DNA of 64,000 nt, from assembly GCA_965267575.1 (NCBI GenBank), contig OZ254086.1:1568001-1632000 (forward strand). The letters are read 5' to 3'. Below, piece after piece: positions 1-64,000 of the stretch (the first letter of the stretch is position 1; each line of letters begins with the position of its first letter). The notes beneath the pieces are model-generated. The model saw only the letters and a list, made by a program, of their open reading frames with translations, was not told the DNA's origin and ran no database searches. Made by a program: the position numbers and the translations under genes. Origin of the DNA: Calditrichales bacterium. GTDB taxonomy: Bacteria; Calditrichota; Calditrichia; Calditrichales; J004.

Positions 1-420
1 ATTGACATGGCCTATAAGAAAAAATGGCCGTTGATTATTCTTTCCGCCTCCGGCGGCGCGCGCATGCACGAAGGCGTGCTGAGCCTGATGCAGCTGGCCA
101 AAACAAGCGCCAAACTGGCCCGCCTGGCCGACAAAGGCATCCCCTACATCTCTATATTAACCAACCCGACCACCGGCGGCACCACCGCCAGCTACGCCAT
201 GCTCGGTGATATCAATCTTGCCGAACCCGGAGCTTTGATCGGTTTTGCCGGCCCGCGCGTGATCAAGCAGACCATCGGTCAGGATTTGCCCGAAGGATTC
301 CAGCGCTCGGAGTTTGTGCGCGACCACGGCTTCCTGGACACGATCGTCCACCGCCACGATTTAAAAGAGCGGCTGGCGAATATGATCGAATTTTTCCGGC
401 ACAGCAATCCGGCAAAATAG
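1..420 (+). CDS. accD: Acetyl-CoA carboxylase carboxyltransferase beta subunit (3' part; gene starts before the window)
   Basis: [20 protein letters not shown] and [15 protein letters not shown] motifs; the frame is open from position 1. Confidence 0.95.
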
Positions 421-423
421 ATT

Positions 424-1191
424 ATGACTCAAAAAAAAATTCTGGTGACTAATGACGACGGCATTTACTCTGCCGGTATTCTGGCGTTGGTTAACGCGAT
501 GCAGGAGCTGGGTCATGTCGATGTTGTGGCGCCGCTGGCTGAAAAAAGCGCCGTGGGTCACGCTATCACGGTTTCCGATCCGTTGCGCGTGCAGCAGGTG
601 GAGCGTTTTGGACGTTTCTTTGGCCATGCCGTAAACGGAACGCCCGCGGACTGCGTCAAGATCGCCATAAAATGCCTGCTGGATGATCTGCCTGATATTG
701 TCGTCAGCGGCATCAACCAGGGCTCCAACACCGCCACCAATGTGATTTACTCCGGCACCGTTTCCGCCGCTGCCGAAGGTGTGATCATGGGCATACCCTC
801 CATTGCCATTTCCCTCACCAGTTTTACCAACCGCGATTTTTCCTATGCCGCCAAAATTGCCCGGCATATTTCATCCCTCGTCCTGGAAAAAGGTCTGCCG
901 CCGCGCACGCTGCTCAACGTAAACGTGCCGCCTTTGGATGAAGAGCAGGTAAAGGGCGTGGAAGCTGCGCGCCAGGGTATGGGTCGCTACGAAGAGGTTT
1001 TTGATGAGCGCCAGGACCCGATGAAGCGCACCTACTACTGGATGGCCGGCAAGCGCATGGTGCTCGATGACGATGAGGATGTTGACGATGTTGTTGTGAT
1101 GCACAACAAGGTTGCCATCACACCGATTCAATATGATTTGACGCATTATGATTTCCTGAAGGAATTAAAAACATGGAAGCTAAAGCCTTAG
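424..1191 (+). CDS. surE: 5'/3'-nucleotidase SurE
   Basis: [23 protein letters not shown] and YSGTV motifs. Confidence 0.96.
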
Positions 1192-2726
1192 GCCACGAAA
1201 CCATACTTATTTTGGATTTCGGCTCCCAGTATACACAGCTTATCGCCCGGCGCGTACGCGAGAGTGGTGTCTACTGCGAGATACAGCCTTTTAACCACGA
1301 TCTGGCAGAATATAAAAGCAGCAGGCTGAAAGGGATTATCCTTTCCGGAAGCCCTTCATCTGTTTACGATGACAACGCGCCCATCCCTGAAAAGGTGTTT
1401 ATGGACATGAATGTGCCGGTGCTGGGTATCTGTTACGGCCTGCAGCTGCTGACCTTTCTCAACAACGGCAAGGTCAAGGCCTCGGATAAAAAAGAGTACG
1501 GCCGAGCCGCCATCCGCGTAAAAGACGCCTCAACGATTTTTCACGACATACCGCAGCTTTTCGATGTCTGGATGAGCCACGGCGATAAAGTGCTTGAAAT
1601 ACCCAAGGGTTTTAAGGCGATCGCTGAAACGGACAACGCCCCCTTTGCCGCCATTGAGCACGAGAGCGGCCATTATTTTGGATTGCAGTTTCACCCCGAG
1701 GTGGTGCATACGCAAAACGGCAAAGCGATCCTGGGCAATTTTCTGTTCCGCGTTTGTGGCTGCAGCGGCGACTGGTCGGCAAAATCTTTTATCAAGGAAA
1801 GTGTTGAAGCCATCCGCCGGCAAGTGGGCGATAAGCGCGTGCTGTGCGGGCTCAGCGGCGGGGTCGATTCCAGCGTAGCAGCGGTTTTGATCCATAAAGC
1901 TATCGGTGAGCAGCTGCATTGCATATTTGTGGATACCGGTCTGTTGCGCAAGGACGAGGCCGCCCAGGTTGAAAAGACCTTTAACGAAAATATCAAGATT
2001 CCCCTTACCTGCGTCGATAGTTCCAAGACTTTTTTTGCAGCCCTTGAAGATGTGACCGATCCCGAACGCAAAAGAAAGATCATCGGCCACCAGTTTATCA
2101 ATGTGTTTGAGCGCGAAGCCCGCAAGCTTGGCGACTTTGATTTCCTGGCGCAGGGCACGCTCTATCCCGATGTGATTGAGAGTGTCTCGTTTAAGGGGCC
2201 TTCGGCAACGATAAAATCGCACCACAATGTGGGTGGTTTGCCGGAGAAGATGGGCTTTAAACTGGTGGAGCCGCTGCGCGAACTGTTTAAAGATGAAGTG
2301 CGCGAGGTGGGCCGCGAACTGGGCATCCCGGAAATAATCCTGGGGCGTCATCCTTTTCCGGGGCCGGGTCTGGCCGTGCGCGTCCTGGGCGCCATCACCG
2401 AAAAGCGGGTGGCAACATTGCAGGATGCCGACGCGATCTATATTGAAGAACTGCACAAGGCCGGGATCTACGATGAGATCTGGCAGGCTTTTGCCGTGAT
2501 ACTGCCGGTAAACACAGTGGGTGTTATGGGCGATGCACGAACCTATGAGGCAGTGGTGGGTCTGCGCGCCGTTACCAGCACCGACGGCATGACCGCCGAC
2601 TGGTACCAGATGCCTTACGAGGTGCTTGCTAAAACCTCCAACCGCATCATCAATGAGGTGGAGGGCGTGAACCGCGTGGTGTACGACGTAAGCTCCAAGC
2701 CACCGGCGACAATTGAATGGGAATAA
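1173..2726 (+). CDS. guaA: GMP synthase (glutamine-hydrolysing)
   Basis: [33 protein letters not shown]-loop, C-terminal KPPATIEWE. Confidence 0.98.
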
Positions 2727-2746
2727 AATTAACGGAGTAAAACTCT

Positions 2747-4573
2747 ATGTGTGGAATTGTAGGATACATTGGCAAAAAAGACGCCGCACCGATTTTGCTG
2801 ACAGGCCTGAAGCGCCTGGAATATCGCGGCTACGACAGCGCCGGTATCGCCGTGATGAACGGCAACGGGATGGAAATGGTCAAAGAAGTCGGCAAGATCG
2901 CTAACCTGGAAAAGGCGCTTAATACGCAGCCGCTGAAAGGTAACATAGGCATAGGCCATACGCGCTGGGCCACCCACGGTGAACCCAACCAGCATAACGC
3001 CCACCCGCATACCGACGGCAGCGGCAACATCGCCATTATCCATAACGGCATCATAGAGAATTATGCTTCGCTGCGCACTATGCTGCGGGAAAAGGGCCAC
3101 GTGTTCAAATCCGATACGGATACGGAGATCCTTGCCCACCTGATCGAAGAGTTTTACGAAAAGGATGTGGAAAAAGCGATCCGCGCTGCACTACAGGAAA
3201 TTGAAGGCACCTACGGCGTTGCCATCATCAGCCAGTATGATCCGGAGAAAATTTTTGTTGCCCGTAAAGGCAGCCCCATCGTCATCGGCGTCGGCAAGGA
3301 CGAGTATTTTGTCGCCTCGGACGTTACCCCGCTGGTGGCCCATACCCGCGATGTGTTTTACCTCGATGACTATGAAATGGCCATCATCACACGCGACGGC
3401 GTTACCACAAAAACAATCGAAAATAAGAAGACCGAAAAGAAGGTTGAGCGCATTAATTTTGAGCTGGAAGCCATTGAAAAAGGCGGCTTTGACCACTTTA
3501 TGCTCAAAGAGATTTATGAGCAGCCCAAAACGATCATGGATGCCATGCGCGGCCGCGTGATCAAGGAAGAAGGCATCGTGAAGCTGGGCGGCCTGGATAA
3601 GGTGGAAGACAAACTGGTTAATGCCAACAAGGTGATCATTACCGCTTCCGGCACGTCGTGGCACGCCGGCTTGATCGGTGAATACCTGATAGAGGAATTT
3701 TGCCGCATCCCCTGTGAGGTGGAGTACGCTTCGGAATTCCGCTATCGCGACCCGATTGTTTCCAAGGGTGATGTAGTGATTGCCATTTCGCAGTCCGGTG
3801 AAACGGCCGATACGCTGGCCGCTTTGCGCGAAGCAAGGCACAAAGGCGCCACGGTTGTCGGAATAGTGAATGCCGTGGGTTCGACGATCGCGCGTGAAAC
3901 CGACGCCGGTGTCTATATCCATGCGGGACCGGAGATCGGCGTGGCCAGCACCAAGGCCTTTACCTCGCAGGTAACCGTCCTGGCGCTGATTACGACAATG
4001 ATCGCGCGGCGCAAAAATATGAGCTCGGAAATGGGCCATACCATGGTCGAGGAATTGCTGCGCATCCCTGAAAAAGTACAAATCATACTGCACCAGAACG
4101 ATTACATCCGCGATTTCGCACGGCAGTACAAAGACGCCCGCAACTTCCTCTACCTGGGACGCGGCTATAATTTCCCCGTAGCCCTGGAAGGCGCGCTTAA
4201 GCTGAAGGAAATCTCCTACATCCATGCCGAGGGTTACCCGGCCGCGGAGATGAAGCACGGGCCCATTGCGCTGATCGATGAGGATATGCCGGTGGTCTTT
4301 GTCGCTACAAAAGACGCGATTTATGATAAGGTGATTAGCAACATCGAAGAGGTGAAAGCGCGCGGCGGACGTATTTTCTGCATCGCCACGCAGGGGGATG
4401 ATAAGATCACCGAGTATGCCGATCACGTGGTTTATATCCCGGAGACACTGCAGGCGCTGACGCCTCTGCTGTCGGTGATCCCGCTGCAACTGCTTTCCTA
4501 CCATGTGGCCGTTATGCGCGGCTGCGATGTGGACCAGCCCCGTAACCTGGCCAAAAGCGTCACGGTTGAATAA
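2747..4573 (+). CDS. glmS: Glutamine--fructose-6-phosphate aminotransferase
   Basis: MCGIVG N-terminus, GHTRWATHG, SQSGETADT, PRNLAKSVTVE C-terminus. Confidence 0.98.
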   Translation: MCGIVGYIGKKDAAPILLTGLKRLEYRGYDSAGIAVMNGNGMEMVKEVGKIANLEKALNTQPLKGNIGIGHTRWATHGEPNQHNAHPHTDGSGNIAIIHNGIIENYASLRTMLREKGHVFKSDTDTEILAHLIEEFYEKDVEKAIRAALQEIEGTYGVAIISQYDPEKIFVARKGSPIVIGVGKDEYFVASDVTPLVAHTRDVFYLDDYEMAIITRDGVTTKTIENKKTEKKVERINFELEAIEKGGFDHFMLKEIYEQPKTIMDAMRGRVIKEEGIVKLGGLDKVEDKLVNANKVIITASGTSWHAGLIGEYLIEEFCRIPCEVEYASEFRYRDPIVSKGDVVIAISQSGETADTLAALREARHKGATVVGIVNAVGSTIARETDAGVYIHAGPEIGVASTKAFTSQVTVLALITTMIARRKNMSSEMGHTMVEELLRIPEKVQIILHQNDYIRDFARQYKDARNFLYLGRGYNFPVALEGALKLKEISYIHAEGYPAAEMKHGPIALIDEDMPVVFVATKDAIYDKVISNIEEVKARGGRIFCIATQGDDKITEYADHVVYIPETLQALTPLLSVIPLQLLSYHVAVMRGCDVDQPRNLAKSVTVE

Positions 4574-4586
4574 AGGTAATCAGAAA

Positions 4587-4622
4587 ACAAACAAGCCGCC
4601 TTCAAGGCGGCTTTTTTGTTTG
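4587..4622 (+). terminator. Intrinsic terminator after glmS (A-rich upstream, may act bidirectionally)
   Basis: AAGCCGCC-ttcaa-GGCGGCTT stem followed by a T-run. Confidence 0.85.
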
Positions 4623-4649
4623 GGGCTACTTCACATGCTCTTCGTAATA

Positions 4650-4712
4650 AACCGATGAATCGGTTATCCGGTCTTTTTTTTCGTGCCTAAATCCCACGAC
4701 TGAAGTCGTGGG
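4650..4712. repeat. Two short palindromes, REP-like
   Basis: AACCGAT-ga-ATCGGTT (4650-4665) and CCCACGAC-tgaa-GTCGTGGG (4693-4712). Confidence 0.65.
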
Positions 4713-4733
4713 TTATCGATAATTCTGTTTTTT

Positions 4734-6077
4734 TTAATTTGATTTGAATATGAGAGCGTTATTGTTGGGTGAAGCTAAATCATATCCAACCGCACACACT
4801 ACATTTCTTAATGCGTGTATCTGCTTAAAAGCGCCATCAAAATCGAATGGTATTTCATGCCAGGATGCGCCGTTATAATGCGCCATAAAAGCGAGATCAC
4901 CTACAATGAATATGTCATTGATAGCACTCATTGAAAGCGAGCGTGGAAATCCGCTATAATGATGCTCAGGATATTTAGCGCGTTGGTAAGAGCCAGGGAG
5001 ATTTAATGAGTATGTATAGATGCCGCGGCTGGTAAGAATGTAATTTGTGTTGTTAGAAACAGCTCCGGAAACAAGACTGCCTGAGAGAGTATCGACCCTT
5101 AGTCTAAAATATTCCTCACTTTCATAAAGCGTTTCTATTGTATTTCCATTAATCTTGATTAGCACAGTCCCTTTAAAATCTTCCCAGCCGCATGCCCACA
5201 CCGTTTTGCCATCAGGCGTACCCCAGACATCGGTCAGGTTCACATCCGTGCCGCTTTGCAGCTTCGTCCAGCTTTGCCCGTCGTAGTGGACAATTAGCCC
5301 TGAATTACCAACTCCATAAATTTCGCCAGTACCTGAATGCCACAACTTTTCTACTGTCTCATTTGTTGAGATATCTCTTCGATAGAAAAGAGTAGCAATA
5401 TGGCCTTTCCAATGATATACGCTGCCTGCTGCCAACCAAATGCTGCTGTCATTTTCCACGCTTATTCCACGAATCACGCTTATCCTATCCTCAGAGGTTC
5501 TCATGAAATTAAACATTTCCCATTTCTCCCCATCCCAGTGTACGGCGTTGTACTCTTCAATTTCACCGGCGGAGTCGGCCACGCTTATCCGGCCAACGGC
5601 CCAGATGTTGTTTTCATTAACAATAGCCACGTCGTTCAGGTAGCTGCTTCCGCCGGCGCCACCAAATTCGTACACCTGCCAGCTAAAGTTGTGGCCGGTG
5701 GTATCCATGGTGCGGCGGTTAAAGGCAAAGCGGTACCATTGCTGTTGCGTGCTGTCTTTGGCCAGCCATAGCTCGTAGAGGTAGTTTTCATTGGGCTGCA
5801 AATTGTCGTCGTAGAAGGCGGTGTCGTTGCCGGTCAGTACGTGGCGGAAGAGCAGTGTGTCGTCTAGGGTGTCTTTTACGTTGGCGCGGGTCAGCGCGGC
5901 CAGGACCGGCAGGCGGGCGTTCTGTAATTGCAGGCGCAGGCCCAGCCTTGTCAGGCCGGTGTCGCTTACAGTCAGCATGGCGGCAGGCTCCACGTTGCCG
6001 TTCTCCGGCGGGTCGGTCGGCTGCTCGCTGCAACAGACAAACAGCATAAACAAAATCGCAACGGCTATCTTTTTCAT
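4734..6077 (-). CDS. Hypothetical lipoprotein with Fn3-like N-terminal part and WD40/YVTN-like beta-propeller repeats (start may be 6095)
   Basis: Signal MKKIAVAILFMLFVC-C; repeated motifs IWAVG, HWDGEKW, HYDGQSW, HYNGASW. Confidence 0.75.
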   Translation of the reverse strand: MKKIAVAILFMLFVCCSEQPTDPPENGNVEPAAMLTVSDTGLTRLGLRLQLQNARLPVLAALTRANVKDTLDDTLLFRHVLTGNDTAFYDDNLQPNENYLYELWLAKDSTQQQWYRFAFNRRTMDTTGHNFSWQVYEFGGAGGSSYLNDVAIVNENNIWAVGRISVADSAGEIEEYNAVHWDGEKWEMFNFMRTSEDRISVIRGISVENDSSIWLAAGSVYHWKGHIATLFYRRDISTNETVEKLWHSGTGEIYGVGNSGLIVHYDGQSWTKLQSGTDVNLTDVWGTPDGKTVWACGWEDFKGTVLIKINGNTIETLYESEEYFRLRVDTLSGSLVSGAVSNNTNYILTSRGIYTYSLNLPGSYQRAKYPEHHYSGFPRSLSMSAINDIFIVGDLAFMAHYNGASWHEIPFDFDGAFKQIHALRNVVCAVGYDLASPNNNALIFKSN

Positions 6078-6238
6078 TATCCTAATCATTATCATTTTCT
6101 GTTACGCAGTTTAGCCTGTTTCCAAAAGACGGTCAAGGCGTTTTGAGCAAGCGGGGTTTACGGTATATAAAAGATAACGAAAATGCGAATGAGAAAGAAT
6201 AGGAGATGTGGGAGTAAATTTCCTGTAACCGGATATAG

Positions 6239-6264
6239 TGGATTCCTGCCTTCGCAGGAATGAC
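6239..6264. repeat. REP palindrome (GTCATTCC...GGAATCC family)
   Basis: TGGATTCCTGCCTTCGCAGGAATGAC; its reverse complement matches 33670-33694 at 23/25. Confidence 0.85.
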
Positions 6265-6303
6265 TGCTATCAGCTTCACCAGTTAGGGACCGAGACAAAA
6301 ACT

Positions 6304-6333
6304 CTTCATGATCTTCATACCCTTCATGGTGAA
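6304..6333. repeat. 9-bp periodic repeat, CTTCATnnn x3
   Basis: CTTCATGAT-CTTCATACC-CTTCATGGT-GAA. Confidence 0.6.
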
Positions 6334-6366
6334 AAAATTGAGAACCGTCATCCCGCCGGGAGTTGT

Positions 6367-6459
6367 AAAAGATCAGGAGCATGATCATGATCAAGATGAC
6401 ATCAAGACTTCAAAACTTCCTGACCTCAAGACCCCATGACCTCTGAACTTCAAGACTTA
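6367..6459. repeat. Composite 6-mer (GA[T/G]CA[T/A/G]) plus 8-mer (GACTTCAA-like x7) array, copy 1
   Basis: AAAA-GATCAG-GAGCAT-GATCAT-GATCAA-GAT followed by GACATCAA GACTTCAA AACTTCCT GACCTCAA GACCCCAT GACCTCTG AACTTCAA GACTTA; related copies at 24605 and 34512. Confidence 0.85.
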
Positions 6460-6533
6460 CACCACAATTCTCTCTTGCCGTTTTTGTGCGTCTGTCCTAA
6501 CTTAACCGCTTAATCGAAAAAGCCGAGGGAACC

Positions 6534-8396
6534 ATGCGACGTTACCTGTGGATATCCGCCGCACTGTTTTTAACATTTCATTTTTTAAGCGCCCAGAATG
6601 CTTCATCGCGGGAGTGGACAATCTTCCGTAAAGGCGTTGCCGAATACCAGAAGGGCAATTACGAGCTGGCCCGCCAGAGCTTCAGCCTGATGATCAGCAA
6701 ACTGCCCAACAGCGCGCTGACCACCGCCAACTACCTGATGCTGGCAAAGACCCATTATAAAATGGGCGAATACACCACGGCCCTCGAGCAGGCCGCTGCC
6801 TTTAAGCGCGATTTTCCCAACAGCAGCTATACCGACGACATGAGCTATCTGCAGGCCAACAGCTACTACCGCATGGATCGCGTCGACCGCGCCGTATTGC
6901 AATGGCTGGAAGTGGCCTTTAGCGGCACCGATGACCGCCTGCGCCAGAAAGCGCTGGAACATGCCGATGCGGCGATCCGCCATAAACTGAAACGTGACCG
7001 CGTGGAAAGCCTGGCCGATGAATATACGGGTACGCCGCAGGGTGCAGCCTTCCGCTACCACCTGGCATTGAACGATAAGGAAAGCGGCCGCCTGGAAAAG
7101 GCGCGCAACACCCTGCGTCTGCTGGCGGCAACGCCGGGCAGCGGCCTTTATGGCGACCGCGCTAAAAACCTGCTGGACCAGATGGAGGGACGCGCCGTGT
7201 CAGGCAGCGTTTCACAACCCAGGATCGCGCTTTTGCTGCCACTCAGCGGGCCCAATGCGGAAGTCGGGAAATCGATGCGCAGCGGCATTAAGCTGGCGCT
7301 GGATGAACACAATGCCGCGGCCGGCCAAAAACTGGAACTGCGCGAGTTTGACTATGAAACAAGGCTGATTCCGGCATTACGGCATATGAACAGCATCTCG
7401 GCGGATCCGTCCATCGTGGCGGTCATTGGTCCGCTGGAAAATGACATTGCCGCCGCCTGTGCCGCGCTGGCCGATCATCTTGGGCTTGCCCTTATCAGCC
7501 CCACCGCCTCCGCCGGCGAGATCACCGAAATCTCCGAAAATGCAATCCTGCTGGCCCCGACAATCGACGCCATGGCGACGGAACTGGGCCGTTTCGCTTT
7601 TGATTCGCTGCGTGTACGGCATGCCGCCTCCCTGGCCCCGCTGGATGATTATTTTGTAAAAATGGTGGAGCAGTTTGCCGGCCAGGCCAAGGCGGACAGC
7701 GCTTCGCTCATCGCCCAGGAATGGTACTATCCCGGTGACCAGGATTTTAAAAAACAGTTTCAAAGTCTTAAGCGGATTGGCTTAAAGCTGGAATTCCGCG
7801 ATTCCGTGGAACAGGAGTATGGCGTGCTTTCGCAGCAGCGCCTGGATTCTCTATATCGCGCCTGGCGCAAAACCGAACTGGAACGGCATAAGGAAGAGAA
7901 GGTTAAGATCGACTCGGTGGATATTCCGGTTAATGCTTACGGCGCGCTCTTTTTGCCCGTCTTCAGCGACGACATCAGCTTAATTGCCGCGCAGTATGCT
8001 TTTGCCAATTTTAACACACAGCTTCTCGGTAATTCCGACTGGTACGATGAGGAGCTGCTGCGCCGCAACCGCAACTATCTGGACGGAATGGTCTTTGTGA
8101 GTGACGGCTACATGAATGAAGAGGGCTGGGAGTACAAGCAGTTTCGCAACAACTTCCGCAACAGTCTCAAAACAACGCCGGACCATTTCGCGCTGATCGG
8201 ATACGACAGCTTCAAGTTTATCAGCCGGGCTTTTCAAAACGCCGGCGACATCAGCCGCAGCAATATGATTGATCGCATCACCTCGCTGGACAGGCACAAC
8301 GGTATTTACCGCCGTTTTTCCGTGGGCGATAAACGCTACAACTCCGGGCTGTTTCTGCTGCGCTACAAGTTCGGCCAAATAATCCCCGTCCGCTGA
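6534..8396 (+). CDS. Exported TPR + periplasmic-binding-fold protein (LpoA/LppC-like penicillin-binding protein activator)
   Basis: Signal peptide, N-terminal TPR helices, then IALLLPLSG and VAVIGPL of the type-1 periplasmic-binding fold. Confidence 0.7.
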   Translation: MRRYLWISAALFLTFHFLSAQNASSREWTIFRKGVAEYQKGNYELARQSFSLMISKLPNSALTTANYLMLAKTHYKMGEYTTALEQAAAFKRDFPNSSYTDDMSYLQANSYYRMDRVDRAVLQWLEVAFSGTDDRLRQKALEHADAAIRHKLKRDRVESLADEYTGTPQGAAFRYHLALNDKESGRLEKARNTLRLLAATPGSGLYGDRAKNLLDQMEGRAVSGSVSQPRIALLLPLSGPNAEVGKSMRSGIKLALDEHNAAAGQKLELREFDYETRLIPALRHMNSISADPSIVAVIGPLENDIAAACAALADHLGLALISPTASAGEITEISENAILLAPTIDAMATELGRFAFDSLRVRHAASLAPLDDYFVKMVEQFAGQAKADSASLIAQEWYYPGDQDFKKQFQSLKRIGLKLEFRDSVEQEYGVLSQQRLDSLYRAWRKTELERHKEEKVKIDSVDIPVNAYGALFLPVFSDDISLIAAQYAFANFNTQLLGNSDWYDEELLRRNRNYLDGMVFVSDGYMNEEGWEYKQFRNNFRNSLKTTPDHFALIGYDSFKFISRAFQNAGDISRSNMIDRITSLDRHNGIYRRFSVGDKRYNSGLFLLRYKFGQIIPVR

Positions 8397-9133
8397 TGCA
8401 GTTGATCCGTTTTGACATTTTTCGCGATACCCCGCTTGTGCAGGCGTTTTCCACGCGCCGTGGGGGCGTCAGCAACGGGCCGTTCAGCAGCTTAAACCTG
8501 GGCCGTTCCACCGCCGATGACGCGCACAACGTGGAACACAATCGCCGGCTTTTTTTTGATGAGCTGAATGTGGAGGCTGAGCAATTGGTTTTTCCGCAAC
8601 AGGTACATTCGGCGCATGCTGAGATTGCCTCCACGCCCGGTGTTGTTGCCAACTGCGACGCGCTGATTACGGCCACGCCGGGATTGTATTTGACCATTCA
8701 GACGGCCGATTGCTTTCCGGTTTTTCTGTATGAGGCGGACAAAGGTGTCGTGGCGCTGATACACTCCGGCTGGCGCGGAACGGCAGCATCGATTTGCAGC
8801 AATACGATCGCTAAAATGGTTGAAGCGTTTGGCTGCCGGCCCGAAAAGATGCTGGCGGCGATCGGGCCGGGCATCACGCAAAAAAATTACCAGGTGGACG
8901 AAAAAACCGCGGCGCAGTTTTCCGGTGATCACCTTTTGCCGGACGGTCCCGGCCATTACCGGCTGGATGTGCGCGGAGCGATAGTGCGTCAGCTTGTCGA
9001 CGCCGGCCTCCCGCTGAGCCGTATTGAAATTGATGAGCGCTGCACCTTTGAAAACAAAGAGCTGTTTTATTCATACCGTCGCGATGGCCAAGAGTCCGGC
9101 CGCATGATGGGTGTTTTGGGAATGAAGCGATAA
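8396..9133 (+). CDS. pgeF: Peptidoglycan editing factor PgeF / YfiH (purine nucleoside phosphorylase-laccase family)
   Basis: FSTRRGGVS, QVHS, TADCFPV, HSGWRG, FYSYRRD motifs. Confidence 0.92.
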   Translation: MQLIRFDIFRDTPLVQAFSTRRGGVSNGPFSSLNLGRSTADDAHNVEHNRRLFFDELNVEAEQLVFPQQVHSAHAEIASTPGVVANCDALITATPGLYLTIQTADCFPVFLYEADKGVVALIHSGWRGTAASICSNTIAKMVEAFGCRPEKMLAAIGPGITQKNYQVDEKTAAQFSGDHLLPDGPGHYRLDVRGAIVRQLVDAGLPLSRIEIDERCTFENKELFYSYRRDGQESGRMMGVLGMKR

Positions 9134-10677
9134 TGAACCGGGCCGCGCAGATGCAACGTCTGCAAGACGAAAAGAAGTGGGACGTGGTGATTATCGGGGG
9201 TGGTGCGACAGGGTTGGCCTGCGCAATGGACGCGGCCACGAGGGGCCTGCGCACCCTCCTTTTTGAACAGGGCGATTTTGCCGAAGCGACCTCCGGCCGC
9301 AGCACCAAACTGATACATGGCGGCGTGCGCTACCTGCGCCAGGGCAACATCCGGCTTGTGCGCGAAAGCCTGCGCGAGCGCGAGTTGCTGCTAAAAAACG
9401 CGCCGCACCTGGTTAATGAGATCCGTTTTGTTTTGCCCTGCTACGCCTGGCTGCAGATGCCCTGGTACGCGCTGGGTATGAAAATTTATGATGCTATTCG
9501 CGGCAACTCGCGTTTTGCGGATTCCGAAACATCCGGCTACGAAGATGTGCTTAAGCTTCTGCCCGGCATCAAAAGTGATGACTTGAAGGGGGCCGTCAGT
9601 TACAGCGACGCGCAATTCGATGACGCACGGCTGGCCCTGGAGATGGCGCTGACGGCAGGACGGCACGGCGCGCTTTGCCTGAACTATTTGCGTGTGGAAG
9701 ACGTCCGGCAAGCGGGTGACAGCTTTGAAATTAGCGCTCATGATCTTATTGCCGCGAAAGAGTACAGCTGCAGCGCACAGATGGTCATCAATGCCGGCGG
9801 CATTTACGGCGACCGCTGGCGGCAGGGTGATAAAGGCTACAGCCTGGTTTTGAGCCGTGGCAGCCACATTGTTCTTGATCAGGAGTTTCTGTCAACGAAA
9901 AATGCGCTGATTATTCCAAAAACGGAGGACGGTCGCGTCATTTTTGCCATACCCTGGCTGGGCAAGCTTGTGGTGGGCACAACCGATGTGGCTTGCAACG
10001 CGCCGGAGATGGATCCGCGGGTGACCGATGAAGAAATCGAATACCTGCTGGAACACCTGCAGCCATACCTGGCAAAAACGGCACAACTCAGCGATATCCG
10101 CTCTTGTTTTGCCGGCATCCGCCCGCTGATCGCCCGGCGTGAAAATAAGGCGACACAAGCGCTTAGCCGCGATCATAAGATTTGGCAGGATGACAGCAAC
10201 GGGCTGGTGCAGGTGGCCGGCGGTAAGTGGACCACTGCACGGCTTATGGCGGAAGAGACCATCGATTTTGTTTTGAAGGCAGCCGGAAAGCCGCCGCGCG
10301 CCTGTGTTACCAAGCACCTGGCCCTGGCAAACGATTCCGCGCAAAACGCCGGTGACCCGCAGCTCCGGCCATACGGCAACAAGGCAGGCGACGTCGCGGC
10401 GCTTATCAACAGTCATGCCCGCTGGCAGGAGCAGCTTCATCCGCGGCTTGAGGTGTTGAAGGGACAGGTGTTGTGGGCGGTACGCCATGAGCTGGCGTTA
10501 ACGGTTGCCGATGTGTTGTCGCGCAGAACACGCAGCCTTCTGCTGGATGCCCCCGCTGCCCTGGAAAGCGCCGAAGCCGTTGCCGCGATCATGGCTGAAG
10601 AACTGGACTGGAGCGCGGAAGAACGGCAGGCGCAAATCGAACGCTTTAAACAATCGGCGCAGCACTATGTTGCCTGA
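9133..10677 (+). CDS. glpD: FAD-dependent glycerol-3-phosphate dehydrogenase
   Basis: IIGGGATG, TSGRSTKLIHGGVRYL, QFDDARL, GGKWTT, DVLSRRTR. Confidence 0.92.
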   Translation: MNRAAQMQRLQDEKKWDVVIIGGGATGLACAMDAATRGLRTLLFEQGDFAEATSGRSTKLIHGGVRYLRQGNIRLVRESLRERELLLKNAPHLVNEIRFVLPCYAWLQMPWYALGMKIYDAIRGNSRFADSETSGYEDVLKLLPGIKSDDLKGAVSYSDAQFDDARLALEMALTAGRHGALCLNYLRVEDVRQAGDSFEISAHDLIAAKEYSCSAQMVINAGGIYGDRWRQGDKGYSLVLSRGSHIVLDQEFLSTKNALIIPKTEDGRVIFAIPWLGKLVVGTTDVACNAPEMDPRVTDEEIEYLLEHLQPYLAKTAQLSDIRSCFAGIRPLIARRENKATQALSRDHKIWQDDSNGLVQVAGGKWTTARLMAEETIDFVLKAAGKPPRACVTKHLALANDSAQNAGDPQLRPYGNKAGDVAALINSHARWQEQLHPRLEVLKGQVLWAVRHELALTVADVLSRRTRSLLLDAPAALESAEAVAAIMAEELDWSAEERQAQIERFKQSAQHYVA

Positions 10678-10735
10678 TATGTGTATATAAACAATAGAAA
10701 GAAGTAATTTTTTAGTTAGAAAAAAGGGAATCGTT

Positions 10736-11857
10736 ATGAAGAATGTTTTCAAGTCAGCAGCCGTTTTTTTGGCGATGATTTTGCTGTTTTCCTGCAGCGA
10801 TACGGAAGCCGTCAAGGAAGAGTTCAGCCAGAAAAGCGACATAATCGCCAAAACATATATTGAAGACCGCAGCCTGGATGTGTTTGACGCAAGGCTGGAG
10901 TACGATGAGGAAGGCTGGGAACTGGAAGGCGCGGCCACCCGCGAGGATGTGCGCGTGGCTGTCGAAAACCTGGCCGATTCCCTACTTGGCCCGCAGATGT
11001 ACACCAACAGCTTTGTTATGCTGCCGCAGGTGGAACTGGGCGACAGCATCTATGCCGTTACCATGGTCAGTGTAACGCCATTACGCCGCACGCCGCGGCA
11101 CAGCGCGGAAATGGTCGATCAAACCGTGATGGGGCGCGAGTTGAAATTGCTGCAGAAACGCGGCGGCTGGTATCGCGCGCAAACCCATTACAATTACGTG
11201 GGATGGGTTAACAGCAGCGCAATCTGGCGCACAGATTCCAGCGGGCTTGCACAATGGCGAAAAGCGCCAAAAGTGCGCGTAACGGCGTTGAACGGTTTTG
11301 TTTACAGCGACGCCCTGGAAGAGAGCTACCCGGTGACGGACATTGTTTTAAATATGAATATGAAATTGGTGGACAGGGGTCGCGCATGGACCATGGTGGA
11401 AACACCAGATGGGCGGCGTGGCTATATACCCAGTGGCCAGGTGGAGCCATACCAAAGCAAGGAACCTAAAACCCGCCAGGCACTTCTGGAAACGGCGCGC
11501 AGCATGATGGGGGTACCCTATCTGTGGGGCGGCAATTCTAGCAAAGGCAACGATTGTTCCGGTTTTACTCAGACCGTTTTTATCAACCATGGCGTGGAGA
11601 TCCCGCGCGATGCCAGCCAGCAGGCGCGTGTTGGTGAGACCATTATTCCGGATTCCACCTTCGGCAATGTTTTGCCCGGTGACCTTTTCTTCTTTGGCTA
11701 TAACGGCCGTATTACCCATGTCGGTATCGGGCTTGGCGGGGCCGATTTCATTGATCAGGGCGGACGCGTGGCTTATAACAGCCTGGATGAAGAGAGTCCG
11801 TTGTTCAATGAATACCGCAAACGTACATTTGTAACCATTAAACGCGTACTAAACTAA
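10736..11857 (+). CDS. SH3b + NlpC/P60 gamma-D-Glu-diamino-acid endopeptidase (YkfC/DPP VI-like), lipoprotein
   Basis: Lipobox LLFSC; two SH3b-like segments; PYLWGG, DCSG, PRDASQQ, HVG catalytic motifs. Confidence 0.85.
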   Translation: MKNVFKSAAVFLAMILLFSCSDTEAVKEEFSQKSDIIAKTYIEDRSLDVFDARLEYDEEGWELEGAATREDVRVAVENLADSLLGPQMYTNSFVMLPQVELGDSIYAVTMVSVTPLRRTPRHSAEMVDQTVMGRELKLLQKRGGWYRAQTHYNYVGWVNSSAIWRTDSSGLAQWRKAPKVRVTALNGFVYSDALEESYPVTDIVLNMNMKLVDRGRAWTMVETPDGRRGYIPSGQVEPYQSKEPKTRQALLETARSMMGVPYLWGGNSSKGNDCSGFTQTVFINHGVEIPRDASQQARVGETIIPDSTFGNVLPGDLFFFGYNGRITHVGIGLGGADFIDQGGRVAYNSLDEESPLFNEYRKRTFVTIKRVLN

Positions 11858-11869
11858 GGGCTGTTCAAA

Positions 11870-12886
11870 ATGCAGCTAAAAGTAGAGACAAAGCGGCTGA
11901 CGCTAAAAACCAAATGGACTATTGCCCGTGGTAGCAGCGATTACAAAGACAACGTGTTTGTAGAATTGGAGCATGATGGCATCACCGGGATAGGCGAGGC
12001 CGCGCCAAATACACGTTACAAAGAGAGCGCCGGGGAGACGACGAAACGGCTAAACGAAATCCTGCCGCTGATTGGGAGCGCCAACCCGCTCCATTACAGC
12101 AGCCTTATCGGCAAGGTGCGCCAGGCCTTTGAAGGGCAGAGTTGCGCCAAGGCCGCTTTTGACATAGCGCTGCACGACTGGGTCGGAAAAAAATGGGGCA
12201 TACCGCTTTACGCCCTGTGGGGCCTGGATCCGCGAAACGCGCCGCTAAGTTCTTATTCCATTGGTATTGATGAGCCGGAAAAGATGGCCGCCCTGGCCGC
12301 TGCAAATTCCGCTATGCCGGTTTTTAAAATAAAGCTGGGCAGTAAAAACGATCGGGCGATCATTGAGGCGATCCGCCACGTAACGGACAAACCTATCCGT
12401 GTGGACGCCAATGAAGGCTGGACTGACCGCCAACAGGCGCTGAATGAGATTAAATGGCTTGCCGGCAAAGGCGTGGAATTTGTCGAACAGCCTATGCCCG
12501 AAGCGCAGCATGAAGATATGGTCTGGCTCAAACAACATTCGCCACTGCCGCTCATCGCCGATGAATCGGTGCACGTGGCTTCGGATATTCCGCGTTTGGC
12601 GGAAGCTTTCCATGGCATTAATATCAAACTGATGAAGTCTGAAGGGTTGCTGGAGGCGCTGGGCATGATACGTATGGCGCGCGCCATGGGCCTGAAGGTG
12701 ATGCTGGGCTGTATGGTGGAAAGCAGTATTGCCATCTCAGCCGCGGCGCACCTTGCACCGCTTACCGATTACATTGACCTTGATGGCGCCCTTCTTCTGG
12801 CCAATGACCCGGCCCGGGGCGTGGAAAACAGGAACGGAAAATTATTTTTTAATGAGCAGCCCGGACTTGGGGCCGGTATGAAATAA
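11870..12886 (+). CDS. L-Ala-D/L-Glu dipeptide epimerase (enolase superfamily, YkfB/YcjG-like)
   Basis: IARG, KIK, DANEGW, EQP, ADES, NIKLMK, GCMVE and DLDG motifs; adjacent to the YkfC-like peptidase. Confidence 0.9.
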   Translation: MQLKVETKRLTLKTKWTIARGSSDYKDNVFVELEHDGITGIGEAAPNTRYKESAGETTKRLNEILPLIGSANPLHYSSLIGKVRQAFEGQSCAKAAFDIALHDWVGKKWGIPLYALWGLDPRNAPLSSYSIGIDEPEKMAALAAANSAMPVFKIKLGSKNDRAIIEAIRHVTDKPIRVDANEGWTDRQQALNEIKWLAGKGVEFVEQPMPEAQHEDMVWLKQHSPLPLIADESVHVASDIPRLAEAFHGINIKLMKSEGLLEALGMIRMARAMGLKVMLGCMVESSIAISAAAHLAPLTDYIDLDGALLLANDPARGVENRNGKLFFNEQPGLGAGMK

Positions 12887-12913
12887 AAAAAGCCGGGCGC
12901 TTTGCCCGGCTTT
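12885..12913. terminator. Bidirectional intrinsic terminator between convergent genes
   Basis: A-run, AAAGCCGGGC-gcttt-GCCCGGCTTT. Confidence 0.85.
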
Positions 12914-12930
12914 ATCTAAATGTTTTTGTC

Positions 12931-13857
12931 TCAATCGTAAACCGGCGTCAGCCAGCCGTCCGGTGCCGGATATTCCCCGTTGAAAATATCAAAGAAGCTT
13001 TTTTGAACTTTTTCGGTAATCGGGCCTCTCTTGCCGATACCCACTTTTATTTTATCCACCGAACGTATAGGTGTAATTTCCGCGGCAGTACCGGTAAAGA
13101 AAATTTCATCGGCGATATAGAGGCTTTCACGCGGCAGGGCCTCACGCGCCAGGCTCAGACCCATATTTTCGATAATGTGAATAACCGTGCTGCGGGTTAT
13201 GCCCGGCAGAATGGCACTGCTTAATTCCGGTGTAAAAGCCGTTTGTCCCTTGATCAGGAAAATGTTCTCGCCGCTCCCTTCAGCCAGAAATCCCTGGTGG
13301 TCCAGAGCGATGCCCTCAACATAGCCGTTCAGCACAGCTTCCATTTTGATCAGCTGCGAGTTCATATAATTACCGGCGGCCTTGGCCATTGCCGGCAGCG
13401 TGTTGGGCGCCATGCGGTTCCATGTGGAAACCATAACATCAACGCCGTTCTCCAGAGCACCTTCGCCAAGGTATTTACCCCATTCCCAAACACAGATATA
13501 AGTTTCAATCGGATTGTGCAGCGGGTTAACGCCAAACCGTCCAAAACCGCGAAAGACCACCGGACGGATGTAGCACTCTTTCATATCATTTTCGCGGATC
13601 GTTTGCATAACGGCTTCGCACAGCTGGTCCACATCGTACTCGGGCTCCATCCTGTAGATCCTGGCCGAGTTAATCAACCTGTGCATATGTTCCCGCAGGC
13701 GAAAAACCGCCGGGCCGTTGGCTGTGTTATAACACCGTATTCCCTCAAAAACCGAGGTTCCATAATGAACTACATGCGACATAACATGAATATTAGCTTC
13801 ATCCCAATTAATAAATGAGCCGTTTTTCCAGACCTTCTGTCCGATCTTATTTGACAT
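12931..13857 (-). CDS. ilvE: Branched-chain amino acid aminotransferase
   Basis: HYGTSVFEGIR, FRLREH, YIRP, AKAAGNY, EGSGENIF, LPGITR, GTAAEITP. Confidence 0.93.
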   Translation of the reverse strand: MSNKIGQKVWKNGSFINWDEANIHVMSHVVHYGTSVFEGIRCYNTANGPAVFRLREHMHRLINSARIYRMEPEYDVDQLCEAVMQTIRENDMKECYIRPVVFRGFGRFGVNPLHNPIETYICVWEWGKYLGEGALENGVDVMVSTWNRMAPNTLPAMAKAAGNYMNSQLIKMEAVLNGYVEGIALDHQGFLAEGSGENIFLIKGQTAFTPELSSAILPGITRSTVIHIIENMGLSLAREALPRESLYIADEIFFTGTAAEITPIRSVDKIKVGIGKRGPITEKVQKSFFDIFNGEYPAPDGWLTPVYD

Positions 13858-13874
13858 TCTATGCTCCTTGTCTG

Positions 13875-14495
13875 TTAATCATCTTCAAGCGCCTGGAACG
13901 ATACATCACGAATGGCGAATTTTTGCCAGCCTTTTAAGTCGTAATGCCACCACTCGCTTTCCAAACGCTCAAAGCCGTATTTTTCCATAATTGTCCGCAA
14001 AATCCAACGGTTAATCAAAACCTGATGCGGCAGATCCATAAAACCATGATGTGCTTTTTCTGAGAAGTCATCAAAATCCGTTGGCATAGCCAGATCGTTG
14101 CCGTTTCTGTCAACCAATGTTAAATCCACCGCCGCACCCCGGTTGTGACGGCTGCCGTTTTTGGGATTGGCAACATAGCGCGAATCGGGCATAACTTCCC
14201 ACATCCGGCGCTGCACCGATAGCGGTCTGTATCCGTCAAAAATTTTTAATCCCAGGCCGATCGTTTCCAATTCCTGTTGAATGGAATCAAGTTTTACAGC
14301 GACTGCATACCTGACGATACATTGCGCCTTTTGGTACACTTTTTCGCCAAGAAAATTATTCTGCGTCGCGTAGCGAATGTCCAGCCGGATGGACGGGTTG
14401 ATATTAAGAATATTTACAAAGCTGCTGTCGGATTGCGAAAATCCCCGGGATGCACATAAAAGAAAAACGGCCAGGAAGATTTTAAAGCCGGCCAT
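13875..14495 (-). CDS. ddpX: D-Ala-D-Ala dipeptidase (VanX/DdpX, M15D) with signal peptide
   Basis: DIRYAT, FDGYRP, SRHNRGAAVDLTL, EWWHY motifs. Confidence 0.9.
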   Translation of the reverse strand: MAGFKIFLAVFLLCASRGFSQSDSSFVNILNINPSIRLDIRYATQNNFLGEKVYQKAQCIVRYAVAVKLDSIQQELETIGLGLKIFDGYRPLSVQRRMWEVMPDSRYVANPKNGSRHNRGAAVDLTLVDRNGNDLAMPTDFDDFSEKAHHGFMDLPHQVLINRWILRTIMEKYGFERLESEWWHYDLKGWQKFAIRDVSFQALEDD

Positions 14496-14499
14496 GGTC

Positions 14500-14835
14500 T
14501 CAGCGCTTTTTTCTGCTCATGAACGTATTTAACAGCTTGATGAGACTGGTAATGATCCTGCCGATCGTTTGAATAGGCTGTTTAATCTCATTGATGACCA
14601 TGTTTTCCAATTCACTAAACTTGGCAACGCTTTGCTGGATCTGATCGCTGGCGCTGTCCAGCTTTTTGCTCACGCTGTTAAGGTTGGACATCACTTCCGG
14701 CAGATCTTTGTTAACGCTGTCCAGCGTAGTATTCACTTTAGAAACCGATTCACGCAGCCTAAGGACGACGGGAATCAACAAAACTACAAGCACTGTAAGA
14801 GCAATCAGGAACACCGTAAAGGCTATTTCCCACAT
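14500..14835 (-). CDS. DUF948/YoxC-like membrane-anchored coiled-coil protein
   Basis: N-terminal TM plus heptad helix; typical partner of YtxH. Confidence 0.75.
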   Translation of the reverse strand: MWEIAFTVFLIALTVLVVLLIPVVLRLRESVSKVNTTLDSVNKDLPEVMSNLNSVSKKLDSASDQIQQSVAKFSELENMVINEIKQPIQTIGRIITSLIKLLNTFMSRKKR

Positions 14836-14871
14836 AATATACCTTTCTGTCTTCGTTCGGGGAGGAGCGTG

Positions 14872-15210
14872 TTACTTAGCTTTGGACTTTGAGTTTTTGG
14901 GCGTTTCTTTTGCTTCGTCCTCATCATCCATGGAGGAAGCAATACCTTCTTCAAAGGCACGTTCTTCTGCCGTTTGGCCCGGCTGCTTGCGCTTCTCCAT
15001 GTTTTTGGTGATTCGTTCCTTCAGGTCGCTCAGCTCATCCCGAACTTTATCCAGTTCGCTCTTGGCCTTGTCGATAATATCATCGCTTTCGTCCTTCAGG
15101 TCTTCACGGAAATCGTGGCCCGATTTAGGTGCAAACAATAACCCGGCGATAACGCCCATAGCGCCACCTAAAAGAAAACCTTTAATGAAACCGCTGTTTT
15201 CAGTTGACAT
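14872..15210 (-). CDS. YtxH domain protein
   Basis: GFLLGGAMGVIAGLLFAPKSG motif; SD GGAGG upstream of ATG 15210. Confidence 0.88.
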   Translation of the reverse strand: MSTENSGFIKGFLLGGAMGVIAGLLFAPKSGHDFREDLKDESDDIIDKAKSELDKVRDELSDLKERITKNMEKRKQPGQTAEERAFEEGIASSMDDEDEAKETPKNSKSKAK

Positions 15211-15360
15211 GATATATCCTCCCATCAAATTGGTCGTGATTTTTAAACACCCTAAAAATATTAAAATAAGGCAATATTTACAAAATAATCCCGCAAAAAT
15301 CGCAGCGCCGTCCGAAGCGTGCTCATTAAATTTTGCGGATTATAAATTCGCTTTGACGCG

Positions 15361-15389
15361 TTGACAAGGAATTGATTTAATCTTATATT
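15361..15389 (+). promoter_or_regulatory. Sigma70-type promoter for rpoZ
   Basis: TTGACA-17bp-TATATT. Confidence 0.7.
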
Positions 15390-15422
15390 TCACAGCTTTG
15401 TAAAATTCAACGGAGATAGTTC

Positions 15423-15731
15423 ATGGCCATCCAAACGATTGATCTGCGCGAGATGCGGAAAAAGAACCTCAATGTATATGAAGCCTGCCTGCTTATTGCG
15501 GCACGCGCCCGCCAGATTAACGCCAAGAGAGTGGAAGAAAAGAAAGAAAACGAAATTCTCAGCGACATGGATCTGTATGATGAAGCCGATATCTATGATC
15601 GCGAATTAATGGAAGATATCAAATTCGAAAAAGAAATCAATCCGACGGTTATAGCACAAGACGAATTTTTCAGTGATAAAATTCACGCTTATTACGTGGA
15701 GCCGGAAAAAGAGGAAGAAGAAGAGTCTTAA
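15423..15731 (+). CDS. rpoZ: RNA polymerase omega subunit
   Basis: NVYEACLLIAARARQIN, then PTVIA, as in FCB-type omega subunits. Confidence 0.82.
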   Translation: MAIQTIDLREMRKKNLNVYEACLLIAARARQINAKRVEEKKENEILSDMDLYDEADIYDRELMEDIKFEKEINPTVIAQDEFFSDKIHAYYVEPEKEEEEES

Positions 15732-15854
15732 AATATCGCCGCGAGCAAACAAGCTTTGCCGAAAGGGCGCTTTAATTATTAATTGACTCATTTTTAGATT
15801 TATTTTATTTTCCTGAACGTTATCCCTTCACTCGTATTAGTCCCAGGAGCAGCT

Positions 15855-16193
15855 ATGAAAATCAAAGAAAAAATTGAAAATCACGTTGCCGTGTTAACGC
15901 TTTCCGGTAAGATGATGGGTGGTCCTGACACGCAGGCCGTTCATGATCATATCAAAGGGTTGATTAATGACGGGGTTAAAAACGTTGTTATTGACCTGGG
16001 CGAGGTTAAGTGGATGAACAGTTCGGGCATGGGTACCCTGATGGCTTGTATGACGACGTTGAACAATTCCGACGGTAATCTTGCCCTGGCCCGTGTAACG
16101 GAAAAAGTGGAGAGCCTGTTAATCATTACGCAGCTTATTAAAGTTTTCAAGACGTATGAAACTGTCGAACGGGCCGTTTCTTCCTTCAGTTAA
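15855..16193 (+). CDS. STAS-domain anti-sigma factor antagonist
   Basis: IDLGEVKWMNSSGMGTL motif containing the phosphorylatable Ser. Confidence 0.92.
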   Translation: MKIKEKIENHVAVLTLSGKMMGGPDTQAVHDHIKGLINDGVKNVVIDLGEVKWMNSSGMGTLMACMTTLNNSDGNLALARVTEKVESLLIITQLIKVFKTYETVERAVSSFS

Positions 16194-16211
16194 TACTTCC
16201 TTTAAATGTGT

Positions 16212-16251
16212 AAAAAAAGGGATTAGGTAAACTTGGCCTGATCCCTTTTTT
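16212..16251 (+). terminator. Intrinsic terminator after the STAS gene
   Basis: AAAAAAAGGGATTAGG-loop-CCTGATCCCTTTTTT. Confidence 0.75.
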
Positions 16252-16278
16252 CGTTTAAAATAGTCATCACAAAAAAAC

Positions 16279-18036
16279 ATGAAAGCACAGACCATGGACG
16301 AGCAATCCAAAGTCAGGGAATTAGAGGAACAGCTCAAGCGCCATAAGCGCCAGATGGACTCCATTCAGCATATCGGCAGATCGCTCAGCTCGGAGCTACA
16401 GCTGGAGCGTCTGGCCCTGATTGTGATCAAAGAAGTAAACAAGCTGATGGATGCGGAGCGCGGAACCCTGTACATCGTGGACAAGGAAAAAGGTGAGCTT
16501 TGGTCAAAGGTGGCTCAGGATGCGGAGATCAAGGAAATCCGTCTGCCCATCGGTTTGGGTATTGCCGGCCATGTGGCCAAAACCGGCGATGTGATCAATA
16601 TACCGGATGCCTACAGCGACAAAAGATTCAATCCCGAAATAGACAAGAAGACCGGCTTTAAAACGCGCAGCATACTCTGCATGCCCATCTTTGAGGCCAG
16701 CAATGATGCAAAAAAAGAACGCAATATCATCGGTGTACTGCAGATCCTAAATAAAAAGGACGGTGTTTTTACCGAGGAAGACGAAGAACTTCTGGCTTCG
16801 ATGGCGTCGCAGATTGCCATTGCCCTGAACAATTCCCAGCTTTATTCGCGATTGGCTAAAAAAGTTAACGAACTCAATCTGTTAATAAACACGGAACGGG
16901 CGATCACCAAAGCTTACGACCTAGATGAACTGCTGGTGCTGCTGATTGACCAGCTTACTGAGACCATCGGCGCGCAGGCGGCACTTATTACCCTGCGCGA
17001 CCCCAAGACAAATGAATTTTCGCGCCGTGTTGTCAAGGAAATCGATGAAGAAAAAGTGAAAGACCTGCGCTTTTCCGGCAACACAGGTATCGTTGGCAAG
17101 GTAGTGCAAAGCGGGGAGTTTTATTTTACAAACAACGCTGCCGAAGATGAGCTGTTCAATGATGCCTTTGCAAAAAAAATCGGCATAAAGGTGGCGCAGG
17201 TTGCTTGTGTGCCCATTAAAGAAGGCGACCGCGTTATCGGCGTTATGGAGGTGTTCAACAAGCGTGGCGAGAACGACTACTTCCGTGAGGATGAAATGAT
17301 CCTGCTGACTTCACTCGCCAGCCAAATCTCGCGCACCATTGAGAATTACCGCCTGCGTGAAGAAAAAATGAAGGCCGACCGTCTGTCTGCCATTGGCAAT
17401 ATGATGAGCACCATTGTCCACGATCTGCGCACACCGATGAATAATATCTACGGTTTTGTAGATCTGATGCTGGAGGAAGAGGATAAGGACGTACGCAAAG
17501 AGTACGGTGACATCGTTGTCCAGCAGATTAAGTTTTTGACCAATATGACCACCGATGTGCTCGATTTCTCAAAGGGCAAATCGAGTATCCTGCCCGTTAA
17601 ATGTGCCGTTAATAAAATCCTGGAAGACTTCGCCAAATTCTTTAAAGGCGATATCGAGAAGAAGGGCTATCATTTTGAATACGCCTGTAACGTGGCTGCC
17701 AGCGTATATGTAGATCCGGAGAAGGTGCAACGCGTTTTCATGAACATTATGAAAAACGGCATCGAGGCTATGGACAAGGGCGGCAAATTTTCAATTATCG
17801 CCAACCAGAAGGGTGAGGATATTGAGTTCCTGCTTTCCGACACCGGTACCGGTATCCCGCCGGAAATAAAAGACAGCCTGTTTGATTCCTTCGTTACAAA
17901 GGGTAAAGAAGGGGGCACAGGTCTCGGTCTGGCTATTGTAAAAAAACTGGTGGAAGAACAAAAAGGTCGTATTGAGGTAGATACGGAATATCTGCAGGGA
18001 ACGACATTTAAGATCTATTTCCCCAAAATGAAATGA
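16279..18036 (+). CDS. Cytoplasmic tandem-GAF sensor histidine kinase
   Basis: Two GAF domains with NKFDE-type motifs (LNKKDGVFTEEDE; FNKR...FREDE), H-box VHDLRTP, DTGTGI, GTGLGL. Confidence 0.92.
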   Translation: MKAQTMDEQSKVRELEEQLKRHKRQMDSIQHIGRSLSSELQLERLALIVIKEVNKLMDAERGTLYIVDKEKGELWSKVAQDAEIKEIRLPIGLGIAGHVAKTGDVINIPDAYSDKRFNPEIDKKTGFKTRSILCMPIFEASNDAKKERNIIGVLQILNKKDGVFTEEDEELLASMASQIAIALNNSQLYSRLAKKVNELNLLINTERAITKAYDLDELLVLLIDQLTETIGAQAALITLRDPKTNEFSRRVVKEIDEEKVKDLRFSGNTGIVGKVVQSGEFYFTNNAAEDELFNDAFAKKIGIKVAQVACVPIKEGDRVIGVMEVFNKRGENDYFREDEMILLTSLASQISRTIENYRLREEKMKADRLSAIGNMMSTIVHDLRTPMNNIYGFVDLMLEEEDKDVRKEYGDIVVQQIKFLTNMTTDVLDFSKGKSSILPVKCAVNKILEDFAKFFKGDIEKKGYHFEYACNVAASVYVDPEKVQRVFMNIMKNGIEAMDKGGKFSIIANQKGEDIEFLLSDTGTGIPPEIKDSLFDSFVTKGKEGGTGLGLAIVKKLVEEQKGRIEVDTEYLQGTTFKIYFPKMK

Positions 18037-18971
18037 AGCCGCTGGTTTATATTACCGACCCCGTTTTTGCAGAACACAATCCCGGCCCTTTCCACCCGGA
18101 ACGTCCGGAACGCATAAGGCATCTTTGGTCTTATTTGGAAGACAATCCCCTTGAAAATATAGTAAAACGCCGGCCACAGCCCGCGGCAAAGGAAGATCTC
18201 CTGCGTGTACATAGCCACGAAATGATTGAAACAATCCTGGCTACGCGCGGCAAGGAGCAGGTAGTTCTGGACATTGGCGATACAATTGCCGGGCCGCGTT
18301 CGGCCGATGCCGGACTTATGGCGGCAGGCAGCACGATCGCCGCGGTTAAAGCCGTTTTTGAGGAGGATTATCAGCGGGCTTTTGTTGCTGTCCGGCCGCC
18401 GGGCCATCATTCGGAGAGCAACCGCATTATGGGCTTTTGCCTGTTTAACAACATTGCCGTGGCCGGCGCCTACGCCCTGGAAAAATACGCGCAACGCATT
18501 CTGATTGTAGACTGGGATGTACACCACGGCAACGGCACGCAGGAAATTTTTTACGATTCGGACCGGCTGTTTTATGTGAGCATTCATCAGTCACCGCTGT
18601 TTCCGGGCACAGGCGCCTCGAATGAAACGGGCAGAGGCCCCGGCAAAGGTTTTACGCTTAATTACCCTTTGCGCCCGGGCATGGGCGACGATATATGGTG
18701 CGATACGTTGGAAGAAGCGCTGGCAACCGTCGAACAAAAATTCAAGCCCGACCTGCTGATGCTGTCGGCGGGTTTTGATGCCCACTTCAATGATCCGGTT
18801 GGATCGATGCAGGTGACGGAAAAAGGCTTTGCCCGGATGACCGATATGCTATGCGCTTTCGCGAACAAAAACTGCTCCGGCAGGTTTGTCTCTGTTTTGG
18901 AGGGCGGCTATGACCTTGACGGTCTGGCGCGTTCCGTTCATGTGCACCTAAAAAGACTTATGGAGATATGA
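18033..18971 (+). CDS. Histone deacetylase family amidohydrolase
   Basis: [43 protein letters not shown]. Confidence 0.95.
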
Positions 18972-19714
18972 TGAAATTATATAAGCTAACGTTTAAAGCT
19001 CTTATGCTTTGGGTAATGCCGTTTTTCATTGTATTTTCATGTGCTACCCAAAAAAAGAGTGAAACAACGGATCGTTATAAAGATATGCGTGAAGAAATGA
19101 TCAAAAGGCAAATTGTTGCCCGTGGAGTAAAGGACAGTCTGGTTATTAAAGCCATGGAAACCGTGCCCCGCCATCTGTTTGTGCCGGAGCGTGAACGGGA
19201 AAAAGCTTACCGCGACGAACCACGAAGCATTGGCGAGGGACAAACGATCAGCCAGCCTTACATTGTGGCCTTTATGACCGAGGAGCTTGGCGTTAAGCCC
19301 GGAGATAAGGTGCTTGAAGTAGGCACCGGATCGGGTTACCAGGCCGCGGTCCTGTCACAAATCGTCGATAGCGTTTATACAATCGAAATAATTGAAGAGC
19401 TGGCCAATACGGCCCAAAATACGCTAAAAGAGCTCGGTTATGACAACGTGGTTGTTAAAGTGGGCGACGGTTATGCCGGCTGGCCCGAAGCCGCCCCCTT
19501 TGACGCCATTATTGTTACGGCGGCACCGCCTACCATTCCACCGCCGCTGCTGGAACAGCTTAAGCCCGGCGGCCGGATGATACTGCCCGTGGGCGAATAT
19601 GTGCAGGAGCTGACCGTGGTGGACAAAAGCGAAAGCGGCATCAATATGAAGAGTGTCCTGCCGGTTCGCTTTGTGCCGATGACAGGAAAGATTCAGGAAA
19701 AGAAAAAAGATTAA
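18968..19714 (+). CDS. pcm: Protein-L-isoaspartate O-methyltransferase with lipoprotein-like N-terminus
   Basis: [44 protein letters not shown]; leader ending FIVFSC. Confidence 0.93.
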
Positions 19715-19745
19715 TCCGAGCCGCAAGGAATCAAGGAAGCAGGAA

Positions 19746-20879
19746 TTGTATTCAAAACGACGCGAAAAGATAGCTGAATCGATAATAGGCCAAAAAATGA
19801 AGCGCGATTTCTGGGGGCGTCTGTATGGCCACCTGGTTTATAAGCAACACCGTGACGAACTCGGCGAAGAAGAGGTTTATGAAATCCAGAGGCGCCTGCT
19901 TGAAGAGGGGCTGTACACGCAGGCGGAGAAATCACCGTCCCATTACTATATCCGGGTGGTAGACTCCGAAAAGAAAAAGACAAAGCCGCGCATCGGACTG
20001 CACATATTTCTGCTTTTGCTAACGGTGCTGACGACCATGCTCACCGGCTCAAACCTGCTAATGCGCGACCCGCTGGCATCCTGGGCCGATTTCTGGATTG
20101 GCGGGCGTTATGCTTTTGCTCTGCTGGCCATTCTGTTTACACACGAAATGGGGCATTACCTTTACGCACGCTACTACAAGATCGATGTGACGCTGCCATA
20201 CTTCATTCCTTTTTACATCCCGTTTGCTTTTCATCCCGGTACACTGGGCGCGTTTATCCGCTTGCGTGCACCCATTCCCAACAAGAAAGCGCTCTTTGAT
20301 GTGGGCATTGCCGGGCCGTTGGCAGGATTCGTGATGAGCATTGCCTTCCTGCTTATTGGCTTTAACAGCGTGCCGCCGGAAGAGCAAATGTGGCAGTATA
20401 TTTCCACGCTGCACCCGCTGGATTATGACAATACAATTACGCTGACGCTGGGCGGTAATCTGCTGTACGATTTTATCGCCAATGCCATGGGCAAGTCGTA
20501 CCTGCCGATGTACGAGATGTACCATTTCCCCTATATTTTTGCCGGCTGGTTCGGCCTGCTTGTTACGGCCATTAACCTAATGCCCATCGGGCAGCTGGAC
20601 GGAGGCCACATAACATACGCCATGTTTGGGCCCAACGCCGGGCGGATTGCATTGCTGGCATTTGGAGCGTTGATTCTTCTTAATATCTACCTGATCTCAC
20701 AGTTCAGCAGTTTTGTATATGTGCTGTGGACAATACTGATTTTGGTGTTTATCCGCTTCAAGCATCCGCCGACCCTGGACGACAGCATCAGTATCGGACC
20801 CGGGCGAAGGGCATTGGGTATCTTGTCCTATGCCATTTTTGTCGTATGTTTTTCACCGCTACCGTTCTATTTGCAATAG
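19746..20879 (+). CDS. Site-2 protease (peptidase M50)
   Basis: HEMGH, AGPLAG, NLMPIGQLDGGH; multiple TMs; TTG start uncertain. Confidence 0.9.
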   Translation: MYSKRREKIAESIIGQKMKRDFWGRLYGHLVYKQHRDELGEEEVYEIQRRLLEEGLYTQAEKSPSHYYIRVVDSEKKKTKPRIGLHIFLLLLTVLTTMLTGSNLLMRDPLASWADFWIGGRYAFALLAILFTHEMGHYLYARYYKIDVTLPYFIPFYIPFAFHPGTLGAFIRLRAPIPNKKALFDVGIAGPLAGFVMSIAFLLIGFNSVPPEEQMWQYISTLHPLDYDNTITLTLGGNLLYDFIANAMGKSYLPMYEMYHFPYIFAGWFGLLVTAINLMPIGQLDGGHITYAMFGPNAGRIALLAFGALILLNIYLISQFSSFVYVLWTILILVFIRFKHPPTLDDSISIGPGRRALGILSYAIFVVCFSPLPFYLQ

Positions 20880-20885
20880 GAGCCT

Positions 20886-21479
20886 ATGTTTCAGATTTCC
20901 CTTATCGTTGTCGCCGTGCTTTTTCTTGTCTGGGGTGCCCTGATATACGTCCGCAAAACCATGTGGGATGCCGTGCACCGTAACCTGCTTGATCTTGTCG
21001 ATAACTATTCGGGCAAGGTGATTCGCAACGGCTTTGCGGCACGACCGGTCTTTCACGGACAGGTTAATAACAACGATCTGACTATAAATTTCAGCAGCGC
21101 CAAATCGGTAAAAGGCCGTGAAAGCTATATCGATTTTACGTTTACGCAAGCATCGGAAATTACTGTCACTATTGCCGAAATGGAGTGGCTGAAGCAGCAA
21201 AACGACGATGGCGAAATGCCCACCGGTATGCGCCTTCAGCTTCAGGATGATTTGATCTATATGGTTATGCCGGGTGATAACCGCAAACTGGAGCGCCTTG
21301 CTAAAAAGCCGGGCTTTCGCCGCGCGCTGGGACGCTTTTCCAATCTGGCCTATTTTTTTGTCGGCAAGAGCGGTACGATCTGCGAGTTCCGCGCTAAAGA
21401 CCTGCCACGCGAAACGGAATTCGACAAAATGCGCGAGCGCATTCAAAACATTCAATTAATGCTTAGTGAATTACAATGA
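20886..21479 (+). CDS. Hypothetical membrane-anchored protein
   Basis: SD AGGAG, N-terminal TM, coupled to era. Confidence 0.7.
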   Translation: MFQISLIVVAVLFLVWGALIYVRKTMWDAVHRNLLDLVDNYSGKVIRNGFAARPVFHGQVNNNDLTINFSSAKSVKGRESYIDFTFTQASEITVTIAEMEWLKQQNDDGEMPTGMRLQLQDDLIYMVMPGDNRKLERLAKKPGFRRALGRFSNLAYFFVGKSGTICEFRAKDLPRETEFDKMRERIQNIQLMLSELQ

Positions 21480-22372
21480 CTGAAACGTTATCTCAAAATC
21501 ATAAATCCGGGTATGTGACGCTGTTCGGGCTGCCCAATGCCGGCAAGTCCACGCTGATGAACCGCCTTCTGCAAATCCACCTGTCAATCATTTCGGCGCG
21601 GCCGCAGACAACGCGGCGCAATGTACTGGGCATTCTCAACGAGCCGGAGCTGCAGGTCATTTTTCTCGATACGCCCGGTGTGGTAAAACCTCAATACGCC
21701 TTGCATCATAAAATGCTGGCACAGATTGATTACGCGCTGGGCGACGCTGATTTGCTGCTGATGCTGGTGGATGCCACAAAGGACGAACACCCCGTCGAAA
21801 TCGATCTGCAACGCATGAACAGCACCCAAAAGCCGTTGCTGCTTTTGCTAAATAAAATCGATCTGGTTGAAAAGAAAAAGCTGCTGCCGCTGATCGCGCG
21901 CTACCAGGAACACTACACCTTCAAAGCAATCATCCCCATAAGTGCCGAAACGGGTGATGGCCTGGATGAGCTTAAAAATGAGATGAGCCGGCACCTGCCG
22001 TTGGGAGCGCCCTTTTATCCCAAAGACGCGCTGACCGACCAGCCCGAGCGCTTTTTTGTCGCCGAGCTGATCCGGGAACAGATTTTCCGGTCTTTTCACG
22101 AGGAAATTCCCTATGCCACAGAGGTCGTGGTGGAGGACTTCAAGGAGAGAAAAAAAGGCAAGGATTACATCCGGGCCGTCATATTTGTTGAGCGTGAATC
22201 GCAAAAAGGCATTTTGATAGGCGGCAAGGGTGAAAAGCTTAAGGCCGTGGGCAGCAAGGCGCGGGCGGCCATCGAAAAGTTTTTGCAGCGTCCGGTCTAC
22301 TTGCAGCTAAATGTAAAATTAAACGAAAAGTGGCGGCGCGACGAGGATAAGCTGCGCAAAATGGGCTACTGA
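21476..22372 (+). CDS. era: GTPase Era
   Basis: GLPNAGKSTL, QTTR, DTPG, NKID, KH domain EEIPY...SQKGILIG. Confidence 0.97.
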   Translation: MTETLSQNHKSGYVTLFGLPNAGKSTLMNRLLQIHLSIISARPQTTRRNVLGILNEPELQVIFLDTPGVVKPQYALHHKMLAQIDYALGDADLLLMLVDATKDEHPVEIDLQRMNSTQKPLLLLLNKIDLVEKKKLLPLIARYQEHYTFKAIIPISAETGDGLDELKNEMSRHLPLGAPFYPKDALTDQPERFFVAELIREQIFRSFHEEIPYATEVVVEDFKERKKGKDYIRAVIFVERESQKGILIGGKGEKLKAVGSKARAAIEKFLQRPVYLQLNVKLNEKWRRDEDKLRKMGY

Positions 22373-22373
22373 G

Positions 22374-23069
22374 ATGGAAGCGATCCTGCTACTTTTTGAC
22401 ATAGACGGTACGCTGATCAGCGGCAAGGGCGTACCCAAGCGTGTCATCCTCGAGGTACTCCGCAGACGCTTTCCCCATTACACGCGCGGCGAAGAAGTAC
22501 GCTTTTCCGGCATGACCGACCCGCAGATAGTGACCGACCTGTTGACGCTTAACAATCATGAAGAAATCACCAATAAAGATATAGAAAATATCCTCGATGA
22601 ATTTGTAGTTGAGCTGGCGCGCCATGTAACACCGGCATCGCCGCCACACATCCTGCCCGGCGTGCGCGCGCTTTTGGATGCCTGTGACGGTTATCGTCAT
22701 GTTTATTACGGCCTGGTTACCGGCAATATCATGAAAGGCGCGCAGATCAAATTACAGGCCGTCGATCTGTACCGCCGTTTTGCAGTTGGCGCCTTTGGCA
22801 ACGACCACATTTTGCGGGACAAGCTGCCGCCGCTGGCCTTGAAACGGGCGCAAAACTATTTTGACGTGCCGTTCTCGCCTGCGCGTACCTGGATCATCGG
22901 CGACAGCCTCAAAGATGTGCAGTGCGCTGTAAACAACGGATTGCGTTGTCTGGCTGTGGAAACCGGCCGCATTGAAGCCGCAACGTTAAAGGAGGCAGGC
23001 GCCACTGCGGTATTGAAAGATCTTTCGGATACCGGGGCCGTTCTAAAAATCCTGGAAATAGAAGCATGA
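22374..23069 (+). CDS. HAD-superfamily hydrolase
   Basis: LFDIDGTL motif I, LVTGN motif II, IIGDSLKD motif IV. Confidence 0.9.
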   Translation: MEAILLLFDIDGTLISGKGVPKRVILEVLRRRFPHYTRGEEVRFSGMTDPQIVTDLLTLNNHEEITNKDIENILDEFVVELARHVTPASPPHILPGVRALLDACDGYRHVYYGLVTGNIMKGAQIKLQAVDLYRRFAVGAFGNDHILRDKLPPLALKRAQNYFDVPFSPARTWIIGDSLKDVQCAVNNGLRCLAVETGRIEAATLKEAGATAVLKDLSDTGAVLKILEIEA

Positions 23070-24442
23070 ACAGGGGATACCGACCGCTCAGGCTGCTTAT
23101 TGTTGGTGGCGTTGCCGCCGGAATGAGCGCTGCCGCCCGCGCCCGGCGCAACGATCAGCGTGCCGAGATTACCGTTGTACAAAAAGAGGATGTGTTATCC
23201 TATAGCGCGTGCGGATTTCCCTATTTATTTGCCGGGGATCTAAGCCGTGAAGAACAGCTTATCGCCCGTGACCCCGCCTGGTTCCGCGGCAAAAATATCG
23301 AGATGCTTACCCGCCATGAAGCTCTGCGCATTGATGTGAGGCGCAAGGCAGTAGTCGCGCGCAATCTGCTTGACGGCAGTCAGAAATCACTGTTGTATGA
23401 CCGGCTTATTCTTGCCACCGGGGCGCGCGCCGTAGTGCCGCAGATCGAAGGGCGCGGTCTGGACGGCGTGTTCACCTTACGGCACTGGAATGATGCCCGC
23501 AAAATCAGCGATTTTCTTCAACGGCGAAATCCCAAATCCGCGCTTATTGTCGGCGCCGGATATACAGGCCTGGAAATGGCTGAAGCGTTGGCGCGCAAAG
23601 GTTTGAGTGTGACAATCGTTGAAAAGAATGAACGGCTGTTGCGCTCCGCCGACGAAGAGATCAACCGCTATATTCTGAATAGCCTGCGACTAAACAACGT
23701 GCAAATTCACTGCGGCAGGACCGTAGGTGCTTTTACCGGTGAAGATGTTGTGAAAAACGCGGTACTGGACAATGGCCGCGAGCTTGCCGCGGAGCTCGTT
23801 CTGATCAGCGCCGGGATAAAACCGCAGGTCTCCCTGGCACGTGAGGCGGATTTGCGCCTTGGGCCAAACGGAGCGATTGCAGTCAACAACAGTATGCAAA
23901 CATCCGAACACACAGTTTTTGCGGCCGGGGACTGTGCCGAGACAAGGCACCTGCTAACGCGCAAAGCTGTCTGGCTGCCCCTTGGCACCACCGCCAACAA
24001 GCAGGGTCGCGTCGCTGCAGACAATGCCTGCGGCATCAGCAGCGTTTTCAAAGGTGTGATGGGAACGTCGGTCGTGCGGCTCTTTGATCTTGAAGTGGGT
24101 CAAACAGGTTTGGGCATGGAAGAGGCGGCAAAACATTTTGGTGATGTGGAAAGCGTGGCCGTCGAAGCGCCCAGCCGGGCCGGCTATTTCCCCGGCGCGC
24201 AGAAGGTTACCGTAAAGCTGGTTTTCCGCAAAAATGACGGATTGCTGCTGGGTGGCCATTTGTGCGGCAGGGAAGGTGTCGCCAAACGCGTTGATGTGCT
24301 GGCCACGGCGCTGGCAGCAAAAATGACACTGGCCGATTTGTCAGAGCTGGATCTGAGCTACGCCCCGCCGTTTGCCCCCGTATGGGACCCGCTGCTGGTG
24401 GCGGCCAACGTTGGCCTGAAAAAAATCCGCCGAAAAATATAA
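23066..24442 (+). CDS. CoA-disulfide reductase / NADH oxidase-family flavoprotein
   Basis: GGVAAGMSAA, SYSACG redox Cys, LILATGA, GAGYTGLE, AAGDC, YAPPFAP. Confidence 0.88.
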   Translation: MNRGYRPLRLLIVGGVAAGMSAAARARRNDQRAEITVVQKEDVLSYSACGFPYLFAGDLSREEQLIARDPAWFRGKNIEMLTRHEALRIDVRRKAVVARNLLDGSQKSLLYDRLILATGARAVVPQIEGRGLDGVFTLRHWNDARKISDFLQRRNPKSALIVGAGYTGLEMAEALARKGLSVTIVEKNERLLRSADEEINRYILNSLRLNNVQIHCGRTVGAFTGEDVVKNAVLDNGRELAAELVLISAGIKPQVSLAREADLRLGPNGAIAVNNSMQTSEHTVFAAGDCAETRHLLTRKAVWLPLGTTANKQGRVAADNACGISSVFKGVMGTSVVRLFDLEVGQTGLGMEEAAKHFGDVESVAVEAPSRAGYFPGAQKVTVKLVFRKNDGLLLGGHLCGREGVAKRVDVLATALAAKMTLADLSELDLSYAPPFAPVWDPLLVAANVGLKKIRRKI

Positions 24443-24541
24443 AGCGGTGCGCCCGGGCAACACAAACCGGCCATCCCGATTGGCGGCTGTGAATGTCTGG
24501 CCTCTCGCCAAATATGAAAGCAAACGCCGGAGTGCATTTTT

Positions 24542-24567
24542 TGGATTTCGGTTTTCATGGGAATGAC
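24542..24567. repeat. Degenerate REP half-element
   Basis: TGGATTTCGGTTTTCATGGGAATGAC, same ends as 6239-6264 and 33740-33764. Confidence 0.6.
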
Positions 24568-24604
24568 AAATCGGATTTTTCTTGTACGGAAAAAACCTGG
24601 GAAG

Positions 24605-24673
24605 AAAAGACCAGGAGCAGGATCATGATCAAGATGACTTCCGGACTTCAAGACTTCCGGACATCTTGACTTA
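24605..24673. repeat. Composite 6-mer plus 8-mer array, copy 2
   Basis: AAAA-GACCAG-GAGCAG-GATCAT-GATCAA-GAT followed by GACTTCCG GACTTCAA GACTTCCG GACATCTT GACTTA. Confidence 0.85.
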
Positions 24674-24681
24674 TAAATCAA

Positions 24682-25203
24682 TCAAAAACTTTCTATGTGC
24701 TCTTTGAAGGCTTGCAGGTTGGAGCGCAGCAGGTTTCTAAATTGACTTTCCAGTTTAAAGCGATGGAAGAGCCGAGCGGTTACCCCCGGCAGTCTGTAGC
24801 TGATTTGCCAGCGTACTTCGGTGCTGCCGTCAGCCAGGCCGCTTATAACGATTTTCCCGCCGATTTCATGCAGCATGCTGTAGCGTTCTTTTCCCACCTC
24901 AATAAAATCAACTGTCGTTGCGCCTTCGCGTACGCGCACCTGCTGGTTGGCGATTATGGTCGCACCGTCCAGTGTGTAGCGCACCTGGCGGTGGGTGTAA
25001 TTATGATTGTAAAGTGTGGCGGTCTCATTTTGCCATTTATCATGCTCCTCAAAGCGCAGCAGCGTATTCCAAACCACAGCCTGCGGTGCCTCAATCACAA
25101 TGGCCTCTTCAAGCGCGGGCTGTTGCGGCGTGCTAAGGCCCAAAACAGCCAAAACCAGTACGGTAAAAGTCAGCAATGCGGAAATAGAGAGGATTGTTCT
25201 CAT
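24682..25203 (-). CDS. SRPBCC (polyketide cyclase/START-like) family protein with N-terminal anchor
   Basis: IVIEAPQAVVWNTL...W, DGSTEVRW and C-terminal helix NLQAFKEHIE pattern. Confidence 0.75.
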   Translation of the reverse strand: MRTILSISALLTFTVLVLAVLGLSTPQQPALEEAIVIEAPQAVVWNTLLRFEEHDKWQNETATLYNHNYTHRQVRYTLDGATIIANQQVRVREGATTVDFIEVGKERYSMLHEIGGKIVISGLADGSTEVRWQISYRLPGVTARLFHRFKLESQFRNLLRSNLQAFKEHIESF

Positions 25204-25238
25204 GTAATCAGCCGTTTATTCATGCGGCCAATATAATG

Positions 25239-25284
25239 AAAAAAGAGATAGGATGAAGCCATATAGCGCGCTAAATCCTATCTC
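25239..25284 (-). terminator. Intrinsic terminator of the redoxin operon
   Basis: GAGATAGGAT...ATCCTATCTC stem followed by a T-run on the minus strand. Confidence 0.7.
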
Positions 25285-25304
25285 CAGGGGCTGGGGACGT
25301 TTGC

Positions 25305-26078
25305 TTACTTAAGCAGCACAATTCGATTCGTTTTTACAAGATCGTCACTTTGCAGACGCAGAAAGTAAATACCGGAAGAAACCAGTTGTCCCGCATCATC
25401 CAGGCCATCCCAGGATGCTTCATAACTGCCTGCGCCGAATTTCGCATTTACGATAGTTCTTACCTGTGCGCCGCGTGCATCATAAACAGCCAGTTTTACC
25501 GATCGTGTTTTATCCACTGTAAACGGAATGCGTGTCGTCGGGTTGAACGGGTTGGGATAGTTGTCTTTTAGTTCAAAGCTGTAGGCCACGGCCGGCTCTT
25601 CGATGGAGGTTGCCATCAGGAGAGCGTTAATGGTGTTATTGATCGTGCTGGTTTCCGCGGTAGGTCTGTACAGGCGAATGATGCCTTCCTGATCTATGAC
25701 CGTGCTGTTTTGGTAAGAGGCCCCGTAAGCACTTGCTGTGCCACTGCCATTCATAAGTAGATCGTACTCTATCTTTGATGCGGATTGGAAGTCCAGGACC
25801 TGACTCAGGCTTCCATTGGCAACGTCAATCGCCATGCCCTTAAAAACATCGCTCGAGTATTGATCCACGATTTCCTTTTGCGTTGTTTCCCCCTCCGCAC
25901 GGCAAATAGAACACCAATAGGCAATCCAGTTAATATAAATGACCTTACCCTCGTGATCGCTTAAGCGAACCTTGCTTCCGTCCGGCTTGCTCAACTCAAA
26001 ATCCGGCGCTTCGTTGCCCTCTTGTGCCATGGCCGGCAGCACAAAAAATACAACCAACAAAATAATCAGCTTTTTCAT
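25305..26078 (-). CDS. Secreted redoxin (thioredoxin fold, CSIC) with C-terminal FlgD-Ig/T9SS-type sorting-like domain
   Basis: Signal peptide, APDFEL, YWCSIC; C-terminus NYPNPFNPTT...WDG...SGIYFLRL...IVLLK. Confidence 0.85.
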   Translation of the reverse strand: MKKLIILLVVFFVLPAMAQEGNEAPDFELSKPDGSKVRLSDHEGKVIYINWIAYWCSICRAEGETTQKEIVDQYSSDVFKGMAIDVANGSLSQVLDFQSASKIEYDLLMNGSGTASAYGASYQNSTVIDQEGIIRLYRPTAETSTINNTINALLMATSIEEPAVAYSFELKDNYPNPFNPTTRIPFTVDKTRSVKLAVYDARGAQVRTIVNAKFGAGSYEASWDGLDDAGQLVSSGIYFLRLQSDDLVKTNRIVLLK

Positions 26079-26089
26079 AACTCCTCCTT

Positions 26090-27622
26090 TTATAGGCGAC
26101 TGTTCCAGGTAAGCTCAAGGCCTTCAAACGGCAATACTTCATAACATATACCGCCGGTGCAGGCATTCCCTCCACGCCGCTTTCCGTAAAAAAGTCCGAG
26201 GTCGTGGCGGCCGTTAAAACGATACAAAACAGAAATGGCGGGCCAGTAGTCAAATTCCAGGTTTTGTCCAAGGCGGTCGTTTTCAAGGGGATCGTTACTG
26301 CGCTCGACCAGCATTGAAACGGAAAAATCTGGGGCATAGCTGAGTGTTGCGCTGGCAAGCTGGTTCTGCGCGGAATGATCAAATTGAGGATTGCCATAAT
26401 CTCTGTCAAACCACTGTTGCTGCAACTCGCCGTTTATGCTCCATAAGCCGCCAAGGGTCTTCTCCACCGCAATACCCCCCGTATAACGGTCCCTGATCAG
26501 AAAAAGGTCATCTTCTGAAAAATCGCCAAATGCCTTTACCAGCAAACCGTCCGTCAGGTAAAGATTGATGTCGGCGTAGTATTCACGAAAAATCAGCAAC
26601 GCTGAGCCAAAATCATTCTGGGCGTAGCTGTTATTCAGCGTCACCGTATTGGACCCGCCGATGTTTACCAGCAGTTCGGCCTGATAGCCTTTTTCGTTGA
26701 CAGGCTCCACGTTGTGAGTGGCACGGTTGAGCAGCGTGTAACTGTGCTGACGAACCAGTTGCGGCGCCTCGTTAAAAACCAGGTTGAAATCATTATAATC
26801 CTTGTACTCCAGCGTCAGGCTGGCCCGGCTGCCCAGTGTCTGGCTGATGCTGCCATAAAAAGCGTGCGGCGATTGTTTCCCGAATTTAAGCAGCTGATAG
26901 CGCGGCGAGCTGTTTTGAACATACTCCGCGTAATACTGCGTTTGCCCCAGGTATCCTGAAAAATTGGCTCCGGCGTACTCCATTACGTTGCCGTCCGTGT
27001 CCGAGCGCAGGTAAAGTATACCGGGCGTCGCGTAGCCGGCCAGATTAACGTTGACCTCACCACCGTGCACCAGGCTGGGACGTCGCTGCTCTTTTTTGCG
27101 CATCGGCGGGGCGCTGAAATCAAGCGGTCTGCCGCTAAGCACTTTTGCCGAAATGAGATCGCCCTGGTAGCGGACGGAAACACCTTCGATGTCTTTAAAA
27201 AAGGCATAGCGCTGGCGGCTGGCACCATCTTCAAAAGTGGTGCCGGGAACCTCGTAGCCCCTCAGCAACAATCCGCGTCCCAGTATTTCATAAAAATGGC
27301 CGGCCTGTACTCGCCAGTCTCCGACGGAGTAACGCCCGTAAAGCTGGCTGAGACGCTGGTATTCGGCGGGGCCGTCCACGTAAAAAGTCTCTATGCGCGC
27401 GCCCAGCGTAAGGCCGTCGCCGGAATAGCGCAGATTAAGCTGATTGTAAAGATTAGTGCGATTGCTCGGCTCCAGACGAGGCTCGTTGCCGGCCTGGTAT
27501 TCGCCACGCATCGTAACGTTTAGCTGCGCCGCAGATTCCCGTGGGATCAAAAGCAAAAACAGGCAGGATGCAATCGCAAAAAGAAAAAAGGAAGAGTTTT
27601 GGAAATTGTGTTTATTGCTCAT
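26090..27622 (-). CDS. Outer-membrane beta-barrel protein (DUF6029-like) with C-terminal CxxxxC
   Basis: Signal peptide, alternating amphipathic strands, GHFYEILGRGLLLR, terminal GGNACTGGICYEVLPFEGLEL. Confidence 0.75.
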   Translation of the reverse strand: MSNKHNFQNSSFFLFAIASCLFLLLIPRESAAQLNVTMRGEYQAGNEPRLEPSNRTNLYNQLNLRYSGDGLTLGARIETFYVDGPAEYQRLSQLYGRYSVGDWRVQAGHFYEILGRGLLLRGYEVPGTTFEDGASRQRYAFFKDIEGVSVRYQGDLISAKVLSGRPLDFSAPPMRKKEQRRPSLVHGGEVNVNLAGYATPGILYLRSDTDGNVMEYAGANFSGYLGQTQYYAEYVQNSSPRYQLLKFGKQSPHAFYGSISQTLGSRASLTLEYKDYNDFNLVFNEAPQLVRQHSYTLLNRATHNVEPVNEKGYQAELLVNIGGSNTVTLNNSYAQNDFGSALLIFREYYADINLYLTDGLLVKAFGDFSEDDLFLIRDRYTGGIAVEKTLGGLWSINGELQQQWFDRDYGNPQFDHSAQNQLASATLSYAPDFSVSMLVERSNDPLENDRLGQNLEFDYWPAISVLYRFNGRHDLGLFYGKRRGGNACTGGICYEVLPFEGLELTWNSRL

Positions 27623-28100
27623 CTCCGGCCCCCAGCAGCGTCTCAATTTCCTTTTTGATCACCTGTTCATCGCCGGGGCGGTAACCGGTATGGGTGTACA
27701 CAATCTCGTTTTGCGCATTCACGATCAGCAGCGTGGGGTAACTGCTTACGCCAAGCTCGGCGGCCAGCTCGGCGTTGGGATCGCGCAAAATGGGATAGGT
27801 AATATTATGAATTTGACTGAACGGTTTAACTTTGGCGCTGTTGCGCGGGCCGTCCACACTTATCCCGATCAGTTCCACGCCGCGGTCACGATAGGTTTTG
27901 TAAATGGCGTTGAGCTTGGGGATGGACTGAACACAGGGTTTACACCACGTGGCCCAAAAATCGATCAGAGTCAGTTTTTCGCCCTGCAGTTCCGAAAAAC
28001 GCGTGTTTTGATTGTCCAGGTTCTTCAGGGTAAAGTCGGGCACATCCGCGGCATATAGCAGCGAGCAGAATGCAAGCGATAGAAAAAATCCTTTAATCAT
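27612..28100 (-). CDS. TlpA/ResA-family thiol-disulfide oxidoreductase
   Basis: Signal peptide, PDFTL, DFWATWCKPC, cis-Pro motif SYPT. Confidence 0.92.
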   Translation of the reverse strand: MIKGFFLSLAFCSLLYAADVPDFTLKNLDNQNTRFSELQGEKLTLIDFWATWCKPCVQSIPKLNAIYKTYRDRGVELIGISVDGPRNSAKVKPFSQIHNITYPILRDPNAELAAELGVSSYPTLLIVNAQNEIVYTHTGYRPGDEQVIKKEIETLLGAGDEQ

Positions 28101-28111
28101 GTAAGATTTCC

Positions 28112-28627
28112 TTATTGTAGAAGTCCGTCGATGACGCCTTTAATTTCACTGATATTCACACGGCGTTTTTTGTAAACGATGTTTTGGTCCTGGTCCACGA
28201 TGACGATGGAGTCGTAGGACACACCGTAGACGTTGCCCACACCGCTGGCTTCAAGCAGCAGCGGATAGCTGGCGCCCGTGGCGATCTTGAAATTGTTGGC
28301 CAGCTGGCTGCGTGTTCCGTTCCAGACATCCAGCCCCAGCACCTGCACGTTTTGGCCCATATAGCCCTGATGCAGCTGGCTTTCCACCGAAGGGCCCTCG
28401 CCGATGCACAGCGGACAGTTGTAACCCAGGAAAAACAATACAACCACTTCGCCCTGATAATCGCTAAGCGAGACGCTGCCATGGTCCAGGCTTTCCAGTG
28501 TAAAATCCGGCGCGCTTTGGGCATTGTTGTTATTTGTACCATCATCATCATTGTTGCTGCTTGTGCTGTTCTCCGAGCAGGCAATCAGGAAAAGAAATAA
28601 TAATAATAAAGAGGCAATTTTGTACAT
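28112..28627 (-). CDS. Redoxin lipoprotein (thioredoxin fold, CPLC)
   Basis: SD GGAG, ATG 28627, lipobox LIAC, Asn/Asp linker, APDFTL, GYNCPLC. Confidence 0.85.
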   Translation of the reverse strand: MYKIASLLLLFLFLIACSENSTSSNNDDDGTNNNNAQSAPDFTLESLDHGSVSLSDYQGEVVVLFFLGYNCPLCIGEGPSVESQLHQGYMGQNVQVLGLDVWNGTRSQLANNFKIATGASYPLLLEASGVGNVYGVSYDSIVIVDQDQNIVYKKRRVNISEIKGVIDGLLQ

Positions 28628-28657
28628 GGTTTTACTCCGTGATCGATTTCTGGCATA

Positions 28658-28693
28658 ATTGTAAGGGAGATTGCTCACAAAATGTTCACAAAA
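28658..28693 (-). promoter_or_regulatory. Candidate activator-dependent promoter: TACAAT -10 box with tandem TTTTGTGA direct repeats over the -35 region
   Basis: TCACAAAA at 28675-28682 and 28686-28693 (11-bp period); ATTGTA at 28658-28663. Confidence 0.5.
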
Positions 28694-28805
28694 GCCTAAA
28701 AGAGGAAAGGGTATGAAGCCGCGGCTTTCTTGTTTTTGTTCGCAGGCCCCTTTAAATTTGGCGCTCATGTAAAACGCATTTACTTATAGTCACCCGGAGG
28801 TTCTT

Positions 28806-30158
28806 TTGTCCCGATTGATGGTTTCTGTTTCCGGTGTTCGCGGTGAGATTGGCTCTACACTGACCCCGGAAGTTATTCAAAAATACACGCTGGCTTACGG
28901 CACATTTGTAAAAGGTGGAAAAGTTATCCTGGGGCGCGATTCCCGCGTGTCCGGACCATTTGTGATGGACTTGGTAAAAGGTTGTCTGGTGGCTACCGGC
29001 TGCACCGTCATCGATATCGGTATTGTGCCGACGCCGACAGTGCAAATGGCCATCGAGCATCACAAGGCGGATGGTGGTATTGCCATCACAGCCAGCCATA
29101 ACCCGATCCAGTGGAACGGACTGAAGTTTATGGATGCCAACGGGCGCTTCCTCAATCCCGAGCGCGCGCAGATGGTTTATGAGATGGCCGACCGCGGCGA
29201 CGTGACACTGAAAGAGTGGCAGGAGCTGGGGAAAGTGGAGCAGGACGACGAAGCCAACGAAAGGCATATTGATGCGATCCTGGCGCTGGATTACATTGAC
29301 GTTAATAAAATCAAAAAGAAAAAATTTAAGGTAGTGCTGGATACGGTAAATGGCGCCGGTGGCTTGATTGTGCCGCAGCTTCTGAAAAAACTGGGCTGTG
29401 ACCTGACGGTGTTGAACGGCGAGCCCCATGGCCGATTTGCCCATACGCCCGAGCCGCTGCCGGAAAACATTCGCGATCTGGCCAGCAAAGTGCGCGAAGA
29501 GAAGGCCGATGTCGGTTTTGCCGTTGATCCCGATGTGGACCGCTGCGCCATTGTGGATAATGAAGGCAATCCGCTGGGTGAAGAATACACATTGGCGCTG
29601 GCGGTGAAATTGGTGCTTTCGCAAAAAATGGGACGCGTTGTCGTAAATATGTCCACATCACGCACTTCGGAAGATATTGCCCGCTACCACAATTGCATGT
29701 TTGTGCGCAGCAAGGTGGGTGAGATAAACGTGGCCGAAAAGATGCTGGAAGTGGACGCCATTATCGGCGGTGAGGGCAACGGCGGCGTTATTCTGCCAGA
29801 GTTACATGTTGGACGTGACGCGCCGCTGGCCGTGGCGATGACGCTGCAGTTTATGGCTGATTTCGACGGTACGCTGAAGGAGCTGAAAGCGTCGCTGCCG
29901 CAATACACCATGGTGAAGGACAAGATAGATATTGAGGGCGTTGACCCGGACAAAGTAATAGCGGCGTTGACCGATAAGTACAAAAAAGAACAGCTCAACC
30001 TTCTGGACGGGCTCAAGATAGATTTTGACGACAGCTGGGTGCATCTGCGCAAATCCAACACGGAGCCGATTGTGCGCATCATTGCCGAGGCACCGACGAC
30101 AGAGAAGGCGCGGGAGCTGGTGGATACTTTTAAAAAAGAGATCGGTTCGGTGAACTGA
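28806..30158 (+). CDS. glmM: Alpha-D-phosphohexomutase (phosphoglucosamine mutase / PMM-PGM family)
   Basis: SVSGVRG, ITASHNP phosphoserine motif, DPDVDR metal loop, GEGNGG, RKSNTEP; TTG start with SD GGAGG; substrate not certain. Confidence 0.75.
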   Translation: MSRLMVSVSGVRGEIGSTLTPEVIQKYTLAYGTFVKGGKVILGRDSRVSGPFVMDLVKGCLVATGCTVIDIGIVPTPTVQMAIEHHKADGGIAITASHNPIQWNGLKFMDANGRFLNPERAQMVYEMADRGDVTLKEWQELGKVEQDDEANERHIDAILALDYIDVNKIKKKKFKVVLDTVNGAGGLIVPQLLKKLGCDLTVLNGEPHGRFAHTPEPLPENIRDLASKVREEKADVGFAVDPDVDRCAIVDNEGNPLGEEYTLALAVKLVLSQKMGRVVVNMSTSRTSEDIARYHNCMFVRSKVGEINVAEKMLEVDAIIGGEGNGGVILPELHVGRDAPLAVAMTLQFMADFDGTLKELKASLPQYTMVKDKIDIEGVDPDKVIAALTDKYKKEQLNLLDGLKIDFDDSWVHLRKSNTEPIVRIIAEAPTTEKARELVDTFKKEIGSVN

Positions 30159-30445
30159 TGCAAATCTGCCGCGTGGTCGGGGATGTGGTTTCGGTAGTTA
30201 AGAATCCGCGCCTGGCGAATAAAAAGATTTTGCTGGTGCAGCCGTTGGACCTGAAAGGCCAATTGAGCGGCACCGCGATTCTGGCGCTGGACACGGTTGA
30301 TGCCGGCGTTGGCGACCGCGTTCTGGTGATGCGCGAGGGCGGTTCGGCACGTATCGTGTTTAATGACAAGGAAACACCGGTTCAGGCTGTCATTACCGGC
30401 GTGGTGGATGATATAGATGTGCCGGATGAAAAAGATACTTTATAA
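30158..30445 (+). CDS. Bacterial microcompartment vertex protein (BMC-P, EutN/CcmL family)
   Basis: MQICRVVGDVVSVVK...KILLVQP...ALDTVDAGVGDRVL...GGSAR...VQAVITGVVD. Confidence 0.95.
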   Translation: MQICRVVGDVVSVVKNPRLANKKILLVQPLDLKGQLSGTAILALDTVDAGVGDRVLVMREGGSARIVFNDKETPVQAVITGVVDDIDVPDEKDTL

Positions 30446-30461
30446 ACTTTGAGAGAAGAAC

Positions 30462-31307
30462 ATGTCTTCCATAACAAGCCACGATATTGAAAGTATAATC
30501 AGCCAGGTGATAAACGAAACCAGCCTGGACACCTGCCCCCATTGCGAGGAAAAGCGGCCGTTCAGCTACGAAGCCGGCAACGAGCTTGTTTCCTTCGGGG
30601 CGTCGCGAATCGGTGTGGTGGCGCCAAGTTGCCCGCCCAAATACGAAATGGCCCGCTGGATCGATCATACGCAGCTTAAGCCGGATACCAGCGAACAGCA
30701 GATCGAACATATCTGCGAAGAGGCACGGCAGCATCATTTTGCGTCGGTTTGCATCAACCCCACGTGGGTGCCGCTGTGCCACAAATTGCTGCGCGGCAGT
30801 GGCGTAAAGGTGTGCACGGTAATCGGCTTTCCGCTGGGGGCAACGCTGCCGCAAGTAAAGGCGTTGGAGACAAAGCTGGTGATCGACCAGGGCGCCGATG
30901 AAGTGGATATGGTGATTAACGTGGGCGCGCTGAAGTCGGGCGACCTGGCAATGGTGGAGCATGATATACGATCGGTAGTGCGCGCGGCATCGCGCAAGGT
31001 GGTTAAGGTGATCCTTGAGACCTGCCTGCTCAGCGAAGAGGAGAAGGTGACGGCCTGTGTCATTGCCAAAAAGGCCGGCGCCGATTTTGTAAAGACTTCG
31101 ACCGGGTTTAGTCATGGCGGCGCGACGGTAGCCGATGTGGCGCTGATGCGTGAGGCGGTTGGCCGGGAAATGGGCGTAAAGGCCAGCGGCGGTGTGCGCA
31201 GTTACGAAGAGGCCTGCAAGATGGTTGAAGCCGGGGCCACCCGTATCGGGGCCAGTGCCAGCGTGGCGATCGTAGGAAACGGTGTGCCCGAAAAAAGCGG
31301 TTATTAA
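30462..31307 (+). CDS. deoC: Deoxyribose-phosphate aldolase with about 60 aa N-terminal extension
   Basis: [47 protein letters not shown]. Confidence 0.96.
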
Positions 31308-31313
31308 AGCACT

Positions 31314-31547
31314 ATGACCACGAGCGACCATCAACACAATCTTGAGGCAAAAATCGTCTTCTACCGGTTTTTAGTTGGTGCGTCCATTGTCCTTACGCTC
31401 ACAATAGCGCCGCTACTTACACTTTTAAACGTTTTGGATTTTAATGACTGGACTGTGGTTCTTGCGATAGCCCCTTTTGTTTTTTTAACCCACTATTCAC
31501 ATCAAAAACTGCAAAAATTGAAAGCCCGCCGAAAAAGAAGATTATGA
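31314..31547 (+). CDS. Small hypothetical protein with two TM helices
   Basis: Two hydrophobic segments, basic C-terminus, ATGA overlap with pdp. Confidence 0.6.
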   Translation: MTTSDHQHNLEAKIVFYRFLVGASIVLTLTIAPLLTLLNVLDFNDWTVVLAIAPFVFLTHYSHQKLQKLKARRKRRL

Positions 31548-32857
31548 CGGCATACGAAATTATAAGCAAAAAAAGAGATGGCAAAACACTAAGCCAAGAT
31601 GAGATTGAATTTATGGTTCACGGCACCAACGGCGACGTGCCGGATTACCAGCTTTCGGCCTGGCTTATGGCGATTTTCCTTAATGGAATGGATGCCAAAG
31701 AGAGCCATTGGCTGACCCAGGCCATGCTGCATTCCGGGGATGTGGTTGACCTGTCGGAAATAGGCGCTGTTAAGGTGGACAAGCACAGCACCGGCGGCGT
31801 GGGTGATAAAATGTCGATTGCCCTGGCGCCGATTGTAGCCGCGGCGGGTGTACCCGTTCCGATGATCTCGGGGCGCGGTTTGGGTCACACGGGCGGTACG
31901 CTGGACAAGCTGGAAAGCATTCCCGGCTTCCGCGTCGACTACGATACCGCCACCTATAAAAAACTGGTGCGCGAAAACGGCTGCTGCCTGATCGGGCAAA
32001 CCGCGCGTATCGCTCCCGCCGATAAAAAGCTATACGCCCTGCGTGACGTGACAGCGACGGTGCAATCCATACCGCTGATCGCCGCCTCAATTATGAGTAA
32101 AAAACTGGCCGAAGGCATTGATGCCCTGGTGCTGGACGTGAAAACCGGCAGCGGTGCTTTTATGCAGGAATACGATCGCAGTAAAGAGCTGGCTCGTACA
32201 CTGGTGCAAATTGGCACAGAGGCCGGTAAGGAGACCATCGCGCTGATTACCGATATGAATCAGCCGTTGGGAAACGCCGTTGGCAACTGGCTGGAGGTGC
32301 GCGAGTGTATTGATATTTTGCATGGCGAGGGTCCACCGGACAGCACGGAAATTACCATCGCCCTGGCGGCGGAGATGTTGTTGCTGGGCAAGAAAGCCGA
32401 CAACCGCGATGAGGGTGAAGCGCTGGCCCGGGAAATGGTGAGCAGCGGAAAGGCCTGGCAAAAGCTGCTGCAAATCGTCCGGGCGCAGGAAGGAGACACA
32501 CAGGTTTTGGAAAGCCCGGACAGCTACCCAAAGGCCGCCTTTAAAAAAGAGGTCGCCGCGAAAAAATCCGGATATATCAGCGCGATGAATGCGCAGGAAA
32601 TTGGCCTCTGCTCGGTGCAGCTGGGTGCCGGCCGCCAGAAATGGGAAGACAAAATCGACCCCGCCGCTGGAATTATGATGCACAAAAAAATGGGCGATCG
32701 CGCCGAAAAAGGGGACACGCTGGCAACGCTTTACACGGAGAAGGAAGGAAATCTGGCCGAAGCTGAAGATCGTTTTCTGAAAGCGTTCACCATTTCCGAT
32801 ACACCCGCAGAGAAGCCGAAACTGGTTTACGAGCGCCTGGATAGCGGCGACCTATGA
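31544..32857 (+). CDS. pdp: Pyrimidine-nucleoside / thymidine phosphorylase
   Basis: DKHSTGGVGDK, SGRGLGHTGGTLDKLE, YALRDVTATV, SIMSKKLA, LDVKTGSGAF. Confidence 0.96.
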   Translation: MTAYEIISKKRDGKTLSQDEIEFMVHGTNGDVPDYQLSAWLMAIFLNGMDAKESHWLTQAMLHSGDVVDLSEIGAVKVDKHSTGGVGDKMSIALAPIVAAAGVPVPMISGRGLGHTGGTLDKLESIPGFRVDYDTATYKKLVRENGCCLIGQTARIAPADKKLYALRDVTATVQSIPLIAASIMSKKLAEGIDALVLDVKTGSGAFMQEYDRSKELARTLVQIGTEAGKETIALITDMNQPLGNAVGNWLEVRECIDILHGEGPPDSTEITIALAAEMLLLGKKADNRDEGEALAREMVSSGKAWQKLLQIVRAQEGDTQVLESPDSYPKAAFKKEVAAKKSGYISAMNAQEIGLCSVQLGAGRQKWEDKIDPAAGIMMHKKMGDRAEKGDTLATLYTEKEGNLAEAEDRFLKAFTISDTPAEKPKLVYERLDSGDL

Positions 32858-33645
32858 AACGCCTTAACAAGCGTCAGCTCAAACGCATTGAGCACATGTT
32901 CCGCGAAAAACGCGACCGCAAGGAAAAGCAGCAGATGCTGCACAGCGGTGAACTGCCCAAGTATATCGAACGCCACGTTCCGCTTATCCGCCGCCTTGCC
33001 CCCAACCTGGACCAGCTTATGATTGTGGCCAGTTTTGCAAAGCCCAAGCTTAAAATCGGCCTGATTGACCGCCTGACCGTTTTGGCCGAGATCGAAGAAC
33101 TGCAAACGATTATTTGCCTGAACAAAGTGGATCTGCTGGAGGACCGTGAGGAAGCCACAGATTTGGCCGCGATTTACCGTGATATCGGTTATGACGTGGT
33201 AATTACCTCCGCCAAAGAGAAAAGTGGCATTGAAGAGTTGTTTGAACTGATGGGCGGAAAAACCACGGCCCTGGCTGGTCACTCCGGCGTGGGTAAAAGC
33301 AGCCTGCTCAACGCGCTGGACCCGGAGCTGGAAATCCGCGTGGGGGAAGTGTCGGAGTGGAACCAGAAAGGGCGCCACACCACAACGACAGTTACAACCT
33401 ACCAGCTTTCCGGATGCATCGAGGTAATCGACCTGCCGGGCATGAAGCATGTGGATTTCCCCGATCTGCACCGCGACGAACTGCGGCTTTTCTTCCGTGA
33501 ATTTAACGAGCGGTCCGAAAGCTGCAAGTTTCGCGATTGCCTGCACATTCACGAGGACGCCTGTGCTGTAAAGCAAGCCATTGCAGAGGGAGAGATTTCA
33601 GGGGAGCGCTATAACAGCTATATGACAATTTTTAATACGCTGTAG
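32854..33645 (+). CDS. rsgA: Ribosome small subunit-dependent GTPase A (circularly permuted GTPase), lacking the N-terminal OB domain
   Basis: NKVD, TSA, GHSGVGKS, GRHTT, DLPG, zinc finger CKFRDCLHIHEDAC. Confidence 0.9.
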   Translation: MKRLNKRQLKRIEHMFREKRDRKEKQQMLHSGELPKYIERHVPLIRRLAPNLDQLMIVASFAKPKLKIGLIDRLTVLAEIEELQTIICLNKVDLLEDREEATDLAAIYRDIGYDVVITSAKEKSGIEELFELMGGKTTALAGHSGVGKSSLLNALDPELEIRVGEVSEWNQKGRHTTTTVTTYQLSGCIEVIDLPGMKHVDFPDLHRDELRLFFREFNERSESCKFRDCLHIHEDACAVKQAIAEGEISGERYNSYMTIFNTL

Positions 33646-33669
33646 CCGAAACTATCGGCAATCGTGTTT

Positions 33670-33764
33670 GTCATTCCTGCGCAAGCAGGAATCCGCTGTG
33701 TTTTATAGCTCGAGACTTTAGGACAGAAGGACATATTCCTGGATTCCACTTTCGTGGGAATGAC
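33670..33764. repeat. Inverted pair of REP palindromes (REPIN-like)
   Basis: GTCATTCCTGCGCAAGCAGGAATCC (33670-33694) ... GGATTCCACTTTCGTGGGAATGAC (33741-33764). Confidence 0.85.
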
Positions 33765-33894
33765 TACAACGGTGTTTTGCTTGAAACATAAGGCCCGGCC
33801 CCAATAATTTTTCTAATGTGACTAATGGCCGATAAAAAGATGATCAAAGCCATTATTCTTCGTATTTTACCTGTCCACTAAAAAAGGACCCATT

Positions 33895-34431
33895 ATGAAA
33901 ATCCTGCTTGGTGTTACATCTTCGATTGCGGCCTACCGCACGCCCAACCTGGTGTCGCGGCTACGCAAAGAGGGGAGTGAGATCGTCTGCATGGTGTCGG
34001 AGCGGGCCAAAGCTTTTGTGGCGCCTCAGGCACTGGCGGTGATGAGCCAAAACCCATGCTACAGCGATGCCGATGAGTGGAAAAACACCGACGACGTGCT
34101 GCACATCCGGCTGGCGAAATGGTGTGATGTTTTTCTGCTGGCGCCGGCAACGGCCAACACGCTGGCCAAAATCGCCAACGGTTTCTGTGACAACCTGCTA
34201 ACGAGTACCGTGCGCGCCCTGGGCGACAAGCCCCTGATTGTCGCGCCGGCCATGAACACACGTATGTGGAAAAATGCTTTCACGCAGGAACATATTGATG
34301 CAATTGCAAAACATTATACGTTGACCGTAATTGACCCGGTAGAAAAGATGCTGGCCGATGGTGACCAGGGTATGGGCGGTTTGGCGGAAGATGAGACGAT
34401 CATTGCGGCCGTGAATAAAACTAAAAAGTAG
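33895..34431 (+). CDS. Stand-alone HFCD flavoprotein (CoaC/PPC-decarboxylase-like)
   Basis: ILLGVTSSIAAY, LHIRLA, APATANTLAK, APAMN; clamp reads LADGDQGMG. Confidence 0.85.
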   Translation: MKILLGVTSSIAAYRTPNLVSRLRKEGSEIVCMVSERAKAFVAPQALAVMSQNPCYSDADEWKNTDDVLHIRLAKWCDVFLLAPATANTLAKIANGFCDNLLTSTVRALGDKPLIVAPAMNTRMWKNAFTQEHIDAIAKHYTLTVIDPVEKMLADGDQGMGGLAEDETIIAAVNKTKK

Positions 34432-34460
34432 CACAAAATTTATTTCGTGACACACCGTTT

Positions 34461-34547
34461 GTCATTCTGAACGAAGCGAAGGGGCTTGAACCTGTCTTTG
34501 AGAGTTTTCCCGATCAAGATCAAGAGCATGATCATGATCAAGAGTTT
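34461..34547. repeat. GTCATT-type REP remnant plus 6-mer array, copy 3
   Basis: GTCATTCTGAACGAAGCGAAG at 34461; GATCAA-GATCAA-GAGCAT-GATCAT-GATCAA at 34512-34541; 20 nt identical to 6377-6396. Confidence 0.75.
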
Positions 34548-34582
34548 CTTCATGATTAATTGTAAAAAGGAGTAATTTAAAA

Positions 34583-36136
34583 ATGAGACCGGTATGTATA
34601 ATTATCCGCGATGGCTGGGGCTATAACGAGAATCCCAAAGGCAACGCCGTTCTGGCAGCCGATACGCCTAATGTGGACAGCTATAAGAAAAATTACCCCT
34701 GGACGCTGATAAAGACATCGGGGGAGGCCGTGGGGTTGCCTGATGGCTTTATGGGTTCCAGCGAAGTGGGCCACCTCAATATTGGCGCCGGCCGTATCGT
34801 TGTGCAGGAGCTGAAACGCATCGATGACGGCTTTAAAGATGGCTCGATCTTTGAAAATGAGAAGTGGAAAGATTTTATCAAAAGCTGGAAAGAAAACAGC
34901 TCAAACCTGCACCTGATGGGGCTGCTGCAAAACGAAGGCGTGCATGCCCACCAGGACCACCTGTTTAAAATCATGCGCCGGGCACGGCAGGAATTTGCCG
35001 ACGGCCATATTGTAATCCACCCCTTTTTGGATGGCCGCGATTCGGCGCCGAAGAGTACGCTGGAGTTTATGGCCATGCTGCGCGAGGTGATGCAGGAGGT
35101 TGGCAATTGCAGCATCGGGACGGTGATGGGACGCTATTATGCCATGGACCGCGCCGGCGACTGGAAGCTTACGGACAAGGCCTTTCACTGTCTGATAGAT
35201 GGCCAAGGCAGACAGTTTGCGAACCCCGAAGAGGCAATAAAACAATCGTACGAAAATGAAAAAACACCCGATGGTGAGGAGATGTTTGATGAGTACATCC
35301 CGCCGCTGGTATTGGAAGGCTATAAAGGGATTAACGACGGCGATTGCGTGTTCCACTTTAACTACCGCCAGGACCGCGCGCGGCAGCTGACGATGGCTTT
35401 TGTGGAGGACAACTATGAAGGCAATCGCAAGCGGCGTCCGGACGTGACCTACCTGGCTTTTACGCGCTATTACGATGAACTGAAACAATACCTGATGGGC
35501 GCCATGGGTAGCGGCGGCACGATGAACAATCTGCTGGGCGAGGTGCTGGGTAATGCCGGTTTACGCCAGTTGCGCATCTCCGAGACACAGAAATTTCCCC
35601 ATGTGACCAGCTTTTTTAACGGAAAGAAAACCACCCCGTTTAAAGGCGAAGATTGGGTGGAGATCAAAAGCAAGATCGATCCCTCCGAGTACGCGCGTTT
35701 CCCGCAAATGGAAGCAAAAGCGATCAACGAAGAGCTGTTAAAAAGGCTGGAAGAAAATCCTTATGCGCTGATTGTGTTGAACTATCCCAATGCCGATATG
35801 GTGGGACACACCGGCAGCTTTGACGCGGCAAAAAAAGCCGTGGAAACGGTGGACGCAGCCCTGGGTCCGATTGTGAAACGGCTGCTGGAATTGGATGCCC
35901 ACATCCTGTTGACGGCAGACCACGGCAACTCCGAGCAGATGGTGGATTATAACACCGGCATGACCAAAACCAGCCACACCACCTTTGACGTGGAGCTGAT
36001 CTACATCGCCAACGATGCAGGGGATAAAAAACTTAAAAGCGGCGGTAAGCTCTCCGACTTGGCCCCGACGACACTGAAGCTGCTGGGCGTCGATATACCG
36101 TCCGAAATGACGTCGAATGTCTTGATTGAGGGGTAG
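34583..36136 (+). CDS. gpmI: 2,3-bisphosphoglycerate-independent phosphoglycerate mutase
   Basis: DGWG, MGSSEVGH, LDGRD, GRYYAMDR, NYRQDRARQ, NADMVGHTG, TADHGN. Confidence 0.96.
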   Translation: MRPVCIIIRDGWGYNENPKGNAVLAADTPNVDSYKKNYPWTLIKTSGEAVGLPDGFMGSSEVGHLNIGAGRIVVQELKRIDDGFKDGSIFENEKWKDFIKSWKENSSNLHLMGLLQNEGVHAHQDHLFKIMRRARQEFADGHIVIHPFLDGRDSAPKSTLEFMAMLREVMQEVGNCSIGTVMGRYYAMDRAGDWKLTDKAFHCLIDGQGRQFANPEEAIKQSYENEKTPDGEEMFDEYIPPLVLEGYKGINDGDCVFHFNYRQDRARQLTMAFVEDNYEGNRKRRPDVTYLAFTRYYDELKQYLMGAMGSGGTMNNLLGEVLGNAGLRQLRISETQKFPHVTSFFNGKKTTPFKGEDWVEIKSKIDPSEYARFPQMEAKAINEELLKRLEENPYALIVLNYPNADMVGHTGSFDAAKKAVETVDAALGPIVKRLLELDAHILLTADHGNSEQMVDYNTGMTKTSHTTFDVELIYIANDAGDKKLKSGGKLSDLAPTTLKLLGVDIPSEMTSNVLIEG

Positions 36137-36188
36137 AGGGAATTTTTGATCCGCTGAAATTTGAATATTTGGCTTAGCAATTAGACTG

Positions 36189-36217
36189 TTGACACCGTAC
36201 ATACAATGACATAATAT
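36189..36217 (+). promoter_or_regulatory. Sigma70 promoter of the TA pair, probably giving a leaderless mRNA
   Basis: TTGACA-17bp-TAATAT, ATG 5 nt after the -10 box, no SD. Confidence 0.7.
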
Positions 36218-36222
36218 TTGGC

Positions 36223-36480
36223 ATGATCTACTGGGATGAGCAGAAAAATAAAAAGCTGATTGCCGAAAGAAAAATATCGTTTGAGCAAATAGCTGAAAAA
36301 ATATTAAACAAAGAATATCTGGATATTTTAGAAAATCCCAGTAGAAACGATCAGATGGTATTTATCGTAAAATTAAACGAGTATATATACGTAGTTCCGT
36401 TTGTAATAGATGATCAGGAATGTATTGTTCTAAAAACTGCTTATCCTAGTAGAAAGTTTAATAAAATGTATGGTGGTTAA
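36223..36480 (+). CDS. BrnT-like (RelE-fold) toxin
   Basis: WDEQKNKKLIAERKISFE...YIYVVPFV...LKTAYPSRK; AT-rich. Confidence 0.8.
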   Translation: MIYWDEQKNKKLIAERKISFEQIAEKILNKEYLDILENPSRNDQMVFIVKLNEYIYVVPFVIDDQECIVLKTAYPSRKFNKMYGG

Positions 36481-36778
36481 AATGAGTAATAAAAATCTGG
36501 ATTCCTTCGAAAAGGACATTGAAAATAATGCCGATAAATTCGTTAAGGTTTCCCCAAAAACTGAAGACCGAATTAAGGGTATTATCGATAAAGCAAATGA
36601 AAAAAGCAGAATCACGTTAAGATTAAGTAATCAAACCCTTGAATTGATAAAACAAAAGGCCATGGAAGAAGGCTTACCTTATCAAACATATATTTCCAGT
36701 ATCCTCCACAAATTTGCTACAGATAAGCTTTTGGATGAAAAGCAGGTTATCAAATCGATTCAACTCCTGAATAAGTAG
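36470..36778 (+). CDS. CopG/RHH-type antitoxin
   Basis: RITLRLS...IKQKAMEEGLPYQTYISSILH; overlaps the toxin gene. Confidence 0.82.
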   Translation: MVVKMSNKNLDSFEKDIENNADKFVKVSPKTEDRIKGIIDKANEKSRITLRLSNQTLELIKQKAMEEGLPYQTYISSILHKFATDKLLDEKQVIKSIQLLNK

Positions 36779-36796
36779 CACGTTTCTGTATTCTCC

Positions 36797-38239
36797 TTAC
36801 ATCTCCGCCAAACCAATAATAAGCTTTTTGTGAATGTTATTGATGGCGCTGGTTGAGCCGTTAAAATTATTGGCAATAAAGCTGAAAGCGATCAGCCTGC
36901 CCTTGCTGTCTTTCACATAACCGGAGTGGCTGCGCACACGGTTGATTAATCCCGACTTGACGCGGGCGTTATTGGCCATGGCTGTACCGCCGCCCCAATT
37001 GCTGAAAAAGCCTTCATCATCGGGATCGCCGGCTACGGCCAGGCTGTTGTAAAAGGCTTCAAATTCCGGGTGGTTTTTCATGATGCGTAAGGCCTGGACC
37101 ATATGCCGCGGCGTAACGCTGTTGGCCGGGGAAAGCCCGCAGCCGTCATAAATATGCAGCCCGTCTGTGCTTAAACCGTGTTTTTCAAAAAACCCTTCAA
37201 TGGCATTTTCCGCGCCATTCAACCCGCGCTCACCGAAAGCCTGTAAGCCCGCCATACGGCCAATAGCTTCGGCGTAAAGGTTAAAGCTGCGCTTGTTAAC
37301 TATAAAAACGATTTCTGCCAGGGTTGGGGAAAGCGTTTCGTGTAAAACGTTTTCCGGTTTGTAGTCAAATGCCTCACGGCCACTATGGGCAATTCCTTTT
37401 ACGGGGATGCCATTTTTGTTCAAATAATCCTGCACATGCTGGGCGGTAAAAAGCGCGGGATCGGGAATGGAGCCTTTTATGGAAAATTCGTTAACGCCGG
37501 CGGGGATGGTGCCACGCAATGTGGCGGCAAAGCTGCCCGGGCCGTTGTAGATGTAGCCGTTGTCGCCGGAGCCGACTGCGCCGGTTTTCATGTAGTTGAT
37601 AAAAGTGAGTCCGGGGATGTTTGGCTCGGTCCGCAGAACATCCGCGGCGCTTCCGATGCGCGAACCGGGCTTAAAAAAAAGATTGTATAGATTGTCGTTA
37701 ATGTTGAGCGCGCCCGCACCTGCACCATAATAATTGCCCAGGTCGATCCAGTACCAGTTGGGCTGTGTACTTTGTTCATCGTACAGCGCTTCGTAGCCAA
37801 CAATATCTCCACTGATAGTTTTAATTCCCTTTGCAGTGAGTACATCACGCCAGTTTTGCATCAGTTCATCAAGTGCAGTATTTCCTTCGATACGATAGCT
37901 GGCCAGGGCCGGGTCTCCGCCACCGATGATCAGCAGGTTGCCCTGCAGTGTGCCGTCTTTGATTTGGCCATCAGCGTACAGCGTGGTTTTGAAGCGGAAA
38001 TCAGAACCAAGGATATCCAGGGCCGCTGCGGAGGTCAGCAGCTTTAGCCCGGATGCCGGTGTAAGACTGAATTGCCCGTTGTGGTCGATTATGGTCTCAC
38101 CGCTTTCCACATATTCGGCGTAAAGGCCCCACTGGGCATGTCGTAAAAAGTCGCTGTTATTCCAGCTGTGGATTTGGTCTTGAGACGGCTGGGCCAGCAG
38201 GGCCGAACTTAATGCGATCAAAAAAAATATACGAGTCAT
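36797..38239 (-). CDS. dacB: D-Ala-D-Ala carboxypeptidase/endopeptidase PBP4 (S13)
   Basis: PASGLK (SxxK), GGGDP, SFN (SxN), DGCGLS, KSG motif. Confidence 0.92.
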   Translation of the reverse strand: MTRIFFLIALSSALLAQPSQDQIHSWNNSDFLRHAQWGLYAEYVESGETIIDHNGQFSLTPASGLKLLTSAAALDILGSDFRFKTTLYADGQIKDGTLQGNLLIIGGGDPALASYRIEGNTALDELMQNWRDVLTAKGIKTISGDIVGYEALYDEQSTQPNWYWIDLGNYYGAGAGALNINDNLYNLFFKPGSRIGSAADVLRTEPNIPGLTFINYMKTGAVGSGDNGYIYNGPGSFAATLRGTIPAGVNEFSIKGSIPDPALFTAQHVQDYLNKNGIPVKGIAHSGREAFDYKPENVLHETLSPTLAEIVFIVNKRSFNLYAEAIGRMAGLQAFGERGLNGAENAIEGFFEKHGLSTDGLHIYDGCGLSPANSVTPRHMVQALRIMKNHPEFEAFYNSLAVAGDPDDEGFFSNWGGGTAMANNARVKSGLINRVRSHSGYVKDSKGRLIAFSFIANNFNGSTSAINNIHKKLIIGLAEM

Positions 38240-38379
38240 GGCAGGCCTCGTGTTAAAATGTGCAGGTGATGGGCTGTATCAATGGCTGAATCGTTAAATG
38301 GCGGCTAAATGTTTCAAAGCGCACCCATTCAATATTTACAAATAGCCACCAACCCTATATTATGCAAACGGGTGAAAAT

Positions 38380-38411
38380 AAAAAAGCCCTCGCAAGCGGC
38401 AAGGGCTTTTT
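38380..38411 (-). terminator. Intrinsic terminator of the beta-helix gene
   Basis: AAAAAAGCCCT-loop-AGGGCTTTTT. Confidence 0.85.
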
Positions 38412-38453
38412 CGTCTGCAGGGGCAGACCTTCGGGTTTGGGGGAGCCCGATAC

Positions 38454-40094
38454 TTATTTCAATAAAACCATCTGTTTTGTAATGCTTCTTCCGTCAACGG
38501 TTAAGCGATAATAATAAATACCGCTGGCGATACCGTGACCTGTGTCATGCGCGTTCCAGCGAACATCATAGCTACCGGGCTGAAGCCGCACATCCACGAG
38601 GGTGGTTACGCGCTTTCCGACTATATCGAATATTTCCAATGTAACATGAGCCGGCCGGGTGATAGAATATTCAATCGTTGTTGCGGGGTTAAACGGGTTC
38701 GGATAGTTCGCTTCCAGCCGGAAAGATTCAGGCCCAATATGCGCATTTGAAAGGCTTGTTGCAACCCCTTCGTACTCAAACGCTCCCAAATCTATCCGCC
38801 CGCCCGGATAGTCGTCGCCATAAACAGGAGCCCCGGCGTCTATAGCCGGGCTGCCTTCCTGCAGCTTATAATTATGCGCGGCCTCATCTACAAACATGGG
38901 GTCATTGCCGGTTACGTCGTTACTGCCTGCGATGATTTCGGACGACTGAAACCAACCGTTGTAGTCGATTTCAACGATGCCGGAAAAATCGCCTGTATCG
39001 CCTTTGAAATCATTCGTGTTATAAAAGATGTTATTCATCATCGTAATGTTGGTGGCGCCACGGCTGGCAATCCAGAACAGCGGACCAGGTATGTTCACGA
39101 ATGTATTGTTACTGACTTCAATATCGATCACGCCGTCAAACTGGATACCGTAGCCGTACTTGGAGGGATCGCCGTCCAGGAAAATATTGTGGATCGTATT
39201 GTAGCGGAAAACGATATTTTCGCATTCGTCGCCGCTGATACGGAAGCCGCCGTTGCTGTCATAAAACTCATTTTCCTCGATGATCATATTGTCCGAATCT
39301 TTGTTCACCTTCAGCGCTACGCCATCACTGTCCGGCGCGTCACGGAAGCCCCACATCTTATTGCCGCGGATTATGCAGCCCTGCGTACCCTTCAGGTCAA
39401 TAGCGTTTTCACTGCCGGAACCCAGCGTGGTATAAAGCAGATTGTTTTCGATCAGGGTATTTACGTTGACGTTTTCCTTGTAAAGCTGGATACAATCGCC
39501 TTTGCAATCATAGATTGTATTGTTGCGAATGACGTTTCCGTCGCCGCCGTCCAAAATTATGCCATGGGCGTCATACTCATCGTTGCGCGTAAAATTGTAA
39601 ATGGTGCAGTTTTCAATGAGGTTGTTGTCGGCGTTGGAGATATCGATGCCGTCCCTTTGGCCGTTACGGATGGTAAGGTTTCTGAAAATGTTGTTATCGC
39701 CGTAAAGGCGAATGGCGTCATCGGTCAGGCCATCCATGTCAATTGTGAAATTTTGGAAAACCAGCCACTTGCTGTAAACGGAAATGCGGTCCTCCGGCGT
39801 TACCTGAACCTGTTCTCCCGGGTAAGCCATAATCACGATGGGCGCTCCGGACTGACCGTTAAAGTCATCCCGGAAACTGGGAGATTCAAAATAGACGCGC
39901 GCCTGGTTTTGGTCGCCGCGGATAAACAACGTGTCACCGGCGGACAAAGCGGAAAGCCCGTCGGCAATGCTGTCAAACGGATCATTAATGCTGCCGTTAC
40001 CGCCGGAAGCATTATTGTCCACATAGTAATTTTCTGCCATCAACGGCGAAAACGTCAGTAAAAATATAAAGGTTAGTATAAAAAGCCTGTACAT
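38454..40094 (-). CDS. Secreted right-handed parallel beta-helix protein (polysaccharide lyase-like) with FlgD-Ig/T9SS-type C-terminal domain
   Basis: Signal peptide, YYVD...G.GS..DPF, Asn-ladder repeats (IENCTIYN, IRNNTIYD), DPMFVD...GSPAIDAG...DLGAFE, NYPNPFNP...GIYYYRL...MVLLK. Confidence 0.82.
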   Translation of the reverse strand: MYRLFILTFIFLLTFSPLMAENYYVDNNASGGNGSINDPFDSIADGLSALSAGDTLFIRGDQNQARVYFESPSFRDDFNGQSGAPIVIMAYPGEQVQVTPEDRISVYSKWLVFQNFTIDMDGLTDDAIRLYGDNNIFRNLTIRNGQRDGIDISNADNNLIENCTIYNFTRNDEYDAHGIILDGGDGNVIRNNTIYDCKGDCIQLYKENVNVNTLIENNLLYTTLGSGSENAIDLKGTQGCIIRGNKMWGFRDAPDSDGVALKVNKDSDNMIIEENEFYDSNGGFRISGDECENIVFRYNTIHNIFLDGDPSKYGYGIQFDGVIDIEVSNNTFVNIPGPLFWIASRGATNITMMNNIFYNTNDFKGDTGDFSGIVEIDYNGWFQSSEIIAGSNDVTGNDPMFVDEAAHNYKLQEGSPAIDAGAPVYGDDYPGGRIDLGAFEYEGVATSLSNAHIGPESFRLEANYPNPFNPATTIEYSITRPAHVTLEIFDIVGKRVTTLVDVRLQPGSYDVRWNAHDTGHGIASGIYYYRLTVDGRSITKQMVLLK

Positions 40095-40182
40095 CCCGGC
40101 ACTCCTTTGTGCAATTATTTTACTTTATCATTCGCCACGGCACGATATTAAGCCGTTTTGCGGCGATTGTCGTGATAAAAAC

Positions 40183-40198
40183 ACAAAATGCGTGCCAA
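40183..40198 (-). promoter_or_regulatory. Possible sigma54 promoter
   Basis: TTGGCACG-CATT-TTGT, with one mismatch to the -12 TTGC. Confidence 0.35.
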
Positions 40199-40209
40199 TA
40201 AAAAACGCG

Positions 40210-41355
40210 CTAATCCAGCGGGTTTATAAAGATACCGCGTTTTTCAATCTCGCTGATAAAGCGAAAACCGGGGATGGCCTTTTCCTGGCGTAATACGCCC
40301 CGTTCACTGATGACACCGTTAAGGATAAGCTGCATCACCACGGCAGCCGGAAAAGCCGTTGTGCGCATCATGGCGGTGAGGCCAAGCTCTTTATCGCCGT
40401 ATTCGATTGCCTGGTAGGCGATGGTCGCCTCCTTGCCTTCCTTTTGCCCTTTGGCCGATACGCGGATCAGGACTACATCATCCGAGGGATAATCGAGCAG
40501 GCTGCCCAGCATGGCCTCGAAGACGGCTCGCGTATTATACTCTTTGTCCTCATAACTGAAGCGCTTTTCCTTGTCGGTAAATCCCAGATCAATCATTGAC
40601 TTCATCAATGAACAATGGCCGGGATAGCGGATGGTTTTGTAATCGAGATTGGTGACCTGCCCTTCGAAGGTGAGCGGCAGGGTTGATGTTCCACCGGAGG
40701 TGTAAAAGGCTTCCAGGTTGCCAAACGGGCTGGGAAAATCCAGCGTCTCCAGTCCTGTCATCGACGGCCTTTTGGTAATCCTCCCGTCTTCCAGAATCAC
40801 CGCCTGCTCGATGTACTCGTTAATCAGGCCATGCGGCGAAAACACCAGTTTGTATTTAAGCGGCGTTTTCGGCTCAACAGGCAGGCCGCCAACACGAATT
40901 TTTACATCGTCCACGCGGGCAAGCTGATCCATGGCGTAGGCCGCGAGCACGGAGGCCATGCCCGGCGCCAGACCGCAGTCCGGGATAACAGTAACGCCGG
41001 CCTTTTTGGCTTCATCATGCAAGCGGAATTGTCGTTCTACGACGGTATTGTTGCCGCCCAGATCTACAAAATGGCAGCCATTTTCAACAGCGAGCTTTGT
41101 AAGCTGTGGGTTATAATCGTAAGGGACGGCGCTGATGACGCCATCGGCTTTTTCGAACAGCGGTTTTAGCTGAAAGATATTGTCCGCTTCCGCCTCTTTT
41201 ACGGTTAGGCGATCGGAGTTAAATTTATTTTGTATTTCTTTTAGCGCGGCCGGATTTTTGTCAGCTATTATTATTTGGGATTTCTTTTCGTTTTTAAGGA
41301 AATCACTAACCAGCCCGTGCGACATGCGTCCGGCGCCCAGAATTAATACTTTCAT
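40210..41355 (-). CDS. Saccharopine dehydrogenase / lysine 6-dehydrogenase family protein
   Basis: ILGAGRM, AVPY, VDLGG, DCGLAPG, VGGLP, KTIRYPGH, AMMRTTAFP. Confidence 0.88.
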   Translation of the reverse strand: MKVLILGAGRMSHGLVSDFLKNEKKSQIIIADKNPAALKEIQNKFNSDRLTVKEAEADNIFQLKPLFEKADGVISAVPYDYNPQLTKLAVENGCHFVDLGGNNTVVERQFRLHDEAKKAGVTVIPDCGLAPGMASVLAAYAMDQLARVDDVKIRVGGLPVEPKTPLKYKLVFSPHGLINEYIEQAVILEDGRITKRPSMTGLETLDFPSPFGNLEAFYTSGGTSTLPLTFEGQVTNLDYKTIRYPGHCSLMKSMIDLGFTDKEKRFSYEDKEYNTRAVFEAMLGSLLDYPSDDVVLIRVSAKGQKEGKEATIAYQAIEYGDKELGLTAMMRTTAFPAAVVMQLILNGVISERGVLRQEKAIPGFRFISEIEKRGIFINPLD

Positions 41356-41437
41356 TTTGTCCCCCTTTTTATCAGGAAATATCAAGATTGATTGTCAGTT
41401 GTAATCTACTTGAACAAAACAAAAATACGGTGAAGAA

Positions 41438-42757
41438 ATGACAAGTCATAACTTACATAAAGTGGTGATCGTTGGCGCGGGTTTTGGCGGTTTGTATGCT
41501 GCCCGTAAGCTTTCCAACAAAAAAGTGCAGGTAACGGTCATCGATAAGCGTAATTTCCACCTTTTTCAGCCTCTGCTGTACCAAGTGGCCACAGGCGGTT
41601 TATCGCCCGGTGATATTGCCTCGCCCATCCGCGCGATATTTAAGGATGCGCCCAACGTGCGTGTTATAAAAGCGGCGCTGGAGAAGATTTTACCCGAGGA
41701 AAAAACCGTGATTGCCGGAGGCAAAGAGGTACCGTTTGACACGCTGGTCATTGCGACAGGTGTGAGCCACCACTATTTCGGTAACGATCATTGGGAAAAA
41801 GACGCTCCCGGCCTGAAGACGGTGGAAGACGCGCTCACCATCCGCCAGCGTATTTTGAGCGCCTTTGAAAATGCCGAATTAGAGGAAGACCCGGAGAAGC
41901 GCAAAGCCTGGTTGCGGTTTGTGATCGTTGGCGGCGGCCCTACAGGCGTGGAACTGGCAGGCGCCCTCAGCGAACTGGCGCATTCTACCATGGTGCGCGA
42001 TTTCCGCAATTTCAGCCCCGGCGACACGGAAATTTATCTGGCGGAGGGCACGGGGCGCGTTTTGCCGCCTTTTCCAGAGAAGCTTTCCGAAAGGGCAAAA
42101 CGGTCGCTGGAAAAGCTGCGCGTGAAAGTGCTGACCGAAAGCATGGTAACGGGAATTGATGAAGACCGGGTTTATTTAAAAAACGGCGAACGCGAAGATA
42201 TACTGCAAGCCAGGACGATATTATGGGCGGCAGGCGTCAAGGCCGGTCCGGTAAGCGACATTGTCTACCATGCCACCAAGGCGGAGAGCGACAGGGCCGG
42301 GCGCATAAAAGTTAAAGATGATCTTACGATTGATGGATTCCCCGATGTCATGGTAATAGGCGACCTGGCACATTTTGAGACACCGCAAGGGCCTTTGCCG
42401 GGTGTGGCACCCGTGGCTATGCAGCAGGGGAAATACGCCGCGGAGAAGGTGGTTGCTCAAGTTAGCGGCAAGGCAACCAAACCTTTTGAGTTTTGGAACA
42501 AAGGCAATCTGGCTGTTATCGGACGAAAAGCCGCTGTTGCCGACGTGAACGGCCTGAAGTTTTCGGGATGGTTCGCCTGGCTGATCTGGATTTTTGTCCA
42601 TATCGCATATTTGATTGAATTTGATAATAAAATTAAAGTACTTTTCCAGTGGGGCTGGAATTTCTTAACCCGCAAAAGGGGTGCGCGTTTGATAACGCAA
42701 ATAGAATCCGGCTGGCAAAAAGTTAAGGGTCACGAGGAATTACAAACACATGCCTGA
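41438..42757 (+). CDS. ndh: Type II NADH:quinone oxidoreductase
   Basis: GAGFGG, FQPLLYQVATG, GGGPTGVELAG, WAAGV, VAPVAMQQG. Confidence 0.92.
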   Translation: MTSHNLHKVVIVGAGFGGLYAARKLSNKKVQVTVIDKRNFHLFQPLLYQVATGGLSPGDIASPIRAIFKDAPNVRVIKAALEKILPEEKTVIAGGKEVPFDTLVIATGVSHHYFGNDHWEKDAPGLKTVEDALTIRQRILSAFENAELEEDPEKRKAWLRFVIVGGGPTGVELAGALSELAHSTMVRDFRNFSPGDTEIYLAEGTGRVLPPFPEKLSERAKRSLEKLRVKVLTESMVTGIDEDRVYLKNGEREDILQARTILWAAGVKAGPVSDIVYHATKAESDRAGRIKVKDDLTIDGFPDVMVIGDLAHFETPQGPLPGVAPVAMQQGKYAAEKVVAQVSGKATKPFEFWNKGNLAVIGRKAAVADVNGLKFSGWFAWLIWIFVHIAYLIEFDNKIKVLFQWGWNFLTRKRGARLITQIESGWQKVKGHEELQTHA

Positions 42758-43826
42758 CATATCCGCACTGGACAGAGAAAAAATCTTACTATTGACACGC
42801 GATAACGCCTTTTTTGGACAAACCCGCAAACCATGGGTAAGCATGGATGTGGAGCTTCTGACGAGAGAAATCGAGAACAGGGGCTACAAAGTTGAAAGAC
42901 GTACATTTAGTGACGTTGTCAATGATCCGGAGGTGGTAACAAACCAGATTGTATTTTATTCTTTTAGCCACAAACTGAATGTGCGCGAATATATTTATGA
43001 TACGATTCGCCTGTTGGACAACGGTACCAACCTGATCGTTCCCAACAAGGATTTTCTCTACTGCCACGAAAACAAAGGCTACCAGGAGATTTATAAAAAG
43101 AAGCTTGGCGTGAAAAGCCTGAATGCTTTCTATTTCAGCAGCCGCCGGGAGATCGAAGACCGGGAGTTCGATTTTCCGCTGGTGTTTAAAACGGTGGATG
43201 GCTCCAATGCTACGGGCGTAAAACTGGTACATAGCAAGGAAGAATTGCTTCAAACCGTAAAGGAATTTGAATATCTGCCCGTTGTTGAAAAACTGGATCT
43301 TTTCAGGCGAAAGTATTTACGCAAAAAGAAATCTTACACGGAATACCCTAACTACTCAAACCGCCGCGATTACTATCAATACAGCGATTACATTCTTCGC
43401 GAAAAGCGCTTTATTCTGCAGCAGTTTGTGCCCAACCTGGGTTTTGATATCCGCGTTCTGGTAATGTATGACCGCTATTACATCATGAAGCGCAATGTAA
43501 AGAAAGGCGATTTCCGGGCCAGCGGGGCCAAGCTGTTCGATATGAAATATGAGCCGGACCGCGAACTCCTGGAATGGAGCCGTTCACTTTACAATAAATT
43601 TGATACGCCCTATTTCTCAATCGATGTCGGGCAGGCCGATGGAGAATACTACCTGTTTGAATACCAGGCGCTGCACATGGGCATGAACCCCATCGTTAAG
43701 TACAAGGGCTTTTACATGGATGGCCCTCAGGGCTGGCACTACGTAGAACACAAGCCGGTCATCGAAGAGGCATTTGCGCACGGCCTTACCCGCTACCTCG
43801 ATGACAGGCTTGGAAATAAGTCTTAG
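42750..43826 (+). CDS. RimK-like ATP-grasp protein
   Basis: HENKGYQ, FPLVFKTVDGSNATGVKL, ILQQFVP, DIRV, DFRASG, FE near the end. Confidence 0.75.
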   Translation: MPDISALDREKILLLTRDNAFFGQTRKPWVSMDVELLTREIENRGYKVERRTFSDVVNDPEVVTNQIVFYSFSHKLNVREYIYDTIRLLDNGTNLIVPNKDFLYCHENKGYQEIYKKKLGVKSLNAFYFSSRREIEDREFDFPLVFKTVDGSNATGVKLVHSKEELLQTVKEFEYLPVVEKLDLFRRKYLRKKKSYTEYPNYSNRRDYYQYSDYILREKRFILQQFVPNLGFDIRVLVMYDRYYIMKRNVKKGDFRASGAKLFDMKYEPDRELLEWSRSLYNKFDTPYFSIDVGQADGEYYLFEYQALHMGMNPIVKYKGFYMDGPQGWHYVEHKPVIEEAFAHGLTRYLDDRLGNKS

Positions 43827-43855
43827 TCCCGGCTGACCCTGCCCGTTCAATTCCT

Positions 43856-46513
43856 CTACAGACTGAGCCAGTAGGTCGCTTTCAGCAGAAAAATGTTGTC
43901 CGGCTGGCCCGGCACAATCTTGTTGCGCAGCGAGCGATAGGTAAACGGACCGCTTTCACTGTGCTGGTCATACAAGAAACGGCTTTGCGTCCACACGAGA
44001 TAGAGAGTTGATCCTGGCCGGTACTCCCAGCGCAAGACAGCGTTGCCGCGCAACGAGCGGATCAGAAAATCGGGGTTTGAGAACGTGATCGCTTCTGCCG
44101 GTCCGTTGCCGTCATTGTCAACGATGTAATCTCCATCTTCACGCTTAAGCGTTGTTCCATCTTTTCCGTATTCGCGAAAATCATAACTGTTGCTTTGAGC
44201 CAGATATTTGAAAGTCTGATAATCGCCGGCAGAAACCAGCGGCTGCATATACATCTGGAAGCTCAGTTCAGGCGTGAAAGTAATATTTGCCCTCACGCCT
44301 GCGGAAAAGGTGTGTTGTTTCATCTCCGCGAAAATATAGCGTTTGCCAAACGTGCTTTGCGCCTGCGGATCGTCAAAGGCTCCCACCCACTGCACGTCAG
44401 GGTAGTTCCAGGAGTATTCCGGGCTGAATGTGAGGCGGATATTTTCTGCCGCTTTCCATTCGTAGCTATTCCAGAAATTATAATCACGGGAGCCGCTTGA
44501 GGAGATGTATGTAAACCCTCCCATGCCCACTACAAAATCATTGCGATCGTCGGATTGGGCATAGCTAAAAAATTCGACGCCCGGTTTGTTTATGGTCAAC
44601 GGACCGCCCCGTGTGCGCCGGTTATTTGTAGTTTGCGGATTGACAGCGCCGCCGAATTCAAATGAGTAGTAGTTATTCATTGTAAAACTAAAATTATACC
44701 AGACACCGCCCCAGGTCATGTTGCCGTCAAAATCGGACGTGCCAAAAAGAGATCCCAAAAGCTGTTTGCGTCTGAAATATTTGCCCGGTTCCGTCCAGCG
44801 GTAGCCGCCTGCGAAGTGACCGTTGATCATATTGGTGTTCCATAAAAATCCCAGGTCGTTAACTTCAAAACGCGGTTCTATTACGCCAATCGCGCTGTTC
44901 AGCAACCAGTTGCCTTTCTGCCGGTTCAGCGCAATACGCCCGGCATAGCCCGTCATGCTTTGTGCGTTGCTGTCCACCGAAGCATAGTCAAAATCCGGCC
45001 TTTGAAAATAATGCCTTGAGCTTTGCTGCAAATCCGTAATGCGCTCCTTATTGCCTGTAACATGGGACATACCTGTCCAGCCACTCAGAACCCAGGTTTT
45101 GGAGCTGTCCAGAAATACCCAGCCGTCAACGCCAAAAGCAAAAGCAGAGTTGTTCAGTTCGCTTTCAAGCTGTGGGCGGTCAAAGCTGCGCGTGGTGAGG
45201 GTTGAAATAAATCCAAGACCCTGACGGCCCTGGTTAAATTCCTTTTGCGCCCGCGCGATTCCATAATAGCTAAGCGGCTCCACTTCGCTACTCCCCGAGC
45301 TGCCATCGTCAAAGTGCAAATCCGCCCGCTCCCGTGAGGTGACGGCATGAATGGTGCCCACATTGAAATTGTTGCCTACTTTTCCGGTCACCTTTGCAGC
45401 GCCCAGAATTTTAGTTCCGTCGGGTACGTCACTCCACTGTGCATCGGGCAGGCTGCCCTGCGGTGCGCGGCCAATCCGCCGGCTGTAGAAAAAGCTGGGG
45501 TTGGACCAGTTGAATCCCCAGTTGCTGGTAGACCCGCCGTAGCCAAAGCTGAAAATAGAAGAGCCTTCAATAAAGAAAGGCCGCTTTTCCTGAAAGAACG
45601 ATTCGACATCGCTCAGGTTAACCACTGCCGGATCCACCTCCACTTGCCCGAAATCAGGATTAATGGTTGCATCGAGGGTCAGGTTTGGGGTAATGCCGTA
45701 TTTGATATCTGCGCCGAAGCCTGGCAGAAATTCGCCGTTCTGATTAAAAGGATCGTTTGACGGTCTTTGCAGGTACTCAAGTTTGCTACGGAAATAAGGG
45801 AGAATTTCCAAATTACGTGCGGCTTTAATATCTCTTAGTCCTCTCAGGTCTACGAAACGCGAAACGAAGCCGCTTTCATTGCGCGGTTTATACACAAGGT
45901 AGTCTTTTTCATTGTTACGGCTTATTTCCCGTAAAAAATTGATTCCCCATACATGCTCATCCTGAGCTTTAAAGCGCAATTGTGAAAAGGGTATACGCAT
46001 TTCGGCTATCCAGCCTTTAGGATGCAGTTGGGCCTTTCCTTCCCAAACCCCGTCCCAGGAATCATCCTCCCAGTCATCGTTGTAGAGTACGCCGTCGTAG
46101 TAGGTTCCGGCGGCACTCAGGCCGAAATAGAATCCGCTGCGCTTGTCATGATATGGATCGATATAGACACCAAACAGGTCGGAATTGAGATATTCATCGC
46201 GGCGGCTAAGCCGGGCAACGATCGAATCCGGCGCAGTGTCGTGCATGAACGCTGCGACATAGAGGTTTTCATCATCGTAGGCAAGAAATACTTCGGTCTT
46301 TTGTGTGGCTCGTTCACCTTCATTGGGGTCGCGTTGCAGAAAGTGGGTAATTGCTCTATTTTTCTTCCAGACAGCTTCATCCAGGATGCCGTCAATAACG
46401 ATAGGTATATCCGTTCGATTTGCATGCAGCACCTGCGGTCTGCTCTCGTCATTTTCTGATGCGCAAATCAGGACGGCAGAGATACATAAAATTGAAATAA
46501 CATTTCGAAGCAT
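43856..46513 (-). CDS. CBM9-like + DUF5916 outer-membrane protein
   Basis: IDGILDE..W, QRDPNEG, AYDDENLY, EMRIPFSQLRF, NPDFGQVEVD, EKRPFF, LRWEYRPGS; SD GGGGGAG before ATG 46513. Confidence 0.85.
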   Translation of the reverse strand: MLRNVISILCISAVLICASENDESRPQVLHANRTDIPIVIDGILDEAVWKKNRAITHFLQRDPNEGERATQKTEVFLAYDDENLYVAAFMHDTAPDSIVARLSRRDEYLNSDLFGVYIDPYHDKRSGFYFGLSAAGTYYDGVLYNDDWEDDSWDGVWEGKAQLHPKGWIAEMRIPFSQLRFKAQDEHVWGINFLREISRNNEKDYLVYKPRNESGFVSRFVDLRGLRDIKAARNLEILPYFRSKLEYLQRPSNDPFNQNGEFLPGFGADIKYGITPNLTLDATINPDFGQVEVDPAVVNLSDVESFFQEKRPFFIEGSSIFSFGYGGSTSNWGFNWSNPSFFYSRRIGRAPQGSLPDAQWSDVPDGTKILGAAKVTGKVGNNFNVGTIHAVTSRERADLHFDDGSSGSSEVEPLSYYGIARAQKEFNQGRQGLGFISTLTTRSFDRPQLESELNNSAFAFGVDGWVFLDSSKTWVLSGWTGMSHVTGNKERITDLQQSSRHYFQRPDFDYASVDSNAQSMTGYAGRIALNRQKGNWLLNSAIGVIEPRFEVNDLGFLWNTNMINGHFAGGYRWTEPGKYFRRKQLLGSLFGTSDFDGNMTWGGVWYNFSFTMNNYYSFEFGGAVNPQTTNNRRTRGGPLTINKPGVEFFSYAQSDDRNDFVVGMGGFTYISSSGSRDYNFWNSYEWKAAENIRLTFSPEYSWNYPDVQWVGAFDDPQAQSTFGKRYIFAEMKQHTFSAGVRANITFTPELSFQMYMQPLVSAGDYQTFKYLAQSNSYDFREYGKDGTTLKREDGDYIVDNDGNGPAEAITFSNPDFLIRSLRGNAVLRWEYRPGSTLYLVWTQSRFLYDQHSESGPFTYRSLRNKIVPGQPDNIFLLKATYWLSL

Positions 46514-46569
46514 AACTCCCCCTGAGTTTTTGCCGGACAAAACTGTTTTCCCTTAAAGACGTAAGGAGG

Positions 46570-47352
46570 ATGAAAAAGTTAGCGGTTATGGGAAAATTAA
46601 TAAAAACAAAAGCCCTGGTAATGGGTGCCATCAGATGGAAGGAATCTTCAAAGATTGTAACCCTGTACACGCGCGAATTTGGCAAACAGAAAATTATTGC
46701 CCGTGGCGCCTATCGCAAAAACAGCCCGCTTGCCGGCATTCTGGAAACAATGAATTATGTGGAAGTGGTACTGGATTTTAAGAGCAGCAGGGAACTCAAT
46801 TTGCTGCGTGAGATCAACCTTGAAAGCGGGTTCAACAAGCTACGTTCTCAATTTGATGCGTTTATGTACGGCATGGCGCTTCTGGAAATTATCAATCAGG
46901 TTTTTGAAGAAAATGATTCCGACAGCCTGTTTTTTGACTTCACAATCACGCAACTCGACCAGCTCGAGCAGCTAAAACAGCCGCAGGTGGGAGCTACTTA
47001 TTTTTTGCTTAAACTATTATCTTTCCTGGGCTTTAAACCGCAATTGGCCGATTGTCAATCGGGTGATACACAATTATGTGCCGAATACGTACACCTTAGT
47101 ATGGAGAGCGGCGATGTATATTGCAGCCAATGCGGTCTTCGCGGAGACAGTTATGTCACTTTATCAAAGGCTGAATATATTTGGCTCCGAGACTTACAAA
47201 ACGCCCATCACCGCCGAATATACCAATGGGAGTCTCTGCAATCTTTTTGCCCGAATGTAATAGGAAGGCTTATTAAATATTTGAATTATCATTTGCAACA
47301 TACGGTACATATCGAATCTTTGTCACTGACAGAAGATGGACAAATAGCTTAA
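46570..47352 (+). CDS. recO: DNA repair protein RecO
   Basis: WKESSKIVTLYTREFGKQKIIARGA OB fold, GFKPQLADC...CSQC zinc motif; lies upstream of GlyRS as is typical. Confidence 0.88.
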   Translation: MKKLAVMGKLIKTKALVMGAIRWKESSKIVTLYTREFGKQKIIARGAYRKNSPLAGILETMNYVEVVLDFKSSRELNLLREINLESGFNKLRSQFDAFMYGMALLEIINQVFEENDSDSLFFDFTITQLDQLEQLKQPQVGATYFLLKLLSFLGFKPQLADCQSGDTQLCAEYVHLSMESGDVYCSQCGLRGDSYVTLSKAEYIWLRDLQNAHHRRIYQWESLQSFCPNVIGRLIKYLNYHLQHTVHIESLSLTEDGQIA

Positions 47353-47443
47353 ATATAGCATTGAGTAGGAAAATGATTAGTGCTTTTTTATTATTTGTCA
47401 TAAATTATGCGGCTGAATATTTAGTGCATAAAGGAGGAATTTA

Positions 47444-48907
47444 GTGGCGCAAAAATCAGCCAACGGACTAATGGACAAAATTGTATCTCTTGCAAAGCGC
47501 AGGGGTTTCATTTTTCAAAGCAGTGAAATTTACGGCGGGATAAACTCCTGCTATGATTACGGCCCTCTCGGCGTAGAGCTGAAGCAAAATATTAAAGAGC
47601 TGTGGTGGAAGGCCATGGTTTATGAACGTGAGGATGTCGAAGGTGTCGATGCCAGCATTCTGATGCACCCTCGCGTTTGGGAAGCCAGCGGACACGTGGA
47701 GGGATTCTCGGATCCGATGATCGACTGTAAAGAAAGCAAGGCGCGCTACCGCCAGGACAAGCTTTTTGTTTACCTGCCCGAAAACGGGGCTAAAAACGAG
47801 TTGCTTTATGCCTACCCGGACGGGCAACCTGATTATATAGCAAAAAAACTCAAAAAAGAGGGAATCGATCCGAGCCAATTAAAAAGCGTGCCTCTGTCGG
47901 AAATAGATCCCTCGGAGTATGGTCGTGTGGTGGGCCCGGATGTAAAGACGCCCGGTACACTCACCGAACCTCGGCTGTTTAATTTAATGTTTAAAACATT
48001 TATGGGGCCCGTTGAAAGCGCGGCCAATATTGTCTATTTACGTCCCGAAACCGCGCAGGGCATTTTTGTGAATTTTCACAATGTACGCGAAGCTTCCCGC
48101 CAGAAGCTTCCGTTTGGTATTGCCCAGATCGGCAAAGCATTTCGTAACGAGATCACACCGGGCAATTTTACATTCCGTACGCGCGAGTTTGAGCAAATGG
48201 AAATGCAATTTTTTGTGCGTCCCGGAGAAGATGAGAAGTGGTTTGAATACTGGAAGGAAAAACGCAAATCGTGGTATAAGCGCATCGGCCTGAAAGAGTC
48301 GAAGTTGCGCTTTCATGCGCACGGTCCGGATGAGCTGGCCCATTATGCCAAGGCTGCATTTGATATTGAGTATGAATTTCCTTTTGAATGGCAGGAAATC
48401 GAAGGCATTCATAACCGTACGGATTTTGATTTGTCGCGCCACGCTGAATACAGCGGCAAAGACATGCGCTATTTTGATCCCGAAACGCAGGAAAAGTTCA
48501 TACCCTATGTTATTGAAACATCTATCGGCTGCGACCGGACGGTGTTAACCTGCATTATTGACGCATATGAAGAAGAGGAAGACAGAGTAGTGCTAAAATT
48601 TGCACCGGCGGTGGCACCTTTTAAGGCGGCGGTTTTTCCGCTGGTCAAAAAAGATGGTATGCCCGAGATTGCGCGCAACATTATCACAGACTTGCGCGGC
48701 GATTATCGCGTATTTTACGATGAAAGCGGTTCCGTCGGTCGTCGTTACAGGCGGCAGGATGAAGCGGGAACGCCTTTCTGCATTACTGTGGACAGCGAAA
48801 CGCTAGAAAATGGCTCCGTTACAATCCGTCACCGCGACACGATGGAACAGTTGCGCGTAGACAAGAGCCAAATTAAGAAATACCTGGACGATCAATTAAA
48901 AGTCTGA
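47444..48907 (+). CDS. glyQS: Glycine--tRNA ligase (homodimeric alpha2 type)
   Basis: [51 protein letters not shown]. Confidence 0.96.
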
Positions 48908-48916
48908 CGAGGAATA

Positions 48917-50050
48917 GTGTCACACTCAAAAGCTGAGCAAAAGAACAGTACTCTTTTTGTCCGTGAGGTGAAAATTGTTACGGTTCTTTCAGTTATATCT
49001 TTAGCGTTGCTTGCGGTTGAAATAAACATTCTACCCACCCTTGATGGTCTTGAACCAATTATGGTGGTTAATGTTGGCCTTTATTATATAATAGTTTTTC
49101 TGATTTGGAGATCAGCCAAGCTTTCATTAGCTAACAAAACTGTTTCTAAATTCTTTCTATTTGAGTTTGTCGTAATAGCAGTTTATTCATCTTTCGGGCT
49201 TATAGTATTTTCTCCGCTTACCCTGGATATATACATTATTTCATTTAATTTGAATTTTCTGATTGTGCCAGCAATCCTATTGATGACAACAACTTATATC
49301 TTTTTTTACTCATTAACGCCAAAGCTTCCAAGAAAGAATATAATATATATATCCATTTTTATTTCTATACTTGTTACGGTGTTGGTCAATCTAAATATTA
49401 ATATTTCCAATGATCTCTTCCAGCATAACTTTGACACCGACAGCTTACCAAATAAAATTACCGAAAACGCCTATTATGTTCATCTAATAAACCTGTCGTT
49501 TTTGATTTTTATTTGGGTGACTTATCACCAGGGAAATTACATATTGTCTGAATATTTACCTTCCGTTATTAGCATGCATACGCTTATGATTATGAACGAA
49601 ATATATCAATTATATAATATTAATAATCTCATTGATAACTTTGTATCTGCCCAATATTTTAACATGTTGCTAAATATCGGTTTTTTAAGTGTGTGGGTTA
49701 TTCGCTTGCGCTATATTTCGGACCCCACTAATAAAAAGAACGAGCATTATGTTCTAAATTATGATCTTTTGCGAGATTTTGTTAATAAGCCTAAAAACAA
49801 CTTATTGGAGATCGTCTTAAAAAAATGGGGCCGGATGCGCGTTTATACTGTTTCTATATTTCTGTTTACAATTATCAGTATACCTCTCCTTTTTTTGGGC
49901 AATTTAAATCATTTTATGCGTATTAACATGTTGTTGCTTGTATTTTTCTGGATGGGTGGTATGGTATACGCAGTCTACTACACGCAGAAGCGATGGCTAA
50001 AACAGATTCGCTTTATGATCAACAAACCCAAAAAAAGAGCAGAATCTTAA
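48917..50050 (+). CDS. AT-rich polytopic membrane protein, unknown function
   Basis: About 9-10 hydrophobic segments; SD GAGGA, GTG start; directly upstream of a soluble hybrid kinase. Confidence 0.7.
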   Translation: MSHSKAEQKNSTLFVREVKIVTVLSVISLALLAVEINILPTLDGLEPIMVVNVGLYYIIVFLIWRSAKLSLANKTVSKFFLFEFVVIAVYSSFGLIVFSPLTLDIYIISFNLNFLIVPAILLMTTTYIFFYSLTPKLPRKNIIYISIFISILVTVLVNLNINISNDLFQHNFDTDSLPNKITENAYYVHLINLSFLIFIWVTYHQGNYILSEYLPSVISMHTLMIMNEIYQLYNINNLIDNFVSAQYFNMLLNIGFLSVWVIRLRYISDPTNKKNEHYVLNYDLLRDFVNKPKNNLLEIVLKKWGRMRVYTVSIFLFTIISIPLLFLGNLNHFMRINMLLLVFFWMGGMVYAVYYTQKRWLKQIRFMINKPKKRAES

Positions 50051-50068
50051 TCCCCCGGGAGTTCTTAA

Positions 50069-51562
50069 ATGGAGAACCGTTTATCAGAATTAATTGATGA
50101 GCTACACGATGGGTTTTGTTCGATTCGTATGGATGGTGAACTCGTTTATGCGAACCAAAGCGCACACAAGCTTTTAAAAATTTCGGATACGGATAATTAC
50201 AATTTTTTCGAAGACTTTGTCCGCGACAAAAAGCTGATTTCTGAGTTAAAGGAAAACATAACTAAACGGCTTTCCATCAAGGATGTGGAATGCGATCTCT
50301 TTAATAGTGAAAAGCACAATTTCCCCGTTATCTTAACGGCAAACCCGATCCGCGATATTGACGGCGACACCATCGGTATGGCCCTTTTGTTTAAGGATAT
50401 GAGCACACTGGCGGCGATGCATGCGCAACTGGTGCAGGCACAGAAGATGGAAAGCGTGGGTATGCTTACCGCCGGCATTGCGCATGAATTTAACAATATC
50501 TTAGCGGGCATTATCCCCAATGCCGAACTCATCAAAATGACCATTGAAGCGGAAAACCCCAATTATACCCGCGCCGATTCAATACATAAATCCGCCCAAC
50601 GCGCCGCCAGTTTTATAAAGCAGCTGCTGAGTTTTGCCCGCAACGATGATGTTAAAGAAAACATTTCTCTTAATCTGGCACAAACGGTTTCTGAGACGCT
50701 GGAAATAATGGGCAAATTGTTCGGCAAGGAGATTACTGTTGAAAATGAATTGCCGGTATCCCTGCCGCCTATCAAAGCAGATCCCACTCGCGTGCAACAG
50801 ATTATTATGAATCTGGCGATTAATGCCCGGGATGCTATCCAGAACAGCGGTACGATTACATTTACCGCAGAAGCCGTTGCCCTGCAAAATGAAGCTGAGA
50901 ACGGTCTGCAACCCGGACGATACGTCAAATTAAGCATTGAGGATACGGGCAAGGGCATTGAAAAACACAATCTGGATAAGATATTTAATCCCTTTTTTAC
51001 CACAAAGGAGCCGGGCAAAGGAACAGGACTGGGACTTTCCGTTGTGTATGGAATCGTTAAAAATCTAAAGGGCCATATTACTGTCCATTCTGTTGCAAAC
51101 CAGGGAACGCGTTTTGATGTTTTTCTGCCCGTATCAGAATACGCGCCTCAAGGTGAAACCGAGCAACCCTATGTGGATACGCGAAAACGCAACAAGACAA
51201 TCCTGATTGTTGAAGATGAAAAAGTTATCCGTGAAATGGCCAAGGATATGTTGAGCTATCTTGGGTTTGAAACAATCGCAGTACAAGATGCGATCGAAGC
51301 GCTGGAGGTTTATCGCAGGCAACAGGTGGACATTGATATGGTTCTGCTTGACCTGATTATGCCACGCATGAATGGCGTAACCTGCCTGCATAAAATGCGC
51401 GAGATAAACCCGGAAGTACAGGTGGTTATTACGTCGGGCGTTGGCGAAGTAAATAAGCGCGATGATATGTTAAGAATAGGCGCTGTCGATTACATTGAAA
51501 AACCTTACAGCATCAAGGCTTTCGACGAATTGTTTAGCAGGATAATCAGCAGCGCCCAATAA
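50069..51562 (+). CDS. PAS-domain hybrid histidine kinase with receiver domain (CckA-like architecture)
   Basis: PAS, QAQKMESVG..IAHEFNN, NLAINARDA, DTGKG, FFTTK, GTGLGL, REC with EDE, LDLIMP, KPY. Confidence 0.93.
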   Translation: MENRLSELIDELHDGFCSIRMDGELVYANQSAHKLLKISDTDNYNFFEDFVRDKKLISELKENITKRLSIKDVECDLFNSEKHNFPVILTANPIRDIDGDTIGMALLFKDMSTLAAMHAQLVQAQKMESVGMLTAGIAHEFNNILAGIIPNAELIKMTIEAENPNYTRADSIHKSAQRAASFIKQLLSFARNDDVKENISLNLAQTVSETLEIMGKLFGKEITVENELPVSLPPIKADPTRVQQIIMNLAINARDAIQNSGTITFTAEAVALQNEAENGLQPGRYVKLSIEDTGKGIEKHNLDKIFNPFFTTKEPGKGTGLGLSVVYGIVKNLKGHITVHSVANQGTRFDVFLPVSEYAPQGETEQPYVDTRKRNKTILIVEDEKVIREMAKDMLSYLGFETIAVQDAIEALEVYRRQQVDIDMVLLDLIMPRMNGVTCLHKMREINPEVQVVITSGVGEVNKRDDMLRIGAVDYIEKPYSIKAFDELFSRIISSAQ

Positions 51563-51564
51563 TT

Positions 51565-52689
51565 TTACTTATAAAAGCCTTCCAGACAATCTAAAATGTA
51601 TTCTTTTTGTTCCGCTGTCAGCTCCGGATAAATAGGAATTGCAATGGTTTCATCCGCTGCTTTTTCCGCAACCGGAAACTCCCCCTTCTTATAGCCCAGA
51701 TACTTAAAGCATTGTTGATTATTGAACGTTACCGGGTAGTATACCTCACAGCCGACATTTTTTTCCTTTAGATATTGTAGCAGCTCATCCCTGCGTGGTA
51801 CACGTAATACATACTGATTGTAAATGTGCCGATAACCCGGCTTGCTGTAAGGCGTTGTTATTATGCCGTCCAGACCTCGTTCCTTAATACCGGCTGAATA
51901 GTATTCCGCATTTTTCTGACGGCCTTTTGTCCACTCATCCAGGTACTTTAGTTTTATGTCCAGCACCACGGCCTGCAAGGCATCCAGACGAAAATTTCCG
52001 CCTATCATGGCGTGATAGTATTTAGGGTTGGCGCCATGGTTGCGCAGGTAGGTCATTTTGTCAAAAAGCTCTTTGCTTTCTGTTGTTACCAGGCCGCCAT
52101 CGCCAAAGCCACCCAAATTTTTGCTGGGGAAGAAAGAGAAACAGCCAATCGTGCCAAATGTACCCGCTCTTTGGCCCTTGTTGTCTTCGGTGCCAATGGC
52201 CTGGGCCGCATCTTCAATAACGTGCAGATTGTGCTTTTCAGCGATCCGCATTATAGCTTCCATGTCCGCTAACTGCCCGTAGAGGTGAACAGGAATGATC
52301 GCCTTTGTTCTGGGTGTTATGGCGTCTTCAATTTTAGCAGGGTCTATGTTATAGGTGTCTGCTTTGATATCTACAAAAACGGGCTTTGCATTCAGCCGCG
52401 AAACACAGCCGGCCGTCGCAAAAAACGAATAAACCGGTACAATAACCTCATCATCCGGTTGAATATCGAGAGCCATCAGTGCCTGTAACAATGCATCGGT
52501 GCCCGAAGAAACGCCAAGGGCGTAAGTGCTGCCGCAATAGCCGGCAATGTTGCATTCGAATTCACCGACCCGTGGTCCCATAATAAAATACTGGGAATCC
52601 ATAACCTCTTTCACTGCTGGTTCGATCTCAGCGCGCAGCTTTTCATATTGCGCCTTTAGGTCTAACAGCGGTACTGTAATGTTATCCAT
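51565..52689 (-). CDS. DegT/DnrJ/EryC1/StrS NDP-sugar aminotransferase
   Basis: SGTDAL, FFATA, PVHLYG, EDAAQA, SFFPSKNLG. Confidence 0.94.
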   Translation of the reverse strand: MDNITVPLLDLKAQYEKLRAEIEPAVKEVMDSQYFIMGPRVGEFECNIAGYCGSTYALGVSSGTDALLQALMALDIQPDDEVIVPVYSFFATAGCVSRLNAKPVFVDIKADTYNIDPAKIEDAITPRTKAIIPVHLYGQLADMEAIMRIAEKHNLHVIEDAAQAIGTEDNKGQRAGTFGTIGCFSFFPSKNLGGFGDGGLVTTESKELFDKMTYLRNHGANPKYYHAMIGGNFRLDALQAVVLDIKLKYLDEWTKGRQKNAEYYSAGIKERGLDGIITTPYSKPGYRHIYNQYVLRVPRRDELLQYLKEKNVGCEVYYPVTFNNQQCFKYLGYKKGEFPVAEKAADETIAIPIYPELTAEQKEYILDCLEGFYK

Positions 52690-52715
52690 GTGCTAAATAT
52701 CCTTATTTGTTAGAT

Positions 52716-53669
52716 TTATTTGCCCTTTTTTAATTCATGCAGAATATTAAGAAATATTCCTGCCAATTTATTGTATTTTCTTATTTCAAAATATGGTACC
52801 TGCCTGGCGCCAAATGAGCGGAAGAAACGTTCTATTGGTTCGATCATGCTACCCTCAAAGTCAAAAACTTTTCCGTTATCAAAAGCGAAGCGAATAGCCT
52901 CCCACATAATAAGTGAACCTGCACCACTTGATCTAAACTTACTGTCACTGCCTCCCATCAAATAGTACACAGTTGTTTTGTCCCAAACAAGATATATACC
53001 GGCGTGATAATTTCCCTGCGCATCTTTGGCCAACAGGATACGCCGTACATTTTCCTTTAGGCATGCGGCATCGAGATTTAAAAAATCCTCTTTGGAATAG
53101 GGCATCTCTTTGCCCTGGCGCGCGAACGTTTTTGAGTTTAACCTGTAAAACAATTCAGGATCGTCGGATTCGCTAATATACAGACTCTTGGAAGCTTTTT
53201 TTATCTGTCTGCGAATACTTTCCTTAACGTTTTGTAATGCCTCTTCCTCCTTTTGCGGTTCCAGCCTGTAGGTATACCTGGTTGTTTGCCGATACCCGGC
53301 CCAATACCAGGGCAGCCAATTTGTCACCGCGGGACTAAACGAGACATTGAATTTGTGAAAATCCGGTAATTCCGTCCTCAATTCCGTCGTAAGTTTTTGT
53401 TCGTAGCTTAGTCGATTATAATAGTTTTGCTCTTTGGGATATATTATAAGCGGTCCAAGATAGGGGGTAAACGGCGGTTTAACGATCGATCTGATCAGGC
53501 TCTTTTCTTTAAAGTTAACCGGAAAAAGAAGGCCAGGTTCGTTACCGTGATTTATAACTATTGCACGCCACTTTTCTCCGCAAACTGCATCCAACCACCA
53601 AGGTTGAAAAAAGATTGGAGCAGAATCCAGACTGGCGATTGTTTTTGCGTAAAGTTCTTTGCTATGCAT
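52716..53669 (-). CDS. GNAT/FemAB-like acyltransferase of a glycan locus
   Basis: IFFQPWWLDAV, TPYLG, TRYTY, YYLMGG, FDFEGS..EPIERFFRSFGA. Confidence 0.8.
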   Translation of the reverse strand: MHSKELYAKTIASLDSAPIFFQPWWLDAVCGEKWRAIVINHGNEPGLLFPVNFKEKSLIRSIVKPPFTPYLGPLIIYPKEQNYYNRLSYEQKLTTELRTELPDFHKFNVSFSPAVTNWLPWYWAGYRQTTRYTYRLEPQKEEEALQNVKESIRRQIKKASKSLYISESDDPELFYRLNSKTFARQGKEMPYSKEDFLNLDAACLKENVRRILLAKDAQGNYHAGIYLVWDKTTVYYLMGGSDSKFRSSGAGSLIMWEAIRFAFDNGKVFDFEGSMIEPIERFFRSFGARQVPYFEIRKYNKLAGIFLNILHELKKGK

Positions 53670-54612
53670 AATAGTCTTGCATTTTTACCAAAGCATTTTC
53701 AAGCATCTGTTTTTCTTCAGTCTTTTTGTTTTTGATTTCCTTTTCGCCGATTAAAATTGGTTTGGCTGAATGACGCTTTATCGGTTGTATCCGCAAAATT
53801 CCCCAAACATTATTTATTTCTTTTTCCGGTCTTTCCTTAAAGTTTTCAAACCGGATTTCCGCATGATGCTTAAAGCGTGTTATATCGCGTTCAACATGTT
53901 TTTCAATCGCCAGTATTTGGCCGATAATCTGCTCAGGCCATGGTCTGTCTTGCAGGTCTTGATATTCCGGTGGAACTACCGACCACCATTTTTGCGGATC
54001 GTTATTTGCCTTAAGCCGCGCTTCACGGATAGAGAGCGCTGTGTCAATAATATTGCGTTTAATACGGATAATTTTAGCATCAGGCCAAACCTTTGCAATT
54101 GCTTGCAGTCGCAATGTAGTCATCAAATTTTTAAAGACTAGGGGCTGCTGATAGCGCAGGAAAGCCTGGCCAATAGCACAATTTAACGCATTTGCCAAAT
54201 CCGTTTCTATTTCCGTAATAAGGTTCGCGCTACCGGTACTGTTTTTTGGGAACCACTTGTACCAAAGTCTTCCGCTTTCGCTGGGTGCGTGTAATCCGCA
54301 TTGCTGCGTGTTGCCTAAATTACTTTTGTAGCAGTTATGCGGCTTGTCGTTAAAAAAAATTCTGCTTAAAGCCGATCCAATACGGGGATTACGATAAAAC
54401 ATATCAACCAGATTATCTACATAAATAACCTTATAAATATTTGTAATGTATTGATAAATCAATGTAGAGCCACTTCTGGGTGGTCCGACAAGAAATATAA
54501 TATTTTTCCCGTTGTCCGTTGTTTCCGGCTTTTTCAATAGCGCCTTTTCGATGACGCTTAAGAAAGGGCTGCCGTATTTTGCGAAAAGATGTAATGGATA
54601 TGAGATGTCCAC
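53662..54612 (-). CDS. PAPS-dependent sulfotransferase
   Basis: 5'-PSB motif FLVGPPRSGSTL; 3'-PB motif IKRNIIDTALS. Confidence 0.88.
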   Translation of the reverse strand: MDISYPLHLFAKYGSPFLSVIEKALLKKPETTDNGKNIIFLVGPPRSGSTLIYQYITNIYKVIYVDNLVDMFYRNPRIGSALSRIFFNDKPHNCYKSNLGNTQQCGLHAPSESGRLWYKWFPKNSTGSANLITEIETDLANALNCAIGQAFLRYQQPLVFKNLMTTLRLQAIAKVWPDAKIIRIKRNIIDTALSIREARLKANNDPQKWWSVVPPEYQDLQDRPWPEQIIGQILAIEKHVERDITRFKHHAEIRFENFKERPEKEINNVWGILRIQPIKRHSAKPILIGEKEIKNKKTEEKQMLENALVKMQDYYA

Positions 54613-55890
54613 TTAGGTCGTTACTCCAAACTTGGCTCGTATATTTCTATTCAGCAAATAAAGAATCAACAAATAATAACCACCCGCTGTGACCGAAAAG
54701 GCGCTTAACATTAAAATTACGTTATCCTGAAATAGATACATAGCACCGAAGCGTACAGCAAGAGAAATCAGGGTTAGAATAAATAATGACTCCTGTTTAT
54801 CGATAACCGAAAATGTCTGACTAATGGGAGAGGCAATGAATTGTGCAAGCAGGAAAAATGTCATTATCTGCATATACAAAGCGCTTTGGCTCCATTCCGC
54901 CTCCAAAAGTATATCCACGGCCAAAGGTGCAAAAAGTAATATACCAATCGCTGGAAGCAGACCGACTTTACCTAGTTTTTTTATAGATGATATGAAGAAT
55001 GAATGCAATTTTTCCGCACTCTTGTTATAAGCGTCGCTTGCTGATTTAATATAAACCTGTGAAACAGAGCGACTAACCATGCGGAACGGTGTGGCGGCGA
55101 ATTTATTTGCCATCATATACAAACCAACCACTGCTTCATTAAAAAAAGCACTAAACATAAAAACAGGCAACTGCATGGCGAAGGTATTTACGAAAACGCT
55201 CGGGGTATTGATAAACGCGAATTTGCGATATTGCCAGTAAATTCGTCCCAGGTCATTAAACCAGCCAGACATGTTTTTTGGGCTGGTTCCCTTGAGGCCG
55301 AAGAAACAAACTGCGACGAATCCGCAAATTTGAGCAATTATCAGAAAAGTGGCGTTGCGCCCCCAAATGAGTCCAAGCGCCAATGCCGAAAGTTGTATCA
55401 ATAGAGCCTGTACAACTCGCAAGACAGAAAGCCGTGAAAATTTTTTATCCCGAATTAATATGTATTGGACAATCTGCCACAGACCCATAAAAAAAACACC
55501 CAGGATGACATAATAGAGGTAATCATAAAGCAATTCCGCGCTCAGCAGGCGAAAAACCTCATGTCCGAAAAATAAAAAGACCACACTGCACAGCAGAGTG
55601 AATAAGATCAGATTCAAAAAAGCCACAAGAGTGATTTTGTCTGCCTCTTCCTGGCTGGTAGGTATGACAATAGCCAGCTCATAGCGCAAAGATCCCACGA
55701 CGCTCAGGCTGGTGGCTGTTGATAAAAAAAGCTGAAGATTACCAAAGTCACTTTTTGTAAAAATGCGTGTTAGCACGGGCAGTGCTATTAATGTAATTAC
55801 CTGAGCCGCCAGTGAGCCGGTAAAAATATCCAGAACGTTCTTGTTAAATTCCGAGCCATACAGGCGCTTTTTTAAGCTTCTAAGATCCAT
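54613..55890 (-). CDS. wzx: Wzx-type oligosaccharide flippase
   Basis: GSLAAQVI...PVLTRIF..DFG, LRYELAI, about 12 TMs. Confidence 0.88.
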   Translation of the reverse strand: MDLRSLKKRLYGSEFNKNVLDIFTGSLAAQVITLIALPVLTRIFTKSDFGNLQLFLSTATSLSVVGSLRYELAIVIPTSQEEADKITLVAFLNLILFTLLCSVVFLFFGHEVFRLLSAELLYDYLYYVILGVFFMGLWQIVQYILIRDKKFSRLSVLRVVQALLIQLSALALGLIWGRNATFLIIAQICGFVAVCFFGLKGTSPKNMSGWFNDLGRIYWQYRKFAFINTPSVFVNTFAMQLPVFMFSAFFNEAVVGLYMMANKFAATPFRMVSRSVSQVYIKSASDAYNKSAEKLHSFFISSIKKLGKVGLLPAIGILLFAPLAVDILLEAEWSQSALYMQIMTFFLLAQFIASPISQTFSVIDKQESLFILTLISLAVRFGAMYLFQDNVILMLSAFSVTAGGYYLLILYLLNRNIRAKFGVTT

Positions 55891-57283
55891 GAACCTGTCT
55901 GGAATCTTTGTCTGGAAAGTGTACTTTTTGATCCCGGCTCCGGATTTCCTTGAGAAATGCACCAGGCAAAATGGATTTGACGTTGCACTCCGTCAGCCGG
56001 GCCAGAATATCTTTATAGAGCTTTGTTACCCCGGGATATTCTTCTTCTTCAAAAAAGCTGTTATGCCACAAAAGCACGAAAAGACCTGAATATTTTTCAC
56101 AAATCTCTACCATGTTTTTAACGGCTTTATAGGCACCCCTTGCATCCAGATTCATATAATCGAAAAGCGTTCTGTCCATAAGGCACAACGGATATTCCCA
56201 AACGTCTATAATGCGCCCTTTTTCCAAATCGTAAGGCTTAAACGGCAGGCAGTAGCCGTTTCGCCAGCCGATCATATCCGCAAAGCCCCAGCTTGAGTCA
56301 TATTTAAGACCCACGCGTTCATGTATCCGCAGCGTATCGGGATATTTAAAGCTGAGCCAGTGCTGTCTGACGCCTTGTATCGATTGCGGCGCATAGCCGT
56401 CGAGCTCTTCGTAATTGGCTTGCAATATATGTCTGTTTTTGCGTGAGGCATATGTACTGTGCAAACCTATTTCATCCCCGGATTCGGTTATGAATTGCAT
56501 CAACTCGGTTATTCTTTTTTCGCTGAAGCGATATTTTGCGTCGATTTTCTTGTCTCCTGCCGGCAGGAAAAACCAGGTGGAGCGCAGATCATACTTTTTG
56601 CCCAGGCCTTTTAGCCAGCGAAAATTCCAGTAGCTATTATTTTTGCCTGTTATATAGTTATGCGCAGCTTCGAGAATGCCGGGCAGATGACGCGCTTTTT
56701 TCTCCTTTATCAAAGACAGAGTAGCCATTTTAATGCGGCCGATTGTCCATTTGTCAACGCGATCCACGTCGTGGGTTAGCATTACACCCATATCACAATC
56801 CTGCCAGAGGCTTCTTTTCCTGAAGGGGATTCCATGTATTTTACAAAATTTGAAGCATGCTTTTTCGAGGATAGAAAACCATTGGCTAACAACGGGATAA
56901 GCCATTTTGTAAAACCGGCTTTGTATACTGTCTGAAAATTTAAACCGCTTGAGACGATCGCCCTTGTAAGGAAGGGTTTCCTGGTATCCGGATAGCAGGT
57001 AAAAGGCGGCCTTAAAGATATCATGCTTAAATATAATGTTTCCCGATTTGTCAAATACGTACCACTCTTTTGATGGAGAACACGGGAAAAGAACCGGCGT
57101 GTCGTTAATGGTAAATTCCTTATCGGGTCCGCCGTTTGAAGGTGGCATAAAAATAGCGGGGCCGGATAAAGGTTTGTCGTCGCCATAACTTAAATGACGT
57201 GCCAGAGAGCTAATTTCAAAGTGATTCATGTGCAGGTGATAGAGAATGTATTCTACCTGATCGTTGTTTAGTGCCTGTTCCAT
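55880..57283 (-). CDS. Polysaccharide deacetylase (CE4/NodB-like) with N-terminal accessory domain
   Basis: LTHDVD, EIGLHSTY, RQHWL, YDSS, LLWHN motifs; TGATG overlap with the upstream gene. Confidence 0.85.
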   Translation of the reverse strand: MEQALNNDQVEYILYHLHMNHFEISSLARHLSYGDDKPLSGPAIFMPPSNGGPDKEFTINDTPVLFPCSPSKEWYVFDKSGNIIFKHDIFKAAFYLLSGYQETLPYKGDRLKRFKFSDSIQSRFYKMAYPVVSQWFSILEKACFKFCKIHGIPFRKRSLWQDCDMGVMLTHDVDRVDKWTIGRIKMATLSLIKEKKARHLPGILEAAHNYITGKNNSYWNFRWLKGLGKKYDLRSTWFFLPAGDKKIDAKYRFSEKRITELMQFITESGDEIGLHSTYASRKNRHILQANYEELDGYAPQSIQGVRQHWLSFKYPDTLRIHERVGLKYDSSWGFADMIGWRNGYCLPFKPYDLEKGRIIDVWEYPLCLMDRTLFDYMNLDARGAYKAVKNMVEICEKYSGLFVLLWHNSFFEEEEYPGVTKLYKDILARLTECNVKSILPGAFLKEIRSRDQKVHFPDKDSRQVHGS

Positions 57284-58515
57284 CAGGTCAATCTCTTTTT
57301 GTAAAACTCGACCATTGGCTCGATTGTTTGATCCCAAAAAACGGGACTGTCCTTTAATAGCTTTTTAGATCCGGATTCAGCTGATTTCTTAAATTCCCCG
57401 TATTGCCCGTGAATTTTTTCTATCGCTTGGGAAACCGCTCCTTCCTCTACTTCCGTGACGGCCAGCCCCAAGCCGTTTTTTTCAACAAATTCCCTCATCA
57501 TGGTGGCGTTGCTGGTAACAATGGGCTTACCCATAGCCATATACTGGTACATTTTAGTGGCGATCGTATTGTTGATCTCTCTACTAACGGGGTGCGGGAT
57601 AAAAATGCAGATTTCTGAAGCCGCGATGTAGGAAGCCAGTTTATCAACCGTCAACCAACCAAGAAATTCAACGTGTCTTTCAACACCAAGCTCTTTGGCC
57701 AATTCCAGCGGATGTTTCATGCGTGCCGCAACTCTTCCGGCGACAACAAACCTGACATTGGGAATCTGTTTTCTAAGCCGTGGCAGGCTTTTAATAACAA
57801 CATCTACGCCCCGTAAAACATCGATGGCGCCCGCGTAAAAAATCATGAAATCGTTTTTATACTTCTCTACAATTTTAGCATCAATATTTTCAGGACTAAA
57901 CCAACGCCGGTGCGGCGTGTTGGGCACTGTAATTATTTTATTCGCGTTTATTCCCACTTCATATATATATAATTCTCTTAACTTGTCCGTCACGGTGATC
58001 ACAAGGTCAGCTTGATTAAGGTACTTTCTTTCGAACTTCTTCCAGTTGCCGAGATGTTTTACGATTTTGCCGAGAAGCGTATTGTAGTGAGCTGTGTTAA
58101 CGACCCAGTTGCTCCAGTATTCGTGCTGATCGCAGACGACTTTGAAGCCTGTTTCAGCAGCCAGCTTAATGACAATGTCCGTCATCGGCAGATCATGAAT
58201 ATGAACTACGTCCGGATGGCTTTCGGCGATAAACTTTTTTATTTGGCGCTTCCAGATGAAACGGTAAAAGGGAAGTACTAAATAGGCTGCCCCAAGCTTT
58301 TTTACGATCCAATAAGGAATGTGAAAACGATTGATTTTTATACCATAGTAGTTTTCTGACCTTTTGTAGTTCTTTGATTTTGAATAGCATAACAGATGGA
58401 CCTCGAAACCGTTTTCGATAAGGCTCAACGCTTCTTTCTCCGGCCGGTCATCCGGCGGGAAGTCCCGTTCCAGGATCATGCCCACGCGGGGATTTTTAAC
58501 TTTTTTCTTTGTCAT
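57283..58515 (-). CDS. GT4 glycosyltransferase
   Basis: DDRPEKEA, VHIHD, YAG..RGV, TKMYQYMAMGKPIV. Confidence 0.9.
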   Translation of the reverse strand: MTKKKVKNPRVGMILERDFPPDDRPEKEALSLIENGFEVHLLCYSKSKNYKRSENYYGIKINRFHIPYWIVKKLGAAYLVLPFYRFIWKRQIKKFIAESHPDVVHIHDLPMTDIVIKLAAETGFKVVCDQHEYWSNWVVNTAHYNTLLGKIVKHLGNWKKFERKYLNQADLVITVTDKLRELYIYEVGINANKIITVPNTPHRRWFSPENIDAKIVEKYKNDFMIFYAGAIDVLRGVDVVIKSLPRLRKQIPNVRFVVAGRVAARMKHPLELAKELGVERHVEFLGWLTVDKLASYIAASEICIFIPHPVSREINNTIATKMYQYMAMGKPIVTSNATMMREFVEKNGLGLAVTEVEEGAVSQAIEKIHGQYGEFKKSAESGSKKLLKDSPVFWDQTIEPMVEFYKKRLT

Positions 58516-59038
58516 ATAAAACCAGATGTTCTTCGGCTGTTAAGCGTTGTTTCAGTTTTTCGTATTCGGCGCTGTTCAGCGTTAAAACGGAAATCTTGCG
58601 CTCAATCAGTTGCTCGGTTTTCCGTGTTACCCGTTCCACTTCCTGCATGTTGATATTGTCACCCACCAGTACCAGGTCGATCAGACCGCTGTCTTTACCG
58701 CTGGCATAATCGCCGCGCACAAAAGCAAAACGCAGGTCGCCGATGCGGTTGATAATATTATTGATCACGCTGGAAATGCCGGTGGATTTAAGCACAATAT
58801 TGCGGATATCCTCAAACAGCGGATGAGTGGTGTTGGCTTTGTAGATCTTTTGCCGGCCGTCGGTTTCGGCATGCAGCAGATGGGCTTCACTGAGTTTGTT
58901 CAACTCGACGCGGATGCCGTTTGTCGATTCGCCAAACTCCGTGGCCAGTTGACGCAGATAGCCGCGCGTGTCGGGATTAAGAAAAAACTTAAGCAGCAGC
59001 CGTATGCGTGTTTGCGATGTAATTATTGAATCGAGCAT
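58496..59038 (-). CDS. ArsR-like winged-helix + minimal nucleotidyltransferase-like domain regulator
   Basis: IITSQTRIRLL..FF, YLRQLA..ESTNGIRVELN; C-terminal GDYASG.DSGLIDLVLVG. Confidence 0.8.
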   Translation of the reverse strand: MLDSIITSQTRIRLLLKFFLNPDTRGYLRQLATEFGESTNGIRVELNKLSEAHLLHAETDGRQKIYKANTTHPLFEDIRNIVLKSTGISSVINNIINRIGDLRFAFVRGDYASGKDSGLIDLVLVGDNINMQEVERVTRKTEQLIERKISVLTLNSAEYEKLKQRLTAEEHLVLYDKEKS

Positions 59039-59049
59039 TTATCTTTTAT

Positions 59050-59098
59050 GAGTAAAATAATTGCTCGTAAATGTACGGGTCAATCTGCTCTATGTCAA
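59050..59098 (-). promoter_or_regulatory. Internal sigma70 promoter with palindromic operator at +1
   Basis: Minus strand TTGACA (59098-59093)-17bp-TACATT (59075-59070); GAGTAA-aataa-TTGCTC at 59050-59066. Confidence 0.7.
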
Positions 59099-59136
59099 TA
59101 GTGAATTAGGGTTGGGATGCAGGAAATAAGAAAATG

Positions 59137-61011
59137 TCACTTTCCGATTGTGGCGTTATCGTAAAGCTCTTCCGCCCAGCGCAGTAAAAACTCCAGGCCG
59201 GCCAGTTTCAGGGCATGCTCGAGTTGGTGCAGCGAGCTGCCTTCATTGGCGCGCAAGTCATCCAGCCAGATATCAAAAGCGGGCTTTTCAATAATTGCTG
59301 ATAGTTTTTCGGGATTAGCCAGATAATCAGCTACGGGCGAATCGGCGAGCAGATGGCGGTATAGCGGCATGTAGTCCCAGGCTGCTTGGAGATGCGTCTT
59401 TACAGGAACGCCGGCCTTGTTTAGCAGCTTGTTGCGCATTCGGGCCGATTGCTTCCAGGCATAGCGCAGGTAGAAGGGGATAAAGGTAAGCGCATTCTTC
59501 GGCACCATGTTGATACCGCCGAAATCGGTTCTTTCCCGTGCCAGCTTCGGATCGATGGCGTACATGACGGCGCGTTGAAAATTGGACTTGTTCCAGCGCC
59601 ATTTGGGCGGCAAAGGCAGGCCGATCTCCAGGTTGCGGCGCAGCAGAAGCGGGGAAAATGAACGGTAAAGGGAATTAGCCACGCTGTTGGCGATTACCGC
59701 GTAGTTTTGCCAGCGCGTCAGCGAAAATTTGTCTATCTGCATGGAAACGGGCAGGTGCTCGTAACCGCTGATGCTGTCATTCAGCATGTCGAGAAAGTAA
59801 TCGGCGGAGTCCGCTTTCACCTTCATGAAGGTATCGTTGAAAAAAGAGTCGGGGTAGTTTTTGTTGAGCGGGCGCAGCTTCAAAAACATGGATGGATTGA
59901 TCTTACCTGGCTCGCGGTACAGGTTGAGCGTGTAAACTTCTTCCCAGAAGCAGTCTTTGTAAAAGGGGCCGCCCGCGCCGTTTATCAGGCTGTCGCCATA
60001 CTGCGCCTGCTGCTCGCGCATGTAGAGGATGCGTCCTAAGAGGTAGCCCGGCTCATCGCCGCTGCCCAGTAAAAGCGCCTTTTCAAACAGCCCCGCATAA
60101 CGCTCTCTAAAGTCATCTTTTAATTGTATGGTATGATGTTCGATGTTGTGACGCTTTACCAGCTCGCGTACTTTAGCCACTTCCACAAAATCATCTTTGC
60201 CGTAGGTGCTGGTGTTAAAGCCCAGGCCCTGGCTGCGGAAAGAGGCCACCAAAAGGCGCGAATCCTGGCCCAGTGTTAAATCCATGCAGGGATTCTGTGT
60301 CAGTTTGTTCAACAGCCGGGCTGTCTCGCGTGTCTGTTGCACCATAAGCTCCACGTTTTCACGGAAGCTTTTTGGCGTAACGGCATCCGGAAATTGCCAG
60401 TAGCTTTCGCGGACGATTTCCCGGTCAACCGTATAGACAGACGCCGGTTGTAAACGATCGACCCCTGTAAAAACCGTGCGCTCACTTAGCAGGTAATATC
60501 GCCAGAACAATTCGTTCAGGGCGTGCAGATCGGGTTGCGGTTTGATAAAGGCGCTGCAGGTGAGAGCAAAGGGCGTCACCATAAAAAGGCCGTCTTTTTC
60601 GGCGATATAGTTGATGCGGCTTTTGATGATGTCATTGCCGATGACGAAAATGTCTTTCTGCGCGTCATACAGCTTAATCACGTAATGGCCGTCGAGCTGG
60701 TCAAAAAGGGCCTTGCCTTTGCGCCGGTAAAGCTGCCACAATTCGGACGCGTTATAGACTTTGGTTTCGTTAAGTGCGAACACGCTGCCCTCAACCGCCA
60801 GCCAGCTACCGTCCTCCTCGCGGTGAAAAATATTGCCGTCCTCCTCGCGGCGCAGGATGGCCAGCCGCCCGCGGGTCACAGGCAAAAACTCCATCTGCAC
60901 GAAAAACGATCCGTAATTAGTGCGGAGAAACGCTTCCAGAGCGCGACACATTTGGTCAAAGCGGGCATGACTTCCGCCCTGCTTTTGTCCGAAAAGAATA
61001 ACCGCTGCCAT
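59137..61011 (-). CDS. Asparagine-synthetase-like amidoligase (divergent)
   Basis: Ntn-like N-domain (QLDGHY) without Cys1; PP-loop variant DLTLGQDSR; INGAGG. Confidence 0.7.
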   Translation of the reverse strand: MAAVILFGQKQGGSHARFDQMCRALEAFLRTNYGSFFVQMEFLPVTRGRLAILRREEDGNIFHREEDGSWLAVEGSVFALNETKVYNASELWQLYRRKGKALFDQLDGHYVIKLYDAQKDIFVIGNDIIKSRINYIAEKDGLFMVTPFALTCSAFIKPQPDLHALNELFWRYYLLSERTVFTGVDRLQPASVYTVDREIVRESYWQFPDAVTPKSFRENVELMVQQTRETARLLNKLTQNPCMDLTLGQDSRLLVASFRSQGLGFNTSTYGKDDFVEVAKVRELVKRHNIEHHTIQLKDDFRERYAGLFEKALLLGSGDEPGYLLGRILYMREQQAQYGDSLINGAGGPFYKDCFWEEVYTLNLYREPGKINPSMFLKLRPLNKNYPDSFFNDTFMKVKADSADYFLDMLNDSISGYEHLPVSMQIDKFSLTRWQNYAVIANSVANSLYRSFSPLLLRRNLEIGLPLPPKWRWNKSNFQRAVMYAIDPKLARERTDFGGINMVPKNALTFIPFYLRYAWKQSARMRNKLLNKAGVPVKTHLQAAWDYMPLYRHLLADSPVADYLANPEKLSAIIEKPAFDIWLDDLRANEGSSLHQLEHALKLAGLEFLLRWAEELYDNATIGK

Positions 61012-62006
61012 TACAACCGACCTATCTTTTTTAACGCTTTGTATTTCACCGTGTACATACGCAGCGCGTTTACGATTGTATCCTGCGCGCGGAAAATATC
61101 GGCGTATTGTTTAAATACATCGATCCCCGTAAGGCGGTGCATCATGTCCAGCTGGTTTACATGCAGGCGTTGGTAGGCGATGGTAGCGGGATCAATCTCC
61201 GGGTGCCACGGCGCCAGGCACAGATTGTAGCGTGACCAGAAGCCAAGGTCATAGTGCGGCAACACTTTGGATACAGTCTCAACACCCTGATCAAAAAGGA
61301 CGCGCGCGGTTTTATCATCCGGGAAAACACGTACAAAATCATACAACCCGCACAGTGCGAAAATTTTGCCATTCAAAACCATGGTCGGCACCTTGGAGGT
61401 GTATTCTTCATAAAACGGCCCCCACTCCGTAAACGAGGTGACACCGCCTTCTGCCACCGGATGATGAAACGATTTCAAGGCATCTTTAGCCATTGTCGCG
61501 TATTTTTCCTCATTCGTCAGTTGAAATGCGCGCAGCAAAATGGACAGGCCGCGGCTTTGTGAAAAGGCCGATTGCCACGGTCCCGGATTTTTATACTGCG
61601 GCAGCGCCACATCGGTAAGCCAGCGCGCGCCAAGCGTTTCGTCGCGGTGGGCATTGCCATAAAACCAGTCGGCAAATTTCAAAAAACGTTTCTTGTCGCT
61701 ATCCGAATGGGTCTCCAACCAGGTGTGAAAAATGGCCAGCCCCATCTGCCCGATCGAGATGGGGAAATAGACAAACTCCTTGTCGGTCACATCGATGTAG
61801 GTGCGGTTGATAGGAATGCCGTTTGCATCAAACTTTTTGATCAGCGCCTGGTCCTTGCCGGTGGAGAGGCGCTGTTCGCGGAAGATAAAATAGTAATGCT
61901 TCAATTCCTGTCCGTGCAGATCCCGCGGGATCTCATATCGCACCTTCAGGCTTCTCCAGTCCTGGAGAAACTTGTCCAGCATAAACAGCTTTTTTTTCAA
62001 ACTCAT
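61011..62006 (-). CDS. D-glucuronyl C5-epimerase family protein
   Basis: WQSAFSQ, EGGV, FYEEY, VLNG.IFALCGLYD, LPHYDLG.WSRYNL, AYQRLHVNQL match the GLCE C-terminal domain. Confidence 0.85.
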   Translation of the reverse strand: MSLKKKLFMLDKFLQDWRSLKVRYEIPRDLHGQELKHYYFIFREQRLSTGKDQALIKKFDANGIPINRTYIDVTDKEFVYFPISIGQMGLAIFHTWLETHSDSDKKRFLKFADWFYGNAHRDETLGARWLTDVALPQYKNPGPWQSAFSQSRGLSILLRAFQLTNEEKYATMAKDALKSFHHPVAEGGVTSFTEWGPFYEEYTSKVPTMVLNGKIFALCGLYDFVRVFPDDKTARVLFDQGVETVSKVLPHYDLGFWSRYNLCLAPWHPEIDPATIAYQRLHVNQLDMMHRLTGIDVFKQYADIFRAQDTIVNALRMYTVKYKALKKIGRL

Positions 62007-63292
62007 GCAACTATCTCGTCAAAAATCCGGGCCAGTTCGCCGGTTAATGTTTTTCGCTCATAACGGTCGATTGCCTTAGCCGGCGGCGTTAAATTATCAC
62101 CGCTTTGCCAGCGGCCGTACAGGTTGCGCAGCCAATGCAGGGCGTCGTCACTTTTTGAAAAAAGGCGCCCGCTTTCGGTTTCGTTCAGGATTTCCGCGGC
62201 TTCTCCGGTAAAGGGGCTTAAAGCCACAACCGGCCGCCGTGCCGCCAGATATTCAAACAGCTTGCCGGGCAGATGTCCCTCATAATGCGTTGTTTTTTCC
62301 GTAAAAAGCAGCAGAACCGCAGCCCCGCTCATGATGCGCAGTGCTTCCCTGTGCGCCACGTACCCCGGAAAACGCAGCCCGCTCCAGTCACCAAAAATAT
62401 TTTCGATATCGGAGCGGATATGTGATGCCACTTTGCCTGCCAGCGTTAAGCGTACTTTTTTCTTCCGTTCATCATCCGCGTTTATCCACCCGGCCAGTGC
62501 CCTGAAAAAGCGCGGATAATAGCGGTTTTCGTTAAGACCCCCTACATATGCCAGATCAAAACAATCTGTTTCAGGCGAGGGCATATTCTCAAAGTCCGGC
62601 GCGTCAAAGCCATTAGGCAAAATGTAGATGTTTTTGTCTTCCGGTTTTTCCAGCAGGCCGGCGAATTTTTTGCTGACGCAGACGGCCAGGTCGCATTGCT
62701 GTAAAACTTTACGCTCCAGCGCACGATCCTTTTTTGTAGCCCGTTGGCTGCGCTGCTCACCATAATAGTGAATGCGGCTCCAGGGATCTCGGAAATCGGC
62801 CACCCATTTTAGCCCGTGCTTTTGCGCCAGTTTCATGGCAATAAGGTGGCTGGTTGGCGGCGGCGAGGTAGACCATACAACCGCCGGCTTGTGCTCGCGA
62901 ATGATCTTATCCGCCGTGGAAAGCGCGAAGGGCAGCCAAAATTTTTTGGCATCCGGGATAAACCAGTTCATGCGGATAGAGTGGGCCAGACGTTGCTTCC
63001 AGCTCAGGTTTTTCTGGGCAAGAACGCCCACAGTCGTTTCCCCGCTGCCGCGTCCTGCAAACCGTCGGTAAAGCGCGTCCGGCTCCGGGTTGCGGCTACG
63101 AAACACCGGCACCTCCGGTGGTACTTCCTCCGCGAGGGAGGCATCCGTGGCCGGGTAAACGCCGTCCTTAACCGTGAGCACAACCGGCTGCCAGCCAAAG
63201 TGCGGCAGGTAGCGCGCAAACTTCAGCGGACGCTGCACGCCCGGCCCACCCGCGGGCGGCCAGTAATAGCTGATCATCAGGACTTTGTTCAT
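62003..63292 (-). CDS. GT4 glycosyltransferase
   Basis: YYWPPAGGPGVQR, IPDAK, STSPP, ADFRDPW, PNGFD, PGKLFEY. Confidence 0.92.
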   Translation of the reverse strand: MNKVLMISYYWPPAGGPGVQRPLKFARYLPHFGWQPVVLTVKDGVYPATDASLAEEVPPEVPVFRSRNPEPDALYRRFAGRGSGETTVGVLAQKNLSWKQRLAHSIRMNWFIPDAKKFWLPFALSTADKIIREHKPAVVWSTSPPPTSHLIAMKLAQKHGLKWVADFRDPWSRIHYYGEQRSQRATKKDRALERKVLQQCDLAVCVSKKFAGLLEKPEDKNIYILPNGFDAPDFENMPSPETDCFDLAYVGGLNENRYYPRFFRALAGWINADDERKKKVRLTLAGKVASHIRSDIENIFGDWSGLRFPGYVAHREALRIMSGAAVLLLFTEKTTHYEGHLPGKLFEYLAARRPVVALSPFTGEAAEILNETESGRLFSKSDDALHWLRNLYGRWQSGDNLTPPAKAIDRYERKTLTGELARIFDEIVA

Positions 63293-64000
63293 TGTCCGCT
63301 TTGGGCCGCTTTCTTCCTTTGGCGGATAATTCCGCTGAGCAGCGTCCAGGCGATGATCAGGTAAACGATGCCCAGGGAGACGCTGGCGTAGGCCACGTTG
63401 CGGTAGTAGGACGCCGGCTCAAAACGAAGATCCACGCTATGCTGTCCCGGCGCAATAACAACGGATTGCAGGGCGTGGTTGGTTCTGTAAATTGCCTGTG
63501 TCTCCTGGTCGTCAACATAGAGGTGCCAGCCCGGCGGATAGTGCAGCTCTGAAATAACCAGCAGGCTTTGCTTGTCCGTGTAAACCTCCAGGGAAAGCAG
63601 GTTGGGATTAAACTCCTTCACTGTCACTTTATGACTGTCCGGTATGGCAATCGATTCGGCGAGCGGCTGCTCCAGTATGGCGATACTGTCGGGGTCGAAT
63701 TCGGGTGAATTTATAAAACGCAGGCGATCGTATTCGTCCTCAATCACGCGGGTCTGGCCGACGAAAAAGGCGCGCGCGTTGCTATCGCTAAAGCGGTAAA
63801 CAAACTGTTTCTGGTCCTCATCGCGGAAGGCCGGCTGCAGTTGCGGATGCGGAACGGCCTGCGGCATCACAACGTATTTCACGTTAAGCATCTCCAGCAC
63901 ATTCCAGTTGATCGGCAGGCGTTGGTCCCAGCCGTTAAAAATACAGTTTTCAACAATCTCCTCAATCGTGTACATCTTGATCGGTGTATAACCGCCCACC
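63289..64000 (-). CDS. YfhO-family membrane protein (3' part; gene starts beyond the window)
   Basis: GGY.P.K, MLNVKY, RAFFV, LVISELHYPPGW, RTNHAL, PGQH.V..RFEP, C-terminal TM. Confidence 0.85.
   Translation of the reverse strand, partial: VGGYTPIKMYTIEEIVENCIFNGWDQRLPINWNVLEMLNVKYVVMPQAVPHPQLQPAFRDEDQKQFVYRFSDSNARAFFVGQTRVIEDEYDRLRFINSPEFDPDSIAILEQPLAESIAIPDSHKVTVKEFNPNLLSLEVYTDKQSLLVISELHYPPGWHLYVDDQETQAIYRTNHALQSVVIAPGQHSVDLRFEPASYYRNVAYASVSLGIVYLIIAWTLLSGIIRQRKKAAQSGQ

Follow-up and report, generated by a model that had tools for sequence, protein, structure and literature searches.

Only one bacterial homologue of the animal glucuronyl C5-epimerase (GLCE) is known as an epimerase, the Bermanella enzyme (2026 paper), and it is reported to act on GlcA in chains of the heparosan type (2026 review). 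Epimerase homologues are also carried by E. coli O112ab and S. boydii 15, which have L-IdoA in their O antigens, and paralogues with differing specificities have been expected (Raedts 2011). A second point of comparison is the Wbp/Vim linking sugar of Porphyromonas, 2-N-aminoacyl-3-N-acetyl-glucuronamide, which serves the PorU sortase as the attachment point for CTD proteins. In that system, VimE and the VimA family replace an N-acetyl group of a diamino-uronic acid by an amino acid. VimA matches the NCBIfam model TIGR03019 (PMC7468200).

We analyzed a glycan locus in a 64,000-nt stretch of a Calditrichales genome (the window), which the initial annotation had read as a heparan-sulfate maturation toolkit. 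The ORFs are co-oriented on the minus strand and overlap or touch each other (Table 1). The two GT4 glycosyltransferases, the Wzx flippase, the CE4-type deacetylase, the sulfotransferase, and the epimerase named at that stage are all real, as confirmed by their ORFs, Pfam matches, and a structure model of the deacetylase. Additional genes are those for an AsnB-like protein, an HTH-nucleotidyltransferase-like protein, a FemAB-like protein, and a DegT-type aminotransferase, together with a continuation of the operon outside the window. The FemAB-like and DegT genes fall just outside the range originally given. Past the window, the operon comprises the YfhO-like GT-C gene (complete at L002:289-2790, 833 aa, PTPS_related, with at least 10 hydrophobic segments), two GT2 genes, and DUF4292 and TPR genes. 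Each GT2 has two C-terminal TM segments, and one is ArnC/PgfS-like (206 and 166 bits). Within the window, where the initial annotation had seen no polymerase, and past it, the operon showed neither a Wzy polymerase nor an initiating phosphoglycosyl transferase, and it has no ligase.

Table 1. Features of the glycan locus (window coordinates; E-values in brackets).
Feature	Position	Strand	Length	Supporting match or remark
DegT/DnrJ/EryC1-type PLP sugar aminotransferase (last operon gene)	51565..52689	-	374 aa	Pfam PF01041 (1.1e-118); best NCBIfam matches (PseC, WecE-like) all under cut-off; no TM segment
FemAB/GNAT-like N-acyl (aminoacyl) transferase, VimA family type	52716..53669	-	317 aa	Pfam Acetyltransf_6 (1e-13), FemAB (2.8e-8)
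PAPS-type sulfotransferase	53662..54612	-	316 aa	Pfam Sulfotransfer_3 (1.1e-13)
Wzx-type flippase	54613..55962	-	449-aa ORF	Pfam Polysacc_synt_3 (1.1e-14)
DUF7033 + CE4-fold de-N-acetylase	55880..57337	-	485-aa ORF	Pfam DUF7033 (1.3e-13)
GT4 glycosyltransferase GT4a	57283..58515	-	410 aa	Pfam Glyco_trans_1_4 + Glycos_transf_1
HTH + nucleotidyltransferase-like protein (first cassette gene)	58496..59038	-	180 aa	weak: Pfam Polbeta (4.7e-4), NCBIfam ArsR-type HTH (7e-4)
Gap between modules	59039..59136		98 nt	region's best sigma-70-like match, minus strand
Cys-less AsnB-like adenylating amide synthetase	59137..61011	-	624 aa	NCBIfam asn_synth (3.8e-9)
GLCE-family uronyl C5-epimerase	61011..62006	-	331 aa	Pfam C5-epim_C (1.2e-42)
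GT4 glycosyltransferase GT4b	62003..63292	-	429 aa	Pfam Glyco_transf_4 + Glyco_trans_1_4
YfhO/PTPS_related GT-C membrane glycosyltransferase, C-terminal part	63289..64000	-		Pfam YfhO (3e-8); gene extends past window

Judged by composition and gene order, the locus is two separable modules joined together. The core module has high GC3 (0.59-0.67) and consists of the two GT2 genes, the YfhO-type GT-C, GT4b, the epimerase, and the Cys-less AsnB-like synthetase. The cassette has low GC3 (0.40-0.50, with 0.40 for the sulfotransferase) and consists of the HTH-nucleotidyltransferase, GT4a, the CE4 deacetylase, Wzx, the sulfotransferase, the FemAB-like acyltransferase, and DegT. The core is native and widespread in the phylum: YfhO is present in 28/47 phylum epimerase loci, GT4b lies immediately upstream of the epimerase in 28/47 (27/44 of those with at least 1.3 kb upstream), and the AsnB-like gene is found directly 3′ of the epimerase in 16/47. 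The order GT4b-epimerase-AsnB-like also occurs in loci of Marinimicrobia, Cloacimonadota, and Fidelibacterota. Of 17 loci spanning several phyla, 15 contain a GT4b match, which in 14 lies just upstream of the epimerase; in one locus (L008) it is on the opposite strand. The cassette is mobile and may have its own promoter. Its first gene, possibly a regulator, has copies at the same place in 8/47 phylum loci and, with 63-66% identity, in 4/17 loci of other phyla.

These modules could make two unrelated glycans, with core and cassette merely abutting and sulfate never occurring in one molecule with the epimerised uronic acid. The GC3 break at the junction is consistent with such a division, as are the flippase and GT4 within the cassette. 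The break coincides with a 98-nt gap that holds the region's best promoter-like match (TTGACA-17-TACATT, 10/12 match, 59098-59070), although this is only a hint, since the total of 21 matches is not above that in shuffled sequences (17.8, sd 3.8). In a genome of the same family (G034), the cassette stands alone, 294 kb from the epimerase on a single contig, and in four further genomes (G030, G031, G032, and G035) cassette and epimerase are on different contigs. No epimerase was detected in any of the 80 metagenomic loci around the deacetylase. On the other hand, the two modules are co-oriented, and no terminator-like site was found in the gap. A sulfotransferase was detected in the fetched stretch of 11/47 phylum epimerase loci (6/21 of those with at least 6 kb on each side), and epimerase, deacetylase, and sulfotransferase occur together within about 12 kb in six genomes of different families. 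Moreover, in other lineages homologues of YfhO and GT4b flank the GT4a-deacetylase-sulfotransferase set (each in 13/80 loci), and each module on its own lacks an initiating transferase. We regard two separate glycans as unlikely. The co-occurrence of the three families, which the initial annotation proposed to compute, is seen within those six genomes but not in the metagenomic loci, and the differing GC3 and the separation in G034 argue against one single toolkit.

The epimerase aligns with human GLCE 6HZZ (phmmer, E = 2.4e-17) and was earlier said to keep the animal catalytic set. This proved correct: the motifs YEEY, SRYNL, and AYQRLH were located at residues 199, 258, and 277, and E201, Y202, N212, Y260, and Y278 align with human E499, Y500, N510, Y560, and Y578, the five human catalytic residues listed for GLCE (PMC13308652, section 6). 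Among phylum homologues, these five are kept in 45/45, 45/45, 29/45, 42/45, and 45/45 sequences, respectively. By these residues the enzyme looks catalytically competent. It consists of the alpha-helical catalytic domain only, whereas human GLCE has further N-terminal regions; neither TM segment nor signal peptide was found, and it is predicted to be cytoplasmic. Possibly, it does not convert GlcA to IdoA but acts on another uronic residue (e.g. a 2,3-diacetamido-uronic acid, or a mannuronic acid to give the L-gulo form) or at the nucleotide-sugar level. Position 212 is Asp in 16 of the 45 homologues, Wbp-type genes (a GFO_IDH_MocA oxidoreductase and a hexapeptide acetyltransferase) lie beside the epimerase in L008, and a hexapeptide transferase occurs in L017. 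A second nucleotide-sugar dehydrogenase of the genome is nearer to UDP-ManNAc and UDP-GlcNAc dehydrogenase models, and specificity differences among paralogues were anticipated, as mentioned above. However, the catalytic set is entirely GLCE-like, and both the Bermanella enzyme and the two O antigens point to GlcA and L-IdoA, which makes a different substrate very doubtful.

Downstream, the epimerase stop overlaps the start of the AsnB-like gene by 1 base. The encoded protein has no match in Pfam, and none of its 71 homologues carries a functional name. Its N-terminus reads M-A-G as opposed to M-C-G, i.e. Cys2 is lost, and T246-x-G248-Q-D250-S-R occupies the place of the PP-loop; since this T-x-G-Q-D-S form is atypical, use of ATP is not certain. 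The predicted structure (pLDDT 89.1) was matched by Foldseek to TsnB9 (7ylz, TMq 0.68), carbapenam and beta-lactam synthetases, and AsnB. If the partner of the epimerase forms amides, the product would lose the carboxylate charge by which a GAG is defined. Also, no heparosan-type synthase is present, the operon glycosyltransferases being GT4 and GT2. Both points speak against the GAG-like glycan proposed initially.

The deacetylase ORF likely starts at 57283, giving 467 aa; the flippase, with nine hydrophobic segments, probably starts at Met25 (near 55890), as suggested by its translation and the deacetylase stop at 55880. On the basis of profile and neighborhood, the deacetylase is a member of a VimE-like family, in a subclass paired with a sulfotransferase. 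It matches NCBIfam VimE (NF053580) over profile positions 64-430 of 431 (E = 2.5e-41, 142 bits, cut-off 440), and the FemAB-like protein matches TIGR03019 pepcterm_femAB (38 bits, cut-off 260); with scores so far under the curated cut-offs, both are family-level relatives, not equivalogs. The deacetylase has 283 homologues of about 450 aa; residues H171, D172, D174, H275, R306, Q307, and H308 are invariant. The model (pLDDT 92.9) has a CE4 fold, with CE4 deacetylases, ArnD, and WbmS heading its Foldseek matches. The sulfotransferase keeps both PAPS-binding motifs, with G48 in the 5′-PSB loop (GPPRSGST) and R186/S194 in the 3′-PB invariant in 55 sequences; it has no TM segment and is predicted to be cytoplasmic.

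Could the two proteins be a split NDST-like pair that produces an N-sulfated amino sugar and, with the epimerase, gives a bacterial glycan an IdoA/GlcNS motif like that of heparan sulfate? This is kept alive, at low odds, by the recurrence of the pair. Within its own subclass, the steadiest neighbor of the deacetylase is the sulfotransferase and not the FemAB-like gene. The two adjoin in L044, L049, L050, and L017, in L093, L097, L099, L101, and L103, and in L128-L130, L132, and L133, the closest of the metagenomic loci. Several such pairs lack a FemAB-like gene, as in G046, and this gene went undetected in 13 of 17 metagenomic deacetylase loci with a sulfotransferase, which favors a sulfotransferase acting directly on the freed amine. 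In the phylum, the sulfotransferase is present in 9/13 deacetylase loci without the FemAB-deacetylase order and in 0/21 with it. The GLCE-like catalytic set would fit as well, and the check for supply genes was positive, with cysC-cysD-cysN (PAPS) and a TuaD-like UDP-glucose dehydrogenase (UDP-GlcA) elsewhere in the genome. In contrast, the nearest solved relatives of the sulfotransferase profile are the O-sulfotransferases TPST1 (4.4e-15) and CurM ST (1.1e-14), whereas NST/NDST1 reach only 0.003-0.07 (NST 1nst, 0.003), through the 5′-PSB loop only. NDST1 was not among the 50 Foldseek matches of the deacetylase model (E ≤ 0.001). The missing heparosan-type synthase, the coupling of the epimerase to an amidating enzyme, its lack of the GLCE N-terminal regions, and its absence from all 80 metagenomic loci weigh in the same direction. 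We consider N-sulfation of the heparan-sulfate type, as initially put forward, distinctly unlikely, and the heparan-sulfate reading of the locus is weakly supported.

To the following reading we give about an even chance: a mosaic surface-glycan operon that tailors a short, Wzx-flipped lipid-linked oligosaccharide, not a heparosan-like polymer. The short surface chain would probably carry two decorations, (i) a C5-flipped, amidated sugar acid and (ii) a sulfated, re-acylated amino sugar. We infer all substrates in this scheme from the sequences. In the core, where the ArnC/PgfS-like and the second GT2 sit with the YfhO-type GT-C, GT4b would add or flank a hexuronic acid residue. The cytoplasmic GLCE-type enzyme would invert its C5 by Tyr/Glu acid-base catalysis, and the translationally coupled AsnB-like enzyme, having lost the glutaminase Cys, may adenylate the carboxylate and then amidate it, using ammonia or another amine. 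In the cassette, the VimE-like enzyme would de-N-acetylate an amino sugar or a diamino-uronic sugar, the VimA/FemAB-like transferase would re-acylate the exposed amine, the new group probably being an amino acid, and sulfation by the TPST/CurM-like sulfotransferase would most likely give an O-ester. A second FemAB-like/sulfotransferase/DegT set is present in the flagellar locus of this genome. DegT of the cassette may provide the amino sugar, GT4a transfer it, and Wzx flip the product; as all tailoring enzymes are without TM segments, they would act before flipping. That both modules serve one glycan we infer only from their being joined head to tail here.

The cassette has a parallel in the Vim system. 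Full-length homology to the VimE model next to a VimA/FemAB-family gene fits an exchange of acetyl for aminoacyl. Among 34 further deacetylase loci of the phylum, 21 have the FemAB-like gene followed by the deacetylase, mostly with a GT4a homologue next, and a phmmer search with GT4a picks out the GT4 adjoining the deacetylase in phylum loci. Thus in relatives, GT4a homologues are in the VimF position beside VimE-like genes. The order FemAB-like, deacetylase, GT4a presumably corresponds to vimA-vimE-vimF of P. gingivalis, a likeness seen at the level of family models. Conceivably, the product anchors cargo of type IX secretion, as a sulfated form of the Porphyromonas linking sugar. VimE-like, VimA-family, WbpS-like (AsnB-like), VimF-like GT4, and PorR-like DegT genes are united in one operon, which holds the only DUF7033 gene of the genome; PorU is present (845 bits, cut-off 420), and the CTD portion at the C-terminus of its model has about 49 other matches in the genome. 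But the Vim-model matches are under cut-off, and WbpA, WbpB, and WbpD genes are absent from the locus. Furthermore, PorU occurs in 85/86 phylum genomes, compared with 40/86 for DUF7033 and 50/86 for the epimerase, so neither is a general requirement for cargo anchoring. An anchor function is highly improbable.

A continuous series of minus-strand ORFs with touching or overlapping neighbours occupies positions 51565-64000 (ORF calls in the window). Past the window edge, the operon continues on the same strand with two GT2 genes, a DUF4292 lipoprotein gene, and a TPR lipoprotein gene, followed by a divergent PBP1 gene; at its other end lies a convergent hybrid histidine kinase gene. The remaining genes of the window are housekeeping genes. 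ORF calls and domain searches confirmed the genes listed in the initial annotation, in which the locus had been read as a heparan-sulfate-type toolkit of deacetylase, sulfotransferase, and C5-epimerase. That list had omitted the AsnB-like gene and a gene with HTH and nucleotidyltransferase signals (HTH-NTase), and the FemAB-like and DegT genes fell outside its range. The remark that no polymerase was visible in the window extends to the full operon: its 15 genes include one for a Wzx-type flippase and none of the Wzy-like or Bac_transf/WecA-like type.

Genes of the glycan operon located in the window (L002, continuation of the operon beyond the window)
Feature	Position	Strand	Remarks
YfhO/PTPS_related GT-C, C-terminal part	63289-64000	-	833 aa in full; whole gene L002:289-2790
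GT4 (GT4b)	62003-63292	-	429 aa
C5-epim_C epimerase	61011-62006	-	331 aa; Pfam E 1.2e-42
AsnB-like protein	59137-61011	-	624 aa; no Pfam family; weak NCBIfam asparagine-synthase match
HTH + nucleotidyltransferase-like protein (HTH-NTase)	58496-59038	-	180 aa; weak ArsR-type HTH and Pol-beta signals
GT4 (GT4a)	57283-58515	-	410 aa
DUF7033 deacetylase	55880-57337	-	485-aa ORF; Pfam/NCBIfam
Wzx-type flippase	54613-55962	-	449-aa ORF
Sulfotransfer_3 sulfotransferase	53662-54612	-	316 aa
FemAB/Acetyltransf_6 protein	52716-53669	-	317 aa
DegT aminotransferase	51565-52689	-	374 aa

Base composition divides the operon. GC3 is 0.59-0.67 from the TPR lipoprotein gene to the AsnB-like gene and 0.40-0.50 from GT4a to the FemAB-like gene, at a genome GC of 0.496, and the break falls at 59039-59136, the only real gap in the operon. 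The region's strongest sigma-70-like match also lies within this gap, in a promoter and terminator scan whose match numbers were no higher than in shuffled sequence. Beyond the operon, a 377-aa ORF without Pfam or NCBIfam match (48917-50050, plus strand) was noted in a stretch of 32% GC (49000-49999); its neighbours are the hybrid histidine kinase gene and a gene resembling those of class II tRNA synthetases.

The epimerase scored 146 bits against PF06662 (curated cut-off 23.3). With the epimerase as phmmer query, human GLCE (6HZZ) was matched at E 2.4e-17, and the human and zebrafish structures together spanned 2.4e-17 to 1.5e-16. The catalytic residues of human GLCE are E499, Y500, N510, Y560, and Y578 (PMC13308652). 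In the phmmer alignment these correspond to 6HZZ chain positions 409, 410, 420, 470, and 488, and all five align with identical residues of the window epimerase (E201, Y202, N212, Y260, and Y278). Phylum-wide, 45 full-length homologues were aligned: E201, Y202, and Y278 are kept throughout and Y260 in 42, while N212 is kept in 29 and replaced by Asp in the remaining 16. The alignment spans query residues 108-303 and 6HZZ chain positions 315-513, plus a 13-residue motif; no counterpart of the N-terminal beta-hairpin dimerisation domain or the central beta-sandwich domain of animal GLCE was seen in this alignment of the 331-aa protein. No hydrophobic segment was detected. Since only the helical C-terminus of GLCE is matched, the protein represents a minimal, cytoplasmic form. 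It is a true GLCE homologue, for which conversion of GlcA to IdoA in a heparosan-type chain would be a possible activity.

A contig scan with the epimerase yielded 17 loci, 16 of which were close (49-74% identity) and came from MAGs of Calditrichota, Marinimicrobia, Cloacimonadota, Fidelibacterota, Saprospiraceae, and Ignavibacteriales. A tblastn comparison of all 17 with the proteins of the 15 operon genes detected GT4b in 15 loci; in 14 it immediately preceded the epimerase, and in one (L008) it was on the opposite strand. The AsnB-like gene followed immediately downstream in 7 of the 17. In a Cloacimonadota locus, the epimerase is closely followed, on the opposite strand, by a gene for a formylglycine-generating enzyme (FGE-sulfatase; L011:11192-12397, minus strand).

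Within the phylum, PF06662 was found above its cut-off in 50 of 86 genomes, and with E <=0.001 in 34 of the 53 high-quality ones. We fetched the surroundings of the epimerase from 47 relatives and labelled their ORFs with home-made HMMs and phmmer; the 47 loci counted are those with a full epimerase ORF, including that of the window's own genome and excluding L076, which lacks one. GT4b was the adjacent upstream gene in 28 of these loci (27 of 44 when a minimum of 1.3 kb of upstream sequence is required), and the AsnB-like gene came directly after the epimerase in 16 (15 of 39 when a minimum of 1.9 kb of downstream sequence is required). YfhO was found in 28 of the 47. The full order TPR-DUF4292-GT2-GT2-YfhO-GT4b-epimerase is present in the window's own genome and in L041, L045, L047, L052, L053, L054, L057, and L080.

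The small HTH-NTase shows stronger conservation across phyla than the enzymes around it, and was found in 4 of the 17 loci with 63-66% identity. As it always heads the variable part of the glycan loci, it may act as a locus regulator. Its homologues are located at L006:16303-16851, L010:13259-13840, L012:6150-6698, and L013:12924-13451.

For the AsnB-like partner, 71 homologues were collected, none with a functional name and only two with a Pfam domain on record (GATase_7). Clusters in the ESM Atlas were likewise labelled generically as hypothetical proteins, with Asn_synthase or GATase_7 domains in part of their members. A profile of 29 sequences matched the hydroxyamidotransferase TsnB9 (7ylz, 4.3e-6) and E. 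coli AsnB (1ct9, 1.5e-3) in the PDB. The AlphaFold model (pLDDT 89.1) was placed by Foldseek next to TsnB9 (7ylz, E 8e-19, TMq 0.68), carbapenam synthetase, beta-lactam synthetase, and AsnB, and these four structures cover both domains of the model, as in the two-domain AsnB fold. Canonical AsnB enzymes that hydrolyse glutamine start with M-C-G and carry an SGGxDS PP-loop. In the 29 sequences a nearly invariant M1-A2-G3 replaces the M-C-G with the nucleophile Cys2, and T246-x-G248-Q249-D250-S-R252 takes the PP-loop position. We read the protein as an ATP-dependent amide former unable to use glutamine, a chemistry that we infer from fold and motifs. As its start shares one base with the stop of the epimerase gene, the most economical substrate would be the carboxylate of the uronic acid after epimerisation. 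If this is right, amidation would remove the negative charge that defines a GAG.

In some relatives, the AsnB-like gene is followed by genes for a ThrC/cysteate-synthase-like PLP enzyme, a CysH PAPS reductase (186 bits, cut-off 154), and a LysA-like decarboxylase (L006:10996-16238, L012:846-6085, and L004:2500-6085; ORFs of matching length in L041 and L057). Such a set could supply a sulfonated amine, e.g. taurine, for the uronic-acid amide.

Within the phylum, the epimerase is tied to a GT4, a YfhO GT-C, and a Cys-less AsnB-like protein. This gene company points to the core as a phylum trait, with an amidated L-iduronic-type residue as a regular, predicted component of the envelope.

The cassette downstream of the core differs in its distribution. 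Its deacetylase matched the VimE model NF053580 over nearly the whole profile (64-430 of 431, E 2.5e-41) with 142 bits, short of the equivalog cut-off of 440, and is therefore classed as a relative of VimE at the family level only. The structural model (pLDDT 92.9) has a CE4 fold, with Foldseek matches to CE4 proteins (3rxz, 3s6o, 3qbu, 1z7a), ArnD (8t0j), and WbmS (3hft), the E-values ranging from 1e-10 to 8e-7. H171-D172-x-D174, H275, and R306-Q307-H308, which we take to be the Asp/His metal-binding and catalytic motifs of CE4, are invariant in 35 deacetylase sequences.

DUF7033 occurs in 40 of the 86 phylum genomes, and 34 further loci were fetched. In 21 of these (among L105-L126), a FemAB-like gene precedes the deacetylase gene, and in most a GT4a homologue follows; we presume that this resembles the vimA-vimE-vimF gene order of P. 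gingivalis. The deacetylases of this group measure 503-559 aa in 20 loci and 417 aa in one. The window's genome is not among them: here the FemAB-like gene lies two genes from the deacetylase gene and not in that order. One locus was annotated together with its flanks (L113:6605-13324); the set follows rpoN, hslV, hslU, and OTCase and precedes a PMT_2 GT-C and a flippase, and ORFs of matching length surround most of the other FemAB-deacetylase loci.

HMM labelling found a sulfotransferase in none of these 21 loci, but within a few genes of the deacetylase in 9 of the other 13. The sulfotransferase HMM had been built from relatives of the window protein and FemAB-like genes were searched by phmmer with the single window protein, so both detectors may miss distant members and all counts of absence are upper bounds. 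Deacetylases of the 13 loci measure 443-501 aa, apart from three cases (a 515-aa protein, a protein cut off by the end of its contig, and a locus lacking a labelled ORF). In genomes of the same family as the window's, the cassette reappears as a unit of HTH-NTase, GT4a, deacetylase, Wzx, a shorter AsnB-like protein, sulfotransferase, FemAB-like protein, and often DegT; this holds for G030, G031, G032, and G034, while G035 has a variant. In G034, the cassette lies on the same contig as the epimerase at a distance of 294 kb.

Epimerase, deacetylase, and sulfotransferase co-occur within ~12 kb only in the window's genome and in G076, G077, G046, G036, and G068. In a set of 80 metagenomic loci with relatives of the window's deacetylase, many of them short, the epimerase was never found. 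Homologues of GT4a were present in 30 of the 80, the sulfotransferase in 17, YfhO and GT4b in 13 each, and a FemAB-like gene in 7. The order deacetylase, sulfotransferase recurred in five of the eight closest metagenomic loci (L128-L130, L132, and L133). Judged by base composition and distribution, we regard deacetylase, FemAB-like protein, and sulfotransferase as a second, mobile module.

The sulfotransferase scored 52 bits against Sulfotransfer_3 (cut-off 27). A word-based search returned 10 relatives, and exhaustive phmmer returned 2405 (E <=0.001). G48 in a GPPRSGST loop, R186, and S194 are invariant in an alignment of 55 sequences; we take the loop to be the 5'-PSB loop and R186/S194 the 3'-PB motif of PAPS sulfotransferases. 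Searched alone, the sequence had no match among PDB sequences up to E 1, and all matches came from the 55-sequence profile. The best were TPST1 (4.4e-15) and the CurM sulfotransferase (1.1e-14), then TPST2, with weaker matches to HS 3-OST (5.8e-4), NST (1nst, 0.0029), and NDST1 (0.05-0.07). Those to NST and NDST1 were confined to the 5'-PSB region (query 31-64), and NST was not the nearest structure, TPST and CurM being closer. NDST was also considered as a structural neighbour of the deacetylase and rejected, as bacterial CE4 proteins took the top Foldseek ranks instead; NDST1 did not appear among the 50 matches with E <=0.001, although a missing Foldseek match weighs little.

These comparisons bear on the heparan-sulfate reading. 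The three reaction types of the animal pathway (de-N-acetylation, PAPS sulfation, and uronyl C5 epimerisation) have neighbouring genes here, and in the deacetylase subclass of the window the most constant neighbour is the sulfotransferase rather than the FemAB-like protein, which leaves room for a direct N-sulfation of the freed amine. Deacetylase and sulfotransferase might then form a bacterial two-protein counterpart of NDST producing an N-sulfated amino sugar on a lipid-linked glycan, which in this genome would also be a target of the epimerase and so acquire a heparan-sulfate-like IdoA/N-sulfo motif. We consider this improbable. Several features separate the pair from NDST: the deacetylase belongs, as a DUF7033/CE4 protein, to the VimE family, TPST and CurM rather than NST are the nearer relatives of the sulfotransferase, and the two are separate genes, unlike the single protein NDST. 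Animal enzymes moreover act on a finished polymer in the lumen, whereas those of the window would act in the cytoplasm before the Wzx flip. Further differences from animal heparan sulfate are the lack of a heparosan synthase in the operon, the coupling of an amide synthetase to the epimerase, and the missing N-terminal domains of the latter. If the reading were true nonetheless, soluble, cytoplasmic bacterial enzymes would be at hand for all three steps of heparin maturation; a pair that makes a sulfamate would be a bacterial analogue of NDST, useful for heparin engineering.

Sulfotransferases of this family are widespread, with matches in 66 of 86 phylum genomes and up to 23 in one genome among the matches listed. 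Eight were found in the window's genome. One belongs to a second cassette located after flgK and a flgL/flagellin-like gene (G000:C1:3699216-3708160; L092:9216-18160), which encodes a FemAB-like protein, a Sulfotransfer_3 protein 27% identical to the window sulfotransferase, an unknown protein of 341 aa, a Stf0-like sulfotransferase, a DesI-like DegT protein, and a 1328-aa GT2-TPR protein. This arrangement suggests a sulfated flagellin glycan. Another sulfotransferase domain lies inside a 2970-aa ORF (G000:C1:4143999-4144652), and similar ORFs of ~3000 aa occur in many phylum genomes; presumably, they are comparable to CurM-type PKS sulfotransferase modules.

Genes for precursor supply, named in the initial annotation as a check, were located in the genome. 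These are (i) cysC, cysD, and cysN, which lie together at ~161-164 kb; and (ii) a TuaD-like UDP-glucose dehydrogenase gene at 170-175 kb (560 bits, below the cut-off of 700), with genes for a Wzc-like kinase and another nucleotide-sugar dehydrogenase beside it. A Sat-type ATP sulfurylase (PF01747) was not found in the genome, and CysD/CysN, next to the APS kinase, are predicted to do the job in its stead.

At the family level, the cassette plus AsnB-like gene parallels the Wbp/Vim enzyme set of P. gingivalis and Tannerella forsythia (VimA, VimE, VimF, WbpS, and PorR/WbpE). For P. gingivalis, VimE is described in PMC7468200 as a putative deacetylase proposed to strip the 2-N-acetyl group from a Wbp-pathway sugar, VimA as a match to TIGR03019 that adds serine or glycine, VimF as a predicted glycosyltransferase, and WbpS as an AsnB homologue making a uronamide, the product being the linking sugar for T9SS cargo. 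The operon likewise groups a CE4 deacetylase, a FemAB-family N-acyltransferase, a GT4, an AsnB-type protein, and a DegT protein, and both lineages bear a T9SS. We further assume that the P. gingivalis/Tannerella forsythia lineage and that of the window both belong to the FCB group. These parallels would favour a locus that builds a T9SS anchor sugar. Such a reading is weakened by the distribution of the genes, as the sortase PorU is present in 85 of 86 phylum genomes but the VimE-like DUF7033 in only 40. The enzymes themselves also differ: the model matches lie well below the equivalog cut-offs (the FemAB-like protein has a single NCBIfam match, TIGR03019, with 38 bits against a cut-off of 260), the amidotransferase is Cys-less, a GLCE-type epimerase is added, and the deacetylase, unlike VimE, belongs to a shorter subclass of ~450 aa that accompanies a sulfotransferase. 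Of the WbpA, WbpB, WbpD, and WbpE genes for UDP-GlcNAc3NAcA synthesis, the operon contains only a WbpE-like one (DegT); elsewhere, the genome contains the second NDP-sugar dehydrogenase and a GFO_IDH_MocA oxidoreductase, whose sole NCBIfam match is inositol 2-dehydrogenase (43 bits). The PorU sortase of this genome was located at G000:C1:3478070-3481339, and at ~49 additional sites the C-terminal portion of the PorU model was matched. FlgD_ig domains were seen in two proteins of the window (25305-26078 and 38454-40094), the former also with Por_Secre_tail.

All tailoring enzymes are cytoplasmic, and the two-module structure has a phyletic pattern. We infer the substrates and the order of steps as follows. 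In the core, a uronic acid would be installed, epimerised at C5, and amidated. In the cassette, an amino or diamino sugar would be de-N-acetylated, re-acylated, and sulfated, probably on oxygen. The product, a short lipid-linked oligosaccharide, would be flipped by Wzx and then used or decorated by the YfhO-type GT-C. Should the deacetylase-sulfotransferase pair make no sulfamate, it would extend the acetyl-for-aminoacyl exchange of Wbp/Vim to sulfated variants in a further phylum with a T9SS.

None of these families is new, and bacterial glycan loci have been recognised to contain GLCE homologues since 2011; the surprise lies in the gene company of the epimerase rather than in the epimerase itself. 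A full-text literature search returned Halobacterium papers and heparin reviews, and by their titles and opening parts of abstracts none of these describes a bacterial gene cluster with epimerase and sulfotransferase. Likewise, we did not find named (i) the Cys-less AsnB-like family as partner of the epimerase; (ii) the deacetylase-sulfotransferase pair; or (iii) the phylum-wide core.

The operon can be compared with several known systems. One of its GT2 proteins is ArnC/PgfS-like (206 bits for ArnC, 166 bits for PgfS), has two C-terminal TM segments, and adjoins the YfhO/PgfM-like GT-C, an arrangement similar to PgfS/PgfM of Streptococcus mutans and to ArnC/ArnT; CsbB/YfhO is a further pair, from three-component glycosylation. 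Unlike in these systems, scores remain below the equivalog cut-offs and the pair is joined to a set of GT4, epimerase, and amide synthetase.

Prokaryotic PF06662 proteins were described as candidate D-glucuronyl C5-epimerases in many O-antigen and capsule loci, e.g. in E. coli O112ab and S. boydii 15, where the gene goes with L-IdoA in a Wzx-type O unit (Raedts 2011, PMC3068255). According to PMC13308652 and PMC12834895, the sole bacterial homologue proven to be an epimerase is that of Bermanella marisrubri (Raedts 2013), which has 448 aa compared with 331 aa in the window. The window epimerase shares with this group the Pfam domain, the catalytic residues of animal GLCE, and the placement among glycosyltransferases for surface glycans. 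It lacks the signal peptide predicted for many homologues in Raedts 2011 (PMC3068255). Unlike these genes, which vary strain by strain, it is shared by 50 of the 86 genomes examined from a single phylum and has fixed partners, with GT4b upstream, the Cys-less AsnB-like protein downstream, and a YfhO GT-C.

For epimerisation on a short chain, the best functional analogy would be the N-glycan of Halobacterium salinarum. There, a uronic acid of a short, lipid-linked, sulfated oligosaccharide is epimerised to IdoA (PMC13308652), the pathway including the epimerase Agl32 and two sulfotransferases (PMC13308652; see also PMC11980604 and PMC12624080). The two systems differ in domain of life and carrier lipid, and the epimerase of the window is a true GLCE homologue.
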